DNA from: a virus
Lineage: Duplodnaviria > Caudoviricetes
Reading direction: 5' to 3' (one strand)
Length of the DNA stretch: 55,088 nt
Virus record (IMG/VR): IMGVR_UViG_3300013137_000002
Location: 1 to 55,088 of that record
This document shows positions 1-55,088 of this stretch, in pieces. The stretch's first letter is position 1. Every line of letters starts with the position of its first letter. The position numbers were made by a program, and so were the translations under genes. The notes beneath the pieces were generated by a model. That model worked only from the letters and a program-made list of their open reading frames with translations, made no database searches and had not been told where the DNA came from.

Positions 1-123
1 AGGCGCTCAGGAAGATACCCCTGGGGGTCAGGCGAAGATCCTTATCAAAGGGCCGTTAGCTTTCGCTCCCATATTCAAGAACTTCGTGATAAAGGCTTAA
101 GTGATGTAGAAATTGCTCGTGGC
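1..123. repeat. Terminal direct repeat (circular assembly overlap), copy 1
   Basis: Bases 1-123 are identical to 54966-55088, and an ORF reads in frame across the join. Confidence 0.97.
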
Positions 124-2619
124 GAAGGGATAACTACAACTCAATTAAGAGCTAGAATGTCCCTTGCTAAGGCCGAACAAAGGTCTGGAGATACTACAGA
201 AGCTTTAAGATTAAAAGACAAGGGCTATTCGAATATGGAAATCGGGAGGAGAATGGGAATAAATGAATCCTCCGTCCGTTCTCTTCTCGACCCTGCCCTC
301 GCTGAAAGAGCTTCAATCACTAGGGCTACATCTAATATGCTTAAAGAAAGTGTTGATGAGAAAAGATTTATAGACATTGGTGCTGGAGTTGAGAATCATG
401 TTGGTGTAAGCCGAACAAAATTAAATACTGCCGTTGCCGAACTTCAAGAACAAGGATATAAAATTCATCGTGTAAACGTTGAACAAATTGGAATACCTGG
501 TCAATTTACAATTGTAAAAGTTTTAGGTGCTCCAGATACCACTTGGCAAGAAGTTGTAAAAGATGTAAGTAAAATTCAAAGTCTAACTGCTAAATCAGAT
601 GATTTTGGAAGAACTTATACTTCGGTTTTAGGTCTAGAACCTATACAAAGTGTTAGCTCTGATCGAATTAAAGTTAGATTTTCTGAAGAAGGTGGTAATT
701 CTAAAGATGGAGTTATTGAACTTCGTCGTGGAGTTAAAGATTTGGATCTCGGTGGTTCTCAATATGCTCAAGTTCGTATTGGAGTAGATGGTACACACTT
801 TCTGAAAGGTATGGCTATTTATAGCGATGACCTTCCAAAAGGAGTTGATATCGTCTTTAACACTAATAAATCAAAAGATGTTGGTAAAAGTGGTGCTATG
901 AAAAAAATGAAAGAAATTGCTGATGATACTGGTGAAAAAAATATTGATCCTGATAATCCTTTTGGATCTACAATTAAAAGACAAAAAGGCGCTCTTAATA
1001 TTGTAAATGAAGAAGGAGATTGGGATACATGGTCTAAAACTATCTCTTCGCAAATCCTTTCTAAACAAACAGTTCCATTAGCCAAAGCTCAACTTGATTT
1101 AGCATTTAAACAAAAACAGGAAGAGTATGATGAAATTATGTCTTTAACAAATCCTGTTGTTAAGAAACAACTTCTCCTTGCTTTTGGTGATGATTGTGAT
1201 GCTTCGGCAGTGCATCTTAAAGCTGCTGCCCTTCCAAGACAGGCATCTAAAGTAATCCTTCCTATTCCTAATATGAAGGAAACAGAGGTTTATGCTCCAA
1301 CCTATAAAGATGGAGAAAGCGTTGTTTTAATTCGACACCCACATGGTGGAACCTTTGAAATACCCCAGCTCACAGTAAACAACCGATCAAAAGCAGCTCA
1401 AGCTGTTATGAAGAATGCTCCTGATGCCATTGGAATAAATCCAAAAGTTGCGCAAAAACTTTCTGGAGCAGACTTCGATGGTGATGCTGTTATAGTAATT
1501 CCAAATAATAGAGGTTTAATAAAGACTTCTGCTTCTTTAAAAGGTCTTGAAAATTTTGATCCTATTACGGCATACAGAATTCCTGAGGGTTCAAAGATAC
1601 CGCCAATAAAACCAAAAACTAAACAGACTAAAATGGGAGAAGTTTCAAATCTAATTACCGATATGACGATTAAGGGTGCTAATGTTGATGAAATTGCTAG
1701 AGCAGTTAGACATTCAATGGTTGTTATAGATTCAGAGAAACATAATTTGGACTATAGACAATCATACATTGATCATGGAATAGCTGCTCTTAGCGAAAAG
1801 TATCAAAATACTAAACGTGGTGGTGCTTCTACTTTAGTTTCTAAAGCTTCTTCTGAAACTAGGGTCGATGCTCGTAAACCAAGAAGTACAAAAGAAGGCG
1901 GTCCTATAGATACTGAGACTGGTATGAAAGTTTATACAAAAACTGGAGAGTCTTATGTAGATTCTAAAGGTCGTACAATAACAAGGAAAATTGCTTCTAC
2001 AAAGATGGCAGAAGAAACTGATGCTTTTAAACTATCTTCTGGTAGACCTATTGAGGAAGTTTATGCAGGCTATGCAAACAACTTAAAGAATTTAGGGAAC
2101 ACAGCTAGGAAGAATGCCATTACAACAATCCCTACTCCTTATAGCCCATCAGCAAGACAGGCCTATGATAAGGAAGTTGCCACCCTCACCGCTCATTTAA
2201 ACACCGCCCTTATGAATAAACCAGTTGAAAGGCAAGCACAGATTCTTGCTAATTCGGTTGTTACAAGAAAACGTCAAGCGAATCCTAATATGGATCCTGA
2301 TGACATTAAAAAAGTCAAAAACCAAGCCCTCGCCGAAGCAAGAACTAGGACTGGCGCAAAGAAGCAACAGATAGAAATCACAGATAAAGAATGGGAAGCT
2401 ATCCAAGCTGGCGCTGTTAGTCCATCTAAATTGACACAGATACTACAAAACACAAATCTTGATAGGATAAAACAATTGGCTACACCAAGAACAACAATCA
2501 TGATGTCACCATCAAAGACAAGTCGTGCTAAATCAATGCTTGCTTCTGGGTATACTCAAGCTGAAATAGCAGATGCTCTTGGTGTTTCTACTTCAACGTT
2601 AGCAAATGCGTTGAAATGA
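1..2619 (+). CDS. Putative single-subunit two-barrel (YonO/QDE-1-like) RNA polymerase with N- and C-terminal HTH segments; true start at 54933, 883 aa across the junction
   Basis: Motifs in order: QVRIG...LKGM, VLIRHPH, LSGADFDGD (DFDGD at 1471-1485), GEVSNLIT, HSMVVIDSEK. HTH-like YSNMEIGRRMGINESSVRSLL and YTQAEIADALGVSTSTL. 54933-54965 (11 codons) plus 1-156 (52 codons) is in frame with the ATG at 157. Confidence 0.75.
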   Translation, partial: RRSGRYPWGSGEDPYQRAVSFRSHIQELRDKGLSDVEIARGEGITTTQLRARMSLAKAEQRSGDTTEALRLKDKGYSNMEIGRRMGINESSVRSLLDPALAERASITRATSNMLKESVDEKRFIDIGAGVENHVGVSRTKLNTAVAELQEQGYKIHRVNVEQIGIPGQFTIVKVLGAPDTTWQEVVKDVSKIQSLTAKSDDFGRTYTSVLGLEPIQSVSSDRIKVRFSEEGGNSKDGVIELRRGVKDLDLGGSQYAQVRIGVDGTHFLKGMAIYSDDLPKGVDIVFNTNKSKDVGKSGAMKKMKEIADDTGEKNIDPDNPFGSTIKRQKGALNIVNEEGDWDTWSKTISSQILSKQTVPLAKAQLDLAFKQKQEEYDEIMSLTNPVVKKQLLLAFGDDCDASAVHLKAAALPRQASKVILPIPNMKETEVYAPTYKDGESVVLIRHPHGGTFEIPQLTVNNRSKAAQAVMKNAPDAIGINPKVAQKLSGADFDGDAVIVIPNNRGLIKTSASLKGLENFDPITAYRIPEGSKIPPIKPKTKQTKMGEVSNLITDMTIKGANVDEIARAVRHSMVVIDSEKHNLDYRQSYIDHGIAALSEKYQNTKRGGASTLVSKASSETRVDARKPRSTKEGGPIDTETGMKVYTKTGESYVDSKGRTITRKIASTKMAEETDAFKLSSGRPIEEVYAGYANNLKNLGNTARKNAITTIPTPYSPSARQAYDKEVATLTAHLNTALMNKPVERQAQILANSVVTRKRQANPNMDPDDIKKVKNQALAEARTRTGAKKQQIEITDKEWEAIQAGAVSPSKLTQILQNTNLDRIKQLATPRTTIMMSPSKTSRAKSMLASGYTQAEIADALGVSTSTLANALK

Positions 2620-2633
2620 GAAAGGAGAGAACG

Positions 2634-2867
2634 ATGAAAGATGTAATGCTAACCACAATCGACAATCCGTTTGATCCTTTTACTCAGTTCGACGAATGGA
2701 AAGCGTTCGATGAGGAAAAAGGATACTTTTCATGCGCTTACTTGGCTAGAATAGTCAAAACAAGTGATGAACTATCGGAAGAGGATGAAGCTTTAGCGAT
2801 TGAACAAGCAATAGATGAAATCGTTAGACTTAATGTATTAGGAATCTATAGGAAGGTTGTGGCATAG
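2634..2867 (+). CDS. Conserved phage hypothetical protein (MLTTIDNPFDPFTQFDEW)
   Basis: ORF with AAAGGAG RBS before the ATG at 2634; acidic protein. Confidence 0.8.
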   Translation: MKDVMLTTIDNPFDPFTQFDEWKAFDEEKGYFSCAYLARIVKTSDELSEEDEALAIEQAIDEIVRLNVLGIYRKVVA

Positions 2868-3079
2868 GGGGAGGGTCTAGCGACTAATACCCCCGTCCAC
2901 ATCGCCTGGCTCCTAAAAAATTCTCCGGGGGAAATTTTAGGGAGTGGCTAAGGTGCGGCGCCGGGCATCGATTAATATTCCGGGGTGGTGAGCCGGGACT
3001 CCTTTCAAGGGTTACTGTCGCCGCATCTTAACGACTCCCTAAAGTATGCCCAATCTACTATGAAAGGGGGTCTTAAGTA
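2868..3079. other. GC-rich structured intergenic region, candidate packaging/cos region
   Basis: Much more GC-rich than its flanks. Inverted repeats at 2910-2944 and at 2936-2960/3019-3043. Lies directly upstream of the packaging genes. Confidence 0.5.
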
Positions 3080-3421
3080 TTGAGTACTTCTGACAAACCA
3101 AAGCAAAACTCACCAAGAACAAGACCTCCGGCAACGACACCAGAGGGAAGAGAAAATCAGTTGATAGCTTTAGCTATGGATTTGGTTGAAAAACGAATCA
3201 TTGCTGGTACAGCATCCTCCCAAGAAACTACACATTTTCTTAAACTGGGTTCGACAAAGGAACGTCTTGAAAAAGAAATTCTTGAGAAGCAGAAAGATCT
3301 CATTACAGCAAAGACGGAGTCAATTCAATCTGCTAAACGTGTTGAGGAGTTGTATGTTAATGCACTCAATGCAATGCGTAAGTATTCTGGAGATAGAAGA
3401 GGTGAAGAAGATGAGGATTAA
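3080..3421 (+). CDS. Putative terminase small subunit
   Basis: Helical 113-aa protein, first gene of the packaging module, upstream of HNH and TerL; call is positional. Confidence 0.5.
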   Translation: MSTSDKPKQNSPRTRPPATTPEGRENQLIALAMDLVEKRIIAGTASSQETTHFLKLGSTKERLEKEILEKQKDLITAKTESIQSAKRVEELYVNALNAMRKYSGDRRGEEDED

Positions 3422-3833
3422 ATCCTATAGAGAACTTTGTCGTCTCCGAACTTTCGAAGAACGATTCGACTATCTAAAGATTGGTGGAGCAGTTGGTAGA
3501 GAGACTTTCGGATTTGAGCGATATCTTAACCAAACTTTCTATCATTCAGGAGAATGGAAATACACAAGGCGTGATATTATTGTAAGAGATAATGGTTGCG
3601 ATCTTGGAATTCCCGATCGTAAAATTTTTAATCGTATAATTGTTCATCACATTAATCCGATAACGATTGAGGACATTGAACTTGGAAGAGACATTGTCTT
3701 CGATCATGACAATCTCATTTGTTGTTCGCATAACACAAGTAATGCAATCCACTATGGAGACGCATCACTGTTAATTAAACTTCCTCAAGAACGCCGGAAA
3801 GGAGATACGCAATTATGGAAAGCAGTATACTAA
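3411..3833 (+). CDS. HNH endonuclease (packaging associated)
   Basis: RDNGCD...IVHHINPI...NLICCSHNTSNAIH; ATG at 3411 follows a GAGGTG RBS. Confidence 0.85.
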   Translation: MRIKSYRELCRLRTFEERFDYLKIGGAVGRETFGFERYLNQTFYHSGEWKYTRRDIIVRDNGCDLGIPDRKIFNRIIVHHINPITIEDIELGRDIVFDHDNLICCSHNTSNAIHYGDASLLIKLPQERRKGDTQLWKAVY

Positions 3834-4159
3834 CTTCTATTAAGAAACTCCTCGGTGTTGATGAGGGGTATACACATTTTGATCCTGATATAACCATACA
3901 TATCAACTCTGCATTTTTCAATCTCAATCAACTTGGTGTTGGACCGACTGTTGGTTTTAGAATTGAAGATAAAGAAGCAGAATGGTCGGAGTTCGTAGGC
4001 GAGAGATTGGATCTTGAAAGTGTTAAGTCTTACGTCTACTTAAAAACTCGTCTCGTGTTTGATCCACCGCAAACAAGTTTTCTGATTGATGCAATAAAAG
4101 ATCAAATTAAAGAACTTGAGTGGAGACTCAACGTTCAAGTGGAAGGAGGAGAAACATAA
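3815..4159 (+). CDS. Putative head-tail connector/adaptor
   Basis: SILTSIKKLLG...VKSYVYLKTRLVFDPP...ELEWRL, typical of gp6-like adaptors. Confidence 0.6.
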   Translation: MESSILTSIKKLLGVDEGYTHFDPDITIHINSAFFNLNQLGVGPTVGFRIEDKEAEWSEFVGERLDLESVKSYVYLKTRLVFDPPQTSFLIDAIKDQIKELEWRLNVQVEGGET

Positions 4160-4160
4160 T

Positions 4161-4727
4161 ATGGCGGATAAAACAAAATCAATCAAGACAGTCACAGATA
4201 AGGAACTTGATGAACTGCTTGTTCGGTTGAGGAAAGAAAACGAAGTTCAAAATTTGATCGGAGACCTTAAACGAAAGAGCACGCCTAATGGTCCTTTCGG
4301 TAATTCTATCTCTTATGATAGACCTGAGGTTAGTACAGAGGCGCCAATCGAATCCTTGTATCACAAGGCTGATGGAACTCTTGCTCACTTTGGAATTACT
4401 GGAATGAAGTGGGGTATTCGTAGAAAGACCGGTCCTGGTGGATTGGTTAACAATCGTGCTGCAACTCCAAAAGGTTCAGCCGATTACTTGAAGTCAAGAG
4501 AGATCAAATCAAAAGGGTATAAGAATCTCTCTACTAAAGAACTTCAGGATTTAACAAAGCGTATGCAGCTTGAAAAGTCACTACGTGAATTGACTGTTAG
4601 TGATTATACAAGAGGCATGGAAGCTGCTAAAGCTGTATTGGCAGTTGGCACAACAGTTGCTTCTATCTATGCTCTAAGTACAACACCAATGGGGCAGGCA
4701 GTTAAGAAAGCCTTAACTAAATCATAA
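4161..4727 (+). CDS. Virion-associated protein with HFGxxGMKWG motif
   Basis: LAHFGITGMKWGIRR; C-terminal hydrophobic helix; GGAGG RBS. Confidence 0.65.
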   Translation: MADKTKSIKTVTDKELDELLVRLRKENEVQNLIGDLKRKSTPNGPFGNSISYDRPEVSTEAPIESLYHKADGTLAHFGITGMKWGIRRKTGPGGLVNNRAATPKGSADYLKSREIKSKGYKNLSTKELQDLTKRMQLEKSLRELTVSDYTRGMEAAKAVLAVGTTVASIYALSTTPMGQAVKKALTKS

Positions 4728-4740
4728 GGAGGATTTCAAA

Positions 4741-5211
4741 ATGGAAGAAAGAAAAGTTAACAATCAATCTTTGGCACATTTTGGAGTCCTCGGTATGAAG
4801 TGGGGGATTAGAAGATTCCAAAACAAAGATGGTTCACTAACCCCAACTGGAAAAAAGAGAGACCTGAAAGAAATTAATAAAGAAATTACCAAACGTAATA
4901 CCGATTTATTTATTAAAAGTAATAACTATGCAGCAAATCGGATTAATGGTAGATGGTTAGAAGAGTTTAACAAAAAATGGAGTACTGCTTTTGAAGGATA
5001 TGACAACTGGCAATCCTCTCCAAAGTACTCAGAGTATGAGAATGCATACATTAAAAACTTGAGTTCTTTGATGAATGAATCTCTACGCAATAATCCTAAG
5101 TCGGTTATAAAGACAAAACTTGGTTCAACGTACACCGCAAGGTATCTGGAACAATCTGGTAATATTGTATGGGCGACTTCAAAAGAATGGAACGAACATG
5201 ATAAAAAATAG
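4741..5211 (+). CDS. Virion-associated protein with HFGxxGMKWG motif
   Basis: N-terminal LAHFGVLGMKWGIRRFQNKDGSLTPTG. Confidence 0.65.
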   Translation: MEERKVNNQSLAHFGVLGMKWGIRRFQNKDGSLTPTGKKRDLKEINKEITKRNTDLFIKSNNYAANRINGRWLEEFNKKWSTAFEGYDNWQSSPKYSEYENAYIKNLSSLMNESLRNNPKSVIKTKLGSTYTARYLEQSGNIVWATSKEWNEHDKK

Positions 5212-5227
5212 CGGAAGGAGGTAACTT

Positions 5228-6973
5228 ATGAGCTTATCGAATACAGCAACTCCTAAGTATTATGCTCAGTTTCGCGAAGAAGTTCTACGAGGGAATATTC
5301 CTGTCTGCAAAGAGATCTCTATGGAGATGAATCGTATAGATGACTTAATCGCAAACCGAGGAGTCTATTATGATGAAGATGCAGTTGAAGGTTTCATCGA
5401 ATATTGCGAATGTGAGCTAACTCTTACGGACGGCGCTGATTTGATGCTCTTAGATACTTTCAAACTTTGGGGGGAGCAAGTCTTCGGTTGGTACTATTTT
5501 GTCGAGCGAAGTGTTTACGAGCCGAATGCTGATGGACATGGTGGTCGCTATGTCCGTAAGATGATTAAGAAACGTTTGATAAACAAACAATACTTAATCG
5601 TAGCTCGTGGTGCTGCTAAATCGATGTATGGTTCTTGTATTCAAAACTACTTCCTTAATGTTGACACATCAACTACTCATCAGATTACTACTGCCCCGAC
5701 AATGAAACAGGCTGACGAAGTCATGTCGCCAATTCGAACTGCTATTACTCGTGCTCGTGGACCACTCTTTCAGTTTTTGACTGAAGGATCTTTACAAAAC
5801 ACCACCGGTTCTAAAGCTAATCGTGTGAAACTCGCCTCGACTAAGAAAGGAATTGAGAACTTCCTAACTGGTTCTATTCTTGAGATTCGTCCGATGAGCG
5901 TTGACAAGTTACAAGGTCTTAGACCGAAAGTAGCAACTGTTGATGAATGGCTGTCTGGTGACATTCGCGAAGATGTTGTTGGAGCAATCGAGCAAGGAGC
6001 CTCAAAGTTAGACGACTATCTTATCATTGCCATGAGTTCTGAAGGTACTGTCCGTAATAGTTCGGGTGATACCATCAAAATGGAACTCATGAACATACTT
6101 AAGGGCGAGTACATAAATCCCCATGTTTCAATTTGGTATTATCGGCTTGACGATATACAAGAAGTTAGTGACCCCGCAATGTGGGTAAAGGCTAATCCAA
6201 ATCTTGGAAAGACTGTTACCTACGAAACTTACCAACTTGATGTTGAGCGTGCTGAGAATGCTCCGGCTACGCGCAATGATATTCTTGCAAAAAGATTTGG
6301 AATTCCAATGGAAGGCTATACCTACTTCTTTACTTATGAAGAGACATTACCTCATCGGAAAAGGGAGTTCTGGTCATTGCCATGTGCCATGGGAGCCGAT
6401 CTTTCACAAGGAGATGACTTCTGTGCCTTTACTTTTCTCTTTCCTTTACCTGGAGAGAAGTTCGGAATTAAGACACGCTGTTATATTTCATCCCTAACAT
6501 TAATGAAACTTCCAGGAGCAATGCGGGTTAAGTACGATCAATTCATCGAAGAGGGTTCTTTGATGGTATTGGAAAGTACGGTTCTTGACATGATGGACGT
6601 CTATGATGATCTTGACAAATTTATACAAGATTGTCAATATGACGTTCGCTGTTTTGGATTCGACCCGTACAATGCTAAAGAGTTTGTAACCCGTTGGGAG
6701 ACTGAGAATGGTCCGTTTGGTATTGAGAAAGTAATTCAAGGTGTAAAGACGGAATCAGTTCCACTTGGAGAGTTAAAAACACTTTCTGAAGAACGATTAC
6801 TTATCTTTGACCAAGAATTAATGTCCTTTGCAATGGGTAATGCGATTACTCTTGAGGACACGAATGGTAATCGTAAATTACTTAAGAAGCGATATGATCA
6901 GAAGATTGATAGTGTCGCTGCTTTGATGGATGCTTGGATCGCATACAAGTTAAATAAAGAAACATTCGAATAA
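5228..6973 (+). CDS. terL: Terminase large subunit
   Basis: Walker A-like VARGAAKS, Walker B ATVDE, nuclease motifs GADLSQGDD, FDPYNA, KIDSVAALMDA. Confidence 0.95.
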   Translation: MSLSNTATPKYYAQFREEVLRGNIPVCKEISMEMNRIDDLIANRGVYYDEDAVEGFIEYCECELTLTDGADLMLLDTFKLWGEQVFGWYYFVERSVYEPNADGHGGRYVRKMIKKRLINKQYLIVARGAAKSMYGSCIQNYFLNVDTSTTHQITTAPTMKQADEVMSPIRTAITRARGPLFQFLTEGSLQNTTGSKANRVKLASTKKGIENFLTGSILEIRPMSVDKLQGLRPKVATVDEWLSGDIREDVVGAIEQGASKLDDYLIIAMSSEGTVRNSSGDTIKMELMNILKGEYINPHVSIWYYRLDDIQEVSDPAMWVKANPNLGKTVTYETYQLDVERAENAPATRNDILAKRFGIPMEGYTYFFTYEETLPHRKREFWSLPCAMGADLSQGDDFCAFTFLFPLPGEKFGIKTRCYISSLTLMKLPGAMRVKYDQFIEEGSLMVLESTVLDMMDVYDDLDKFIQDCQYDVRCFGFDPYNAKEFVTRWETENGPFGIEKVIQGVKTESVPLGELKTLSEERLLIFDQELMSFAMGNAITLEDTNGNRKLLKKRYDQKIDSVAALMDAWIAYKLNKETFE

Positions 6974-6993
6974 TCTGTAAAGGAGAGTCGATC

Positions 6994-8118
6994 ATGAATA
7001 ATTTAACTGCTAGAGAAATTAAGTATTTGAATGAGATCAATACTGAGACCGAAAAAATGAAGTTCGGTAACAGAGTTCAGGAGATTATTGAGGGTATTGC
7101 AGAAGGCGTAGGACCTCAGGGACCTCAAGGTGAAGCCGGTCCTCAAGGTGAAGCCGGCCCTCAGGGAGAACAGGGACTTCAGGGTATTCAGGGTGAAGTT
7201 GGACCTCAAGGGGTTCAGGGGGAACCTGGTCCTTATAGTGGTATAACTGAAGGAAGCCCTGTCAATGCTGTTAACGCAACAAAGACATTGACAATATCTG
7301 GTGTGGTTGTTGATGGAGAAACAGTTACTATTGATAACCCAAATACAGAAGGTACGGATACCTATGAGTTCTCTGCTTCTGCAGCATTAAGTGTAGCGGA
7401 AGGAAATATTGCGGTTGATATTAACGCTGCTACTGTAAAGGCAACGGATGGTTTAACCATGGATACAAATCCAACACCCGGCGACACAATGACTATAGGA
7501 ACAAAGGTATTCACTTTCGTTCCTAATGGTACAGCTAATGCTGATGGTGAGATCGATGTAGAGGCACTTCTCGCAGATACACAGGTTAATGTTATTGCTG
7601 CTATCAGAGGTACAGATCATAATGATCCTCATCCTTTGGTAACTTGCGATGAAGCTTTCTTAGCTGATGTTCTTGCGATTACAGCCCTTGTTGGTGGTGC
7701 TGCTGGTAATACTATTGCTACTACTGAAACATTCACTGCCGGAACAAATGTATTCAGCGCCATCAATCTTCAAAATGGAACCGATTGTTCAGCAGCAGAT
7801 GCGGTAACAGCTCTTGTAACTGCTATTACAGCTTCTGATACACAAGGAGTAGGTGCTGTTGATGGTGCAGGTGATACGGTAGTAATAACTGCTGATGTTG
7901 CTGGCGTTGATGCTAACACCATTGCTATCGGTGAAGATATGGATAATGGTACATTTGCTGGCGGAGCAGTTCTGCTAAGTGGTGGTATAGATGGCACTGT
8001 AGGCCAACCATGGGAAGCTAAAGCAGACTCTACATATCTGTATGTATGTAATAACGCTGCTGGTAATACCATATCTGGTAAGAACTGGCGTAGAATAGCC
8101 CTTGGTGCCGTATATTAA
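6994..8118 (+). CDS. Collagen-repeat structural protein (head fibre/decoration-like)
   Basis: Gly-X-Y run GPQGPQGEAGPQ...; Ala/Thr/Gly-rich body; C-terminal YLYVC...WRRIAL. Confidence 0.6.
   Translation: MNNLTAREIKYLNEINTETEKMKFGNRVQEIIEGIAEGVGPQGPQGEAGPQGEAGPQGEQGLQGIQGEVGPQGVQGEPGPYSGITEGSPVNAVNATKTLTISGVVVDGETVTIDNPNTEGTDTYEFSASAALSVAEGNIAVDINAATVKATDGLTMDTNPTPGDTMTIGTKVFTFVPNGTANADGEIDVEALLADTQVNVIAAIRGTDHNDPHPLVTCDEAFLADVLAITALVGGAAGNTIATTETFTAGTNVFSAINLQNGTDCSAADAVTALVTAITASDTQGVGAVDGAGDTVVITADVAGVDANTIAIGEDMDNGTFAGGAVLLSGGIDGTVGQPWEAKADSTYLYVCNNAAGNTISGKNWRRIALGAVY
7111..7233 (+). repeat. Collagen Gly-X-Y coding repeat
   Basis: 9/18-bp periodicity, e.g. cctcaaggtgaagccgg twice. Confidence 0.9.
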
Positions 8119-8138
8119 TCTTATAAGGAGGGGATTTG

Positions 8139-9476
8139 ATGCCGGAACTATTAGCCACAAGATTAAAACATGCCTGGAATGCGTTCAGGAATAGGGACCC
8201 AACTCAAGTTTCCTCTGAGAATAGAGGTATTGGTTATGGTTCCTATGGCCGACAAGATCGGGTTAGGATGCATGTAACCAATGAGCGGTCTGTTATTATC
8301 TCGGTTTATAACCGAATTGCTATTGATGTTTCTGCTGTAAACATTCAACATGTCCGTCTCGATCAAAATGGAAGGTTCGCAGAGACAATCGCTTCTGGGT
8401 TAAATTACATTCTTACATCTGAAGCTAACATAGATCAGACAAATCGTGCGTTTATACAAGATATTGTTATGTCGATGTTTGATGAGGGTGTAGTTGCAGT
8501 TGTGCCGGTGGATACAACAATCGATCCTAAAATTTCTGGATCTTTCGATGTTCAATCGATGCGTACAGGGCGAATTATCTCATGGTTTCCAAAGCATGTA
8601 CGTGTTCGGCTTTACAATGAGAGCAAAGGAATTCAAGAAGAACTTACACTTCCAAAGAGTATGGTCGCAATTATTGAGAATCCCTTATATTCAGTAATGA
8701 ATGAGCCGAATAGTACCTTAAAACGATTACTTAAGAAACTATCAATCCTGGACGCCATTGATGAGCAAAGCGGTGCAGGTAAACTTGACTTAATAATTCA
8801 ACTTCCTTATGTTATTAAGACAGAAGCAAGGAGAAAGCAAGCAGAAGAACGTCGTAAAGACATTGAAGTACAACTTTCTGGTTCTAAGTATGGTATTGCT
8901 TATACCGATGGAACGGAAAGAGTCACACAGTTGAATCGTCCTGCTGAAAACAATCTCATGACACAAATTCAGTATTTAACAAAGATGCTTTATAGTCAAT
9001 TGGGACTTACTGAAGAAGTGTTTAATGGAACAGCCGATGAAAAGACTATGTTAAACTACAACAATAGAACAGTTGTGCCAATTCTGTTAGCTATCATTGC
9101 TGAATTTAAGCGTAAATTCTTGACAAAAACCGCTAGAACCCAGAATCAGTCGATTGAATATTTTAGAGATGCTTTTAGTCTTGTTCCGGTAACCGAGTTG
9201 GCTAATATTGCCGATAAGTTCACTAGAAACGAGATCCTATCATCAAATGAAATTCGATCTGTTATTGGTTATAAACCTTCGAATAATCCGGCGGCTGATG
9301 AACTACGTAATAAGAACCTTAATAAATCTTCTGTTCCTGGATCCGGAGTTGGAGGTGGAGAAGTAAGTCAAAATGGGGTAACAAGTGATCAGGCTATTAA
9401 TCTCTTCGACGAGTTACTAAACGGATTGGAGGGCGATATTGACTCGATCATAGGGGGTGGTGAGGGTGCGAGTTAA
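8139..9476 (+). CDS. Portal protein
   Basis: HK97-like portal features (VYNRIAIDVS...NEIRSVIGYKP); lies between terminase and capsid. Confidence 0.9.
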   Translation: MPELLATRLKHAWNAFRNRDPTQVSSENRGIGYGSYGRQDRVRMHVTNERSVIISVYNRIAIDVSAVNIQHVRLDQNGRFAETIASGLNYILTSEANIDQTNRAFIQDIVMSMFDEGVVAVVPVDTTIDPKISGSFDVQSMRTGRIISWFPKHVRVRLYNESKGIQEELTLPKSMVAIIENPLYSVMNEPNSTLKRLLKKLSILDAIDEQSGAGKLDLIIQLPYVIKTEARRKQAEERRKDIEVQLSGSKYGIAYTDGTERVTQLNRPAENNLMTQIQYLTKMLYSQLGLTEEVFNGTADEKTMLNYNNRTVVPILLAIIAEFKRKFLTKTARTQNQSIEYFRDAFSLVPVTELANIADKFTRNEILSSNEIRSVIGYKPSNNPAADELRNKNLNKSSVPGSGVGGGEVSQNGVTSDQAINLFDELLNGLEGDIDSIIGGGEGAS

Positions 9477-10305
9477 CCTTACCAAAGAGGAGTTTATGCA
9501 CGCATATTCTTCTCAATATTACGACCCTGCGAAGGCCCATGAATATTATGAACGTACTAAGAAGTTAAAAGGTCGAAGTACATCTGGTATGAGCGACGAG
9601 CAAAAGAAGACTTGGAACTATGTTAAAGAAGGTATAACAACTGAAAAGAAGCAGAAAACTGAAGAAGTTCAAAAATCTTCTAGTACTGAAATCGAAGGTT
9701 TAAGATCTGAGGCTGCTGCGACTCGTGGGAGAATCTCAGAAAAACTCAGAGCTTGGCTTGAAGACATAACTGGGCAAACCGGTTCTGAAAAACAAACACT
9801 TTCTAAGACTGCTCAACGTGAGAAAGAACAAATTCAAGCTGAGAAGCAAAGAAAGATCGATGCTCTACCAGAAATTCCGAAAACGGCATCTCTCGCCCAA
9901 AAAGAGCGTTTACGCGCATCTAATGAGCAAAAGCGTGCTAGTATAAATGCAGAAGCAAAAGAGAAAATGGCTAAAATTACTGAGATCACATCAGAGAAAC
10001 GTACTGATATTTCGGAACAAGCTTCTGACGATAAATCAGGTATACGCGAAAGCGCAAGCCAAGAAAGAAAAATCGTTGCCGAAAAACTTAAAACGGCTAT
10101 TTCATCAGTTCGTGAAAAAGTTAAGGAGATAAAAGAAGCCCTTGGCACATCAACTGAAGAAACGCTGAATAAGGAATATGAAAATATTATGGCAAACATT
10201 GCTGGGAAACCTGCCAAAGCCAAAAAAGGAAAATCTAGTAATGATTCTTCTGCAAAGGATAAGTTCATTGCAGAAAATTTGGCAAAACAAAAATCAAAAA
10301 GTTAG
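9457..10305 (+). CDS. Coiled-coil head-associated protein
   Basis: FMHAYSSQYYDPAKAHEYYERTKKLKGR followed by K/E-rich helices; between portal and capsid; start uncertain. Confidence 0.55.
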   Translation: MVRVRVNLTKEEFMHAYSSQYYDPAKAHEYYERTKKLKGRSTSGMSDEQKKTWNYVKEGITTEKKQKTEEVQKSSSTEIEGLRSEAAATRGRISEKLRAWLEDITGQTGSEKQTLSKTAQREKEQIQAEKQRKIDALPEIPKTASLAQKERLRASNEQKRASINAEAKEKMAKITEITSEKRTDISEQASDDKSGIRESASQERKIVAEKLKTAISSVREKVKEIKEALGTSTEETLNKEYENIMANIAGKPAKAKKGKSSNDSSAKDKFIAENLAKQKSKS

Positions 10306-10317
10306 GAGGACACACTC

Positions 10318-12153
10318 ATGTCAAAGACCACATATGATTTTAGTGGTTACGCCACTAAGAATGGTCTTAAGTGCTCTGATGGACGCACAATCCTTAAAGA
10401 TGCATTTAAACACCAGGACGGTCAGACAGTTCCGCTGGTATGGCAGCATCTTCACAATGAACCTGCCAACGTCCTTGGTCATGCCGTTCTTGAAAACCGT
10501 GAAGATGGTGTTTACTGCTATGGTAAATTCAACGATACCGAAGCAGGAAAGAATGCCAAACAGCTTGTTTCTCATGGAGATATTTCCTCGCTTTCCATCT
10601 ATGCTAATCAGCTCAAAGAGCAGGCAAAGAAGGTTATGCATGGAGCTATCCGCGAAGTAAGTTTGGTACTTTCGGGTGCCAACCCCGGTGCTTTAATTGA
10701 TAATCTCAGTTTTGCACATGGTGATGGAACGTTCGTTGAAGACGAAACCGAAGCTATCATCTATACTGGCCTCAACTTCGCAAATGATGACAATTCTGCT
10801 GCTCATAGTGAAGATTCAACAGTTGCAGAGATATTTGATACTCTTAATGAAGAGCAGAAAACGGTTGTCTATGCTATGATCGCTCATGCAGCTGGCGAGA
10901 AACCGGAAGATGGTACTGTAAATAAAACAATACAGCACGCAAAGGCTGATGCTACAGTTAAGGAAGTATTTGATACTCTTAATGAAGAGCAGAAAAAGGT
11001 AGTTTACTATCTGATCGGAGCCGCTTTAGAAGAGGTTGGTGCCGAATCCGGAGCCCTCAAACAATCAAATCTTAACGAAGAAGGAGAATCAATTATGAAA
11101 ACAAATGTGTTTGACCAGTCAACTCAGGCAGCAAACAAGAATGTTCTGACTCATGATCAGATGGTAACGATTCTTGGCGATGCAAAGCGTTTCGGCTCCC
11201 TGAAAGAAAGCTTTATAGCTCATGCCGAGGAATATGGTTTTAATCCCATCGATATTCTTTTCCCGGATGCCAAGGCGGTTGGGGAACTTCAGGTTATCAA
11301 ACGTAATGATGCCTGGGTTGATGTTGTTCTTGGAGAAACAAACCATACCCCGTTCTCAAGGATACGTACAAATATTGCTAACATAACTGCTGAAGAAGCT
11401 AGGGCTAAAGGTTATGTTACCGGTTCACTTAAGAAAGAGGAAGTTATCACACTGATGAAGCGTGTTACTACTCCTACAACCATCTACAAAAAGCAGAAAC
11501 TTGACAGGGATGACATGATCGATATAACTGATTTTGACGTTGTTGTTTGGTTGAAGAATGAAATGCGTGGAATGCTGAATGAGGAACTTGCTCGTGCTGT
11601 CCTTATTAGCGATGGACGTGGAGTTGCCGATGAAGATAAGATCAACGAATTAAATGTTCGTCCGATCGCCTTCGATGACCCCAATATCTTTATTCACAGG
11701 ACCCAGGTTGCTTTCGATACGACTGCCGATGAGCTTATTGATGAATTCATCAAAGCTAGGACAAATTATAAAGGCAGCGGTTCCCCGTCATTGTATGCTC
11801 CGACATCTGTTATTACAGAAATGCTACTTGTTAAGGACAAACAGGGTCGCAGAATCTATAATAATCTTCAGGAGTTGGCTTCAGTTCTGCTCGTTAGTAA
11901 AATCGTTGAAGTCGAACCGATGGCGAATGCTAAACGTGTTTCCGGTGATGATGAGTTCCCGATTCTTGGTATCGTTGTCAATCTGAAGGATTATACAATC
12001 GGTGCTGATAAAGGCGGACAGGTCTCCATGTTTGACGATTTCGATATCGATTACAATCAGTTTAAATACTTGATTGAGACTCGTTGTTCTGGAGCTTTAA
12101 CCAAACCGAAAGCGGCAATTGTTATAGAGAGACTGCCGGAAGTACAGCCGTAA
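10318..12153 (+). CDS. Prohead protease-scaffold-major capsid fusion
   Basis: N-terminal HK97-type protease (FSGYAT, PLVWQH, SLSIYA, IREVSLV..GANPGA), duplicated helical linker, C-terminal capsid domain; internal RBS and ATG at 11095. Confidence 0.9.
   Translation: MSKTTYDFSGYATKNGLKCSDGRTILKDAFKHQDGQTVPLVWQHLHNEPANVLGHAVLENREDGVYCYGKFNDTEAGKNAKQLVSHGDISSLSIYANQLKEQAKKVMHGAIREVSLVLSGANPGALIDNLSFAHGDGTFVEDETEAIIYTGLNFANDDNSAAHSEDSTVAEIFDTLNEEQKTVVYAMIAHAAGEKPEDGTVNKTIQHAKADATVKEVFDTLNEEQKKVVYYLIGAALEEVGAESGALKQSNLNEEGESIMKTNVFDQSTQAANKNVLTHDQMVTILGDAKRFGSLKESFIAHAEEYGFNPIDILFPDAKAVGELQVIKRNDAWVDVVLGETNHTPFSRIRTNIANITAEEARAKGYVTGSLKKEEVITLMKRVTTPTTIYKKQKLDRDDMIDITDFDVVVWLKNEMRGMLNEELARAVLISDGRGVADEDKINELNVRPIAFDDPNIFIHRTQVAFDTTADELIDEFIKARTNYKGSGSPSLYAPTSVITEMLLVKDKQGRRIYNNLQELASVLLVSKIVEVEPMANAKRVSGDDEFPILGIVVNLKDYTIGADKGGQVSMFDDFDIDYNQFKYLIETRCSGALTKPKAAIVIERLPEVQP
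10832..10996 (+). repeat. 30-bp direct repeat in the scaffold linker (10832-10861 and 10967-10996)
   Basis: tatttgatactcttaatgaagagcagaaaa twice; protein TVxExFDTLNEEQKxVVY twice. Confidence 0.9.
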
Positions 12154-12211
12154 TCCAATTCAATTACATAAGTCTCTAATAGAGGCTTCAAAATGGAAGT
12201 GAGGTGATGAG

Positions 12212-12553
12212 ATGGCAAAGTTCTATGGTGAAGTCGGTTATGCTGAAACATCTGAAACTGCGCCTGGTGTATGGACAGATGTCGTTACTGAACGTAATTA
12301 CTTCGGTGATGTACTCAAAAACACACGCCGTTTGGAGGCAGGAGAGGGTCTTAATGATAACCTTACGATCAATAACATGATTAGTATCGTCGCAGATCCC
12401 TTTGCCTATCAGCACTTTCATACAATGCGATATGTTAAATGGATGGGGGCTCTTTGGAAGGTTACTAATGTAGAAGTCCAAAGGCCCCGTCTTATCTTGA
12501 CTATAGGAGGTGTATACAATGGGCCAACGCCTATCGCTCCACCAGATCCTTAA
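12212..12553 (+). CDS. Head closure/stopper protein
   Basis: Small beta-rich protein right after the capsid gene (ETAPGVW...WKVTNVEVQRPRLILT). Confidence 0.65.
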   Translation: MAKFYGEVGYAETSETAPGVWTDVVTERNYFGDVLKNTRRLEAGEGLNDNLTINNMISIVADPFAYQHFHTMRYVKWMGALWKVTNVEVQRPRLILTIGGVYNGPTPIAPPDP

Positions 12554-12824
12554 GACGATTCTTGGGAGTAATAATGTATATTTTCAACCTCCAGCAACAG
12601 TCAATTTAAACTATCCTTGTATTGTCTATAGGCGCAGTGACATTGATACTGCTTTTGCAGATGATAGTCCTTATATCACAAATAAACAGTATCAGGTTAC
12701 AATAATAGATCCAAATCCGGATAGTTTAATTCCGGATAAGGTTGGGCAACTGAGAAAGTGTGTATTTGATAGACATTTTACAGCAGCTAATCTCAACCAT
12801 GATGTTTATAATCTTTACTATTAA
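12519..12824 (+). CDS. Tail terminator/completion protein
   Basis: NVYFQPP...YPCIVY motif; directly before the major tail gene. Confidence 0.7.
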   Translation: MGQRLSLHQILKTILGSNNVYFQPPATVNLNYPCIVYRRSDIDTAFADDSPYITNKQYQVTIIDPNPDSLIPDKVGQLRKCVFDRHFTAANLNHDVYNLYY

Positions 12825-12842
12825 GAATGGAGGTCACATACA

Positions 12843-13802
12843 ATGAAACTTGATTGGGATAAAATCGGTGAACGTTTTTATGAAACCGGTGTAAAAAAAG
12901 GAGTTCTCTACCCACAGAATTCTTCCACCGGATTGTATCCATTAGGAGTAGCTTGGAACGGTCTTACAGCCGTTACAGAGAGTCCTTCTGGGGCAGAACC
13001 AAATCCGATATATGCCGATGATATTAAGTATCTTAACTTAATATCGGCAGAAGAATTTGGAGCAACAATTGAAGCTTATACATATCCTGATGAATTCGCT
13101 CCTTGCGATGGATCAGGATCTCTTGCTACTGGTGTAAGTATCGGTCAGCAAAAGAGACAACCCTTTGGTCTTTGTTATAGAACAGCTCTTGGTAACGATA
13201 CCGATGGAGAAGATCATGGCTATAAGTTGCATCTTATTTATGGTGCTATAGCTGCTCCCTCTGAGAAGGCATATGCAACTATAAACGATACTCCTGAGGC
13301 AATCACATTCTCTTGGGAAGTGTCGACAACTCCGGTAGCTGTAACTGGTTTTAAACCGACAGCATCTTTGACGATTGATTCAACAAAAGTTAATGCCGCA
13401 ACTTTAGCTTCTCTTGAAGATATTCTGTATGGCACCGATGTTGCTGATCCTCGTCTTCCACTGCCGGATGAAGTTGCGGCTCTCTTTGCTGCTGGCGCTC
13501 CGGCTGCTTTGGCACTCTCTTCGATCGTTCCTGATGATGAAGCTATTAATATTGCTATTAATGCGAACATCGTTCTTACATTTAACAATAAGATTGCTCG
13601 CGAAGCAATTGTTGTTACTGAAGATGATGGTACGATTGTTGCTTGTACTCCGAGTTGGGATGCAGCAGGTAAAGTTCTTACTCTTAATCCCAATGCAAAC
13701 CTTTCCAATAATACTGTCTACATCGTTACCATTGGTGGCGTAGTGGATATTTATGGTCAGGCTCTTGCTGCGGTAGTTAAGAACTTTATAACTGTAGCGT
13801 AA
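12843..13802 (+). CDS. Major tail protein with C-terminal Ig-like domain
   Basis: GVAWNGLT...YADDIKY...TINDTPEAITFSWE; C-terminal IVLTFN...LTLNPNANL...YIVTI. Confidence 0.9.
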   Translation: MKLDWDKIGERFYETGVKKGVLYPQNSSTGLYPLGVAWNGLTAVTESPSGAEPNPIYADDIKYLNLISAEEFGATIEAYTYPDEFAPCDGSGSLATGVSIGQQKRQPFGLCYRTALGNDTDGEDHGYKLHLIYGAIAAPSEKAYATINDTPEAITFSWEVSTTPVAVTGFKPTASLTIDSTKVNAATLASLEDILYGTDVADPRLPLPDEVAALFAAGAPAALALSSIVPDDEAINIAINANIVLTFNNKIAREAIVVTEDDGTIVACTPSWDAAGKVLTLNPNANLSNNTVYIVTIGGVVDIYGQALAAVVKNFITVA

Positions 13803-13815
13803 TAAAAGTCGTTAA

Positions 13816-13860
13816 TGGAATAGGCTCTCTGAGATATGGGAGCCCATTCCAATTTATATT
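13816..13860 (+). terminator. Hairpin after the major tail gene
   Basis: TGGAATAGGCTCTC / GGGAGCCCATTCCA stem followed by an AT-rich tract. Confidence 0.55.
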
Positions 13861-13890
13861 CCGAATAAAGAATTGAAAGGAGAAAACACT

Positions 13891-14280
13891 ATGCTTAAGA
13901 AGACTATAAAATATACCGATTATGACGGAAATCCTAGGATTGAGGATTTTTATTTTAACCTCAGCAAGGCTGAAGTTGCAGAGATGGAACTATCAGAGAC
14001 AGGTGGTCTATCCAAACTTCTGCAAAAAATCATAGCAGAAAAGAATAATAAGAAGATAATTGAAATGTTCAAGGATCTTATTCTCAGGGCTTATGGTGAG
14101 AAGTCACCAGATGGTAAAAGATTCATTAAGAATCAGGAACTTCGCGATGCATTTTGTCAGACAGAAGCATATAGCGAATTGTTTATGGAATTAGCTGGCA
14201 ATGCAGAGGCCGCTGCAGCCTTTGTAAATGGTATTACACCAGTTATTCAGTCTGTGTCCGGAGCTCAAGCATCCAGATAA
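13891..14280 (+). CDS. Tail assembly chaperone
   Basis: MLKKTIKYTDYDG..EDFYFNL...AYGEKSPDGKRFIK; follows the major tail gene. Confidence 0.7.
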   Translation: MLKKTIKYTDYDGNPRIEDFYFNLSKAEVAEMELSETGGLSKLLQKIIAEKNNKKIIEMFKDLILRAYGEKSPDGKRFIKNQELRDAFCQTEAYSELFMELAGNAEAAAAFVNGITPVIQSVSGAQASR

Positions 14281-14316
14281 AATAATTCAAAAGTATTGGA
14301 AGGAGACCAAAGAGAT

Positions 14317-14856
14317 ATGCTAAAGATCGCGATTCCAAACATCGAGCAATACGATGAAGCACGGAACGAATTCATTTCTACAAAAGCACAAGTATTGCAA
14401 CTTGAGCACTCTCTGGTCTCACTTTCAAAATGGGAGTCAAAGTGGTGCAAACCGTTCCTAGCTAAGGAAGAAAAAACGTTTGAAGAATCTGTCGACTATG
14501 TTCGCTGCATGACAATCACGCAAAATGTTGACGATAATGCTTACTTAGCTGTAAATAATAATCACATAAGAGAAGTAACTAAATACATTGAGGCACCAAT
14601 GACAGCAACTATTTTTTCAAAAGATAAAAGGCCGCCAAATAGGGAAGTTATAACAGCGGAGATTATCTATTATTGGATGGTAACATTAAACATACCTTTT
14701 GAGTGTCAAAAGTGGCATCTTAATCGATTATTAACACTCATCAATGTATGTAACATTAAGAATAATCCTCCTAAGAAGATGAATAAAAAAGAACTTATGA
14801 ACCGTAATGCAGCACTTAATGCGGCTCGTAGACAATCTTTAAACACAAAGGGGTGA
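14317..14856 (+). CDS. Second tail assembly chaperone-like protein
   Basis: LEHSLVSLSKWESKW...IPFECQKWHLNRLLTLI; has its own GAAGGAG RBS. Confidence 0.6.
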   Translation: MLKIAIPNIEQYDEARNEFISTKAQVLQLEHSLVSLSKWESKWCKPFLAKEEKTFEESVDYVRCMTITQNVDDNAYLAVNNNHIREVTKYIEAPMTATIFSKDKRPPNREVITAEIIYYWMVTLNIPFECQKWHLNRLLTLINVCNIKNNPPKKMNKKELMNRNAALNAARRQSLNTKG

Positions 14857-14860
14857 TAAA

Positions 14861-15649
14861 ATGAGTAATAGTTCGTTAATTTCATATACAAAAATTAGTC
14901 CATACAAAACTAGTCCTAGAAATCATGCTATTGATACTATTACTATACATTGTATGGCTGGTAATTTGTCAGTCGAAACTTGTGGAGACATCTTTCAAAG
15001 AGAAGGAAGAAACGCAAGTAGCAATTATGGAATTGGTTCTGATGGTCGAATTGCATTATATATTGATGAAAATGACCGTTCATGGTGTAGCTCGTCATCA
15101 TCTAATGACCATCGTGCCATAACAATTGAAGTCGCAAACAATGGAGGAGAACCTAATTGGCCGGTCTCAGGCAAAGCGTACGAATCCTTAATTTTACTTC
15201 TTACAGATATTTGTAGGAGAAATAATATAAAGCAATTACTATGGGAAGCTGATAAATCATTGATCGGGCAGGTCGATAGACAGAATATGACAGTCCATCG
15301 CTGGTTTTCAAGTAAATCTTGTCCTGGAGATTATTTATATAAACTCCATGGCGATATAGCAAAAGAAGTTAATAAAAATCTTGAGGCAAGAGTAAAGGAG
15401 GTCGAAGACGTGGACTTTTCAAAACTTACTGATGAAGAAGTTGATATCTTAATGGCTCGCATAAACAAAAGACTTGCTGAAAAACCCACCTCTGACTATG
15501 CAAAGGAGTCAAGTGAGAAGGGTATTAAGAGTGGTTTATTTGCTGACGGTGATAAGGATGGTCTTGTAGACAATCCACAGGGATATTTAAGACGTCAGGA
15601 ATTAGCTACTGTACTTAACCGGGCAGGAATGCTTGATAAAAAGTACTAA
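14861..15649 (+). CDS. Endolysin, N-acetylmuramoyl-L-alanine amidase (Amidase_2) with SLH-like C-terminus
   Basis: ITIHCMAG, ASSNYGIG, ITIEVAN, VHRWF..KSCPG; C-terminal PQGYLRRQELATVLNR. Confidence 0.9.
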   Translation: MSNSSLISYTKISPYKTSPRNHAIDTITIHCMAGNLSVETCGDIFQREGRNASSNYGIGSDGRIALYIDENDRSWCSSSSSNDHRAITIEVANNGGEPNWPVSGKAYESLILLLTDICRRNNIKQLLWEADKSLIGQVDRQNMTVHRWFSSKSCPGDYLYKLHGDIAKEVNKNLEARVKEVEDVDFSKLTDEEVDILMARINKRLAEKPTSDYAKESSEKGIKSGLFADGDKDGLVDNPQGYLRRQELATVLNRAGMLDKKY

Positions 15650-16064
15650 TTTGTTCAAACGAACATTTTTATTCATCTTTTATGCGGCTCTTCTTTCCTT
15701 TGCAGCTGGCTTTATTCTAACTATGTGGGGATTAAAAATCTTCATGATATGCGGAATAGTTGCTTTCGGCTTTTTCTTAATCTGGGTTTCATCATGGCTT
15801 AATGATAAAGGTAAGCTAGACACAAGTAAAATACTTATATTTATTCTTATTTACATAGGTGCAATTATGGCTGGCTTTTCATATTATCTCGCTTATGTCC
15901 AAAGAGAAGAGATTGCTGAAAGTTTGTCAAAAGCTGCATTAGTTGAACTTGTGGCTCCAGCCGTCATTATGTTGATTAAATCTCTGGTTGAGAATTTGTC
16001 AATGAACAATACCTGGCCAGATAAAAAAGACTGCAAAATAGAAGATGAAACTCCGCCTATTTAA
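15633..16064 (+). CDS. Multi-pass membrane protein (possible holin-like)
   Basis: Three to four hydrophobic segments; adjacent to the endolysin. Confidence 0.5.
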   Translation: MIKSTNLFKRTFLFIFYAALLSFAAGFILTMWGLKIFMICGIVAFGFFLIWVSSWLNDKGKLDTSKILIFILIYIGAIMAGFSYYLAYVQREEIAESLSKAALVELVAPAVIMLIKSLVENLSMNNTWPDKKDCKIEDETPPI

Positions 16065-16078
16065 AGGAGGGTCAAATC

Positions 16079-16456
16079 ATGATTGCATTCAAACATCATG
16101 GAAGTTTTAAAAATACAGAAAAGTTCTTGACCCGAAATCAAAGGTTGGAGTATGTGAAAATCCTTGATAAGTACGGTCGGGAAGGTGTTGCGGCTCTTCA
16201 GACAGCTACTCCAGTTGATTCTGGAGAGACCGCAGGCGCCTGGGGTTATAAGATTCGCATTTTTAGAAATTCCTTTAACATAATGTGGACAAATTCCAAC
16301 GTTGTTGATGGAGTTCCAATTGCAATTATTCTACAGTATGGTCATGCAACAAGAACTGGCGGATATGTGCAAGGAAGAGATTATATCAATCCTGCTCTTA
16401 AGCCACTTTTTGATAGACTTGCTGAAGAAGCATGGAGGGAGGTAACGAATCTATGA
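16079..16456 (+). CDS. Tail completion/neck protein (HK97 gp10-like)
   Basis: TPVDSGETA...LQYGHATRTGGYVQGRDYINPAL. Confidence 0.75.
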   Translation: MIAFKHHGSFKNTEKFLTRNQRLEYVKILDKYGREGVAALQTATPVDSGETAGAWGYKIRIFRNSFNIMWTNSNVVDGVPIAIILQYGHATRTGGYVQGRDYINPALKPLFDRLAEEAWREVTNL

Positions 16457-19400
16457 GTAAATCTATCGACGAAAGAATTGTAGAGATGCAATTTAACAAT
16501 CGGCAATTCGAATCTGGTGTAAAAGAAAGTCTTGGTTCTCTTGATAAACTCAAGAAAGGTCTTGATTTAGAAGGAGCAAGTAAGAGTTTAACCGGATTAA
16601 GCGAAGCTGGAAGGAAATTTTCACTCGCTGGGATTGCAGAGGGAGTCGATACGATCGCTGGGAAATTCACCACCCTAGGTATCATAGGCGTTACCGCAAT
16701 TCAGAATATTGCTAATATGGCAGTAGAAAAGGGAAAACAAATTATTTCTGCCCTAACAATTGACCCAATATTAGCAGGATTCAGTGAATACGAACTTAAG
16801 ATGGGCTCCATCCAGACAATCATGGCTGGTACAGGAGCTTCCCTTGAACAGGTAAACAAGAAACTCAATGAATTAAATGAATACTCTGATAAAACCATAT
16901 ATTCTTTCTCTGACATGACCCGAAACATTGGTAAGTTTACTAATGCCGGTGTATCCTTGGATGGTTCAGTTAAGGCTATTCAGGGTGTTGCGAACGTTGC
17001 AGCAGTATCTGGCGCTAATGCTGAGGAAGCTTCTCGAGCAATGTACAATTTTGCTCAAGCTTTGTCATCAGGATATGTTAAACTTATCGATTGGAAGTCT
17101 ATTGAGCTTGCAAATATGGGAACGCTTGAGTTTAAACAGCAACTTATTGACGCTGCTGTTGCTGCTGGGACATTAGCTGATGCTGGAAATGGTCTTTATA
17201 AGACATATAAAGGCACCTTAGTTAATGCTACTAAAGGATTCAATGACAGTCTACAAGATGAATGGATGACAACAGAAGTTCTTGTTAAAACTCTCGGTAA
17301 TTATGCTGATGAAACCACAGCAATTGGTAAGAAAGCGTTTGCCGCAGCCCAAGATATTAAAACCCTGACTCAGATGTATGATACTTTAAAAGAATCAGCA
17401 CAATCTGGATGGGCACAAACTTGGGAAATAATCGCTGGAGATTTTAATGAAGGAAAATCCCTATATACAGAACTCGGAGCAGCTATTGGTGGAATGTTAC
17501 AAAGATCTGCTGATGCACGTAATGCCATGCTTCAGTTCTGGAAAGACAATGGAGGTCGTACAGCCCTAATCGAGTCTTTCAAGAATGCTTTTGGTGCTCT
17601 TAATCAAGTATTAAAACCTATTAGTGAAGCATTTAATCAGATCTTTCCTCCAATGACTGGAGAGAGACTTGTCGCTATGACAAATGCTCTTAAAACTTTT
17701 ACTGAGAGCCTCAAAATAGGGGAAGAAACCGCAAACAACATTAAACGGACGTTTTCTGGATTCTTTGCAATTCTTAGTATTGGTAAACAAGCAATCTCCG
17801 CACTTATCGGTGGAATAGCAAGACTCTTTGAGATACTGGCTCCTGGAGCTGGAAGTTTTCTTGGGGTTACTGCTGGAATTGGAGACTGGCTTGTTGCTCT
17901 TGATTCTGCAATTAAGAAGGGCGACATATTTAACAAAGCAATCGGGAAGGTTGTTGATGTTATTGAATGGGTTGCCGAAAAAGTTGGAATCGGTATAACG
18001 GCTATCGCTGGATTCTTTAAGTCTTTTGGAGAGATCGATTCAAGTGGTGCTGAATCCTTTGCGGATAGAGTTAGACTAAGATTTGAACCATTTTCTGCCT
18101 TATTTGAAGGCATTGGTAAGATCTTCTCTAAAACGGTCGATATTCTTAAGAAGGTTGCTCCTTTGTTCTATAACCTTGCAAGTATGATAGGTAAAGGCAT
18201 CATGAGTTTGCAAGATAGGATACTTGAAGCACTTGATAAAGGTAGTTTTAGCTCGATACTCGATATAATTAACACCGGTTTACTTGGAACTCTAATACTT
18301 GGTATCAGGAAGTTTGTCAACTCAATGTCAAAAGTAACTGGTGGTTTCGCTGGTATTCTTGATGGAGTAAAAGGCTCCCTCGAAGCATGGCAATCCTCAT
18401 TAAAGGCGGGAGTATTACTCAAGATTGCTATTTCTATTGGTATTCTTGCGGCCGCTCTTGCTGTTTTAGCATCTATTGACTCGGAAAAGCTGACAGGAGC
18501 ATTAGTTGCCATAGCAACACTCTTTGCTGAACTGTTTGGATCTATGACTATATTCTCTAAACTCATTTCGGGACCTGGCATGAAAGGCATCATGACAATG
18601 TCTGTTGCTATGATAGGTGTATCAATAGCCGTTCTTCTTTTATCCTCTGCTATGAAAAAATTAGCAGACTTGGATTGGGAAGGAATTGAGAAGGGTCTTA
18701 TTGCAGTTGGCGCCCTTATGGGTATGCTTATCGCCACCACAAAAATTCTCTCAGCTAATACTGGAGGAATGATTAAAGGAGCATCAGGTTTTATTCTATT
18801 TGCAGTAGCTATTAATATTTTAGCCTCGGCAGTTGAGAAACTTGGAGCGATTGATATCGTATCTTTAGGTAAAGGCTTACTTGCTGTTGGTGTCCTTATG
18901 ACCGAACTTGCTTTATTCATGAGAGCAACCGATCTAAACAAGATGGGCATTACCAAAGGTATAGGTATATTACTGTTAGCAACATCCATGACTATATTAG
19001 CTAGTGCAGTAAAGAAACTTGGAGAAATCGATCTTGCAGCCTTAGCTAAAGGTTTAGTTTCTATGGGTGTATTACTAACAGAGATTGCGTTGTTTATAAA
19101 TGCAACACCAGATGCAAAGCGTGTTATTTCTACGGCTACTGGTCTCGTTATTCTCGGAGCAGCAATGCTTATATTTGCAAGTGCAATTGAGAAGATGGGC
19201 AGTATGTCTCTTTCTGAGATTGGTAAGGGACTACTAACGATGGCAGGTGCTCTTGGAATTATAGCAGTAGCTCTTAATTTAATGCCTAAAAATATGATCC
19301 TAACAGGAACAGCTCTTGTTGTGATTGCTAGTGCATTGGTTATCCTATCAAAAGCGTTAGAAAACATGGGCGGAATGTCCTGGGGAGAAATCGCAAAAGG

Positions 19401-20898
19401 TTTGGTTACTCTTGCTGGTTCATTAACTATTATTGCAATTGCAATGATGTTTATGACAGGAGCCTTACCTGGGGCGGCGGCACTATTATTAGTAGCTGGT
19501 GCTCTTGTTATATTAGCACCTGTATTAAAGACGCTCGGTTCGATGTCTCTTTCTGAGATTGGCCTTGGGTTACTTGCTTTAGCAGGGGTTTTTGTTGTTA
19601 TTGGTGTTGCAGGTCTATTATTGGCACCTTTGACTCCTATTATTTTGGCATTAGCTGCAGCTATCGCTTTGTTTGGTATAGGCTGTTTAGCAGTTGGTGC
19701 AGGTATGTTAGCCTTCTCAGCAGGTCTTACTGCTTTGGCGATCGCTGGAACGGCCGGAACAGCAGCTCTCGTAGCAATTGTAACTGCTATAATTGGGTTA
19801 ATTCCTTTCCTACTCGAGCAAATTGGCTACGCCATAATCGCTTTTGCAGGAGTAATAATCGAAGGAATGCCGGTTATAATGGAGGCAATTAAAGCTCTGT
19901 TCACTGGTTTAATTAAGCTTATCGGTGAATTAGCACCGCCTCTTATTCTTACTGTTTTGAATTTCATACTTGAACTCTTAACAAAGCTTGTTGAGTACGT
20001 TCCAAAGTTTGTTGATGCTGGAATGAAGATCATAATTGGTTTTCTTAAAGGCATCGCAAAGAACATTGCTGATGTTGTAAAGGCTGGAATTGATATTGTT
20101 CTAAATTTCTTAGATGGGATTAGACAGAAGATACCTGCTATCATTGACATGGCATTTAAACTAATCATTTCCTTCATTAATGGTCTTGCCAATGCTATTC
20201 GTAATAATCATAATGCCATATATGATGCCTGTGAGAATCTTATAACCGCAATAATTGAAGCTATCACATCTTTCCTCGGACGACTTCCAAGGATTGGTGG
20301 ACAGATTGTTAGCGGATTGATTAATGGTATTGTCAACATGGGTAAATCCCTAGTTGATGCTGCTAAAGGCGTGGTGCAAAATGCTATTGATGGGGCTAAG
20401 AGACTTCTTGGTATTCATTCGCCATCTAAAGTCTTTGAAGAGATTGGTAAGAATACCGGAAAAGGTATGGTTATTGGTCTTGAAGGGATGTCAGGAAAGG
20501 TTGCTGCTGCTTCCGAAAATGTTGGTAAGTCTGCAGTTGATTCAATGAGTGATGCTTTGGGTCACGTTCAGGACGTTCTTGATAGTGATGTTGAATTACA
20601 GCCAACTATTAGACCTGTTATTGATATGACAGATGTCGAGAGTGGGATAAAATCCACTTTCAGCAAGACTCAAGGATTAAATGTATCAGGAACAAGCAGT
20701 AGAGCCACATCAATTGCTAGCAGTTTGTATAAAGCTCCAGTTGATGTTGATAAACCATCCTCCGATAGTCAAAATGGGGGAGAACAAGTCATACATAACG
20801 AATTTAAAATTGCAAGTTTAGTTGTTAGAGAAGAAGCGGATGTCAAGAGAGTAGCTCGTGAACTTCGTAATTTACAAATATCTGGAGCTAGGGGGTGA
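16453..20898 (+). CDS. Tape measure protein
   Basis: About 1480 aa, Ala/Gly/Leu-rich repeats, C-terminal LGIHSPSKVF. Confidence 0.95.
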   Translation: MSKSIDERIVEMQFNNRQFESGVKESLGSLDKLKKGLDLEGASKSLTGLSEAGRKFSLAGIAEGVDTIAGKFTTLGIIGVTAIQNIANMAVEKGKQIISALTIDPILAGFSEYELKMGSIQTIMAGTGASLEQVNKKLNELNEYSDKTIYSFSDMTRNIGKFTNAGVSLDGSVKAIQGVANVAAVSGANAEEASRAMYNFAQALSSGYVKLIDWKSIELANMGTLEFKQQLIDAAVAAGTLADAGNGLYKTYKGTLVNATKGFNDSLQDEWMTTEVLVKTLGNYADETTAIGKKAFAAAQDIKTLTQMYDTLKESAQSGWAQTWEIIAGDFNEGKSLYTELGAAIGGMLQRSADARNAMLQFWKDNGGRTALIESFKNAFGALNQVLKPISEAFNQIFPPMTGERLVAMTNALKTFTESLKIGEETANNIKRTFSGFFAILSIGKQAISALIGGIARLFEILAPGAGSFLGVTAGIGDWLVALDSAIKKGDIFNKAIGKVVDVIEWVAEKVGIGITAIAGFFKSFGEIDSSGAESFADRVRLRFEPFSALFEGIGKIFSKTVDILKKVAPLFYNLASMIGKGIMSLQDRILEALDKGSFSSILDIINTGLLGTLILGIRKFVNSMSKVTGGFAGILDGVKGSLEAWQSSLKAGVLLKIAISIGILAAALAVLASIDSEKLTGALVAIATLFAELFGSMTIFSKLISGPGMKGIMTMSVAMIGVSIAVLLLSSAMKKLADLDWEGIEKGLIAVGALMGMLIATTKILSANTGGMIKGASGFILFAVAINILASAVEKLGAIDIVSLGKGLLAVGVLMTELALFMRATDLNKMGITKGIGILLLATSMTILASAVKKLGEIDLAALAKGLVSMGVLLTEIALFINATPDAKRVISTATGLVILGAAMLIFASAIEKMGSMSLSEIGKGLLTMAGALGIIAVALNLMPKNMILTGTALVVIASALVILSKALENMGGMSWGEIAKGLVTLAGSLTIIAIAMMFMTGALPGAAALLLVAGALVILAPVLKTLGSMSLSEIGLGLLALAGVFVVIGVAGLLLAPLTPIILALAAAIALFGIGCLAVGAGMLAFSAGLTALAIAGTAGTAALVAIVTAIIGLIPFLLEQIGYAIIAFAGVIIEGMPVIMEAIKALFTGLIKLIGELAPPLILTVLNFILELLTKLVEYVPKFVDAGMKIIIGFLKGIAKNIADVVKAGIDIVLNFLDGIRQKIPAIIDMAFKLIISFINGLANAIRNNHNAIYDACENLITAIIEAITSFLGRLPRIGGQIVSGLINGIVNMGKSLVDAAKGVVQNAIDGAKRLLGIHSPSKVFEEIGKNTGKGMVIGLEGMSGKVAAASENVGKSAVDSMSDALGHVQDVLDSDVELQPTIRPVIDMTDVESGIKSTFSKTQGLNVSGTSSRATSIASSLYKAPVDVDKPSSDSQNGGEQVIHNEFKIASLVVREEADVKRVARELRNLQISGARG

Positions 20899-20902
20899 TT
20901 GG

Positions 20903-21682
20903 ATGGGTCTTAAATTTAGGGGTCGACATAGTGATGAGTTAAGTGTTATATTTGACACGGAATCAATGCCATATATACCGTCAAAGCGTCAAACGGAAAT
21001 AGAAGTACAAGGACGTGACGGTCAATACGTATTCGAAGATAATTATAACAATATACAAATTCCAGTAAAGGGCACTATAGTCGGCGATAATATACTTGAC
21101 AGAAGGAAAAAGGCCCGTGCTGTTGCCTCCTGGCTAACTTCAACTGGCATACTCGTGTTTGACTACGAACAGGATGTCGAATATAAGGTTGTTAAAGTTA
21201 CAAACGACATATCTGCAAAGATGTTGAGTAGGGAGTATAAAGATGAATTTACAGTTATCTTCGAATGCAAACCATACCAACAACAAACCTATTACAATGA
21301 TAGTTTATCTTGGCAAGGAGGAGACTCTGCCTGGATATACACAAATATCCCATGGAGTGGTTATGATCGGGTATTCCTTGTATCTCCTGATGACGAAATA
21401 GTCGTGTATAACGCAGGCACATATAAAGCACTCCCAATCATAAAAATCACAGGAACTGCAACTAGTGTCACCATTGGAGAGTTTACGTTTACGAACCTTA
21501 CAGGGACAATTTATATTGATTGTGTAGAAAAGGTTATATACAGTCTAAATGGTAACACAAAAGTAAACAAAATAGTTGAAGGAAACTTCATAGAACTTGC
21601 ACCGGATGCCAACAATTTCACAATAACCGGAACGTTTACAACTCTAATTATAGAGTTTGACTACAAAAATACATACTTATAA
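20903..21682 (+). CDS. Distal tail protein (Dit)
   Basis: Directly after the tape measure gene; EVQGRDG, FECKPY, YNAGTYKALPIIKI, ELAPDANNF. Confidence 0.8.
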   Translation: MGLKFRGRHSDELSVIFDTESMPYIPSKRQTEIEVQGRDGQYVFEDNYNNIQIPVKGTIVGDNILDRRKKARAVASWLTSTGILVFDYEQDVEYKVVKVTNDISAKMLSREYKDEFTVIFECKPYQQQTYYNDSLSWQGGDSAWIYTNIPWSGYDRVFLVSPDDEIVVYNAGTYKALPIIKITGTATSVTIGEFTFTNLTGTIYIDCVEKVIYSLNGNTKVNKIVEGNFIELAPDANNFTITGTFTTLIIEFDYKNTYL

Positions 21683-21697
21683 GGAAGAGGTGAATTT

Positions 21698-23461
21698 ATG
21701 GATCCAAAACTTTATAATAGTAGTGGACAACTGCAGGCAGTTTTAGATAATATTATCAAAGAAACAGCCAGTATAAAGCGTGTGGTCAACGGTGAATTCA
21801 CCTTTACCTTTGAGGCCTACGAAAAAGAGTTAAAGAGCGAGTATTTCAATGCGGATAACAATTTGGTGATAGATAATCAAACATTCGACATTAAGTATAT
21901 AGAACAGAATCACGAGATAGATGTAACATATTCTATTCAGTGTGAGCATGTTAATTACAGAATGGAGGATGGTGAAGAAAATCTTTATACGTCATATACA
22001 TACATTGGAACTCCAACCCAAATTCTAACGGATATTTTATCAGGTACTGAATTTAGTGTAGGTACTGTGGCTTTTACAGACGTAGTCACCATATCAGCAA
22101 AAAGTGAGATAACAAGAAAATCGCTAATATATCAGTTGGCAAATGCACTTGACGGAGAGATCGAATATACTAATCTCGGTTTTACAATCAATATACTCGC
22201 AACAATCGGTCAAAATAGGGGTTTTCAGGCACGCTTCGGTAAGAACCTCAAAGGAGTTAAGAAGATAATCGATAGTCGTGGTGGCCTGAAGACCTATTAC
22301 TCAATAGACATACTCATGCTTAAAAACAGTAACGAGTATATTGAGAAGCAGTTACAGGACTTGGATATAGTAGATGCTGGAGATGCTATTCAAATCATAG
22401 ATCCCATAATTGGGCTTGATGTTGAAAATAGAGTTTTATCTATTGAAAAAAATCCAATATTTGAAATCAATACCAAACTTGAGATAGCAAATACTCTTGA
22501 ACTGATAACTGATAAAATAAACCAAATCGAAACTAATTCGGTACAGCAAGATAAGCTATACAATAATGTAGCAATAAGTAAAGAATATGGTTTTAGAGTA
22601 TCAAGAAGCGACAAGCTAGCAAGAGCAACTCTTGGAGGAGGCATGATATCCCTTGATAAGGGGGATGGTAATGACGGGTATACTCCTTGTTTATATTTCG
22701 ATGTCGTAACCGGTAAGTATAAGATTATTGGTGACATAGAAATGGAAGGAGGTAGCATTAGTTGGAGTTCTGTAAACAGTCCATCAGCAGAACAGGTTGG
22801 CGCAAGACCTGATTGGTGGGTTCCAACAGCTTTTGAAGTGGGAGCCAGACCAGACAATTGGATGCCATCTGCTTCGGACGTTGGAGCAATATCTAGTACT
22901 TATATAGATGGTAATGGCGTCTTCACTCCAAATGTTTATGCTACCCATATAAGTACTCTATTGGGAAAAATAACTACGGCCCAGGTAGAAGACTTAATTG
23001 TTGGTAACAATGTAACTATGGGGTCTAACGCATACATATCCTGGAATAATGTAACAAATCAACCATCAATTCCTTCTCAATATACTGATTATCAAGCTGT
23101 TAATGCATGGGAGGCTAGTGGTTACAGTACTTATATAAATTCAAATGGCGTATATACTGGTAGGTTATATGCACAACATGCAGTAATAAACAATGGTGCT
23201 GGAACAGGTTCAATTAATATGGATATGGGAACTTCTAGCTATGTTATATTTAAGACCGCTTATACTACTGGTGGAAATACCTTAATGATAGGTAAGTCCT
23301 CTTCAGTTGGAGGTACTCCATCTACCATGGAACGAATAGATGCATTCGCCAGTTGGTTATATTTGTATGGTTCACAATATATTAGTGGAACATTATACTG
23401 TAGCGGAGATGTAGATTTTAGTGATGCTACAGTTACAGGTATAACTGCTAAATTTGGATGA
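21698..23461 (+). CDS. Tail-associated (Tal/baseplate hub) protein
   Basis: N-terminal prophage-tail-type domain (NGEFTFTF...FGKNLKGVK) and a short repeat of PxAxxVGA(RPDxW). Confidence 0.75.
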   Translation: MDPKLYNSSGQLQAVLDNIIKETASIKRVVNGEFTFTFEAYEKELKSEYFNADNNLVIDNQTFDIKYIEQNHEIDVTYSIQCEHVNYRMEDGEENLYTSYTYIGTPTQILTDILSGTEFSVGTVAFTDVVTISAKSEITRKSLIYQLANALDGEIEYTNLGFTINILATIGQNRGFQARFGKNLKGVKKIIDSRGGLKTYYSIDILMLKNSNEYIEKQLQDLDIVDAGDAIQIIDPIIGLDVENRVLSIEKNPIFEINTKLEIANTLELITDKINQIETNSVQQDKLYNNVAISKEYGFRVSRSDKLARATLGGGMISLDKGDGNDGYTPCLYFDVVTGKYKIIGDIEMEGGSISWSSVNSPSAEQVGARPDWWVPTAFEVGARPDNWMPSASDVGAISSTYIDGNGVFTPNVYATHISTLLGKITTAQVEDLIVGNNVTMGSNAYISWNNVTNQPSIPSQYTDYQAVNAWEASGYSTYINSNGVYTGRLYAQHAVINNGAGTGSINMDMGTSSYVIFKTAYTTGGNTLMIGKSSSVGGTPSTMERIDAFASWLYLYGSQYISGTLYCSGDVDFSDATVTGITAKFG

Positions 23462-23474
23462 GAGGTGAGAATCC

Positions 23475-24308
23475 ATGGCAACTCTATCAATAACCTCGTA
23501 TAATACGAGTTCAATTACAGTACATATTAGTGGACTTTCTAATCCAGAAGGTGAGTATGGCGGTTTCCGTTTTAGAATTGATGGTGGTGCATGGCAAAAC
23601 TCTGCTTCTACTTCCAAGACTTTTAGTGGTTTAACATCAGGTACAGATTATAGTTTTGATTCAGAGGCTCAATGGGCCGGAGTATGGTATTCTTCTGGTT
23701 CTTGTTCTGGACATACATCCGTTGTTGCTCCATCGATCACTTTTGACACAAAATCTTCCACCTGGATCCAAGTTATAACTCATAACAATGATAGTGGCGG
23801 AAATTTGGGTACTTATATTGATGGTGTCTCGGTTGCAGATTCAGGATATTCATATCAAAGAACTGGCGATTATTTATTAGTAGCTGGTTTGGAACCTGAT
23901 ACTGAATATCAATTTTATTGTACAGTATTCAAGAATGGTTATTCGGCTAGTAGTGGTACATTATATATAACAACGAATTCACCACCACGTCCGAATAATT
24001 TTTCATGGACCTATTCAAAAACCTCTGGTGGAAATTTCAATCTTACAGCATCAGAGTGGAATTCGTTTACTTCAAGAATAAACGAATTCAGGAACTATAA
24101 AGGATTAGCTGATTATTCATTTAATTCAGCCACAACAGGATTTGATTTCTCAGCACAGAATAATTTTAATCAAGCCGTTAATGCATTGAGTGCTTTATCG
24201 GCCTACTTTACTGGCGGAAATACTATCCCTTCAACTAAAAGTCAAGGAAATAATATCTTGGCAAGTTATCTTACAAATTTAGTTAGTGCAATGAATTCAA
24301 TAATATAA
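23475..24308 (+). CDS. Minor tail protein with fibronectin-III-like domains
   Basis: FSGLTSGTDYSF and AGLEPDTEYQF FN3 signatures. Confidence 0.65.
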   Translation: MATLSITSYNTSSITVHISGLSNPEGEYGGFRFRIDGGAWQNSASTSKTFSGLTSGTDYSFDSEAQWAGVWYSSGSCSGHTSVVAPSITFDTKSSTWIQVITHNNDSGGNLGTYIDGVSVADSGYSYQRTGDYLLVAGLEPDTEYQFYCTVFKNGYSASSGTLYITTNSPPRPNNFSWTYSKTSGGNFNLTASEWNSFTSRINEFRNYKGLADYSFNSATTGFDFSAQNNFNQAVNALSALSAYFTGGNTIPSTKSQGNNILASYLTNLVSAMNSII

Positions 24309-24325
24309 TTAAGGAGAGTGTCGAT

Positions 24326-24577
24326 ATGGCAAAAATGACTATGTTAAACAAAAAATATACAGTAAATAATGGAAATGTAACCATTGTGGAAACTGTAGAA
24401 AAAGTGTTAAGCAGGGATGAACTGCAATCTGAGAAAATAGGTCTTATGAATAGACAGACACAAATTTTAAGGCAGATTAATGATTTAAAAAAACAGCACT
24501 CGGATTTGGAAACGGGTATTGCTGAGCTTGATGAGATGATTTCTGAGATTCCTATAGATGATTCGAATCAAGCGTAA
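24326..24577 (+). CDS. Hypothetical coiled-coil protein
   Basis: ORF with AAGGAG RBS; heptad-like C-terminal half. Confidence 0.6.
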   Translation: MAKMTMLNKKYTVNNGNVTIVETVEKVLSRDELQSEKIGLMNRQTQILRQINDLKKQHSDLETGIAELDEMISEIPIDDSNQA

Positions 24578-24607
24578 GACCAAATCACAAGAAGGGAGAG
24601 GTATAAA

Positions 24608-25624
24608 ATGCCTAATAAGTATTGTAACCTTGATGGTCCAACTAAAATTAAAGACGATTATACCAAAATCAATGATGGTTTTGCTTCCGTGGAAACCGAT
24701 ATGTCTACAGCGAATACAGAACATGATAATCATGTAACTGGGATTGCAGAGAAACATACATCGAGTCACATCGACAATGTTTCCATAGTCATTGGTCTTA
24801 CAATTACTGCAGCTTTAAACACTCTTAAGGGTTTGATTGATAATTTAGACTCTGTATTCTCGACTGATGTTGAGCGTATAAATGCTATCAATCAAGCACT
24901 TACAGATGCCTTTGGAGCGGATGAGGACTTGGAAACAAGTTTATTAGGTATAATTGCTGGAGTTCAAGCAGAACTTACTGCTCATAAAAACACAGATTCA
25001 CCAGTACATTCAAGCGATAAAATATCATTTAATAAAACTGGTAGCAATTTAGTATCTACTATAGTCGAAACAGTTATTAAAGAGTTGAATACTAAAGTAG
25101 ATGCTAATAAGACAAGTGTCGATGCTAATTTAGTTGCTCACCAAAATTCATCCTCAGCTCATGGTAGTACTGGCATAACAAACCAATCAACCGTTACGGG
25201 TAGCAAGGTTACGGACGCATTAAATGCTTTAAAGGATTCACTTGCTGCTATAGTAGCAAATGTTACCGTAGATAGTGAAGTTATTCTTGCTCGTAACAGT
25301 GGAGTTAAAACTATCGCGTATTCCACTTTGGACGACAGACTTGAAGATATTGAAAAAAATATACCAGATATTACGAATCATGCCGTTTATCATGAATTGA
25401 TGGATTCTAATGGATATATTATTACTGATAATATAGATGGTAGTCTTCTTGGAAGTAGCTTCCTTGCAGATGCGGGAGATATTATTAGTTTACGAAAGGA
25501 TATTTCCAATTTAACAATATGTATCAATAGCATTACATCTTTGTTAATTGCAAACAGGCTAACTAATGCTGAAACTATGATTTCGGAATTAAACGAACAT
25601 GCTCTATTAGACAATACATTTTAA
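24608..25624 (+). CDS. Tail fibre/baseplate-like structural protein
   Basis: Repeated H..S..I.N.S.V.G..+..ALN.LK units and EVILAR...TLDDRL. Confidence 0.6.
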   Translation: MPNKYCNLDGPTKIKDDYTKINDGFASVETDMSTANTEHDNHVTGIAEKHTSSHIDNVSIVIGLTITAALNTLKGLIDNLDSVFSTDVERINAINQALTDAFGADEDLETSLLGIIAGVQAELTAHKNTDSPVHSSDKISFNKTGSNLVSTIVETVIKELNTKVDANKTSVDANLVAHQNSSSAHGSTGITNQSTVTGSKVTDALNALKDSLAAIVANVTVDSEVILARNSGVKTIAYSTLDDRLEDIEKNIPDITNHAVYHELMDSNGYIITDNIDGSLLGSSFLADAGDIISLRKDISNLTICINSITSLLIANRLTNAETMISELNEHALLDNTF

Positions 25625-25643
25625 TTAAGGAGGAAAATAAAAA

Positions 25644-26471
25644 ATGGGAAAACTTACTACATATCCTGCAGATACAAGATTCACTGCTGGTGATATCCTT
25701 ATTAAGGATGGAGCTGGTGGTACAAAAAAAATCTTAGCCTCAGATGCAGCAATCGAATTTGCTGGTTTGGTTTCGGCGATCAACCATAGAAATATCTACA
25801 GAGGTAAAAATTTAGGTACTGCGATTACTGCGGCGCAGCAAACGGCAATACAAACCGGAACGTTTGATGATCTTTTTATTGGTGATTATTGGACATTAAA
25901 CGGTCATGTTTATGAGATTGCTGACATGGATTATTGGTACAACTGTGGAGACACAGCGTTTACAAAGCATCATCTTGTAGTGGTGCCAAGAAACAAAATG
26001 TATGATGCCACAATGAACGCTACAAACATTACGGATGGTGGATACGTCGGATCTCTTATGTATACTGCGAATTTAAATACCGCAAAAACACAAATTACAA
26101 CAGATTTTGGCGCGCTTCTTCTCTCACACAGACAATACTTTACAAATGCAGTTACAGCTGGCGTTCCTTCTGGAGGAGCATGGTTCGATTCCACAGTCGA
26201 CCTTATGAATGAAGTAATGGTTTATGGATCGCATTTCTTTGCTCCGGCAGGAGATGGTGTGTTAATCCCAACCAGATATACAATCGATAATTCACAATTG
26301 GCGTTATTCAGACTGAATCCAAGAGCATACAAAAACAGAGAATATATGTGGCTTAGAGACGTCGTGTCTGCGGCTTATTTCGCTCGTGTGTTCTACTATG
26401 GCAATGCGGACTGCGCCAACGCGTCGTACTCTATTGGGGTTCGTCCGGCATTCGCGGTTGGGTTAGTATAA
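25644..26471 (+). CDS. DGR target 1: putative receptor-binding protein with C-terminal CLec-like variable region
   Basis: HRNIYRGKNLG...GTFDDLFIGDYW...WLRDVVSAAYFARV...GVRPAF; its 3' end matches the TR. Confidence 0.9.
   Translation: MGKLTTYPADTRFTAGDILIKDGAGGTKKILASDAAIEFAGLVSAINHRNIYRGKNLGTAITAAQQTAIQTGTFDDLFIGDYWTLNGHVYEIADMDYWYNCGDTAFTKHHLVVVPRNKMYDATMNATNITDGGYVGSLMYTANLNTAKTQITTDFGALLLSHRQYFTNAVTAGVPSGGAWFDSTVDLMNEVMVYGSHFFAPAGDGVLIPTRYTIDNSQLALFRLNPRAYKNREYMWLRDVVSAAYFARVFYYGNADCANASYSIGVRPAFAVGLV
26367..26448 (+). repeat. DGR variable repeat VR1
   Basis: 82-bp match to TR 27500-27581 with 14 mismatches, all at TR adenines. Confidence 0.97.
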
Positions 26472-26475
26472 TCTA

Positions 26476-26490
26476 GGGGCCTTGTGCCCC
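26476..26490 (+). promoter_or_regulatory. DGR target-recognition hairpin after VR1
   Basis: GGGGC-CTTGT-GCCCC. Confidence 0.75.
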
Positions 26491-26533
26491 CCCTATCTTT
26501 TTAACATATTTTTATGAAAGGAATGTGAATTAA

Positions 26534-26842
26534 ATGGATGAAAAAATCTATAGCATAGCACTTGCTGATGGAACAGTCATTGAGAATTTAAGTCTTAATG
26601 GTAATAATTATATTTCCAATGCGCCTATTAATTCCGAGCTTTTTGTTGGTAACTGTTCTCCGGTTATTATCAGTGATGGAACTAATGACGAAATCCATGA
26701 CAACATGGAGCTTGTTCAGGTTACAGAAGTTAATGGCAAATACTGGTTTATTCTTCGCGATATTTCTTCAGAAGAACTCAAACAGATTAAGATCCGAGCC
26801 GACATCGAATATGTGGCAATGATGACAGGTGTAGAACTTTAA
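26534..26842 (+). CDS. Tail fibre-associated small protein
   Basis: C-terminal ADIEYVAMMTGVEL, typical of genes preceding XkdX. Confidence 0.6.
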   Translation: MDEKIYSIALADGTVIENLSLNGNNYISNAPINSELFVGNCSPVIISDGTNDEIHDNMELVQVTEVNGKYWFILRDISSEELKQIKIRADIEYVAMMTGVEL

Positions 26843-26857
26843 GAGAGGAGGATCACC

Positions 26858-26998
26858 ATGGAACATAGCAATAATTATACTAAAGTAAAGTCTTATTATG
26901 ACATGAAACTGTGGAATGAGACTAGAGTTCGAAATGCGGTTATAATGAATTGGATTACGGAAGCCGAATTTGAAGAGATTACTGGTACTGCTTATTAA
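26858..26998 (+). CDS. XkdX-family small protein (46 aa; not in ORF track)
   Basis: MEHSNNYTKVKSYYDMKLWNETRVRNAVIMNWITEAEFEEITGTAY; GGAGG RBS. Confidence 0.8.
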   Translation: MEHSNNYTKVKSYYDMKLWNETRVRNAVIMNWITEAEFEEITGTAY

Positions 26999-27489
26999 TG
27001 AGCGTTCTTGTAAGTGATCGTAAAGAGTCAAAATTTGAGGCTATAACGTATTCCATGGAGTTATATTTTATGCTCGTTGAACTCATGCAAAGAAACTTTG
27101 GTGTTAGAGACTTAAATAATCTTGCACGTATTCGTTATGCATTTGGTAAAGACGATAAAGAGGATTTTACTAAGTATTTATATTTAATGCAAAATTCTAA
27201 GATTCGTATTAATCAAATAGCATCGGTGCTTACAAGTAATGTTCGAGCAGCTAATACGCTTTATCCAACTTCTTTGCATGAGTATGAGAAGCGAAGAGAT
27301 TACCAGAATGACGCAATAACAAATTGTGAGCAACTCATTAAAGAGTTACAACAGATAGTAGAACTCTTTGAAGTTGATATCAACATCTACGGTAAGTACA
27401 TAAAAGCTATTGACCGAGAAATTGGTTTAATAAAGAAATGGCGTCAAAAAGATAATAAAATCAAAGTATATTTACAGGGTAACGTCTAA
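26998..27489 (+). CDS. avd: DGR accessory variability determinant (Avd-like four-helix bundle)
   Basis: Helical 163 aa (VRAANTLYP...RRDYQNDAI...EIGLIKKWR), directly upstream of TR and RT. Confidence 0.8.
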   Translation: MSVLVSDRKESKFEAITYSMELYFMLVELMQRNFGVRDLNNLARIRYAFGKDDKEDFTKYLYLMQNSKIRINQIASVLTSNVRAANTLYPTSLHEYEKRRDYQNDAITNCEQLIKELQQIVELFEVDINIYGKYIKAIDREIGLIKKWRQKDNKIKVYLQGNV

Positions 27490-27499
27490 ATCTGCGCTG

Positions 27500-27581
27500 T
27501 CTGCGGCTAATTTCGCTAATGTGAACAACAATGGCAATACGAACTACAACAACGCGTCGAACTCTAATGGGGTTCGTCCGG
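27500..27581 (+). ncRNA. DGR template repeat (TR)
   Basis: Intergenic between avd and RT, rich in AAC/AAT triplets (24 adenines), aligns to two VRs; downstream hairpins at 27583-27605 and 27613-27634. Confidence 0.97.
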
Positions 27582-27691
27582 ATTCTCTGACTAACCAACA
27601 GAGAAGGAGATGTTATCCTTTCCCACAAGGATAAAAAATAAAGCCAGATGCAATTTACTACGGTAAGTATTGCTATAACGGTGAATAATCT

Positions 27692-28882
27692 ATGACTTAT
27701 GAGGAAATTGTTTGCGACGCCAATAACTTGTATATGGCCTATAAGGCTTCTGTAAAAGGAAGTAAATGGAAAGAAACGACTCAAAAGTTTATGATGAATT
27801 TCTTGAGGTACATATTCTCCATACAAGAGGATCTTATTACAAGAAACTTACAAAATGGTAAAACTGATGAGTTCTCACTTTCAGAAAGAGGTCGAATTAG
27901 GCCTATTACAAGTCTTCAAACTAAAGATAGAATTATTCGTCATGTACTATGTGACGAGGTCTTGTTACCTGAGGTTAGGAAACATATTATATATGATAAT
28001 GGAGCCTCGATAAAAGGACGAGGTATATCTCATTCAAGAAAACGTTTTGAAGTACATTTACATAAGTATTACAAGATGTATGGTAATGAAGGTTATATTT
28101 TGTTTGGTGATTTTAGCAAGTTCTATGATAATATAATTCATGAGATTGCTAAGAAAGAGCTACTTAGATTATTTGACGATGATGAATTCCTTGATTGGCT
28201 ATTTACTCTTATATTTAATGATTTTAGGATTGATGTGTCCTATATGTCTGATAAAGAGTATGAGAACTGTATGACCGACATATTTAATAAGTTAGAATAT
28301 AGGCTAATACCTAAAGAACTTTTAACCGGAAATAAATGGATGGACAAATCCGTTAATATTGGAGACCAATTAAGTCAAATTATCGGTATATATTATCCAT
28401 ATCGAATAGACAACTATGTGAAATACGTAAGAAGTCAAAAATTTTACGGACGTTATATGGATGATTGGTACATTATGGGCCCAAACAAGAAGGAATTACA
28501 AGACTTATTGGATAATATTCGAGTAATAGCGAATGAATTGGGTATACATATCAATGAGAAAAAGACTCATATAGTCAAGATAAGTAGCACTTACAAATAC
28601 CTTCAAGTGAAGTATACTCTTACTAAAGATGGAAAAGTAATTAAAAGAATCAATCCAACTCGTGTTACTGCGATGCGTAGAAAACTTAAGAAGTTAGCAA
28701 ATAAAGTCGATATTAGTGATATTTGTTACGAAAATGTCGAAAATATGTTTAGAGGTTGGATGGGAAGTTTCTATAAACTTTTATCTACGCAACAAAGAAA
28801 AAGTCTTATACAACTTTACGAAAAGTTATTCAATAAAAATATTAAGGTTGCTAATAAGAAGTTAATCATATTTAATATGTAA
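27692..28882 (+). CDS. DGR reverse transcriptase
   Basis: DRIIRH, GDFSKFYDNI, IGDQLSQ (GxxxSQ) and catalytic YGRYMDDW; 396 aa; adjacent to TR and avd. Confidence 0.96.
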   Translation: MTYEEIVCDANNLYMAYKASVKGSKWKETTQKFMMNFLRYIFSIQEDLITRNLQNGKTDEFSLSERGRIRPITSLQTKDRIIRHVLCDEVLLPEVRKHIIYDNGASIKGRGISHSRKRFEVHLHKYYKMYGNEGYILFGDFSKFYDNIIHEIAKKELLRLFDDDEFLDWLFTLIFNDFRIDVSYMSDKEYENCMTDIFNKLEYRLIPKELLTGNKWMDKSVNIGDQLSQIIGIYYPYRIDNYVKYVRSQKFYGRYMDDWYIMGPNKKELQDLLDNIRVIANELGIHINEKKTHIVKISSTYKYLQVKYTLTKDGKVIKRINPTRVTAMRRKLKKLANKVDISDICYENVENMFRGWMGSFYKLLSTQQRKSLIQLYEKLFNKNIKVANKKLIIFNM

Positions 28883-28894
28883 GGGAGGCGTTTT

Positions 28895-29206
28895 ATGGAT
28901 CAAATTACACAAATGCTTATTACCATTGTCTGCTCAGTTATGGCATCGGCAGGATTCTGGACATTTTTGCAAAAAAGTCTTGAAAAGAAAGATGTCAAGA
29001 CGCAGATGCTCATTGGATTAGGCCATGATAGGATTGTGTATCTTGGCCTTTGCTACATTGATCGTGGGTGGGTTACTCAAGATGAATTTGAGAACCTGAA
29101 TGACTATTTGTATAAGCCCTATGAAAAAATGGGTGGAAACGGAACAGCAAAGAAAATTATACAGGAGATAAACAAGTTACCAATTCGAAAATCAAATATT
29201 AATTAA
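28895..29206 (+). CDS. Holin-associated single-pass membrane protein
   Basis: N-terminal TM; LYKPYEKMGGNG motif common in Bacillota phage lysis regions. Confidence 0.6.
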   Translation: MDQITQMLITIVCSVMASAGFWTFLQKSLEKKDVKTQMLIGLGHDRIVYLGLCYIDRGWVTQDEFENLNDYLYKPYEKMGGNGTAKKIIQEINKLPIRKSNIN

Positions 29207-29222
29207 AAGGAGGAAATTCACC

Positions 29223-29570
29223 ATGTTGTTAAGTAACAGAGTCTATGACACACTCAAATGGATTGCACAGTATCTTCTTCCCGCAATAGGTACTTTGTAT
29301 ATTGCTCTTGCAACCATCTGGGGATTACCCTATGGAGAGCAGATTGTAGGATCTATTTCTGCTCTTACAATATTTATTGGGGTGATTTTGGGGATAAGCT
29401 CTAGAACGTACGTAAAATCCGGAGCGGATACGGACGGAACCTTACAAATTGATACAAGTAGCCCAGAAAAAGATATTTACCGGCTTCAATTAAATAGCGA
29501 TCTTGAGAATCTGGCTGAGAAAGCAAAAGTATCTCTCAAGGTTGATCCGAACGCCAAACTCTCTGATTAA
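29223..29570 (+). CDS. Holin (Dp-1-like family)
   Basis: MLLSNRVYDTLKWIAQYLLPAIGTLY...WGLPYGEQIVG; two TM segments. Confidence 0.85.
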   Translation: MLLSNRVYDTLKWIAQYLLPAIGTLYIALATIWGLPYGEQIVGSISALTIFIGVILGISSRTYVKSGADTDGTLQIDTSSPEKDIYRLQLNSDLENLAEKAKVSLKVDPNAKLSD

Positions 29571-29635
29571 TCTTTCATGATTCGCAAAAAGAACAAAGCA
29601 TATAATGGAGGATAAAAAAAATACAGAAGGGAAAG

Positions 29636-29929
29636 GTGTTTAATATGGAGTTACATTTTAAGAAGAAATCAAAATTGGAAAAAGTGATTGATTCGATTTT
29701 AGACGACATGTCTAAGTTTGAAGCTAATTCCGATGAGTACAGCGATATGGCTAGTAATCTGGAAAAACTTTTGAAAGCGAAAAGCTATGAAAAACAAAAG
29801 GGAATAAGTCCAGATACAATGGTAATAGCCGCAGCAAACTTAATCGGGATAGTTTTGATACTGAAACATGAAAAAGTCGATATCATCACATCAAAAGCAT
29901 TAGGATTTGTATTAAAGGGGCGTGTATAA
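29636..29929 (+). CDS. Small early protein with C-terminal hydrophobic segment
   Basis: Between promoter 29582 and terminator 29919. Confidence 0.7.
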   Translation: MFNMELHFKKKSKLEKVIDSILDDMSKFEANSDEYSDMASNLEKLLKAKSYEKQKGISPDTMVIAAANLIGIVLILKHEKVDIITSKALGFVLKGRV

Positions 29930-29950
29930 CAACACGCCTTTCCCTTTTAT
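29919..29950 (+). terminator. Intrinsic terminator
   Basis: GGCGTGT/ACACGCC stem followed by a T-rich tail. Confidence 0.7.
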
Positions 29951-30148
29951 TACATATTTTAAAAATTTTTCAGACTTTCAGAAAAAACGACCTCACAGAA
30001 TCGATTTTAAACGACTTTTATAAGATAGGTAATGTAAACATACCAGAAAGGGATCTAAATTGATTGTAGGGCATTCTAGAGCGTCTGAGAGCATATCACC
30101 TATTTTTGGCATATTTTAAGGTCATTTTAGACCGAAAGGAGCATATTT

Positions 30149-30670
30149 ATGATAAAAGATAGCGGAAATCGGAGAGAATTTGGTACTGGAGCGGTTCGTG
30201 ACGTTGCTGAGGGAAAAGGACGTTGTGATTTACTTCCTGTGGATGTGGTTGATAAGATATTGGGAACTTCTTGTTTAGCTCCAATAGAAGGATTCAAACG
30301 CACAAAAGATATCTCTCTTCTTGTTGGAGCCATCACAACATTCGTAAACGACCATACAGACTACAAAGATATTTACACAGCTATGTTGGAAGTTAGCAAG
30401 CACTTTGAGGAGGGATCCAAAAAATACGGGGAAAATAACTGGAAGAAGGGTATTCCGCTACATTGTTATCTTGATTCGGCCGGGAGACATTGTTTAAAGC
30501 ATTTGCGTGGGGATACGGACGAACCTCATGATAGAGCATTTATTTGGAACTTATTATGCGCAATCTGGACCTATACTCATAAACCGGAACTCGATGATGT
30601 TGAAAAAGATCTTGAGGTAGTAACAACCTTATATGCTGACAATGAAGAAATAAAGATACGTCGCGGATAA
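30149..30670 (+). CDS. dATP/dGTP diphosphohydrolase-like (DUF5664) protein
   Basis: FGTGAVRD..GKGRCDLLP...GSKKYGENNWKKGIP...DSAGRH...DEPH. Confidence 0.8.
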   Translation: MIKDSGNRREFGTGAVRDVAEGKGRCDLLPVDVVDKILGTSCLAPIEGFKRTKDISLLVGAITTFVNDHTDYKDIYTAMLEVSKHFEEGSKKYGENNWKKGIPLHCYLDSAGRHCLKHLRGDTDEPHDRAFIWNLLCAIWTYTHKPELDDVEKDLEVVTTLYADNEEIKIRRG

Positions 30671-30753
30671 TACAAAGCACTTAATTTATTTCTTTTATAT
30701 TTTCGCATGTATAACATGGTATTTAATGAAGATATTCTTAAAAGGAGGATTAA

Positions 30754-30858
30754 ATGAAACAAAGAAAAATAAGTATTTTGTTCGATTTTATAATGACAAT
30801 CGTAACAGGAGGCTTTTGGTTGATCTGGGTCGTTATTCGGTATTTAAGAACACATTAA
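30754..30858 (+). CDS. 34-aa membrane peptide (not in ORF track)
   Basis: MKQRKISILFDFIMTIVTGGFWLIWVVIRYLRTH; AAGGAGG RBS; paralog at 45719. Confidence 0.8.
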   Translation: MKQRKISILFDFIMTIVTGGFWLIWVVIRYLRTH

Positions 30859-30929
30859 GAGGAGGGCTTAGGCTCTCTTTTTCTCTTTTCGCGAGAGTAA
30901 CATACTCTTTAATGAAAGGAGAAGAAGGT

Positions 30930-31058
30930 ATGTGGGTCATATCATGGTACGGAGGAATAGAATCATATTCAACTGCAGAAGAAGCACGTTTCGTGTATTG
31001 GTTGCTGCGTTTAAATGGTTACGAGGCCAATATCGTATACAGGCGTACATACTTATGA
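30930..31058 (+). CDS. 42-aa early protein
   Basis: MWVISWYGGIESYSTAEEARFVYWLLRLNGYEANIVYRRTYL; follows promoter 30889 and RBS. Confidence 0.65.
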   Translation: MWVISWYGGIESYSTAEEARFVYWLLRLNGYEANIVYRRTYL

Positions 31059-31166
31059 TTATTCAATTAAATACATATGATGAAGTTGAGGTTTTAGCCT
31101 CTTCTTTTATTCTCTTTTCGCAAGCATTACATGTTATATAATGAATAAAAACGAAAGGAGGATGTT

Positions 31167-31484
31167 ATGATTAAGATAGGCGTAGGAGTAAGACTTGTTT
31201 GCGCATCGGTTTTAGGTTTTATTGGTGGTGTATTCACAATGACAAAACATCGTGAACAAGAAACACAAAAAGCGAAAGGAGAATTGATCAAAGTATTCAA
31301 GGAATTACAGAGGACCAGGGAACTTTTAGAATCTAAAGACAAAGAGATTTCAACAAAAATCGATGAAGCTTTAGAGAGTGAGAGAGAACAGACGGTCGAT
31401 AATCTGTTAAAATTCCAGAAGAAGATCAAAAATCTTGAATCGCAGATAGAAAAGAACGAAAAGAAAGACGATACAGCACCATAA
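31167..31484 (+). CDS. Membrane-anchored coiled-coil early protein
   Basis: N-terminal TM, K/E-rich tail; has its own promoter and terminator. Confidence 0.75.
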   Translation: MIKIGVGVRLVCASVLGFIGGVFTMTKHREQETQKAKGELIKVFKELQRTRELLESKDKEISTKIDEALESEREQTVDNLLKFQKKIKNLESQIEKNEKKDDTAP

Positions 31485-31609
31485 AACAAGAAATAGAATG
31501 TGTAAATAACTAATTTGAGTTTATTTTGAGAGTGAATAGCTCTTTTCTTTTATTTCGCGATTATAACATATCCTATAGTGAAATATAATAATTTGAAGGG
31601 AGAGATTAT

Positions 31610-31879
31610 GTGAGCACTATGGGAAAGAAGTCAAGAGATTTCGTAGAAGATCATGGAACAGAATTAATAATCAGTGGATTTATAATTGCTTTCGGAGCAA
31701 TTTTTAAAGTTGCACACATTTATCATAAGAATAAGTGTGCAGACTGGGGATTGCGAGGATTAGTGATGGGATTTCATGGAGCTATTAATTGGTTTGATGA
31801 GGAATTTACGGAATTAAACTTGAACGAACTCTATAATGAATGGGCAAGAGCTCATCCAGAAGAAATACTATATATTTAA
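31610..31879 (+). CDS. Small membrane protein
   Basis: TM segment LIISGFIIAFGAIF; has its own promoter and terminator. Confidence 0.7.
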   Translation: MSTMGKKSRDFVEDHGTELIISGFIIAFGAIFKVAHIYHKNKCADWGLRGLVMGFHGAINWFDEEFTELNLNELYNEWARAHPEEILYI

Positions 31880-31958
31880 CATAAGATTAAAGAGGATATA
31901 ATCCTCTTGTTTTCGCGTAGAAAACTCACCCTTTAATGAAACTATATTTGAGAGGAGT

Positions 31959-32150
31959 ATGATGTATATGAAAACATCAATTAGTGATATGATTATATCC
32001 TACCTTGTAAAAGGTGGAGTTTTATTGGAAACAAAAGGGGATTTTGAAACGGAAATCACGGTCCCATTTACAAACAATGAAGGAAAGGAAAAACAGGTAG
32101 GTATAAAGATTAAATGCAGAGATTTATCAATACGCACAATCAAAGAGTAA
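31959..32150 (+). CDS. Small early hypothetical protein
   Basis: GAGGAG RBS; promoter 31913; hairpin agagcttaggctct downstream. Confidence 0.7.
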   Translation: MMYMKTSISDMIISYLVKGGVLLETKGDFETEITVPFTNNEGKEKQVGIKIKCRDLSIRTIKE

Positions 32151-32194
32151 TAAGAAGAGCTTAGGCTCTTTCTTTTTGAAAGGAGATTATATTT

Positions 32195-32389
32195 ATGGCT
32201 GATAAAATAAAGTGTGTGAAATGTGGTACTGAACTTAAATGGGGAGGCTTTGCTCATAATCAGAATACTTGTTGGTCATGTTTCAAAGATATTATTCTTA
32301 AGACTTTAGAAAATTTGCATGGCGAAGAAAGAGAAGCTGTGGTCTGGATGATGAAGATAGTTGCTGAGAAGTACGGTGAAGAATGGTGA
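32195..32389 (+). CDS. Small zinc-finger protein
   Basis: CVKC...CWSC. Confidence 0.7.
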   Translation: MADKIKCVKCGTELKWGGFAHNQNTCWSCFKDIILKTLENLHGEEREAVVWMMKIVAEKYGEEW

Positions 32390-32450
32390 ATTCGCGTGGA
32401 AAACTCGTCCTCTAATGAATAACTAATAAAAAATTTAGGAGGATTTTATA

Positions 32451-32678
32451 ATGAAAAAGGATAATGATCTTGTAACATTAGCAGCGATTGTTATATTAGT
32501 ACCAGTGGTAATAGGAATTGGTATTAGTGTGATAAACCTGGGAATTATGGGGATCAATGGAATTAAACAGGCAAGATTCAACAAAAAGATGGAAAAAGGA
32601 ATAAAAGATGGAAGCATCGTTGTGATTGACGGACAGTACTATGAAGTACAAAAGGGAGAAACCGTTGAGGAGGCATGA
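32451..32678 (+). CDS. Small membrane protein
   Basis: Long hydrophobic N-terminus; promoter 32392. Confidence 0.75.
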   Translation: MKKDNDLVTLAAIVILVPVVIGIGISVINLGIMGINGIKQARFNKKMEKGIKDGSIVVIDGQYYEVQKGETVEEA

Positions 32679-32744
32679 GCTTCTTCTTTTTTCGCGACCA
32701 TTACAAAGACTCTAATAGAAATCTATTTTGAAAGGAGTAAAATT

Positions 32745-32900
32745 ATGTTTACAACAAGTGATAAGGTAGTATTAGGAATCTGTGGAGTAATAACAATAGC
32801 AGGTATCTTAATGATACGTTCAGGCTTAAAAGGACTTAAAGCACTTCAGGAAAGAGAAGAAATCTATAAAAATAAAGAAACAGAGATTGAAGCTGAATAA
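32745..32900 (+). CDS. 51-aa membrane protein (not in ORF track)
   Basis: MFTTSDKVVLGICGVITIAGILMIRSGLKGLKALQEREEIYKNKETEIEAE; AAAGGAG RBS; promoter 32692. Confidence 0.75.
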   Translation: MFTTSDKVVLGICGVITIAGILMIRSGLKGLKALQEREEIYKNKETEIEAE

Positions 32901-32967
32901 GCTTCTTTCTTTTCGCATAAATAACTATGCCTTTAATGAAACTAATAAATGAAAGGAAGAGAATAAA

Positions 32968-33225
32968 ATGAATATTTTAGAAAAGAGTAATTTTATCAGT
33001 CAGGTGTTTATGGGTGGAGCAAAGGCACAATTGAAACAGGAATGGACTTGGGCAGCTGCGGCAGCTATCGGATTAACTCAAGGTTTGAAATACAAAGGAA
33101 GTATTAGAACTGGATTATCCGGTGGTGTGGCGGTAGTCACGGTTCTTGCTGCGGCCTATGGCATTTACTACATCGCAGCACATTGGGACAAGATTAAAGA
33201 GGCTTTAAAAGCAAAAGAGGAGTAA
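32968..33225 (+). CDS. Small membrane protein
   Basis: Hydrophobic segments; promoter 32913; terminator at 33216-33240. Confidence 0.75.
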   Translation: MNILEKSNFISQVFMGGAKAQLKQEWTWAAAAAIGLTQGLKYKGSIRTGLSGGVAVVTVLAAAYGIYYIAAHWDKIKEALKAKEE

Positions 33226-33292
33226 CATCCTCTTCCTTTTCGCAGCTATTACATAGACTATAATGATAAGAAAAAATTAAAGGAGAATTATT

Positions 33293-33388
33293 ATGATAAA
33301 TAGTTTAAATTGCTTATTAGCACAAATATCATTATGGATATCTAGTTCTAGCATAGCAAAGGTACTTATATTAATAATAACAACTTAA
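33293..33388 (+). CDS. 31-aa hydrophobic peptide (not in ORF track)
   Basis: MINSLNCLLAQISLWISSSSIAKVLILIITT; AAAGGAG RBS; sits between promoter 33240 and a hairpin. Confidence 0.5.
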   Translation: MINSLNCLLAQISLWISSSSIAKVLILIITT

Positions 33389-33455
33389 AAACAAAAGATA
33401 AGAACTTAATAGGTTCTTATTCTTTTACCCTCGCGAAAATTACATAGAGTATAAT

Positions 33456-33555
33456 GAAGAGAAAACGACGTAGTGATACGAATGTAGGTACTTGAGAGAA
33501 GGTCCCCGCGTCGTTTGGTAATAAGAAGCAGTTCGACACTCGCTGACATCTCTTT
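33456..33555 (+). ncRNA. Putative structured ncRNA A
   Basis: Starts at the promoter's GAA. AAGAGA/TCTCTT closing stem, AAACGACG/CGTCGTTT inner stem, GTTCGA T-loop-like element, T-rich tail, no RBS-led ORF. Confidence 0.55.
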
Positions 33556-33667
33556 ATATTTTTGTCTCGAGTAGAAAGGAAAAGGCCATGTGAATTTATC
33601 ATGTCGCTTCGTACTATCTCGCTAGAATTACATTTTAGTATAAAATTTTTGGAAAGGAGGCTTGGTA

Positions 33668-34129
33668 ATGATAGTTAAGAATCTAATTGAAAATGTGATT
33701 TCCAAGGATAAGTCAAAGGAGGAACTATGTTATTTAGCCTTCGTTGATAGTCTAACGAAAACATATAATCGTAACATGTTAGAGGAGTTTCGTAAGGAAT
33801 TTGACTCTATGGATATTTTTGTTACGATAATTGACATAGATAATCTCAAAATGATTAATGACACAAAAGGTCATGAAGAAGGCGACATATTCATCAAAAG
33901 CTTTGCAGAAGAAATTAAGAAATATTCAGAATGGGTATTTAGACTTGGTGGTGATGAGTTTCTTGTTCTTAACAAATCTCATATCACTTTTAATGTACTT
34001 GGTATATCATATGGAACTATATTTAAGCTGTCAAATATGTCTTTAAATGAGGCAATGCGTATGGCTGATTTCTTAATGTACAAAAACAAAAGGGAAAGGA
34101 GTATTTCTAATGAAAAAAGAGATACTTGA
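33668..34129 (+). CDS. Stand-alone GGDEF diguanylate cyclase
   Basis: DSLTKTYNR, IDIDNLKMINDTKGHEEGD, RLGGDEF, ADFLMYKNK. Confidence 0.92.
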   Translation: MIVKNLIENVISKDKSKEELCYLAFVDSLTKTYNRNMLEEFRKEFDSMDIFVTIIDIDNLKMINDTKGHEEGDIFIKSFAEEIKKYSEWVFRLGGDEFLVLNKSHITFNVLGISYGTIFKLSNMSLNEAMRMADFLMYKNKRERSISNEKRDT

Positions 34130-34235
34130 TAAATTTGTTACGATTGCAGTATTGATATTTGGTGTAATTATTATACTATCTATTGCGGCTTGTGTTGTGG
34201 CATTAGCAATTAGATTCATATTTTGGTTATTCTAA
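34110..34235 (+). CDS. 41-aa membrane peptide (not in ORF track)
   Basis: MKKEILDKFVTIAVLIFGVIIILSIAACVVALAIRFIFWLF; AAAGGAG RBS. Confidence 0.7.
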   Translation: MKKEILDKFVTIAVLIFGVIIILSIAACVVALAIRFIFWLF

Positions 34236-34251
34236 GAAAGGAGGAAGTTAA

Positions 34252-35517
34252 ATGATTACTGAATTCACCAAGGAAGCACGTATGGCTGATTTAATTGATA
34301 TTCTAAATGACGTTGCACGTAAGTATTATACGCCTAATAATTATGACGACGAGTCGCCAATAAGTGATGCTCAGTACGACAGATATTTAAGCGAGTTAAT
34401 ACATCTTGAGGCTGAAACGGGTATAAGATTAGAAGGCTCTCCAACAATGAAAGTTGGATTTACAGAACCAGAAGAAGGAAAGATTAAGCATTACTCACCA
34501 ATTCTTTCACTTAAAGATACAAAAAATATTGATGAGCTGTTACGTTTTCTTGGTGAGAAGGAAGGACTCTTATCCTGGAAGCTTGATGGGGTAAGTATTG
34601 TTTTATATTACTCATTTGGTACTCTACAGCAAGCTGTTAGTCGAGGAGACGGACATTATGGTAAAGATATTACTAAAAACGTTGTGATGATGCGTCATGT
34701 CCCTATGACTATTCCGATTAAAAATAACGTCATTGTCCGCGGAGAAGGATGCATGTCTCTTAAAGACTTCGAACAGATTAAAAAGACAAGAGAAGGAGAG
34801 AAGTATAGTAATCCACGTAACATGACAAGCGGGCTTATTAATGCTACAAGGACAACGAATGTTTTGTTACGACATATGAACTTCATAGCCCATTCGGTTA
34901 TCTTACTCGAAGGGCACGGACGTGATATCTCAACAAGACACAAACAACTTGGACATCTTAAGACTCTTGGATTTAGAATTGTACCACATACAAAAGTGCT
35001 TAACTTCGAACTTAATGCTGAGATTGATAAGTACACTAGAGAAGTTGAGAATTTTGAGTTCCCAGTTGATGGTCTTGTGTTAACACTGAATGATATTCAC
35101 TATGGGGATTCATTAGGTGCCACAGCAAAGTTTCCTAAGCACAGTATGGCGTTCAAATGGCCCGATGAGAAAGCGACAACGACAGTAACAGGAATGAAAT
35201 GGAGTGTAAGTACGACTGGATTAATAACGCCAGTTGTCTTATTTACACCTGTTTGGCTTGAGGGAACAGAAGTTAAGCAAGCAAATCTCCATACCTTAAA
35301 GATATTTGAGGGGTTGGTTATAGGCGTAGGTGATACAATCGAGATATTTAAGGCCAACAAAATTATTCCTGAGGTATCGGAGAATTTAACCCGAAGTGGT
35401 ACTGAGGAAATTCCAAGGACTTGTCCTGTATGTGGTTCACCAACACATATTATCGTAACAGACAAGACACGTAAATTATATTGTTATCCTTGTGGTGGAA
35501 AAGAAGACTTTAAGTAG
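34252..35517 (+). CDS. ligA: NAD-dependent DNA ligase, C-terminally truncated
   Basis: Domain Ia (YY...SPISDAQYD), KLDG, SRGDG..GKDIT, VRGE, NPRN, DGLV, AFKW, OB fold, CPVC..CxxC; no HhH or BRCT. Confidence 0.92.
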   Translation: MITEFTKEARMADLIDILNDVARKYYTPNNYDDESPISDAQYDRYLSELIHLEAETGIRLEGSPTMKVGFTEPEEGKIKHYSPILSLKDTKNIDELLRFLGEKEGLLSWKLDGVSIVLYYSFGTLQQAVSRGDGHYGKDITKNVVMMRHVPMTIPIKNNVIVRGEGCMSLKDFEQIKKTREGEKYSNPRNMTSGLINATRTTNVLLRHMNFIAHSVILLEGHGRDISTRHKQLGHLKTLGFRIVPHTKVLNFELNAEIDKYTREVENFEFPVDGLVLTLNDIHYGDSLGATAKFPKHSMAFKWPDEKATTTVTGMKWSVSTTGLITPVVLFTPVWLEGTEVKQANLHTLKIFEGLVIGVGDTIEIFKANKIIPEVSENLTRSGTEEIPRTCPVCGSPTHIIVTDKTRKLYCYPCGGKEDFK

Positions 35518-35543
35518 GTCGCAGAAATTACACAGAGTTTAAT

Positions 35544-35628
35544 GAAGAGATGTAGACTTAATAGGTCGAGCACTAATTAAAAAGATTAGTGACATAACGA
35601 TGCGTGCGTTATGGTAATACATCTCTTC
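35544..35628 (+). ncRNA. Putative cloverleaf ncRNA B
   Basis: Perfect 11-bp closing stem GAAGAGATGTA/TACATCTCTTC enclosing three hairpins; begins at the promoter's GAA and ends in a T-tract. Confidence 0.7.
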
Positions 35629-35662
35629 TTTATATTTTTAAAAACGAAAGGAGAAAGATTGT

Positions 35663-36508
35663 ATGAACGGAAGAGGTCTCACAGAAATAACAAAAAACCT
35701 CGGGGGAATAATTTCTAAAAATAGTCCTACTATTCTAACTGGAGTAGCAGTGGCTGGACTCGTAACAACAACGATAATGGGAATTAGAGCAACCCCCAAA
35801 GCACTTTCGATCATCGACGACTTTGTATGGAGTAAATATGAGGAGGAAGTCGATAATCCGGAAGAAATGTCATTCGCCGAATGGCTTGGCGTAGACACTG
35901 ATGGATATTCTTGGAGGGATAAGGCTAATTACTTATCTAAGAGAGAAACCATTAAACTTACATGGAAGACGTATTTACCAACAATTGCCGTTGGAGCGGT
36001 TACAATCGCTTGTATCATTGGTGCAAATCATATTTCTTTAAGGCGTAATGCTGCCCTGGCTAGTATCTATGGCCTTACAGAAGCAGCATTCAAGGAATAT
36101 CAGACAAAAGTTGTTGAGACTCTTGGTAAGAATAAGGAACTCAAGATACGAGATGAGATTTCGGCAGATCGTGTTAAGAGAAATCCTCCCGGTATGAATG
36201 AGGTTATTCTAACAGGTAGAGGACCAGTGTTATGTTTTGACAGTCTAAGTGGAAGATATTTCAGAAGTGACATCGAACAGATTCGCAGAGTTGTCAATGA
36301 GTTAAATCGTAATATGCTCAGTGATATGTTCCTGACACTCAATGAGTTATATTATGGTCTTGGATTAGCTGGGATAGCTCTTGGGGACCAGATGGGCTGG
36401 GATATTGATAAAGGAATGGTTGAGATAAGTTTCAGTACTCAACTCACAGAAGAAGGGGAACCTTGTTTAGTGCTTAATTATAGCATCGAACCAAAATATA
36501 TAAAATAA
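35663..36508 (+). CDS. DUF6353-like phage protein, paralog 1
   Basis: NSPTILTGVAVAG...ATPKA...RRNAALASIY...LNELYYGLG..GW. Confidence 0.75.
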   Translation: MNGRGLTEITKNLGGIISKNSPTILTGVAVAGLVTTTIMGIRATPKALSIIDDFVWSKYEEEVDNPEEMSFAEWLGVDTDGYSWRDKANYLSKRETIKLTWKTYLPTIAVGAVTIACIIGANHISLRRNAALASIYGLTEAAFKEYQTKVVETLGKNKELKIRDEISADRVKRNPPGMNEVILTGRGPVLCFDSLSGRYFRSDIEQIRRVVNELNRNMLSDMFLTLNELYYGLGLAGIALGDQMGWDIDKGMVEISFSTQLTEEGEPCLVLNYSIEPKYIK

Positions 36509-36531
36509 TCTTTTGAAAGGAGATTATCACT

Positions 36532-36708
36532 ATGAGAAAAATACTGAGGTCTATTGCTAAGGCTAATTTGAAGAGGGCCGAGTACACAAGAACTAATAAG
36601 AAGGGTTCGGATGGAAAGAGCTTCTTTTCAAAACATTGGAGAGAATGGGCTGCTAAGAAGATTAGAATACCGAAGAAGTATAAGACACCTAAGAAGCGCT
36701 CTGCATAA
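36532..36708 (+). CDS. 58-aa highly basic protein (not in ORF track)
   Basis: MRKILRSIAKANLKR...FFSKHWREW...KKRSA; TTGAAAGGAG RBS. Confidence 0.7.
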   Translation: MRKILRSIAKANLKRAEYTRTNKKGSDGKSFFSKHWREWAAKKIRIPKKYKTPKKRSA

Positions 36709-36768
36709 GGGCGTCTTCTATTTATATATTTAACCTACTAAAATATTAAATTGTAAAGGAGAATTACC

Positions 36769-37320
36769 ATGAAAGTATTAAGAAAAAGAGAATTGGAAGT
36801 TAAGAACGTTAGAGTTGGTGACCAAATTGTCATTCAGTTGACTGGATTTGGAGAATTTACAGCGACTGCACAGAAAATTACTGAAAAGGGAACGCTGTTT
36901 TTGTTCGATGATTGTGTTACGGAGCGGCCTATGAACGAGAAAAACACCAACGAAGGTGGTTATAAGAAATCAGATCTTTGTAAGTGGATTAACACTGTGT
37001 TATTGAAGGCGTTCCCTAAAGACATGATAAAAAGAATTAGCGACCTCAGTATTCCTACATACGGTCAGATGTTCGGCCATGATGATTGGTATAACCGTGT
37101 AATGGAGCCTGATAATGACGAGCAACTTCCTCTTATGAAAAAGAGAAAGAATCGCATTGCTGATTTCAATGATACCTACGAATGGTACTGGATGCAAAAC
37201 GCAACTAAAAAAGAAGTATCTGCGGCTCATTTCGCTCGTGTGGCCAACTATGGCGATACGAGCTGCAACGGCGCGTCGTACTCGATTGGGGTTCGTCCGG
37301 CATTCGTGTTGGTTAATTAA
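36769..37320 (+). CDS. DGR target 2: stand-alone CLec-like (DUF6273-like) protein
   Basis: NTNEGGYKKSDLCKWIN...WYWMQNA...SAAHFARV...GVRPAF; its 3' end matches the TR. Confidence 0.9.
   Translation: MKVLRKRELEVKNVRVGDQIVIQLTGFGEFTATAQKITEKGTLFLFDDCVTERPMNEKNTNEGGYKKSDLCKWINTVLLKAFPKDMIKRISDLSIPTYGQMFGHDDWYNRVMEPDNDEQLPLMKKRKNRIADFNDTYEWYWMQNATKKEVSAAHFARVANYGDTSCNGASYSIGVRPAFVLVN
37219..37300 (+). repeat. DGR variable repeat VR2 (remote)
   Basis: 82-bp match to TR with 13 mismatches at TR adenines plus one synonymous T>G. Confidence 0.93.
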
Positions 37321-37324
37321 ATCT

Positions 37325-37341
37325 CCGCCCCTTGTGGGCGG
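37325..37341 (+). promoter_or_regulatory. DGR target-recognition hairpin after VR2
   Basis: CCGCCC-CTTGT-GGGCGG; same loop as the VR1 hairpin. Confidence 0.75.
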
Positions 37342-37378
37342 CTACATAAACTTAAAAATTGAAAGGAGATTCATCACT

Positions 37379-38896
37379 ATGCCAAATAAACATGCTGTAA
37401 AGATTATTGCGCTAGATTTCGACGGAACGCTTGTTCAGAACAAATATCCTGAAGTAGGCGAACCCATTATGAAAAATGTCAAGAAAATCAAAGAGGAAAT
37501 CGCCAAAGGTGCCAGGGTTATTCTCTGGACAAATCGCGTTGACGAATATTTACAGGCGGCTGTCGATTTCTGCAATGATCAAGGTATTCGCCTGGAAGCT
37601 GTTAACGAGAATTTACCGGAGGTAATTGCTGAGTTTGGTGGCAATCCAAGAAAGATATCCGCCAATGAGTACTGGGACGACAGAGCTGTAAATATGTCTG
37701 AGAAGGATATTGGCGAGTTCTCAGATGGGTATCATACGTTCAACGACCTATACAAGCAGCGGTTATATTTATCGGCAGCTTTATTTAATTCCTATAAAGG
37801 TCGAGCATGGAAATCCAGAAAGCATTCGGACGGACAGCCTTGTTTTTGTGGAGAGTACTTTATTGTCGGTATTGACACTCCTTTGGGACCATATACATAT
37901 CACTACGAGAATTGTCATTGGGATATGTTCAACTGCAAGGAACTGGATATAGCTCCTGAATGGGATGGTCACACTGATAAGGATGTACATCGGCTTGATT
38001 CCTTATGTAGAGAAGGACATTCTCCAAAGGATCCTGAAATAGCCTGTGAGTGTAAAAGACCGCAAAAGCGTAAGCTATTTTCCCAGGTAATGTACTATAT
38101 TTGTAGGTTCTTCCGACAAATAAGAAATCGTATAATGTATATTTTCAGACCGAGAACAGGTATGACAGGCTGGGCGTATAAAGAGGTTGAGTTGGCCTGT
38201 AAGAGTGAAAGGGAAGATAGTAAAACTCCCGATGGCGATTGGGATTATGGATGCGCTTGTTATGGAAGTGCCCTAAAGGCTTTCCGAAGTCTTACTAAAG
38301 ACGGTCATAGTGGAATGAGTATTGGTTTTACTCAGAATATTCTGAACCGACTTATTGATGGAAGACCGTTAACACCTATTGGTGACACATCTGATATTTG
38401 GAATGATATTTCAGACATAAGTGGTCTTAAGGGCGAGGAGGTTAACTATCAATGCAAGCGTATGAGCGCTTTGTTCAAGTATGTATATGCGGACGGTAGT
38501 GTGAAATATAAGAACATTGATTCACATTACTGCATCAACATCCACAATCAAAGCACATATCATAGTGGTCTTGTGCAGAGAATTATGGACGAGATGTATC
38601 CGATTACAATGCCTTATATGCCCGGAGAACCTATCAAGGTTTATTGTGATGATATTCTTACTGATAAGAAGAATGGTGATTTTGATACTGTTGCTGTATT
38701 CTATGCAATAAAACCTGATGGCGAGAAGGTCGAAATTAATCGCTTCTTTAAAGAATCCAAATCCGATACCGGCTGGGATGAAATAACGAAAGAGGAATAT
38801 TCTGAACGGAAAGTTATTGCGGAGGACCTTGTAACTCGGATTAAGAAAGAGGTGGATGAGGCCTTTAAGGTACCTCCACATTTAATGACTGAATAA
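37379..38896 (+). CDS. Multidomain protein: HAD-family hydrolase + WDGH-motif domain + C-terminal phage domain
   Basis: IIALDFDGTL...ILWTNR...RKISANEYWDDR; DGYHTFNDLY...TYHY...PEWDGHT; DGHSGMS...PLTPI. Start moved to the ATG at 37379 after a GAAAGGAG RBS. Confidence 0.75.
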   Translation: MPNKHAVKIIALDFDGTLVQNKYPEVGEPIMKNVKKIKEEIAKGARVILWTNRVDEYLQAAVDFCNDQGIRLEAVNENLPEVIAEFGGNPRKISANEYWDDRAVNMSEKDIGEFSDGYHTFNDLYKQRLYLSAALFNSYKGRAWKSRKHSDGQPCFCGEYFIVGIDTPLGPYTYHYENCHWDMFNCKELDIAPEWDGHTDKDVHRLDSLCREGHSPKDPEIACECKRPQKRKLFSQVMYYICRFFRQIRNRIMYIFRPRTGMTGWAYKEVELACKSEREDSKTPDGDWDYGCACYGSALKAFRSLTKDGHSGMSIGFTQNILNRLIDGRPLTPIGDTSDIWNDISDISGLKGEEVNYQCKRMSALFKYVYADGSVKYKNIDSHYCINIHNQSTYHSGLVQRIMDEMYPITMPYMPGEPIKVYCDDILTDKKNGDFDTVAVFYAIKPDGEKVEINRFFKESKSDTGWDEITKEEYSERKVIAEDLVTRIKKEVDEAFKVPPHLMTE

Positions 38897-38963
38897 GGTC
38901 GCAGGAAATACACAGGGTATAATGAAGATAATACTTAATTAAAATATTGAGAGGAGAATCATC

Positions 38964-39188
38964 ATGGAAAAGAAAAGAACATTGGGTGAATTCATAAAGG
39001 AAAATAAAGGTAAGATCATCAAAGGAACAATCATCGTAGTAGGTGTGGTAGCAGGAATAGTAGTAATAAGACTGTTAACAAACCGTTGCGAGGAACAGTT
39101 ACTTGGAGCGGTCGAGAACTTGAATCCGGAAGAATTAACGGCATTGGAGGGTTTCAAAGCCATTGGCGAGACTGCAGCAAATATATGA
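38964..39188 (+). CDS. Small membrane protein
   Basis: TM IIVVGVVAGIVVI; promoter 38899; terminator at 39210. Confidence 0.75.
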   Translation: MEKKRTLGEFIKENKGKIIKGTIIVVGVVAGIVVIRLLTNRCEEQLLGAVENLNPEELTALEGFKAIGETAANI

Positions 39189-39209
39189 GCAGTATAAAAT
39201 CAGAAAGCG

Positions 39210-39250
39210 AGATGCTTAAGGAAAACTTAGGCATCTTTGCTTTTATTTTT
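39210..39250 (+). terminator. Intrinsic terminator
   Basis: AGATGCTTAAG/CTTAGGCATCT stem followed by a T-tract. Confidence 0.7.
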
Positions 39251-39269
39251 ATTGGGAGGTTACAAACTT

Positions 39270-39881
39270 ATGAATAAATTAGATAGAAACAAAAGAAAAT
39301 GGAAGGTTAAACCACGCTTTTATGTTATTTGTACATTGATAGTGGCGATTATTACATCTCTGGTTATATTTAACCTGTCAAATGGTGTTGAAAACGAAGA
39401 GACATTTAATGACACAACTGTATTATCTGTAATAGAAACTATAAAAGATATTCCAATTCCGACCACGCCAGCTCCAATAAAAGAGATTAAACTTCATTAT
39501 GGGTTTACGGACGAAGATGTTTACCTTCTTGCACAGGTATTAAGTGGTGGAGGAAATGTTGATGGCGATGGGGAATATGATATAGATTTTCAGGAAGAAA
39601 TAAATTACTATGAAGTAGGTAAAGTTCTTAATGTAATAATGAATCGTGTACGCTCAGAGGACTTTCCGGATACTGTTAAGGACGTTGTATTACAAAAAGG
39701 ACAATTCAGTGTTATTCCACGTAATCTTACTAGGGAACCATCCGATATTGCACTACAAACAGTGCGTGAATGGTGTACGGCCTATGATAATTACATAAAT
39801 CTCGTACAAGTTGTACCTACAAATCATTTATTTTTTACCGGTAATGGCACTATAAATATAACAAGAGCAAAATATAAATGA
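39270..39881 (+). CDS. Membrane-anchored SleB/Hydrolase_2-like cell-wall hydrolase
   Basis: N-terminal TM; VIMNRVRSEDFPDTVKDVVLQKGQFS. Confidence 0.8.
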   Translation: MNKLDRNKRKWKVKPRFYVICTLIVAIITSLVIFNLSNGVENEETFNDTTVLSVIETIKDIPIPTTPAPIKEIKLHYGFTDEDVYLLAQVLSGGGNVDGDGEYDIDFQEEINYYEVGKVLNVIMNRVRSEDFPDTVKDVVLQKGQFSVIPRNLTREPSDIALQTVREWCTAYDNYINLVQVVPTNHLFFTGNGTINITRAKYK

Positions 39882-39937
39882 ATCTCGCTGGAATTACATA
39901 GTCTATAATGAAACTATATTTTGAAAGGAGAATCATT

Positions 39938-40231
39938 ATGGAAAAATTTAAAACAGCATTAACGGTAGTTAAGATGGTTGGAGGATTAGTAATTTCAATA
40001 GGAGTTGGCGCGGTTGCGGCGAACTTGATAAAAGCGACAACCCCCGAAGATATAAAAAAGGTGACAAAAATATGTATCGGAGTGGGAAGTTTCTTTGTAG
40101 CAGGAATAGCAGCATCAGCAGCTAGCAATAAATTTGAAGGGACTATGGATTCAGTCATAAACACAATAGTGAAGTTTACGGAAGGAGATAATGACAATGA
40201 GACACCAGAAGTAGTAATAGAGGAGACTTAA
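39938..40231 (+). CDS. Small membrane protein
   Basis: Two hydrophobic segments; promoter 39885; hairpin gagacttaaataagtctc at the end. Confidence 0.75.
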   Translation: MEKFKTALTVVKMVGGLVISIGVGAVAANLIKATTPEDIKKVTKICIGVGSFFVAGIAASAASNKFEGTMDSVINTIVKFTEGDNDNETPEVVIEET

Positions 40232-40282
40232 ATAAGTCTCTTTCTTTTCACCTTATATTTTAAATTTGAAAGGGGAGTCACT

Positions 40283-40402
40283 ATGTATTATTCGAATTGG
40301 GAATATCATCCACTTTATGGTTGTTATTCAAGATTTGTCTTTAAAGAAACGAAAGATGGATATAAAATGGTAGAAAGAGAATATAGATATTTAAATACTT
40401 AA
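40283..40402 (+). CDS. 39-aa aromatic-rich peptide (not in ORF track)
   Basis: MYYSNWEYHPLYGCYSRFVFKETKDGYKMVEREYRYLNT; GGGGAG RBS. Confidence 0.55.
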   Translation: MYYSNWEYHPLYGCYSRFVFKETKDGYKMVEREYRYLNT

Positions 40403-40425
40403 GAATTCGAAAGGAGAAAACCACT

Positions 40426-40587
40426 ATGGATGCAATAATCACTCGTAACTGTAAGGAAAAGATTTGTAAGAAGTCCTTCACAATCTCCGCGGAGGAGGCG
40501 AAGTGGCTAAAAGATAAAGGCTTGGAACTCTATAAGAGATGTCCCGATTGTCGGAAGAGAAGGAGAGAAGAAGCTAATGGAAAATAA
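40426..40587 (+). CDS. 53-aa zinc-ribbon protein (not in ORF track)
   Basis: CKEKIC.KSFTISAEEAKWLKDKGL...KRCPDCRKRR. Confidence 0.75.
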   Translation: MDAIITRNCKEKICKKSFTISAEEAKWLKDKGLELYKRCPDCRKRRREEANGK

Positions 40588-41260
40588 CGATAATAAGGAA
40601 CAATTGAAAAATGTATTTCCCTCTAACTCAAAAATAAAGAGGGATCCTCAACAGCCGCCTAAAGTTGAAGATAGAAAACTTGAGAAGGTTGTTACTGGTA
40701 CGGTAAAAAAACAAAAGAGGGGTTTCGGTAAAAAGCTTGCTGAGACCTTTCTTGAAGATAACACAAGGAGTGTTGGTAGTTATATTTTCCACGACGTTCT
40801 TATTCCCGCAGCTAAATCTATGATTTGTGATATGGTTGGATGGGGAGGCTTTGCCGAGATATTGCTGTTTGGTGATAAACGCGGTGGAGCAAGAGCTCGT
40901 GGTGGCAGATCAGACGGACGTTCATTCACAAGTTACAATTCATGTTATCGCTCAACGGATCGTGACCGGGATACAAGAGACCGTGACAGACGTGATATTT
41001 CAAGAACAAGTAGGGCTCGTCATGATTTTGATGAGATTATTCTTGAAACTCGTGGTGAAGCAGAAGAAGTATTATCTCATCTCGTTGACTTAACTATCGA
41101 TTACAATCAAGCAACCGTTGCTGATTTGTATGACTTGGTTGGAATCAGCAGCAACTTCACCGATAATAAGTATGGCTGGACAGATTTACGTAATGCCAGT
41201 GTGACTAGGGTAAGAGACGGATATTTACTGAATTTGCCTCGAACTCAGATACTGGATTAG
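40577..41260 (+). CDS. Conserved phage hypothetical protein
   Basis: DVLIPAAK...EAEEVL...ATVADLYDLVG...TDNKYGWTDL. Confidence 0.8.
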   Translation: MENNDNKEQLKNVFPSNSKIKRDPQQPPKVEDRKLEKVVTGTVKKQKRGFGKKLAETFLEDNTRSVGSYIFHDVLIPAAKSMICDMVGWGGFAEILLFGDKRGGARARGGRSDGRSFTSYNSCYRSTDRDRDTRDRDRRDISRTSRARHDFDEIILETRGEAEEVLSHLVDLTIDYNQATVADLYDLVGISSNFTDNKYGWTDLRNASVTRVRDGYLLNLPRTQILD

Positions 41261-41270
41261 GAGGAATAAA

Positions 41271-41936
41271 ATGAATATCTTTGATTTATTAGCTCAAGGT
41301 ATTGAGGCTCAGATGTCTAATGAAGAGAACTTTGTTCAGGATGCAATAACCTTTCGGTTCCGCAAAGGTGATAGATATTATCAGCGTGTTATTCCTCGTA
41401 AAGAAATTATCCTATTCAATGGGGGAGCAGTGAGCTCCTCTTTGTTTGAGGATATGATTTGCAGGGAGGTAATGGAATATTTTAAGAATCCAAAAGGTTC
41501 TGAGAAAACAGAAAATACTTTGCAGCTTGGTGATTGGGTTATTTGCTCTGAAAGCGGAGTTGTCGGACGCATCATAAATTTCTATACACCAACTGCTTGT
41601 GAGGAGCAGATAATGGTAAAAACACGTAATGGAAGACGTTATCATGCACCAAAAAGATTGTGGAAACATTATCAATTTGGCGTTGAAGCAACGACCGTAA
41701 TTACGGATGAGTTATCTACTACAATGGGTGGTATTAAAGCTTCAGAATATGATGGGGATATGCTTAATGAGCATGGCAAATATGCCATTAAGTTTGCTCA
41801 GAATCACGGTATAAGTATCAATGAAGCGCTTGAACATCCTACTGTTAAAGCCCATGCAGAGGTTATAAATTCCTTGAATGAGCAGGTTCTTAAGGAGATA
41901 TATCCGAAGCAGAACTTTCTAAAAAATGGAGGATAA
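41271..41936 (+). CDS. Hypothetical protein with central SH3-like segment
   Basis: LQLGDWVIC..SGVVGRI; AGGAGG RBS. Confidence 0.65.
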   Translation: MNIFDLLAQGIEAQMSNEENFVQDAITFRFRKGDRYYQRVIPRKEIILFNGGAVSSSLFEDMICREVMEYFKNPKGSEKTENTLQLGDWVICSESGVVGRIINFYTPTACEEQIMVKTRNGRRYHAPKRLWKHYQFGVEATTVITDELSTTMGGIKASEYDGDMLNEHGKYAIKFAQNHGISINEALEHPTVKAHAEVINSLNEQVLKEIYPKQNFLKNGG

Positions 41937-41970
41937 ACTTTAATCTGTTTTAAAATAAGGAGGGTCAAAT

Positions 41971-42237
41971 ATGTCTAAACTGTTTTGGCATTGTGAAAAA
42001 TGTGGTGGAAACTTCGACCATGGAGAATCTTGTGATTGCAAAAAAGAAGAGTCAAAATTATTGGTAAGTGAGACTCTTATCTTAGGTGTCGATATCTCTG
42101 GAGGTAAAGATATTTCCTGTATACAAATAGTGAGGGTAATAGGAAATACTCGTAAGGTTATTAACACCATATATGGAGAAGAAGCTGAGAAAACCTATGA
42201 CATCCTTATGAATAGAGGTGGAGTAGTTAAGGTTTAG
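41971..42237 (+). CDS. Small Cys-rich hypothetical protein
   Basis: CEKCGGNFDHGESCDC. Confidence 0.7.
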   Translation: MSKLFWHCEKCGGNFDHGESCDCKKEESKLLVSETLILGVDISGGKDISCIQIVRVIGNTRKVINTIYGEEAEKTYDILMNRGGVVKV

Positions 42238-42253
42238 GAAGGAGAATGATTTA

Positions 42254-42706
42254 ATGATAAAACTTGTTAAAGATCCAAATGCCGATAGTCGTGCGGTTAA
42301 TGGAAAAATTCCATTAATGAAGTTACAGCTAGCTACGGCTAATCATATTGAACATGTGTCAGAAGGGCTTGGATATTTTGCCGACTTACTTAAAGCTGCT
42401 GGAATAAATCATGACCATACAAAGTCAGAAAATATGGAGGAATTCCATAAAGCACTTGAGACTGGAATGGTTAAAAAGAGCCGGTGGTATAAGATGCATA
42501 TTTCAGAAGAGCGTCATCATCTGATAGCGAAGGCTCCGGACGATGTTAACCTTATTGATGTGTTTGAGCATCTTGTCGATTGTGTGATGGCGGGTACAGC
42601 TAGGTCTGGAGAGATATTTGACATTGATTTGTCGAATGAGCTCTTGCAGAAGGCACATAAGAATACGGTCGAGATGTTGAAGAAGCAGATTAAGGTGGAG
42701 GGATAA
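42254..42706 (+). CDS. HD-like metal-dependent hydrolase
   Basis: HIEHV...HDHTK...ERHH...EHLVDC. Confidence 0.6.
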   Translation: MIKLVKDPNADSRAVNGKIPLMKLQLATANHIEHVSEGLGYFADLLKAAGINHDHTKSENMEEFHKALETGMVKKSRWYKMHISEERHHLIAKAPDDVNLIDVFEHLVDCVMAGTARSGEIFDIDLSNELLQKAHKNTVEMLKKQIKVEG

Positions 42707-42707
42707 T

Positions 42708-43034
42708 ATGGACATCTTATATTTATGTGATCGTAAAGCATGCGAACAATGTAATCCGGAATGCCAACATACAAAAGATATTTATCATGCTATAAATTTC
42801 GAAAAATATGAGGGCGGTGGTTATTGGGAAAAAGAGGCAAAACCATTACTTGTTCTCAAGACGGATCGTCTTCTTAAAAAGGACATTGTTGATCTAATTC
42901 GAAATGATATTAAGAGACAAATGGAAGAAGGTTTAGTCTTGGTTGATGGCTCTATAACTGAGATTAAATTTAAAAATGATGTATATGGCGTTATGCTTAT
43001 TTGTCAGGCGGAAAAAATAAAAGAAGAACCATAA
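42708..43034 (+). CDS. Hypothetical protein, Cys-rich N-terminus
   Basis: YLCDRKACEQCNPECQHT. Confidence 0.65.
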   Translation: MDILYLCDRKACEQCNPECQHTKDIYHAINFEKYEGGGYWEKEAKPLLVLKTDRLLKKDIVDLIRNDIKRQMEEGLVLVDGSITEIKFKNDVYGVMLICQAEKIKEEP

Positions 43035-43075
43035 ACTCGTAATAAAAACATCTCCTTTAATGAAAGGAGAATAAA

Positions 43076-43546
43076 ATGGATATTGAACAGTTGAAACAAA
43101 TTTATAATGAAATAGGAGGAGGATTTAATATGAAAATCATATTAATATTAATCATTACAACACTAATAAGTGTTTCTCAAGGTTCTACTACCCATGTTAT
43201 AACAAAAGATGGAGTTAAAGAAATCGAACTGGTTGGCAGTAAGATAATTAACGCGGAAGGCGAGATCAAGGAAATCAAAAAAGATGACGTAATTTATGTT
43301 GTCGGTGCGGATGGTAAAGTTGTAAAATATAACAAAGGAGCTGAAAAGGGTATGACAACAAAAGAGCCGGAGCTTCGTGATGAAGTTAAAAGCAAAGTTG
43401 CACCGGATATAGCAGGTACCGTAATCGCAAAATATCCTGGAACGATTGAACAAGGAAATCTTATCGATGTACGTTTGTTTGACGAGAAGATATATTACGG
43501 AACACCGGCCAAGAACTGGGAAGTTGTTAAAGAAAACGACGAATAA
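43076..43546 (+). CDS. Hypothetical protein (possible signal-peptide start at 43130)
   Basis: Follows promoter variant 43037; a second RBS precedes MKIILILIITTLISVSQG. Confidence 0.6.
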   Translation: MDIEQLKQIYNEIGGGFNMKIILILIITTLISVSQGSTTHVITKDGVKEIELVGSKIINAEGEIKEIKKDDVIYVVGADGKVVKYNKGAEKGMTTKEPELRDEVKSKVAPDIAGTVIAKYPGTIEQGNLIDVRLFDEKIYYGTPAKNWEVVKENDE

Positions 43547-43583
43547 AGTTATATTCGCGAAAACTACAAGGACTATAATGAAG

Positions 43584-43654
43584 AGGTAGTTAGCTCAGTT
43601 GGTTAGAGCGCTAGTATTGACTAGATGTCATCGGTTCGAATCCGATACTAACTC
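43584..43654 (+). tRNA. Atypical tRNA/pseudo-tRNA, anticodon arm 3 nt short, identity undetermined
   Basis: D arm GCTC-AGTTGGTTA-GAGC; T arm ATCGG-TTCGAAT-CCGAT; acceptor AGGTAGT/ACTAACT (1 mismatch); anticodon arm CTAGT-ATTG-ACTAG; no encoded CCA. Confidence 0.75.
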
Positions 43655-43710
43655 TTTCTTTTTTCAATGTAACTATAAACCAAATATTAAATTGTAAAGG
43701 AGAAATTACC

Positions 43711-44664
43711 ATGAAATTAGAAAAAATTACAACCGGTCTGTCGAAATTGACCGGAAAGAGCGGGTTGGTGCTTAAGGCGCATTCCCCTGAAATCTTATTA
43801 GGAATAGGTATTGTTGGTACTGTAGCTTCTACAGTATTAGCTTGCCGCGCAACAATGAAAGTTGAGGGCGTCCTCGACAACCACAAAGAAAAGGTTGACA
43901 AGATAAATTTCGCTTGGCAGAAGGTTCAGGACGGAGAAATTCCTTTGGAAGAGTATTCTGAAAAAGACAAACAGAAGGATCTTGTTGTGACATATTCCCA
44001 GACGGCTGTAGATTTCATCAAACTGTATGGTCCGGCTATAACACTCGGCGTAGCTTCACTCGCATGTATCGTGGCTGGTCATGGAATTATGAAAAAGAGG
44101 AATCTTGCTCTTATGGCTGCATATAAAGCTGTTGAAGAAGGATTTATGGCTTATCGTAAGAGAGTCATTGAGGAGCATGGAGAAGAAGCTGACTACATGT
44201 ACAAAAATGGTCTGCGCAAGCAGGAAATAACCGAAATGGCTTACACGGATGCAGAAGGCGTCAAGCATAAAGCTCAGAAGAAGCAGGTACTTGTTGAGGA
44301 TCCAAACGGCTTAAGCGTATACGCACGGTTCTTTGACGAAAGCTGTGAACAGTGGTCAAAGAATCCGGAATACAATCTGATGTTCCTGCGTAGTCAGCAG
44401 AATTACTATAATGATATGCTCAAAGCCCGTGGTCATGTTTTCTTAAATGAAGTATATGATGCGCTTGGTATTCCGAGAACACAGGCTGGTGCCGTTGTTG
44501 GTTGGGTACTTGGTGAAAGTGGAGATAACTGCATCGACTTCGGTATATTTGATGGAGACAGACCGAGAGCCAGAGACTTCGTCAATGGTTATGAACGTTC
44601 AATTCTCCTTGACTTCAATGTTGACGGGGTAATCTATGACCTTTTTACGAAAAAGAAGGACTAA
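43711..44664 (+). CDS. DUF6353-like phage protein, paralog 2
   Basis: HSPEILLGIG...KRNLALMAAY...GHVFLNEVYDALG...GW...LDFNVDG. Confidence 0.78.
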   Translation: MKLEKITTGLSKLTGKSGLVLKAHSPEILLGIGIVGTVASTVLACRATMKVEGVLDNHKEKVDKINFAWQKVQDGEIPLEEYSEKDKQKDLVVTYSQTAVDFIKLYGPAITLGVASLACIVAGHGIMKKRNLALMAAYKAVEEGFMAYRKRVIEEHGEEADYMYKNGLRKQEITEMAYTDAEGVKHKAQKKQVLVEDPNGLSVYARFFDESCEQWSKNPEYNLMFLRSQQNYYNDMLKARGHVFLNEVYDALGIPRTQAGAVVGWVLGESGDNCIDFGIFDGDRPRARDFVNGYERSILLDFNVDGVIYDLFTKKKD

Positions 44665-44808
44665 ATGCTGTAGGATGCGGCATATTCTACAGAGACATTC
44701 TCGACTATCCTCATTTATATTTGTATGACCATGGTATCACACATGATGAGGATGAAGGATGTTATTTAGACCTTTATTCTACGTTATCAAGAGTTGGGGG
44801 TGAGTACT

Positions 44809-45039
44809 TTGGAAGATGATCAACTTCTCTACCAGATTGGCTGGGATGGTATCTTGCAATTCTTCTATGATTCCGAAGAGAACACATTTTATGATCAATG
44901 CGGAATTAGGGTTGCAAACATCTTCGAAGTGCTAACCCCCAATGATATTTTCTTGTTTAAACAAGATCCTGGTTATAATGTCTTCCGTCATAGAGACGAT
45001 TCTCGCATTATGTGTGAGATATTAACAGACTATAAGTAA
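44809..45039 (+). CDS. Tandem paralog 1 of 3 (FE.+TPND+.LF family)
   Basis: YDSEENTFYDQCG..VANIFEVLTPNDIFLF. Confidence 0.7.
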   Translation: MEDDQLLYQIGWDGILQFFYDSEENTFYDQCGIRVANIFEVLTPNDIFLFKQDPGYNVFRHRDDSRIMCEILTDYK

Positions 45040-45053
45040 GGAGGTGATTGATA

Positions 45054-45347
45054 ATGTATATTTCGGATAATATGGCTTTGTACTATCTTAAAGATGATAA
45101 CGTATTTATGGATGGGGAGGGCGAGATTGTTTTTGAGATTTTTGAAGTGATTAGTCCTAACGACTTATATTTGTTCAAACGCAACAAAGAGTATGCAATA
45201 GTCAATCACCATACTTTACCTGGAAAATTCGTTGAATTATATTGGCCTGATGACGAGGAAGAAGAATACTTCTTTGATGCCGGAGATGATTACGAAAGGA
45301 TTGCTCGCTATGAAAAAGCAAGATTGTCCGGGTGTTTTGTCTATTGA
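45054..45347 (+). CDS. Tandem paralog 2 of 3
   Basis: YLKDDNVFMDGEG.IVFEIFEVISPNDLYLF. Confidence 0.7.
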   Translation: MYISDNMALYYLKDDNVFMDGEGEIVFEIFEVISPNDLYLFKRNKEYAIVNHHTLPGKFVELYWPDDEEEEYFFDAGDDYERIARYEKARLSGCFVY

Positions 45348-45600
45348 TCCAGCAGACGGATGCGATTCGATATGTTTATACTACAATAAAGAAGATAACG
45401 TGTTTGTTGATGAAGATGGAGACTTTATTGATAATGTTTTCGAAATGATTACTCCTAATGATTTACGATTGTTTCGTGAATATAAAGGATACATGGTTGT
45501 AAGGCATCGAACGTTTCATGAAGTTATTTGTGAATTGCATTATCCGAGCATCGAGGATGAAAACTATTACTTCAGAGATGTTTGTCGTGATTATACTTAA
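45310..45600 (+). CDS. Tandem paralog 3 of 3
   Basis: YNKEDNVFVDEDG.FIDNVFEMITPNDLRLF; start uncertain. Confidence 0.7.
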   Translation: MKKQDCPGVLSIDPADGCDSICLYYNKEDNVFVDEDGDFIDNVFEMITPNDLRLFREYKGYMVVRHRTFHEVICELHYPSIEDENYYFRDVCRDYT

Positions 45601-45613
45601 GGAGGTATTAGCC

Positions 45614-45826
45614 ATGGTTAAAAACATATCAAGAGATGATAGCTGCGTTTGTTGTGGCGAGTACGTTCCTGAGGGTCGTCAGGTATGTCGCTCTTGTGAA
45701 GAAGGGAGGACAAATGTTATGAAAAAACAGGGTTGTTTTGGTATTCTATTTGATTTTATTATGACCATTCTCACCGGTGGTTTTTGGTTAATCTGGGTAC
45801 TCATAAGATATTTGAGGACGCATTAA
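45614..45826 (+). CDS. Zinc-finger segment in frame with a membrane peptide (internal start 45719)
   Basis: CVCCGEYVPEGRQVCRSC, then GGGAGG and ATG MKKQGCFGILFDFIMTILTGGFWLIWVLIRYLRTH. Confidence 0.7.
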   Translation: MVKNISRDDSCVCCGEYVPEGRQVCRSCEEGRTNVMKKQGCFGILFDFIMTILTGGFWLIWVLIRYLRTH

Positions 45827-45848
45827 AAAATGAAAGGAGAATTTCACT

Positions 45849-45959
45849 ATGAAACTTAATTTGTTTGGTCTTATAGTTGTGGATTTAGATTGGAAAGCTG
45901 TAGCTGCTGTATCTCTTGGCGTAACAGCTATAACGGTCTTAAAAATTAAACTTAAATAA
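45849..45959 (+). CDS. 36-aa hydrophobic peptide (not in ORF track)
   Basis: MKLNLFGLIVVDLDWKAVAAVSLGVTAITVLKIKLK; GAAAGGAG RBS. Confidence 0.65.
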   Translation: MKLNLFGLIVVDLDWKAVAAVSLGVTAITVLKIKLK

Positions 45960-45975
45960 TTGGAAGGGGATTGAC

Positions 45976-46245
45976 ATGTTAAAAGCAGAATCTATATTTA
46001 ATCTCTTTTCTGAATTGAAACCAGGACAGTATATAACTTGGCCGGTATACGATGGAACTGATATATTAGAAGCAAAAAGTATGGAAGAGTACGTAAATAC
46101 ATTCTTTAAAACTGGAACATTAATGCCCATTCCGGTTCTTAATTTGGGGTTGGATATTTATTCAGTTCAGGCCGAGTATGATGACGGACATGCTACTCAC
46201 AAAGTAGTAATTGAAGGGTTTATAACAAAACCCAGAAAAAAGTGA
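45976..46245 (+). CDS. Hypothetical protein
   Basis: ORF with GAAGGGG RBS, within a + strand operon. Confidence 0.6.
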   Translation: MLKAESIFNLFSELKPGQYITWPVYDGTDILEAKSMEEYVNTFFKTGTLMPIPVLNLGLDIYSVQAEYDDGHATHKVVIEGFITKPRKK

Positions 46246-46252
46246 GGTTATC

Positions 46253-46459
46253 ATGAATATTAAAGATTTAATCTCAAAAGTTGACATGAGAGATTTGTGT
46301 TGCGATAATGACGTGGTATTGGAGTTTTATTTCAAGGGCGTTATTCCTGTTTGGGCAATGCCACCTCATGTTATGTTTGAAAATTCAATGATGAAAGCTG
46401 TATGTAAGAAGTTACCTATGTTTGGCCTTCTATATGATATGATGCCTAGATATTGGTAA
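46253..46459 (+). CDS. Hypothetical protein
   Basis: ORF with GAGG RBS, tightly packed. Confidence 0.55.
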   Translation: MNIKDLISKVDMRDLCCDNDVVLEFYFKGVIPVWAMPPHVMFENSMMKAVCKKLPMFGLLYDMMPRYW

Positions 46460-46487
46460 ACTATTATCTTGAAAGGGGATAAACACC

Positions 46488-46709
46488 ATGGAACAAAACA
46501 AAATCCCTGTAACTATAAACTGTAATCAGAATGAAGTTGTTGGTGCGATGATTATATTCACTGAGGACTTCGAGAAGACTCTAGTTAATAGTTTTAAAAA
46601 CCACATACCACTTAGACTTGGTGGTATTATTAATTTAAATAATGACAAAATAATTTCTTTATCCATTGGTTTGGATATGAATAATGAGGTAGAAAGGAGA
46701 CAACCATAA
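46488..46709 (+). CDS. Hypothetical protein
   Basis: ORF with GAAAGGGG RBS; stop overlaps the next start. Confidence 0.6.
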   Translation: MEQNKIPVTINCNQNEVVGAMIIFTEDFEKTLVNSFKNHIPLRLGGIINLNNDKIISLSIGLDMNNEVERRQP

Positions 46710-47497
46710 TGTATTACAAATCAGTACTTATTAAACTCGCGATATTTGCAATAGGAGCCGCAACTGGTTTCTTTGCAGCGAAGAAGATATATGAGGAGTA
46801 TTATGCTGCTATTGCTCAGGAGGAAATCGATAGCGTGAAAGAAGCTTTTGAGCATAGGCAAGATATTCGACTCAGAACGCCTTATTCTGAAGACAACGGT
46901 ATGTCTGATGAGGAATATGAAGAAAAAAACATAACAGGAGAAGAATGTTCTGCTTCTGTTAATGAGCGTACAAACCGTAATGCTCTCACTCGTTCGTCGC
47001 TGGATGGTAACCTAAACGAGCAAGCAAAGAGAAACTATAATCTGGTTGGCGCCAAGCACGAAGAGCCTGATGAGAATGAGGTAGTAGAGGAAGGGCCTTT
47101 GACGGACGCTGCTGGCAAAACTGAACAGGAAATGGACTTGACTCAGGTTGATAGAACATTGCCGTATATTATTGATGACAGAGAGTTTACGGAGGAATTT
47201 GACCATCATGATAAGATATCCTTATACTATTACAGAGTAGACGATGTCTTGTGTGATGAGCATGAGGAAGTAATTGAGGATGTTGAAGATAAAGTTGGTT
47301 ATGATGCCCTCGCACAGCTGGATACACAGACCACTGTATGGGTGCGTAATGAGCCTCTCTGCATTGATTACGAGATCATATCTATCAACAAGTCGTTTGC
47401 AGAAGCAGTACACGGGGTAGGTATTGCTGAAAAGAATCTTAGTCCCCGTGAAAGGTATTTAAGGAATCAGAGACGGAGGGAGAATAATGAAGAATAG
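46709..47497 (+). CDS. Acidic protein with N-terminal membrane anchor
   Basis: TM segment; PYIIDDREF...SLYYY..DDVL.D...VWVRN...DYEI. Confidence 0.75.
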   Translation: MYYKSVLIKLAIFAIGAATGFFAAKKIYEEYYAAIAQEEIDSVKEAFEHRQDIRLRTPYSEDNGMSDEEYEEKNITGEECSASVNERTNRNALTRSSLDGNLNEQAKRNYNLVGAKHEEPDENEVVEEGPLTDAAGKTEQEMDLTQVDRTLPYIIDDREFTEEFDHHDKISLYYYRVDDVLCDEHEEVIEDVEDKVGYDALAQLDTQTTVWVRNEPLCIDYEIISINKSFAEAVHGVGIAEKNLSPRERYLRNQRRRENNEE

Positions 47498-48017
47498 ATA
47501 TTTTTCCTTCCTTTGTAATATTGTCGATGCGGACGGTTCTGGCGAGTATGATAAATTAGTCGGCGAATTACATGGGATAGAATTCTATTCGTTGATTCCG
47601 AACGACGATAACAGAGGAGAAGATGGTAAACAACTAAGGCAGAAATTTGTAGATGAGGAGGGGCAACATGCCCTTTCTCAATGCGAAATTGGTGAATGTA
47701 CAGTTCTCGAAATGCTAATTGGGCTATCTTATAGACTTGAATTTGAAACTATGAGCAGTCGTTGGGAAAAAACGCCGGAGGAATGGTTTTGGATATTATT
47801 AGATAATCTGGGTCTCGGTTGGTGTGACAATGAAAGATTCAATCAACTGAGAAATACGGATGAAATACACCAAAAAGTTGGAGTTTTCTTAGATAGGCAT
47901 TATAAAAGTGATGGAAATGGTGGTCTATTTCCGCTAAAAAACCCACGAAAAGACCAAAGAAGAGTCGAAATTTGGTATCAAATGAGTGCTTATATTTTAG
48001 AAAATTATCCGATTTAG
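47487..48017 (+). CDS. Conserved phage hypothetical protein
   Basis: DDNRGEDG..LR...CTVLEMLIGL...GNGGLFPL...EIWYQM. Confidence 0.8.
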   Translation: MKNRYFSFLCNIVDADGSGEYDKLVGELHGIEFYSLIPNDDNRGEDGKQLRQKFVDEEGQHALSQCEIGECTVLEMLIGLSYRLEFETMSSRWEKTPEEWFWILLDNLGLGWCDNERFNQLRNTDEIHQKVGVFLDRHYKSDGNGGLFPLKNPRKDQRRVEIWYQMSAYILENYPI

Positions 48018-48024
48018 GGCCTTT

Positions 48025-48210
48025 TGTTACACTTTACTGTAACAACTGTTACACTTTTGTTACACTTTTAAAAATCCGAAAAGCCTTGATATGACTGGGT
48101 TTGAGGTGGTTTTGTTACACTTGTTACACTTTTTTCTTTAAGACTTTATAAAAAAATAATAAAATATAAAAAGTTTTAAAAGTGGAGTGTAACATGTAAC
48201 AAGTGTAACA
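48025..48210. repeat. Iteron-like repeat cluster, candidate replication origin
   Basis: TGTTACACT at 48025, 48047, 48058, 48113 and 48122; inverted AGTGTAACA at 48186 and 48202; partial TGTAACA at 48038 and 48195; AT-rich spacer 48131-48180. Confidence 0.75.
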
Positions 48211-48241
48211 GATCAAAATGTATTTTGAGAGGAGGGCGCCC

Positions 48242-51200
48242 GTGGATTTCTATCAAATTTCTACAGAACTAACTAAAAATGGTATGAAAATATATCCCGA
48301 CTTCAAAGCTTGTCGTTCGAAAGACTTGATGATTCGCGGGAGATCATTCTATGCAATATGGGACGATGATAAACAGATGTGGTCGACCGACGAATATGAT
48401 GTTCAAAGATTAGTTGACCAAGAGCTTGAAGAATATAGAAAAGAAATACAAAATAAATTTCCAGATAGGATAATCGACGTCAAACGAATGTTAAATTTTT
48501 CTTCTAATATGTGGAAAAACTATAGAGCGTTCGTTAAAGAAATGTCTGATAATTCACGTCAATTGGATAACCATCTTACTTTTTCAAACAGTGATGTTAA
48601 AAAAACAGACTATGTCAGTAGAAGATTACCTTATCCTCTTGAAGAAGGGTCTATTGCTGCTTATAATGAACTTATGAGTATTCTCTATGAGCCTGATGAA
48701 AGAGCGAAACTTGAATGGGCGATTGGAGCCATTGTTGCTGGAGATGCAAAAAATATTCAAAAATTTATTGTATTATATGGTGAGGCTGGCTCTGGTAAAT
48801 CCACATTTCTTAATATTGTGCAAAAATTATTTGAAGGATATTATACCACGTTCGAAGCGAAGGCCTTAACAAGCACGAGTAATTCTTTTGCGACGGAAGT
48901 CTTTCGTTCTAATCCTTTAATAGCCATCCAACATGATGGAGACCTTTCTAAAATTGAGGATAATACAAAGTTGAACTCAATAATATCCCATGAGGAGATG
49001 ACGATGAATGAGAAGTATAAAGCGTCGTATATGGCGCGTTCAAACGCATTTCTTTTTATGGGAACAAATCGCCCAGTTAAGATAACAGATGCTAAGTCCG
49101 GAATTATTAGGAGACTAATTGACGTAAGACCAAGTGGTAATAAAATACCTAGCAAAAGATATCACACATTAATGAGTCAGATAGAGTTTGAGTTAGGAGC
49201 CATAGCATGGCATTGCTTACAACTTTATCATGAGATGGGTAAGAATTACTATGCGAGTTACCGTCCGTTAGAGATGATATTTCAGACCGATGTATTCTTT
49301 AACTTCATTGAGGCGCAGTATCATATTTTTAAAGAGCAAGATGGAGTTAGCCTTTCACAAGCATATGAAATGTATAAGACATATTGTGACGAAGCCCTAG
49401 TTGACTTCAAATTACCTCGTCATAAATTTAGGGAGGAGATGAAATCATATTTTAAGACGTTCTATGACGTAACTCGAATTGATGGTAAGCAAGTTCGTAG
49501 TTATTATGGTGGATTTCTTTCTGATAAGTTTAGCATAATTGAAAATAAAAAAGAGGAAGCACCATATTCCCTCGTGTTAGACGATTCTGTTTCTATTCTT
49601 GATGAGATGTTAGCAGATTGTCCTGCACAATATACTAATGATGAAGAAACACCAGAGAAGAAATGGGATGAAGTAACAACAAAGCTATCAGATATTAATA
49701 CACATGAGCTCCATTATGTTAAAACCCCATTAAATCATATTGTTATTGACTTCGACTTAAAGGATGAAGCCGGTAACAAATCAATGGAAAAGAACCTTGA
49801 AGAAGCAAGTAAATGGCCTACCACTTATGCCGAATTTAGCAAGAGCGGAGCAGGTATTCATCTTCATTATATTTATGATGGGGACGTTCAGAAGCTTAGT
49901 CGCGTTTATGCCGACGGTATTGAAGTTAAGGTATTTACAGGAAAAGCCTCACTAAGAAGAAAACTATCTAAATGCAACAACTCACCAGTTGCTACAATTA
50001 ACAGTGGCCTTCCCTTGAAAGGAGAAAAAATGATTAATTTTGATGTGGTTCAAAGTGAAAAAGGGTTAAGAGCCCTAATTACTAGAAATCTTAACAAAGA
50101 GATTCATCCTGGAACGAAACCTAGCATTGACTTTATCCATAAAATATTAGAAGATGCGTATAAGTCTGGGATGAGTTATGATGTAACAGATTTGCGCCCG
50201 AAGATTTTAGCTTTTGCAAATAATTCGTCACATCAAGCAGATTACTGTATTAAATTGGTTCAAAAGATGAAGTTTGCATCAGAAGAACCAAGCGATGTTC
50301 CTGGGGAGTATCAAAGTGATGATCTTATATTCTATGATGTCGAAGTATTTCCAAATTTATTTATAATTGTTTGGAAAAGAGAAGGCGGCATTAAAGTTAA
50401 GATGATTAACCCGGCACCAAAAGATGTTGAAGAATTGATGAAATTTAAACTTGTTGGTTTTAATTGCCGTAGGTATGATAATCATATCTTATATGCTCGT
50501 TATGTAGGATATGATAACAAACAACTCTTTGATCTAAGCCAAAAAATTATAGGTGAAAGCAGAAATTGTCTATTTGGAGAAGCTTATAATATATCCTATA
50601 CAGATGTTTATGATTTCTCTTCGAAGAAGCAAAGTCTTAAGAAGTTTGAGATTGAGCTCGGAATTCACCATCAAGAACTTGGTCTTCCCTGGGAACAACC
50701 AGTTCCAGAAGAATTATGGGATAAAGTTGCGGACTATTGCGGAAATGATGTTGATGCAACAGAGGCGGTATTCCATGATAGAAAGCAAGACTTTATAGCA
50801 AGACTCATATTAGCAGATTTAAGTGGTCTCACTCCAAATGACACAACGCAGATGCACACAGCCAAGATTATCTTTGGAAACGACAAGAGGCCACAAGATA
50901 AGTTTATTTATACTGATTTGTCGAAAGAGTTTCCTGGATATGCATTTGAGAACGGAAAGAGTACTTATTGGGGCGAAGAGACAGGAGAAGGTGGATATGT
51001 TTATGCTGAACCCGGTATGTATTCTAATGTGGCTGTTCTTGACGTCGCATCAATGCACCCAACAAGTGCGATTGAGATGAACATATTTGGCCCATATACT
51101 AAGAATTACAAGGAACTTCTTGATGCTCGTATTGCTATTAAACATAAAGATTATGATAGAGCTAGAGGAATGCTTGGTGGAATACTATCTAATTATTTAA

Positions 51201-52174
51201 CAAGTGATGGTGATTCGGGAGCATTATCTTATGCCTTGAAGATTGTTATCAATATTGTTTATGGCTTGACATCGGCGAAGTTTGAGAACAAATTCAAAGA
51301 TCCACGTAATAAAGATAACATTGTTGCAAAGCGTGGGGCATTGTTTATGATTTCATTGAAACACGCCGTCGAAGAACAAGGATTTAGTGTTATTCATATT
51401 AAAACAGACTCGATTAAAATACCAAATGCAACAAATGAAATTATAGGTTTTGTTATGGAGTTTGGTAAACAGTATGGATATACATTTGAACATGAATCCA
51501 CATATGATAGAATGTGTCTTGTAAACGATGCTGTATATATTGCCCGATATTCAACATCAGAGAAATGTGAAGAACTTTATGGATATGTTCCAAGTGAGGT
51601 TAAGAAACATCCTGGTGAGTGGACAGCAACCGGAGCACAGTTTGCTCAACCATATGTATTTAAGTCTTTGTTCTCTCATGAAACAATAACGTTTGAAGAC
51701 ATGTTCGAGACGAAGACAGTTACCGTTGGAGCATTATATTTAGATATGAATGAATCGCTTTCAGAAGACGAACATGATTATCATTTTGTTGGAAAGGCAG
51801 GGGCATTCTGTCCCGTTCGTTCTGGTTGTAGTGGTGGAATGTTACTTCGGGTAAGTGATGATAAGTATTATGCGGCAACTGGTAGTAAAGGTTATCGTTG
51901 GCTTGAAGCGGAAATGATTAAGGCATTAGGAAGACAAAATGATATAGACCGCGATTATTACAACGCTTTAGTTGACGCTGCAGTAGACAGCATTTCAAAA
52001 TTTGGAGATGTGGAATGGTTTATGTCTAACTCTGAAAAACCAAAACCACAAAGGGATGTTCCTCCATGGCAAATGGAGTGTGGTAAGGATGATTGTTATA
52101 ATTGTCCTAATTGGATAACAAATACCGGGACCGAAAATAAATGCAAATTGGGCTATGAAGCTCAACCATTTTGA
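48242..52174 (+). CDS. SF3 helicase-primase-DNA polymerase fusion
   Basis: Walker A GEAGSGKST; AEP-like DFDLKD and SKSGAGIHLHY; exonuclease DVEVF, GFN.RRYD, YCGNDV; PolB-like DVASMHP, KIVINIVYG, KTDS. GTG start after GAGGAGG. Confidence 0.9.
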   Translation: MDFYQISTELTKNGMKIYPDFKACRSKDLMIRGRSFYAIWDDDKQMWSTDEYDVQRLVDQELEEYRKEIQNKFPDRIIDVKRMLNFSSNMWKNYRAFVKEMSDNSRQLDNHLTFSNSDVKKTDYVSRRLPYPLEEGSIAAYNELMSILYEPDERAKLEWAIGAIVAGDAKNIQKFIVLYGEAGSGKSTFLNIVQKLFEGYYTTFEAKALTSTSNSFATEVFRSNPLIAIQHDGDLSKIEDNTKLNSIISHEEMTMNEKYKASYMARSNAFLFMGTNRPVKITDAKSGIIRRLIDVRPSGNKIPSKRYHTLMSQIEFELGAIAWHCLQLYHEMGKNYYASYRPLEMIFQTDVFFNFIEAQYHIFKEQDGVSLSQAYEMYKTYCDEALVDFKLPRHKFREEMKSYFKTFYDVTRIDGKQVRSYYGGFLSDKFSIIENKKEEAPYSLVLDDSVSILDEMLADCPAQYTNDEETPEKKWDEVTTKLSDINTHELHYVKTPLNHIVIDFDLKDEAGNKSMEKNLEEASKWPTTYAEFSKSGAGIHLHYIYDGDVQKLSRVYADGIEVKVFTGKASLRRKLSKCNNSPVATINSGLPLKGEKMINFDVVQSEKGLRALITRNLNKEIHPGTKPSIDFIHKILEDAYKSGMSYDVTDLRPKILAFANNSSHQADYCIKLVQKMKFASEEPSDVPGEYQSDDLIFYDVEVFPNLFIIVWKREGGIKVKMINPAPKDVEELMKFKLVGFNCRRYDNHILYARYVGYDNKQLFDLSQKIIGESRNCLFGEAYNISYTDVYDFSSKKQSLKKFEIELGIHHQELGLPWEQPVPEELWDKVADYCGNDVDATEAVFHDRKQDFIARLILADLSGLTPNDTTQMHTAKIIFGNDKRPQDKFIYTDLSKEFPGYAFENGKSTYWGEETGEGGYVYAEPGMYSNVAVLDVASMHPTSAIEMNIFGPYTKNYKELLDARIAIKHKDYDRARGMLGGILSNYLTSDGDSGALSYALKIVINIVYGLTSAKFENKFKDPRNKDNIVAKRGALFMISLKHAVEEQGFSVIHIKTDSIKIPNATNEIIGFVMEFGKQYGYTFEHESTYDRMCLVNDAVYIARYSTSEKCEELYGYVPSEVKKHPGEWTATGAQFAQPYVFKSLFSHETITFEDMFETKTVTVGALYLDMNESLSEDEHDYHFVGKAGAFCPVRSGCSGGMLLRVSDDKYYAATGSKGYRWLEAEMIKALGRQNDIDRDYYNALVDAAVDSISKFGDVEWFMSNSEKPKPQRDVPPWQMECGKDDCYNCPNWITNTGTENKCKLGYEAQPF

Positions 52175-52188
52175 AAGGAGAAAAGATT

Positions 52189-52731
52189 ATGATAAAAAGT
52201 AATATTGCAATTGAAAACGCCAGAATAGGTTTTCGTAATTTTAGCGGGAAAGCAGGTAAGTTCAATCCAGAAGGGAGACGTAACTTCTGCGTCTTCCTCG
52301 AAGAGGACTTAGCAAAAACTTTAGAGATGGATGGATGGAATGTTCGTTGGCTTCAACCACGTGATGAGAACGAAGCGCCACAAGGATATTTGCAGGTAGC
52401 GGTCAGTTATGATAATATTCCTCCAAAAATTATCATGATCTCAAGTAAAGGTAAGACAGTCATGGATGACGAGTCTATTGGTATTATGGATTGGGCAGAA
52501 ATTGCAGAAATCGATCTTATTATCCGTCCGTATAATTGGACACTTCATGAAGGAACAAAGAATCAAAAGAGTGGAGTAAAGGCCTATGTAAAATCGATGT
52601 ATGTTACCATTGCTGAAGATGAGTTTGAAAAGAAATATTATGATGTTCCTGATAGTGCTTCTGATGCAATTGGTGGTTGTGGTAATTGTGAAGCTTGTGA
52701 TGGAAGCTGTAAAGAACATCATCACGAGTAA
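52189..52731 (+). CDS. Single-stranded DNA-binding protein
   Basis: ENARIGFRNFSG...NFCV...DLIIRPYNW...GVKAYVKSMYVT; acidic and Cys-containing tail. Confidence 0.7.
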   Translation: MIKSNIAIENARIGFRNFSGKAGKFNPEGRRNFCVFLEEDLAKTLEMDGWNVRWLQPRDENEAPQGYLQVAVSYDNIPPKIIMISSKGKTVMDDESIGIMDWAEIAEIDLIIRPYNWTLHEGTKNQKSGVKAYVKSMYVTIAEDEFEKKYYDVPDSASDAIGGCGNCEACDGSCKEHHHE

Positions 52732-52797
52732 AACAAAAAGCTGTGCTATCGGCTTAACGGGCAATTCTCTTTTGAAAGGAGGCGACATAATTCACCA

Positions 52798-54021
52798 ATG
52801 GCTATAAATTTATATGAACATCAACGTGATGCAGTTGAAAAACTTAAGAATGGGAATATTTTGGTTGGAGGAGTCGGCTCTGGAAAATCTATAACGGCTC
52901 TTGCTTATTACTATATAAAAGAATGTGAAGGTAAGATCAAAACAAATGGCGAGAGCGGATATTCTCCAATGAAAAAACCAAAAGATTTATACATTATAAC
53001 AACTGCTCGAAAAAGGGATACTCTTGAATGGGAAAAAGAATGTGCTCCGTTTTTACTATTTACAAAAAAAGAGAAAAGTATAAATGGTGTCAGCGTAGTT
53101 ATCGATTCGTGGAACAATATTAGTAAGTATGCTAATGTTAAAAATGCTTTCTTCATATTTGACGAGCAAAGAGTTATAGGTAATGGTACTTGGGTTAAAT
53201 CATTTCTCAAGATTACAAAAAATAATGGATGGATTTTATTAAGTGCAACACCTGGAGACACTTGGATGGATTATATTCCAGTATTCATAGCAAATGGATG
53301 GTATAAAAATAGAACAGAATTCATTCGTCGACATGTCGTTTATAGTAACTTTACAAAGTATCCAAAAATAGATCATTTCATCGAAGTTACAAGACTGGCT
53401 AAACTTCGTGAAGCGGTTATCGTTAATATGCATTATAAAAAGCGTACCACAGCTTACGACAAATCAATTCAAGTAGGATTTGATAGAGAATTATTTAATA
53501 CAGTCATGATTAAACGCTGGAATGTTTATGAACAACGCCCAATCAAAGATGTTAGTGAACTCTGTTATCTTATGAGAAAAGTTGTTAATAGTGACCAGAG
53601 AAGAGTAGACACCGTAAGTCAACTTCTCGAGAAACATCCGAAAGTAATAGTTTTCTACAATTTTAATTATGAAAGAGATCTACTTCTTCAACTCGGAGAA
53701 AAATTAAAGATTCCGACTGCACAATGGAATGGACATAAACATGAACCAATACCAAATACTGAAAACTGGTTATATATTGTTCAGTATACAGCAGGAGCAG
53801 AAGGATGGAATTGTATCGAAACAGATACCATCATATTCTACTCTCAAAATTACTCATACAAAGCAACTATTCAAGCCGCTGGTCGAATTGATAGATTGAA
53901 CACGCCATTCACTAATCTCTATTATTACTATTTGCGTTCAAATTCTATTATTGATCTAGCTATTCAAAAAGCTTTTAATAATAAACGGGATTTCAATGAA
54001 CATAGATTTATGGCTGCTTAA
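52798..54021 (+). CDS. SF2 (SNF2/DEAD-like) helicase
   Basis: LYEHQ, GGVGSGKS, FDEQ, LSATP, QAAGRIDR. Confidence 0.9.
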   Translation: MAINLYEHQRDAVEKLKNGNILVGGVGSGKSITALAYYYIKECEGKIKTNGESGYSPMKKPKDLYIITTARKRDTLEWEKECAPFLLFTKKEKSINGVSVVIDSWNNISKYANVKNAFFIFDEQRVIGNGTWVKSFLKITKNNGWILLSATPGDTWMDYIPVFIANGWYKNRTEFIRRHVVYSNFTKYPKIDHFIEVTRLAKLREAVIVNMHYKKRTTAYDKSIQVGFDRELFNTVMIKRWNVYEQRPIKDVSELCYLMRKVVNSDQRRVDTVSQLLEKHPKVIVFYNFNYERDLLLQLGEKLKIPTAQWNGHKHEPIPNTENWLYIVQYTAGAEGWNCIETDTIIFYSQNYSYKATIQAAGRIDRLNTPFTNLYYYYLRSNSIIDLAIQKAFNNKRDFNEHRFMAA

Positions 54022-54105
54022 TTTTTTATCGCGTCAAAAACATAGCCTCTAATAGAAGAGGAGTAGAAAATCGCTCTTCTATTTTTTGGAAAGGAGGCCG
54101 TTCAG

Positions 54106-54426
54106 ATGGCTAGAGAGTCTAAATTTCAATCAGAGTTAATTGAAGATCTTAAAGATCTTTTTCCTGGTTGTATGGTTCTCAAAAATGATGCGAACTATAT
54201 TCAAGGAATCCCCGACCTTTTGATTTTATATCAAAATACCTGGGCGGCTTTAGAATGTAAAAGAAGTCTTTATGAACCATATCAACCAAATCAGGAATAT
54301 TATCTTGAGATTATGGATGACATGTCTTTTGCTTCTATGATTTGTCCAGAAAACAGAGAGGCGGTTTTATATGAACTTCAACAATCATTCTCGGTTAGAA
54401 GGCTTGCACGCTTTTCTAAGCGCTAG
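54106..54426 (+). CDS. VRR-NUC nuclease (Holliday junction resolvase-like)
   Basis: ESKFQ...GIPDLLIL...ALECK...PNQ. Confidence 0.85.
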   Translation: MARESKFQSELIEDLKDLFPGCMVLKNDANYIQGIPDLLILYQNTWAALECKRSLYEPYQPNQEYYLEIMDDMSFASMICPENREAVLYELQQSFSVRRLARFSKR

Positions 54427-54928
54427 TAAGTATCATTGGATTAATTATGATGAAGATAAGTTAGTTGCTACATTTACAAAATGGCAAGCTGCACAAAGAG
54501 GAACAGAACTTCATGCTCTTGCTTCCCAATGTATTAATCTTGGAGTAAAACTTCCTAAAACAAGGAATGCTTTGAATCTCTATGTTAACGATGCAATTGG
54601 TTTTAAAATGCAGACAGAACAAATCCTTTATTTTTCGGATAATTGTTTTGGTACTGCTGATACTATTTCATTTCGTAAAAATTTTCTTAGAATTCATGAT
54701 TTAAAAACAGGCGAAACTCCAGCTTCAATAAAACAATTATTGGTTTATAATGCTCTGTTCTGTTTAGAGTATAATATAAAACCTGTTGAAATTGAAACGG
54801 AACTTCGTTTGTATCAATCCGATGAAGTTTTGGTACATATTCCTGAACCTGAAGAAGTTTACAACATTATGGATAAAATTGTAGCATTCGATAAAAGGAT
54901 TGATCAATTAAAAATAATAGGAGGGTAA
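54371..54928 (+). CDS. PD-(D/E)XK (Cas4-like) exonuclease
   Basis: GTELH...FGTADTI...IHDLKTG...QLLVY. Confidence 0.75.
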   Translation: MNFNNHSRLEGLHAFLSASKYHWINYDEDKLVATFTKWQAAQRGTELHALASQCINLGVKLPKTRNALNLYVNDAIGFKMQTEQILYFSDNCFGTADTISFRKNFLRIHDLKTGETPASIKQLLVYNALFCLEYNIKPVEIETELRLYQSDEVLVHIPEPEEVYNIMDKIVAFDKRIDQLKIIGG

Positions 54929-54932
54929 CTTT

Positions 54933-55088
54933 ATGAGTGATGATTTAAAACATATTGGAATGCCAAGGCGCTCAGGAAGATACCCCTGGGGGTCAGGCGA
55001 AGATCCTTATCAAAGGGCCGTTAGCTTTCGCTCCCATATTCAAGAACTTCGTGATAAAGGCTTAAGTGATGTAGAAATTGCTCGTGGC
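54933..55088 (+). CDS. N-terminus of the putative RNA polymerase (continues through 1-2619)
   Basis: GGAGG RBS, then MSDDLKHIGMPRRSGRYPWGSGEDPYQRAVSFRSHIQELRDKGLSDVEIARG. Confidence 0.85.
   Translation, partial: MSDDLKHIGMPRRSGRYPWGSGEDPYQRAVSFRSHIQELRDKGLSDVEIARG
54966..55088. repeat. Terminal direct repeat (circular assembly overlap), copy 2
   Basis: Identical to 1-123. Confidence 0.97.

What the first reader, a model, noticed from the sequence alone, without database searches (positions are those of the whole stretch)
35519..35640. Cloverleaf non-coding RNA that is not a tRNA
Seen: from the promoter's G (35544), a perfect 11-bp stem GAAGAGATGTA/TACATCTCTTC encloses three hairpins: GACTT-AAT-AGGTC (35555-35567), CACTAAT-TAAAAAG-ATTAGTG (35571-35591) and CATAACG-ATGCGTG-CGTTATG (35593-35613). 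A T-rich tail follows. The unit is 85 nt, forms a four-way junction and has no TTCGA loop and no ORF. Inference: a tRNA-shaped small RNA of unknown class.
Basis: partly seen in the sequence, partly recalled or inferred. Interest (0 to 1): 0.72.

Follow-up and report, generated by a model that had tools for sequence, protein, structure and literature searches.

The report
Cloverleaf RNA inside phage promoter-terminator cassette
A very stable 85-base cloverleaf-shaped RNA fold sits directly behind a phage promoter, but it is one orphan filling of a reusable "closing stem plus U-rich tail" slot that related phages fill with plain hairpins or anticodon-less tRNA look-alikes, so its own role is still unproven.

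Summary
Bases 35544-35628 (+) fold into an 11-bp closing stem around three hairpins (MFE -30.4 kcal/mol, z = -6.3, 0 of 200 shuffles as good). It is not a tRNA and matches no Rfam family.

It is not an isolated oddity. The window is a complete 55-kb phage that encodes a YonO-like putative RNA polymerase. A conserved promoter, TCGC-N4-ATTACA-N5-TATAAT, recurs in it and in cultured Streptomyces, Arthrobacter and Gordonia phages.

In 78 of 289 distinct promoters, the bases right after TATAAT (usually GAAGAG) pair with a downstream CTCTTC that is followed by a T-rich tail. This helix encloses anything from a tetraloop to tRNA-like RNAs.

U1 is one such cassette, lying between the ligase stop codon and a DUF6353 gene. 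Relatives with about 80% protein identity keep the promoter, tail and ribosome-binding site at this site. They carry a plain hairpin, a three-way junction with a T-arm, or another fold instead.

No homolog of the U1 interior was found anywhere, so covariation cannot be tested. No RNA data exist.

Best reading: a terminator-type, 5'-end-closing cassette with a lineage-specific payload. Moderately interesting; the cassette family is more notable than U1 itself.

The parts
34252..35517 (+). NAD-dependent DNA ligase gene. Its stop codon abuts the promoter, with no terminator in between.
   Evidence: Pfam DNA_ligase_aden 7.7e-47 and DNA_ligase_OB 3.1e-17; sequence.
35519..35543 (+). Phage-specific promoter motif TCGCAGAAATTACACAGAGTTTAAT (TCGC-N4-ATTACA-N5-T[A/T]TAAT).
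   Evidence: Repeated on the + strand of the window. Found in 71 IMG/VR stretches. Present in cultured phages Scarif (12 sites), Dynamite (10), Kenosha (8) and D_HF5_2C (6), all forward, with 0 reverse and 0 control matches.
35544..35554 (+). P1 5' strand, GAAGAGATGTA. G35544 is the inferred transcription start.
   Evidence: Fold. The helix starts at the first base after the hexamer in 65 of 78 cassettes. Shine-Dalgarno sequences lie within 6 nt of the hexamer in 14 of 182 other promoters.
35555..35567 (+). P2 hairpin GACTT-AAT-AGGTC: 5 pairs including one G.U wobble.
   Evidence: The wobble pair favours the + strand RNA.
35571..35591 (+). P3 hairpin CACTAAT-TAAAAAG-ATTAGTG.
35593..35613 (+). 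P4 hairpin CATAACG-ATGCGTG-CGTTATG.
35618..35628 (+). P1 3' strand, TACATCTCTTC.
35629..35639 (+). U-rich tail TTTATATTTTT. It is conserved as TTATATTTTTAA in orthologous sites.
   Evidence: Alignment of four orthologous sites. The same kind of tail follows a conventional hairpin after a gene at about 36723.
35647..35653 (+). Ribosome-binding site AAAGGAG of the downstream gene. It stays unpaired in the folds.
35663..36508 (+). DUF6353 / phrog_2152 gene (function unknown, N-terminal hydrophobic helix), the first gene behind U1. No promoter motif of this class lies between 35527 and about 38900.
   Evidence: Pfam 3.6e-78; PHROG; promoter lists.
33431..33567 (+). Sibling cassette U2. It has the same promoter (33431-33455). 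The RNA runs 33456-33555 with the same 5' GAAGAGA and 3' TCTCTT ends, followed by the tail ATATTTTT. The interior is different and includes a T-arm-like hairpin.
   Evidence: Six homologs give 22 predicted pairs, 10 of them with compensatory changes.
43555..43669 (+). Sibling cassette with a tRNA-like payload. The promoter is 43555-43579 and the RNA is 43580-43657: GAAGAG, then the tRNA-like body, then CTCTTT, then a T-run. It lies upstream of the second DUF6353 paralog (43711-44664).
   Evidence: ARAGORN calls tRNA-???. Rfam tRNA scores 51.4 bits.; Pfam.
157..2619 (+). YonO-like putative single-chain RNA polymerase with helix-turn-helix domains at both ends. It is the inferred reader of the promoter.
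   Evidence: phrog_4291, 1157.8 bits. Sigma-70 region 4 and HTH matches at both ends. 50-56% identity to proteins of Streptomyces, Arthrobacter and Gordonia phages. Passages of bioRxiv 10.1101/842583.

Best explanation
U1 is the RNA encoded by a closed-end cassette, a modular unit used across a large group of about 55-kb siphophages that carry a YonO-like putative RNA polymerase.

How it is built. A phage-specific promoter (35519-35543) fires at or next to G35544. The first 11 transcribed bases pair with 35618-35628. That helix is followed at once by a U-rich tail.

What is conserved. The helix plus tail is the conserved core, and it looks like this phage's ordinary intrinsic terminators.

What it does (inferred).
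- It ends transcripts that arrive from the GGDEF-ligase operon, which has no terminator of its own.
- It ends part of the transcripts started at its own promoter, giving an RNA of about 85-95 nt whose two ends are locked in one helix.
- The transcripts that read through carry it as a 5'-end-sequestering leader of the DUF6353 operon.

The payload. The three inner hairpins fill the terminator loop. This slot turns over fast in evolution. Relatives fill it with nothing, with tRNA-like RNAs that have a tetraloop in place of the anticodon loop, or with other conserved folds. The U1 payload is lineage-specific. It is not a tRNA, and no function of its own has been shown.

Shown versus inferred. Shown: the fold, the promoter family, the cassette architecture, and payload replacement at the orthologous site. 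Inferred: the start site, termination, read-through, and which polymerase reads the promoter.
For: **Fold.** z = -6.3, with 0 of 200 shuffles as good. The fold is kept in longer contexts with the ribosome-binding site free.

**Promoter.**
- It recurs on the + strand of the window.
- 71 IMG/VR stretches have the promoter followed by GAAGAG.
- Four of five cultured phages tested have 6-12 forward matches each, with 0 reverse and 0 control matches.
- Those hosts are high-GC Actinobacteria, while this phage is AT-rich. That fits a phage-encoded polymerase.

**Architecture.**
- 36 of 63 de-duplicated GAAGAG units have a helix of at least 6 bp from the first bases plus a tail with at least 7 T in 12. 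The mean in 50 shuffles was 0.88, maximum 3.
- With a relaxed promoter pattern, 78 of 289 distinct promoters carry a cassette.
- The helix starts at the first base after the hexamer in 65 of 78 cassettes.
- Pair types vary in step: at +4, G-C 44, A-T 15, G-T 18; at +5, A-T 61, G-C 11; at +6, G-C 59, A-T 8.
- G.T pairs are frequent, so the pairing is at the RNA level on the + strand.

**Start site.** In 14 of 182 non-cassette promoters, the Shine-Dalgarno core lies within 6 nt of the hexamer at proper spacing from the start codon. These bases must therefore be transcribed.

**Orthologous site.** Relatives with about 80% identity in the DUF6353 protein keep the promoter, the TTATATTTTTAA tail and the ribosome-binding site. 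L227 and L229 carry an 11-bp plain hairpin. L230 and L231 carry a three-way junction with a canonical T-arm, there also directly after the ligase. L232 carries another fold.

**Terminator grammar.**
- A similar tail follows a conventional hairpin after a gene at about 36723.
- 17 of 78 cassettes are followed within a few bases by a second promoter, so they are stand-alone units.
- Promoters of DUF6353-linked cassettes rarely have a T-run upstream (14% against 44%). The cassette is therefore the first terminator after the upstream gene. Here the ligase stop abuts the promoter.

**Link to DUF6353.** 21 of 64 cassette promoters with a downstream ORF precede a DUF6353 gene, against 2 of 182 non-cassette promoters. 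Both of those exceptions are really cassettes.
Against: - No RNA data exist for this phage, so no start, end or discrete product has been seen.
- No homolog of the interior was found, so P2-P4 have no covariation support. They rest on thermodynamics alone.
- A 63-nt multibranched loop and a U-tract interrupted by A (UUUAUAUUUUU) are unusual for an efficient intrinsic terminator. The simple consensus scan did not list it.
- Whether a YonO-like polymerase responds to hairpin terminators is unknown.
- The DUF6353 operon has no other promoter of this class, so strong termination would silence it.
- The helix filter requires pairing, so the pair-type counts are partly circular. The shuffle control addresses existence only.
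- Many cassette sequences come from related phages and are not independent. About 10 of the 21 DUF6353-linked ones are a single type.
- Not all DUF6353 genes have a cassette. None of 8 viral relatives had a cassette directly upstream.
- Lactococcus phage 1706, which has the polymerase at 38% identity, has no match to the promoter pattern.
Confidence: 0.5

Rival explanations
1. Trans-acting small RNA. The cassette is only an expression vehicle. The three-hairpin payload is the functional product, for example a tRNA-shaped decoy or a protein partner (possibly of DUF6353) that acts in trans during infection.
For: - Sibling cassettes carry payloads that are clearly selected as RNAs. The tRNA-like inserts reach the Rfam tRNA threshold in 5 of 15 loci scanned, plus the window's own.
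- 18 of 75 distinct cassettes have a T-arm-like hairpin, against about 1 in shuffles.
- The U2 family has 10 of 22 pairs with compensatory changes.
- 17 of 78 cassettes are stand-alone units followed by another promoter.
- Three hairpins is the commonest shape (27 of 75), and U1 has it.
- Cassettes are strongly linked to DUF6353 genes.
Against: - The U1 payload is an orphan. The covariance model search of 97 sources (0.9 Mb) found only U1 itself. Short-word BLAST found nothing. Five exact-pattern scans of viral contigs found nothing.
- It has no T-loop or D-loop signature, and its junction linkers (0/3/1/4) differ from those of tRNA (2/1/4-5/0).
- Relatives at about 80% identity do without it. 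A plain hairpin sits at the same site.
- No complementarity to a target was identified.
- The DUF6353 model gave no RNA-binding fold.
Confidence: 0.2
2. Pure 5' stabiliser. The transcript reads through completely. The helix that locks the 5' terminus only protects the DUF6353 operon mRNA from 5'-end-dependent decay, as 5' stem-loops do in Gram-positive bacteria with RNase J (recalled knowledge). The U-rich tail is incidental or a spacer.
For: - The helix starts exactly at the first transcribed base in 65 of 78 cassettes.
- There is no second promoter before any of the 21 DUF6353 genes behind cassettes, so read-through must occur.
- The ribosome-binding site is left free.
- The hosts of this phage group, Firmicutes and Actinobacteria, both have RNase J (recalled).
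Against: - It does not explain the strongly enriched T-rich tail directly after the helix, which is conserved in sequence at orthologous sites.
- It does not explain the stand-alone units that are followed at once by another promoter.
- It does not explain why the upstream gene so often lacks its own terminator.
Confidence: 0.15
3. Sensing cis-regulator. The four-way junction is an aptamer or thermosensor, like a riboswitch, that switches termination or translation of DUF6353.
For: It is a structured 5' leader with a terminator-like end upstream of a gene. Four-way junctions occur in some riboswitch aptamers (recalled).
Against: - There is no Rfam match, even at E <= 10, beyond weak chance hits.
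- No alternative anti-terminator pairing appears. The MFE equals the centroid, and the ribosome-binding site is never sequestered.
- All stems are perfect helices with small loops and no conserved internal loops.
- The interior is replaced by a plain hairpin in close relatives.
Confidence: 0.05
4. DNA-level element or chance. The inverted repeats form a cruciform, a recombination site or a miniature mobile element, or the fold is an accident of AT-rich intergenic DNA.
For: - The unit has 11-bp terminal inverted repeats and is 85 bp long.
- Payload swapping between identical flanks suggests recombination.
- An unrelated repeat with the same 11-mer arms exists in a Peregrinibacteria genome.
Against: - G.U pairs are frequent in the helices of the family (31 of 65 at +1, 18 of 78 at +4), and P2 of U1 has one. 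These are mismatches in DNA and on the other strand.
- The + strand folds better than the minus strand.
- There is a single copy in the genome.
- z = -6.3 argues against chance.
- The Peregrinibacteria element shares no promoter, tail or interior.
Confidence: 0.05

Closest known systems
Intrinsic (Rho-independent) terminators and promoter-proximal terminated transcripts, such as lambda PR'-tR' 6S RNA (recalled knowledge)
   Same: A helix is followed at once by a U-rich tract. It lies a short distance behind a promoter and ahead of genes that can only be expressed by read-through. The same tail type follows ordinary hairpins after genes in this phage.
   Different: The helix starts at the very first transcribed base. 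It encloses a 63-nt three-hairpin insert instead of a 3-8-nt loop. The U-tract is interrupted by A. No antiterminator is known, and termination is untested.
tRNA (Rfam RF00005) and the tRNA-like cassettes of the same phage group
   Same: U1 has a cloverleaf four-way junction of similar size and a long acceptor-like helix made of the 5' and 3' ends. It uses the same promoter, leader and tail as the window's tRNA-like gene at 43580-43657, and has the same position upstream of a DUF6353 paralog.
   Different: It has no T-loop (TTCRA) and no D-loop GG. Its junction linkers are 0/3/1/4 rather than 2/1/4-5/0. ARAGORN and the Rfam tRNA model do not detect it.
5'-terminal stem-loop mRNA stabilisers of Gram-positive bacteria and their phages, such as the ermC and aprE leaders and the SP82 stabiliser (recalled knowledge)
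   Same: The structure lies at the extreme 5' end of an mRNA, upstream of a free ribosome-binding site.
   Different: Those elements are simple hairpins or polypurine tracts without a U-tail. Here the helix is terminator-like and carries variable payloads.
YonO-dependent late promoter of Bacillus prophage SPbeta (Forrest et al. 2017, PMC5467207; passages read)
   Same: A YonO-type polymerase starts transcription upstream of an unannotated non-coding RNA that precedes the first protein gene of the operon.
   Different: YonO is only distantly related to this phage's protein. I found no match to this promoter motif between yonN and yonK.
Type III toxin-antitoxin loci such as ToxIN (recalled knowledge)
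   Same: The gene order is promoter, structured RNA, terminator-like element, protein gene. The terminator could set the RNA-to-protein ratio.
   Different: There are no tandem RNA repeats. The DUF6353 model shows no nuclease fold. The RNA payload is not conserved with the protein.
The 50-bp intergenic motif containing TATAAT noted in Gordonia cluster DJ phage Vardy (PMC9671010; passages read)
   Same: It is probably the same promoter family. Kenosha, also a Gordonia phage of the Deejayvirinae, has 8 matches to the promoter pattern.
   Different: That note reads the motif as a sigma-70 -10 promoter. It reports no tRNAs and no structured RNAs behind it.

Membership tests
tRNA (RF00005) | Cloverleaf with four helices meeting at one junction | tested here: met
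   The RNAfold MFE and centroid give P1 plus three hairpins.
tRNA (RF00005) | T-arm with a 7-nt T-loop TTCRANN, and a D-loop with conserved GG | tested here: not met
   The loops are AAT, TAAAAAG and ATGCGTG. There is no TTCRA hairpin.
tRNA (RF00005) | 7-nt anticodon loop with U33, and standard junction spacing (2/1/4-5/0) | tested here: not met
   The P3 loop is UAAAAAG, with A at the second position. The linkers are 0/3/1/4.
tRNA (RF00005) | Detection by ARAGORN or the Rfam covariance model | tested here: not met
   ARAGORN finds only 43583-43655. Rfam at the gathering threshold finds only that one. No RF00005 hit appears at E <= 10 in 35400-35760.
Any Rfam 15 family | Score at or above the family's gathering threshold | tested here: not met
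   The best hit is SpF56 sRNA at 26 bits against an 80-bit threshold, E = 0.037. It spans the promoter and only part of U1.
Intrinsic terminator | Stable helix followed at once by a U-rich tract | tested here: met
   An 11-bp perfect helix ends at 35628, and TTTATATTTTT follows at 35629-35639.
Intrinsic terminator | Compact hairpin (loop of a few nt) with a G+C-rich stem | tested here: not met
   The loop is a 63-nt three-hairpin insert. The stem has 4 G-C pairs out of 11. The consensus scan does not list it.
Intrinsic terminator | RNA 3' ends at the U-tract in vivo or in vitro | not testable with these tools
   No RNA run holds this sequence.
Closed-end promoter cassette of the YonO-like-polymerase phage group (defined here) | Promoter TCGC-N4-A..ACA-N5-T[A/T]TAAT directly upstream | tested here: met
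   35519-35543.
Closed-end promoter cassette of the YonO-like-polymerase phage group (defined here) | Helix of at least 6 bp that starts at the first bases after the hexamer (usually GAAGAG/CTCTTC) | tested here: met
   U1 has an 11-bp helix starting at offset 0. Across the family the figure is 65 of 78.
Closed-end promoter cassette of the YonO-like-polymerase phage group (defined here) | T-rich tail directly after the helix | tested here: met
   The tail is TTTATATTTTTA. It is conserved at orthologous sites.
Riboswitch or attenuator with alternative structures | Mutually exclusive terminator and anti-terminator (or sequestering) folds, and a conserved aptamer | tested here: not met
   A single dominant fold is seen. 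The ribosome-binding site is free in all contexts. The interior is not conserved.

The most novel reading that the evidence does not exclude
The cassettes are a modular, recombination-shuffled expression system for a repertoire of small tRNA-shaped RNAs that include U1, the anticodon-less tRNA look-alikes and U2. These RNAs would act in trans. They could be decoys or adaptors for host tRNA-handling or tRNA-targeting defence enzymes, or RNA partners of the DUF6353 membrane proteins they so often precede. U1 would then be a new, fast-evolving member of that arsenal rather than a decorated terminator.
Probability: 0.15. Interest if true: 0.8.

Novelty: new variant of a known kind. Interest (0 to 1): 0.55.

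Why it matters
For U1 alone, this is a well-supported structured RNA with no relatives, whose shape is real but whose function is open.

For the family, there are four points.
- A phage supergroup known from many cultured actinophages, and reported to have no tRNA genes, shares one promoter across host phyla.
- That promoter probably belongs to the group's own YonO-like polymerase, whose promoter is undefined in the papers I read.
- The promoter drives small structured RNAs locked between the first transcribed bases and a U-tailed 3' strand. Among them are tRNA-like RNAs whose anticodon loop is replaced by a tetraloop.
- This gives a concrete promoter and start-site prediction for a poorly understood class of polymerase.

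It also provides testable RNA genes in cultured phages (for example Gordonia phage Kenosha, at about 33.35 kb). And it offers a natural series at one locus, from plain hairpin to three-way junction to cloverleaf, for asking what the payloads add.

Tried and rejected
**Homolog searches for the U1 interior (all negative)**
- BLAST in five related phage records matched only the promoter and tail parts.
- Exact scans of viral contigs found nothing with a 24-mer, a P1-gap-P1 pattern or two 18-mers.
Of the loci returned, only L049 passed the promoter/closing-strand filter, and it has a different interior.
- The P1-gap-P1 scan of genome contigs gave 5 hits: four copies of an unrelated repeat in one Peregrinibacteria assembly, and one further unrelated sequence from an uncultured-bacterium assembly.
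- A covariance model built from U1 alone and run over 97 sources (896,698 bases) found only U1 itself. The next hits had E = 0.42 and 0.66, through P1 only.
- Short-word BLAST against all held loci found nothing longer than 13 nt.
It returned 15 loci, none with U1.

**Expression**
- No RNA holder was listed among 5 public runs.
- Laid contigs of four DNA runs showed no variant inside U1.
- One contig of a roughly 90%-identical relative (X5) matched only 35515-35546. It then ran on with letters resembling the L232-type insert, but it may come from another promoter copy.
- None of this bears on expression.

**Other dead ends**
- Rfam at a permissive threshold gave only chance-level hits around U1 and U2.
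- DUF6353: an AlphaFold2 model from 18 sequences had mean pLDDT 70.5 and pTM 0.35. Foldseek against the PDB gave no match at E <= 0.001, best 0.09. A full-text search for 'DUF6353' found 0 papers.
- The polymerase had no relative among PDB sequences.
- The SPbeta yonN-yonK gap has no match to this promoter motif.

**Rejected model.** I considered a start site about 7 nt after TATAAT, as for sigma-70. GAAGAG would then be untranscribed locally, and the helix would stop only upstream transcripts. I set this aside because Shine-Dalgarno sequences lie within the first 6 nt in 14 of 182 promoters. It is not excluded.

**Literature.** Searches found no description of these cassettes or of anticodon-less tRNA-like RNAs in this phage group. 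The search covers only the held library, and supplements were closed.

Full report
**1. The observation**

- GAAGAGATGTA (35544-35554) pairs perfectly with TACATCTCTTC (35618-35628).
- This stem encloses three hairpins:
  - GACTT-AAT-AGGTC, with 5 pairs, one of them a G.U wobble.
  - CACTAAT-TAAAAAG-ATTAGTG.
  - CATAACG-ATGCGTG-CGTTATG.
- The junction linkers are 0, 3, 1 and 4 nt, and TTTATATTTTT follows.

RNAfold gives this four-way junction as both MFE and centroid. The energy is -30.4 kcal/mol, against -13.3 +/- 2.7 for 200 dinucleotide shuffles (z = -6.32), and none of the shuffles folded as well.

The fold survives in a 147-nt context and a 157-nt context. In both, the ribosome-binding site of the next gene stays unpaired. 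The opposite strand folds less well (-24.5 kcal/mol).

ARAGORN finds one tRNA-like gene in the window, but at 43583-43655, not here. Rfam at gathering thresholds finds only that same gene. A permissive Rfam scan of 35400-35760 gives five weak hits. The best is 26 bits against an 80-bit threshold, and none is tRNA. Only mechanical ORFs of 20-35 aa overlap the unit.

**2. What the window is**

The window is a complete 55,088-bp virus record with direct terminal repeats. All large genes lie on the + strand.
- Gene 157-2619 matches phrog_4291, named 'RNA-dependent RNA polymerase', at 1157.8 bits. It carries sigma-70 region 4 and HTH matches at both ends.
- It is 50-56% identical to proteins of Streptomyces, Arthrobacter and Gordonia phages, and 38% identical to that of Lactococcus phage 1706.
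- Passages of bioRxiv 10.1101/842583 describe this protein as a putative YonO-like polymerase with a DxDGD motif and terminal HTH domains. They call it a signature of a supercluster of actinophages plus Lactococcus and Faecalibacterium phages. They say cluster BI phages have no predicted tRNA genes.

U1 lies between an NAD-dependent ligase gene (34252-35517) and a DUF6353 gene (35663-36508).

**3. The promoter**

The 25 bases before G35544 belong to a repeated motif, TCGC-N4-ATTACA-N5-T[A/T]TAAT.
- It occurs about nine times on the + strand between 31 and 44 kb of the window.
- The pattern followed by GAAGAG occurs in 71 IMG/VR stretches, mostly on 50-60-kb contigs.
- With up to two mismatches it occurs 12, 10, 8 and 6 times, always forward, in the cultured phages Scarif, Dynamite, Kenosha and D_HF5_2C. 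The reverse strand and the reversed-pattern control give zero. Phage 1706 has none.
- A genome announcement for Gordonia phage Vardy noted a 50-bp intergenic motif with TATAAT and read it as a sigma-70 promoter (PMC9671010, passages).

One motif shared by phages of high-GC Actinobacteria and by this AT-rich phage is most simply explained by the conserved phage polymerase. That is an inference.

**4. The cassette**

A second unit in the window, U2, has the same promoter (33431-33455) and its RNA spans 33456-33555.
- It has the same first bases (GAAGAGA) and the same end (CATCTCTT followed by TATATTTTT). Its interior is different.
- The window's tRNA-like gene has the same build: promoter 43555-43579, then GAAGAG, the tRNA-like body, CTCTTT and a T-run.

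Of 63 de-duplicated units behind the strict promoter, 36 have a helix of at least 6 bp that begins within the first three bases, followed by at least 7 T in 12. Shuffles averaged 0.88, with a maximum of 3 in 50 rounds.

With a relaxed promoter pattern over all held related loci, 78 of 289 distinct promoters carry such a cassette. For that count I left out the chance-hit loci and duplicate small loci.
- The helix begins at the very first base after the hexamer in 65 of 78.
- Pair types change in step. At +4: G-C 44, A-T 15, G-T 18. At +5: A-T 61, G-C 11. At +6: G-C 59, A-T 8.
- G.T pairs are common, which fits RNA on the + strand and not DNA.
- These counts are conditioned on pairing, and many sequences are related, so they illustrate rather than prove.

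The 75 distinct cassettes are 26-238 nt long (median 83).
- Their MFE folds have one hairpin in 16, two in 21 and three in 27.
- 18 contain a T-arm-like hairpin, against about 1 in shuffles.
- ARAGORN of them tRNA, 6 with an undefined two-base 'anticodon'.
- In the folds of the DUF6353-linked cassettes, the anticodon arm of the tRNA-like ones ends in a four-base loop such as UUCG or AUUG.
- The Rfam tRNA model passes its threshold in 5 of 15 loci scanned.
- The U2 type has six homologs, with 22 predicted pairs of which 10 show compensatory changes.

So the slot does carry RNAs that are under selection in other cases.

**5. Where transcription starts**

In 14 of 182 promoters without a cassette, the Shine-Dalgarno core lies within the first six bases after the hexamer, at the proper distance from the start codon of an ORF of at least 58 codons. 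One of the 14 may be a mis-scored cassette.

These bases must be in the mRNA. A sigma-70-like start about 7 nt downstream is less likely but not excluded.

**6. The orthologous site in relatives**

Eight viral relatives of the DUF6353 gene (35-75% identity) have no U1 upstream.

Among 15 metagenome relatives, those at about 80% identity that include upstream sequence show the same promoter variant, the same TTATATTTTTAA tail and the same ribosome-binding site. Their inserts differ:
- L227 and L229 have an 11-bp plain hairpin with two G.U pairs.
- L230 and L231 have a three-way junction with a canonical TTCGG-TTCGAAT-CCGAA arm, there also directly after the ligase.
- L232 has another fold.
- L233, L236 and L238 have no cassette.
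- L226, L228, L234 and L235 are cut off before the site.

The helix and tail are therefore the conserved part, and the interior is replaced on a short evolutionary scale.

Every search for the U1 interior failed. P2-P4 have no comparative support.

**7. Links to neighbouring genes**

Among promoters with a recognisable downstream ORF, 21 of 64 with a cassette precede a DUF6353 gene, against 2 of 182 without one. Both exceptions are in fact cassettes. One fell just under the tail threshold. The other is a unit upstream of a second cassette. About 10 of the 21 are one type from related phages, so there are roughly a dozen independent cases.
- None of the 21 has a second promoter before the gene, whereas 17 of the other 57 do.
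- Promoters of DUF6353-linked cassettes rarely have a T-run upstream (14% against 44%).
- In the window, the ligase stop abuts the promoter.
- A similar tail (TATATATTT) follows a conventional hairpin after a gene at about 36723.

**8. Explanation**

I read U1 as a terminator-type closed-end cassette with three inferred roles:
- Its helix and U-rich tail end transcripts coming from the GGDEF-ligase operon.
- They stop some of the transcripts made at its own promoter, releasing an RNA of about 85-95 nt with both ends paired.
- They form the sequestered 5' end of read-through mRNA for DUF6353 and the genes behind it.

The three hairpins are a lineage-specific payload with no shown function.

Points against this reading:
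- There are no RNA data.
- A multibranched 63-nt loop and an interrupted U-tract are unusual for a terminator.
- The polymerase's response to terminators is unknown.
- DUF6353 depends on read-through.

The rivals are a trans-acting RNA payload, a pure 5' stabiliser, a sensing leader, and a DNA-level element or chance. The first two are compatible with parts of the main reading.

**9. Comparison and novelty**

U1 works like an intrinsic terminator or promoter-proximal attenuator, and like a 5' stem-loop leader. It is shaped like a tRNA, but it fails every tRNA membership test except the junction topology.

The closest published hints are two:
- The TATAAT-containing motif in phage Vardy.
- The remark that YonO of SPbeta starts transcription upstream of an unannotated non-coding RNA (PMC5467207, passages).

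I found no paper describing these cassettes or the anticodon-less tRNA-like RNAs. That covers the held library only, and supplements were closed.

**Verdict.** U1 is real and orphan, and is best filed as a new variant of known kinds. The cassette family is the more interesting result.

Noticed in passing
window 43555-43669: A tRNA-like gene scores 51.4 bits on the Rfam tRNA model. Its anticodon arm ends in a four-base loop (CTAGT-ATTG-ACTAG), so there is no normal anticodon; ARAGORN reports 'tRNA-???'. It uses the same promoter, GAAGAG leader and T-run trailer as U1, and it precedes the second DUF6353 paralog. The counterpart in relative G001 (CTGGT-ATTG-ACCAG) keeps the loop and covaries in the stem.
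   Followed up: partly
window 33431-33567: U2 is a roughly 100-nt structured RNA behind the same promoter, with a T-arm-like hairpin (AGCAG-TTCGACA-CTCGCT). It is conserved in at least five other phage contigs, with 10 of 22 pairs showing compensatory changes, and it has no Rfam match. In relative G004 it sits directly after the ligase, in the place U1 occupies here.
   Followed up: partly
L042, L043, L097, L104, L085 and others (IMG/VR loci); L248 about 2639-2715 (= NC_048793.1 about 33351-33430): Many related phages encode tRNA-like RNAs whose anticodon loop is replaced by a tetraloop (UUCG, GAAA, GCAA) and whose acceptor stem is extended by leader-trailer pairing. One lies in an unannotated gap of the cultured Gordonia phage Kenosha, between gp39 and gp40.
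   Followed up: partly
window 157-2619: A YonO-like putative single-chain RNA polymerase with HTH and sigma region 4-like domains at both ends. The shared promoter motif TCGC-N4-ATTACA-N5-TATAAT-G is a concrete candidate for its recognition sequence and start site.
   Followed up: partly
window 48020-48215: An iteron-like array lies just upstream of the primase-polymerase gene (48218-52174). GTTACAC occurs at least five times as a direct repeat, and its complement GTGTAAC occurs two or three times. It may be a replication origin.
   Followed up: no
window 37157-38896: A 579-aa protein combines a WDGH domain (8e-38) with a Tad3 type I Thoeris-inhibitor domain (2.1e-28). It lies in the operon headed by U1.
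   Followed up: no
window 33662-34129: A small (155-aa) phage protein with a GGDEF diguanylate-cyclase domain (8e-18) lies directly upstream of the ligase. Relatives G001 and L008 have one too.
   Followed up: no
L277, L279, L280, L281 (one Candidatus Peregrinibacteria assembly): A roughly 100-bp repeat present in at least four copies has 17-bp terminal inverted repeats that happen to begin with the same 11-mer as U1's stem. It has no promoter motif, tail or interior in common, so it is unrelated.
   Followed up: partly
window 35663-36508 and 43711-44664: Two DUF6353 (phrog_2152) paralogs each sit directly behind a structured-RNA cassette. The AlphaFold2 model has long N-terminal helices and a confident C-terminal alpha/beta domain (residues about 185-280), with no PDB fold match.
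   Followed up: partly

Follow-up and report, generated by a model that had tools for sequence, protein, structure and literature searches.

The accepted view of phage DGRs is, almost without exception, that they switch tropism. The ORF at 36769–37320 raises the question of whether a single DGR can also rewrite a gene far from the tail module and, if so, whether the encoded protein acts on the virion or inside the cell. The window, that is, the whole stretch of 55,088 nucleotides that was analysed, is a complete virus record with direct terminal repeats (DTR), and all of its annotated genes lie on the + strand (Table 1). The remote ORF is situated beyond the lysis genes, amid ligase, DUF6353 and accessory genes, in a non-structural block.

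Table 1. Positions of the DGR elements and neighbouring genes in the window, and of the DGR elements in three other phages.
Genome	Feature	Position (nt)	Strand	Remarks
Window	Large RNA-polymerase-like protein	157–2619	+	
Window	Terminase, portal, protease/capsid, major tail, tape measure, Dit, Tal-like	5.2–25.6 kb	+	
Window	Adjacent DGR target	25644–26471	+	275 aa; carries VR1; straight after tail genes
Window	VR1	26365–26448	+	14 mismatches at TR adenines, 0 others
Window	VR1 hairpin	26476–26490	+	GGGGC-CTTGT-GCCCC
Window	Avd accessory protein	26998–27489	+	phrog_3206 'Avd protein of DGR', E 2.5e-10
Window	Template repeat (TR)	27498–27581	+	84 nt, 24 A; sole TR in genome; 11 AAY codons in VR2 frame
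Window	DGR reverse transcriptase (RT)	27692–28882	+	Pfam RVT_1, E 2.5e-15; phrog_1423, E 5.2e-57
Window	Holin and lysin-like gene	29.2–30.7 kb	+	
Window	Many small genes		+	3' of lysis genes
Window	GGDEF-like fragment, NAD-dependent ligase, DUF6353		+	Followed by the remote target
Window	Promoter-like motif, nearest copy upstream of target	35518–35546	+	Heads unit of DUF6353, 58-aa ORF, target and WDGH/Tad3 gene
Window	Remote DGR target	36769–37320	+	183 aa; stand-alone DUF6273 (C-type-lectin-like) protein
Window	VR2	37217–37300	+	Codons about 150–178; 13 TR-adenine mismatches and 2 others
Window	VR 3' end	37297–37306	+	CCGGCATTCG, common to VR1 and VR2; TR end instead CCGGATTCTC; from sequence comparison
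Window	VR2 hairpin	37325–37341	+	CCGCCC-CTTGT-GGGCGG; 6-bp stem, loop CTTGT; from fold
Window	505-aa WDGH/Tad3-domain protein, cell-wall hydrolase, second DUF6353		+	3' of target
Window	Primase-polymerase, annealing protein, helicase		+	Next in order
Roseburia phage Shimadzu (LR596903)	TR	19597–19705		
Roseburia phage Shimadzu	Adjacent VR	near 18950		15 A-site, 1 other mismatch
Roseburia phage Shimadzu	Remote VR in orf43	33481–33589		14 A-site, 2 other mismatches; 13.8 kb from TR
Acutalibacter phage Fontainebleau (ON453893)	TR	35106–35187		
Acutalibacter phage Fontainebleau	Adjacent VR	34391–34472		15 A-site, 2 other mismatches
Acutalibacter phage Fontainebleau	Remote VR in WAK78934	9801–9882		14 A-site, 0 other mismatches; 25 kb from TR
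Faecalibacterium phage FP_Toutatis (NC_047915)	TR	49079–49179		
Faecalibacterium phage FP_Toutatis	VR in gp24	11935–12035		13 A-site, 1 other mismatch

The cassette contains a cognate RT with the TR beside it and an accessory protein. Starting 9 nt past the stop of Avd, the TR leaves a gap of 111 nt to the start of the RT. The RT sequence includes IGDQLSQ, a motif characteristic of DGR RTs. The protein carrying VR1 aligns to the DUF6273 profile over residues 122–273 (hhalign 96.9%); it possesses the same DUF6273 domain as the remote target, situated behind about 120 extra N-terminal residues.

When a 92-nt VR2 probe was matched without gaps to both strands of the 55,088-bp window, only two other strong matches were obtained, VR1 (26367–26458, 77/92) and the TR (27500–27591, 71/92), and the next best match reached 43/92. 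A reading made from the sequence alone (hereafter the sequence-only reading) had described VR2 as differing from the TR by 13 adenine changes and one synonymous T>G. This description was borne out, with one boundary mismatch added: the two non-adenine differences are the boundary base 37218 and the T>G at 37284 (TCT>TCG, Ser). The differences between VR2 and the TR are almost confined to TR adenines, and the probability that at least 13 of the 15 mismatches fall on A by chance (24/84 A) is 4.8e-6. The idea that the TR similarity is a product of chance or an assembly artefact is refuted by this adenine bias, by the excess of 71–77 identities over the background maximum of 43, and by the independent relatives described below, which show the same A-site pattern.

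VR2 occupies the 3' terminus of its ORF, and both VRs end in the same GC-rich stretch, which is unlike the end of the TR and plays the role of the IMH in the Bordetella phage DGR. This shared end had been noted in the sequence-only reading together with a separate hairpin for VR2, and both are present. The hairpins of VR1 and VR2 have an identical loop and different stems, each lying about 20 nt past its VR; furthermore, a conserved loop with compensatory stem changes is seen at VR1 and at the VR2 of 17 of the 18 IMG/VR relatives. The VR2 hairpin was also considered as an intrinsic terminator, and this was rejected: a T-run exists on the minus strand only, so the hairpin is not an ordinary terminator, and its loop and position are shared with VR1.

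The activity of VR2 was checked on contigs rather than raw reads, using the Logan contigs of four lake-water runs on 25600–37500. In run X2, the assembly is interrupted between a 34.3-kb contig (depth 28.1) that reaches 37227 and a 20.6-kb contig (depth 26.9) that begins at 37286, and the gap is bridged by two 118-nt unitigs, one carrying the window's allele at a depth of 12.5 and the other an alternative allele at a depth of 5.11. The alternative allele has 16 differences, 15 of which are located at TR adenines, and the 16th brings back the T of the TR at the one T>G site. The flanks are without differences, so both VR2 alleles reside on otherwise identical genomes. The genome may itself derive from the sample of run X2; the second allele is still independent information. 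The region is covered patchily in runs X3 and X4. Among the differences listed for the four runs, none falls in VR1, which does not imply that VR1 is inactive, as contigs drop rare variants. The sequence-only reading had regarded an invariant VR2 beside a varying VR1 as fatal to itself, and at the contig level the opposite was seen.

A similar signature is found throughout the family. The family search yielded 657 proteins that match at E ≤ 1e-3 among 701 candidates, and 80 homologues with 65–81% identity were aligned for the calculation of entropy. Entropy above 2.9 bits was observed at residues 154, 157, 159–161, 163, 165, 167, 168, 171 and 173, plus residue 59; the eleven high-entropy residues of the VR correspond to the TR's 11 AAY codons, and the framework residues are invariant across the homologues, with the variation at the AAY positions. 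The VR2 of 17 of the 18 IMG/VR relatives is in register with the window's TR, with 12–17 A-site and 0–6 other mismatches, and the 3' end of the remaining relative (L009) is rearranged. Two near-identical pairs (L006/L007 and L015/L021) agree at 50/50 positions per 50-nt window in the gene and fall to 38–45 in the VR only. In the L013/L014 lineage, the RT has a TAA replacing the Q of the IGDQLSQ-type motif, and VR2 is the same in all five contigs of this lineage (L010, L011, L013, L014 and L022). These five contigs may represent a natural control for VR2, though they may also be one clone.

The two X2 alleles and the homologue entropy reveal, at the contig level, a VR under actual diversification; the allele bubble, the hypervariable AAY codons and the VR-only divergence of near-identical relatives all show VR2 to be active. 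The ORF at 36769–37320 is real as a second target of the one DGR of this phage and is active at present, and one RT and one TR serve two targets, the tail-adjacent VR1 and the remote VR2, as had been proposed, both showing A-site mismatch patterns.

The relatives differ in how much of the DGR accompanies the target. In L005 and L021, the TR and VR1 lie upstream of the remote VR by 5 kb and 8 kb, respectively, and an RT is present in G003, G005 (where it is broken) and G007. In G001, a complete genome (100%, DTR), the target is kept at 77% identity, and neither an RT nor a TR copy was found, nor was a homologue detected for the stretch of genes that runs from Dit to the VR1 target, for the DGR or for the lysis genes; its VR nevertheless still looks diversified, with 12 A-site and 3 other mismatches against the window's TR. 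The gene is likewise kept in G002 (91% complete), in which no RT or TR was found. The longer members of the family are extended at the N-terminus in various ways, without a Pfam family in these extensions, and one relative has an N-terminal two-TM anchor.

The target ORF is preceded by a ribosome-binding site (AAGGAG, 7 nt upstream), and its product belongs to phrog_21980 (E 3.7e-76). DUF6273 (PF19789) is the sole Pfam match (E 2.6e-11; 44.1 bits, above the gathering cut-off of 23.5), in which residues 43–181 of the target cover positions 4–170 of the 172-position profile. An AF2 model based on 73 diverse sequences (pLDDT 97.2, pTM 0.91) folds into one compact domain, with the VR2 residues located on the last four strands and residues 1–42 forming strands packed into the same domain. 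This diverse alignment was used instead of the 80 close homologues, with which the model was poor (pLDDT 58.3, and less than 50 over residues 97–172). No TM or signal-like segment was detected in the target, the maximum Kyte–Doolittle mean over 19-residue windows being 0.79; the hydropathy and the predicted single DUF6273 domain are in agreement with the earlier expectation of a protein without TM, signal or anchoring segments.

In a Foldseek search of the PDB at E ≤ 1e-3, the single match of the target model was the N-terminal DUF6273 domain of a Thomasclavelia IgA peptidase, and matches to C-type-lectin domains were weak. Meanwhile, 24 matches at E ≤ 1e-3 were obtained in BFVD, most of which are phage DUF6273 proteins, including proteins labelled as tail-collar fibre or receptor-binding protein. 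Mtd of Bordetella phage BPP-1 is a DGR target with a C-lectin fold, which the target may share, and resembles it in having a VR at the C-terminus together with an IMH and a hairpin. However, Mtd attaches to the tail fibre through N-terminal beta-prism and beta-sandwich domains, whereas all 183 residues of the target form the one compact domain, with no N-terminal oligomerising or fibre-attaching domains; moreover, Mtd is encoded next to its DGR, and the target is encoded with neither the tail genes nor the DGR cassette. Neither homology to a known family of phage anti-defence proteins, in Pfam, nor a conserved link to one, among the 18 IMG/VR relatives, was found for the target.

In the sequence-only reading, the gene stood alone amid non-structural genes, at a distance of about 10 kb to the retroelement; the neighbours are indeed non-structural, and VR2 and the TR are separated by 9.6 kb. 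A promoter-like motif (TTCGC-N6-TACA-N5-TWTAATGAA) sets this part of the genome apart. It occurs 16 times in the genome, always on the + strand, compared with 0.18 matches expected by chance, and all 16 copies are inside 29581–43582, none being in the structural or replication regions. In 7 of the 16 relatives scanned, a copy lies about 610–650 nt upstream of the target. The 58-aa ORF of the target's unit (36532–36708) was examined as a missing N-terminus of phrog_21980 and was discarded, having no family match.

The WDGH/Tad3 domain of the neighbouring protein (PF25185, E 1.6e-28) is the most suggestive clue to a binder of host defence or regulatory proteins, Tad3 being described in the accessible part of one report as a ThsB-binding Thoeris inhibitor (PMC13728456). 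The WDGH/Tad3 gene lies beside the target in 0/18 IMG/VR relatives, and the adjacency is specific to this genome. In all 18, the order 3' of the target is DUF6353 and then phrog_4079. The DUF6353 proteins contain two hydrophobic segments, and no mention of DUF6353 was found in the literature. Pfam searches of the neighbours revealed no gene family next to the target that is common to the window, Fontainebleau and Toutatis.

The target locus gave no megablast match among the INPHARED phages. The layout itself has been described before. In Roseburia phage Shimadzu, two VRs are reported in the accessible part of the preprint, the second in orf43 'of unknown function', and both were mutated in five evolved isolates (bioRxiv 10.1101/575076). 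No mention of mass spectrometry or proteomics occurs in the same part of that preprint. Shimadzu orf43 is a homologue of the target (hhalign 99.4%, E 1.7e-21, 164 columns), albeit with a low identity of 24% in the profile alignment. It is likewise small and stand-alone, being situated between a methyltransferase and Erf with an SSB nearby, and the other target of Shimadzu adjoins the RT. The two phages differ in type and habitat: Shimadzu is a myovirus prophage of the gut, and the window, which comes from lake-water metagenomes, is a siphovirus-type genome with DTR.

In Toutatisvirus, the iLund4u preprint describes, in the part available, a further gene with a VR at a distance of 17,480 nt to the TR, a core gene encoding a DUF6273 protein that its authors regard as a likely receptor-binding protein, and reports that the targets are kept in some phages without a DGR (bioRxiv 10.1101/2024.10.15.618418). 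Similar to the target, gp24 of FP_Toutatis is a small DUF6273 protein far from its TR and among early genes; however, the relation is distant (hhalign 46.5%, E 2e-4), and its VR does not occupy the very C-terminal end. A closer counterpart is WAK78934 of Fontainebleau, which is 41% identical to the target and is encoded between DNA polymerase I and a helicase, with the adjacent target again coming after the tail genes; unlike the window phage, Fontainebleau is a prophage that can be induced and whose host is in culture. DGR terms were not found in the published descriptions of Fontainebleau examined, so this instance seems to be undescribed there.

Among GTDB genomes (Christensenellaceae, Oscillospiraceae, Acutalibacteraceae and Lachnoclostridium hosts), 17 of 18 target loci were without an RT inside the fetched flanks. 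Searching whole genomes recovered an RT homologue in 5/5, four of them at 63% identity or more, and in the four resulting pairs of remote VR and RT-side TR the A-site/other mismatches are 18/0, 20/0, 18/0 and 17/1. In G010 and G011, whose contig numbers could be matched, about 41 and 47 kb separate the RT from the remote VR. The two-target layout, for which the sequence-only reading had suggested a survey of relatives, is present in Fontainebleau, Shimadzu and four Clostridia prophages (Christensenellaceae/Oscillospiraceae).

The novelty implied by that reading was overstated, as Shimadzu orf43, the Toutatisvirus DUF6273 target and a 2017 catalogue of non-adjacent targets are already in print. 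In the accessible part of that catalogue, Wu et al. list 45 of 372 DGRs with non-adjacent targets, with 'many examples' of phage-associated DGRs having one target adjacent and one not, and nearly all phage-associated non-adjacent targets within 50 kb; the genome module of the non-adjacent target is not addressed in that part (PMC5758913). Roux et al. state that remote targets could not be detected in their own survey. Pairs of a large and a small DUF6273 target also appear in the accessible parts of the tentaclin paper (PMC10743442) and of the Faecalibacterium prophage paper; compared with the target, target2 of the tentaclin phages (nd4 and nd12) is longer (234 and 294 aa), and an Mtd-like role is assumed for it (PMC10743442). 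The layout and the protein family are already described, and the present genome adds another instance. Two aspects were not met in the literature searched. On sequence comparison, one family of small proteins, phrog_21980 including Shimadzu orf43, is the remote partner of the tail-adjacent target in several Clostridia phage and prophage lineages, and the remote target sits amid early or replication genes wherever the annotation is visible, namely in Shimadzu, Fontainebleau, the window and the distant analogue Toutatis. The other aspect is a proposal that such a protein acts inside the cell.

By the established DGR mechanism, the TR RNA is copied into cDNA with random bases opposite the adenines. 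The mutated cDNA then takes the place of VR2, with the GC-rich 3' end common to both VRs and the hairpin downstream of VR2 serving as guides. Such rewriting hits the 11 AAY codons and two other adenine-containing codons at the C-terminus of the compact DUF6273 domain.

As for the place of action, we lean, at about even chances, towards a non-virion protein: a small soluble binder made with the accessory/early block, which would act on a variable ligand within the cell, whether infected or lysogenic. The position in early or replication modules in the window, Fontainebleau, Shimadzu and Toutatis argues for this reading, as do the separate block of 16 promoter-like motifs, the retention of the gene in G001 without a detectable tail-tip or DGR homologue, and the single compact domain without an anchoring module in the model. 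Host proteins of defence or regulation are among the candidate ligands, though not likely ones. Broader still, the small DUF6273/phrog_21980 proteins might constitute intracellular, DGR-evolvable 'antibody-like' binders, with early/accessory expression and a hypervariable beta-hairpin surface directed against host-defence or competing-phage proteins, a tentative proposal that we hold to be somewhat improbable. The non-virion reading meets several objections. To our knowledge, phage DGR targets of demonstrated function are all receptor binders, as exemplified by Mtd, and published authors assume receptor binding for DUF6273 targets. Other DUF6273 domains are extracellular, being found at the N-terminus of the secreted IgA peptidase and in fusions to tail-fibre-like phage proteins. 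The TR scaffold is shared with VR1 next to the tail genes, which means that the surface ligands of the two proteins could be alike, and the Tad3-domain neighbour is unconserved.

The same observations give substance to an adhesin that is virion-associated or released, encoded outside the late operon and docking on the tail or capsid, in which case the DGR would diversify two adsorption proteins at once; we regard this as a serious possibility at clearly less than even chances. It accords with a C-lectin-like DUF6273 protein whose phage counterparts described so far have been interpreted as receptor binders, with the same domain in the VR1 protein next to the tail genes, and with the labels of the BFVD matches and the extracellular top match in the PDB. 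However, an adhesin sits uneasily with a gene that belongs to early or replication modules of four lineages or more, lies in a separate promoter-motif block, lacks an anchoring domain in the AF2 model, and persists where no homologue of the tail-tip module was detected. If the target were instead a sensor or exclusion factor expressed by the prophage, the lysogen would produce it and its variable surface would recognise the proteins of competing phages or invaders, a role in defence rather than counter-defence. The relatives that are prophages in Christensenellaceae and Oscillospiraceae genomes, the conserved 2-TM DUF6353 neighbours, the relative with a two-TM anchor and the DGR-diversified putative antigen sensors proposed in bacteria (accessible part of PMC10907252) fit such a role, but the target has no effector domain, no integrase exists among the annotated genes of the window phage (part of the ORFs scanned), and the DGR itself sits with late genes, which leaves the idea improbable. 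Less credible again is a by-stander target, in which VR2 is rewritten through recognition elements kept since an old duplication of the VR module and its diversity is non-adaptive. G001 and G002 keep the gene without an RT or TR, and the available part of the Toutatis preprint reports phages keeping targets without a DGR (bioRxiv 10.1101/2024.10.15.618418); the gene being kept in this way, the protein would function without ongoing diversification. Yet the remote VR, its 3' end and the hairpin are maintained down to 41% protein identity and in separate lineages, and the framework residues are invariant, the AAY positions alone varying, so that a non-adaptive by-stander is very improbable.

The genome adds a clean, active second target, placed in a non-structural block that is marked by a promoter-like motif class of its own, to a family of remote DUF6273 targets whose function has so far been given as 'unknown' or assumed to be receptor binding. 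If the target is in the virion, the system is an ordinary two-adhesin DGR. If the intracellular reading is true, it would be the first virus case of targeted hypermutation for something besides adsorption, and with an intracellular binder class, one template would diversify both adsorption and an intracellular conflict function in many Clostridia phages. No proposal of an intracellular role for a phage DGR target was found in the literature searched, outside of which lie Table S1 of Wu et al. and Additional file 5 of Cornuault, which may list more targets. Both Shimadzu and Fontainebleau have cultured hosts, in which a virion adhesin and an intracellular binder can be directly told apart.

A minor observation concerns phrog_4079, which follows DUF6353 in the conserved order. 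The atlas and PDB sequence searches gave no functional lead for the phrog_4079 protein g40577, and a predicted complex between the target and the C-terminal domain of g40577 scored 0.01, which is evidence neither for nor against an interaction. In two longer family members, P0130 and P0154, the C-terminal domain of phrog_4079 is fused ahead of DUF6273, a sequence arrangement that hints at a functional link between the two.

In the relative G001 (loci L006 and L025–L027), a complete genome of 53 kb, the RT, Avd, TR and VR1 target are all absent, and no homologue of the distal tail module is detectable. The remote target is kept in this genome, with an intact hairpin and a VR that appears diversified. 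Because it is kept without the RT, Avd, TR or VR1 target, the remote target of G001 is an orphan. In the relative G005, codon 229 of the RT gene (locus L024) is an in-frame TAA, which falls within the IGxxxSQ-type motif. One VR2 sequence is common to all five contigs of this broken-RT lineage, including L013 and L014, and such a single VR2 agrees with a frozen target.

Two hairpins are situated directly 3' of the TR in the window (27583–27634), and the sequences of both are conserved in the related loci L005, L021 and L024, a pattern that fits a TR RNA with structure in its 3' part.

Some proteins homologous to the DGR target (P0130, P0154, P0128, P0126 and P0129) are fusions. One type of partner is the C-terminal domain of phrog_4079, a family whose member in the window is encoded at 40577–41260; another is an N-terminal two-TM anchor; a further type is a C-terminal coiled coil, joined by read-through of the hairpin.

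The DGR target is bracketed by DUF6353 genes both in the window and in the relatives L005–L022, in which the paralogues number two and three, respectively; no mention of DUF6353 was found in the literature. An identical 23-nt leader with a ribosome-binding site precedes the DGR target (36741–36763) and the second DUF6353 gene (43682–43704). In the neighbouring 505-aa fusion protein, the matched family phrog_1238 is labelled phosphoheptose isomerase, and the WDGH domain (PF25311, E 6e-38) is accompanied by a Tad3 Thoeris-inhibitor domain (PF25185, E 1.6e-28). This WDGH/Tad3 fusion gene lies beside the DGR target in none of 18 relatives; G001 contains a partial homologue at another place in the genome. 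The GGDEF ORF holds only the first half of its diguanylate-cyclase domain.

Genes around the DGR target and their domain content
Feature	Window position	Content
505-aa fusion protein	37379–38896	N-terminal phrog_1238 match; WDGH; Tad3
DUF6353 paralogues	35663–36508; 43711–44664	Two hydrophobic segments each
Partial GGDEF ORF, 155 aa	33662–34129	Diguanylate-cyclase profile positions 1–89 of 161

Along the span 29581–43582, the motif TTCGC-N6-TACA-N5-TWTAATGAA occurs in 16 copies, all on the + strand, versus 0.18 expected by chance. All copies are limited to the accessory block, with lysis genes on one side and replication genes on the other, and the motif block suggests a separate transcription class. 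The reader of this promoter-like motif is possibly the phage's own polymerase. The 820-aa protein encoded at 157–2619 and phrog_4291 match over their full lengths (E = 0), and the protein's homologue is kept in G001 at 47% identity. The phrog_4291 label reads 'RNA-dependent RNA polymerase'; on this protein, it may denote a phage-encoded single-subunit RNA polymerase.

Among the lake-water metagenome runs, one X2 contig (depth 17.6) links 30659 to 31857, leaving out 1,197 bp of the accessory region, and represents a co-existing deletion variant. The X3 and X4 contigs part from the window at 26498–26541, shortly after the VR1 hairpin: contig ends hang loose at 26498 and at 26541, and 2 bp are deleted at 26520.
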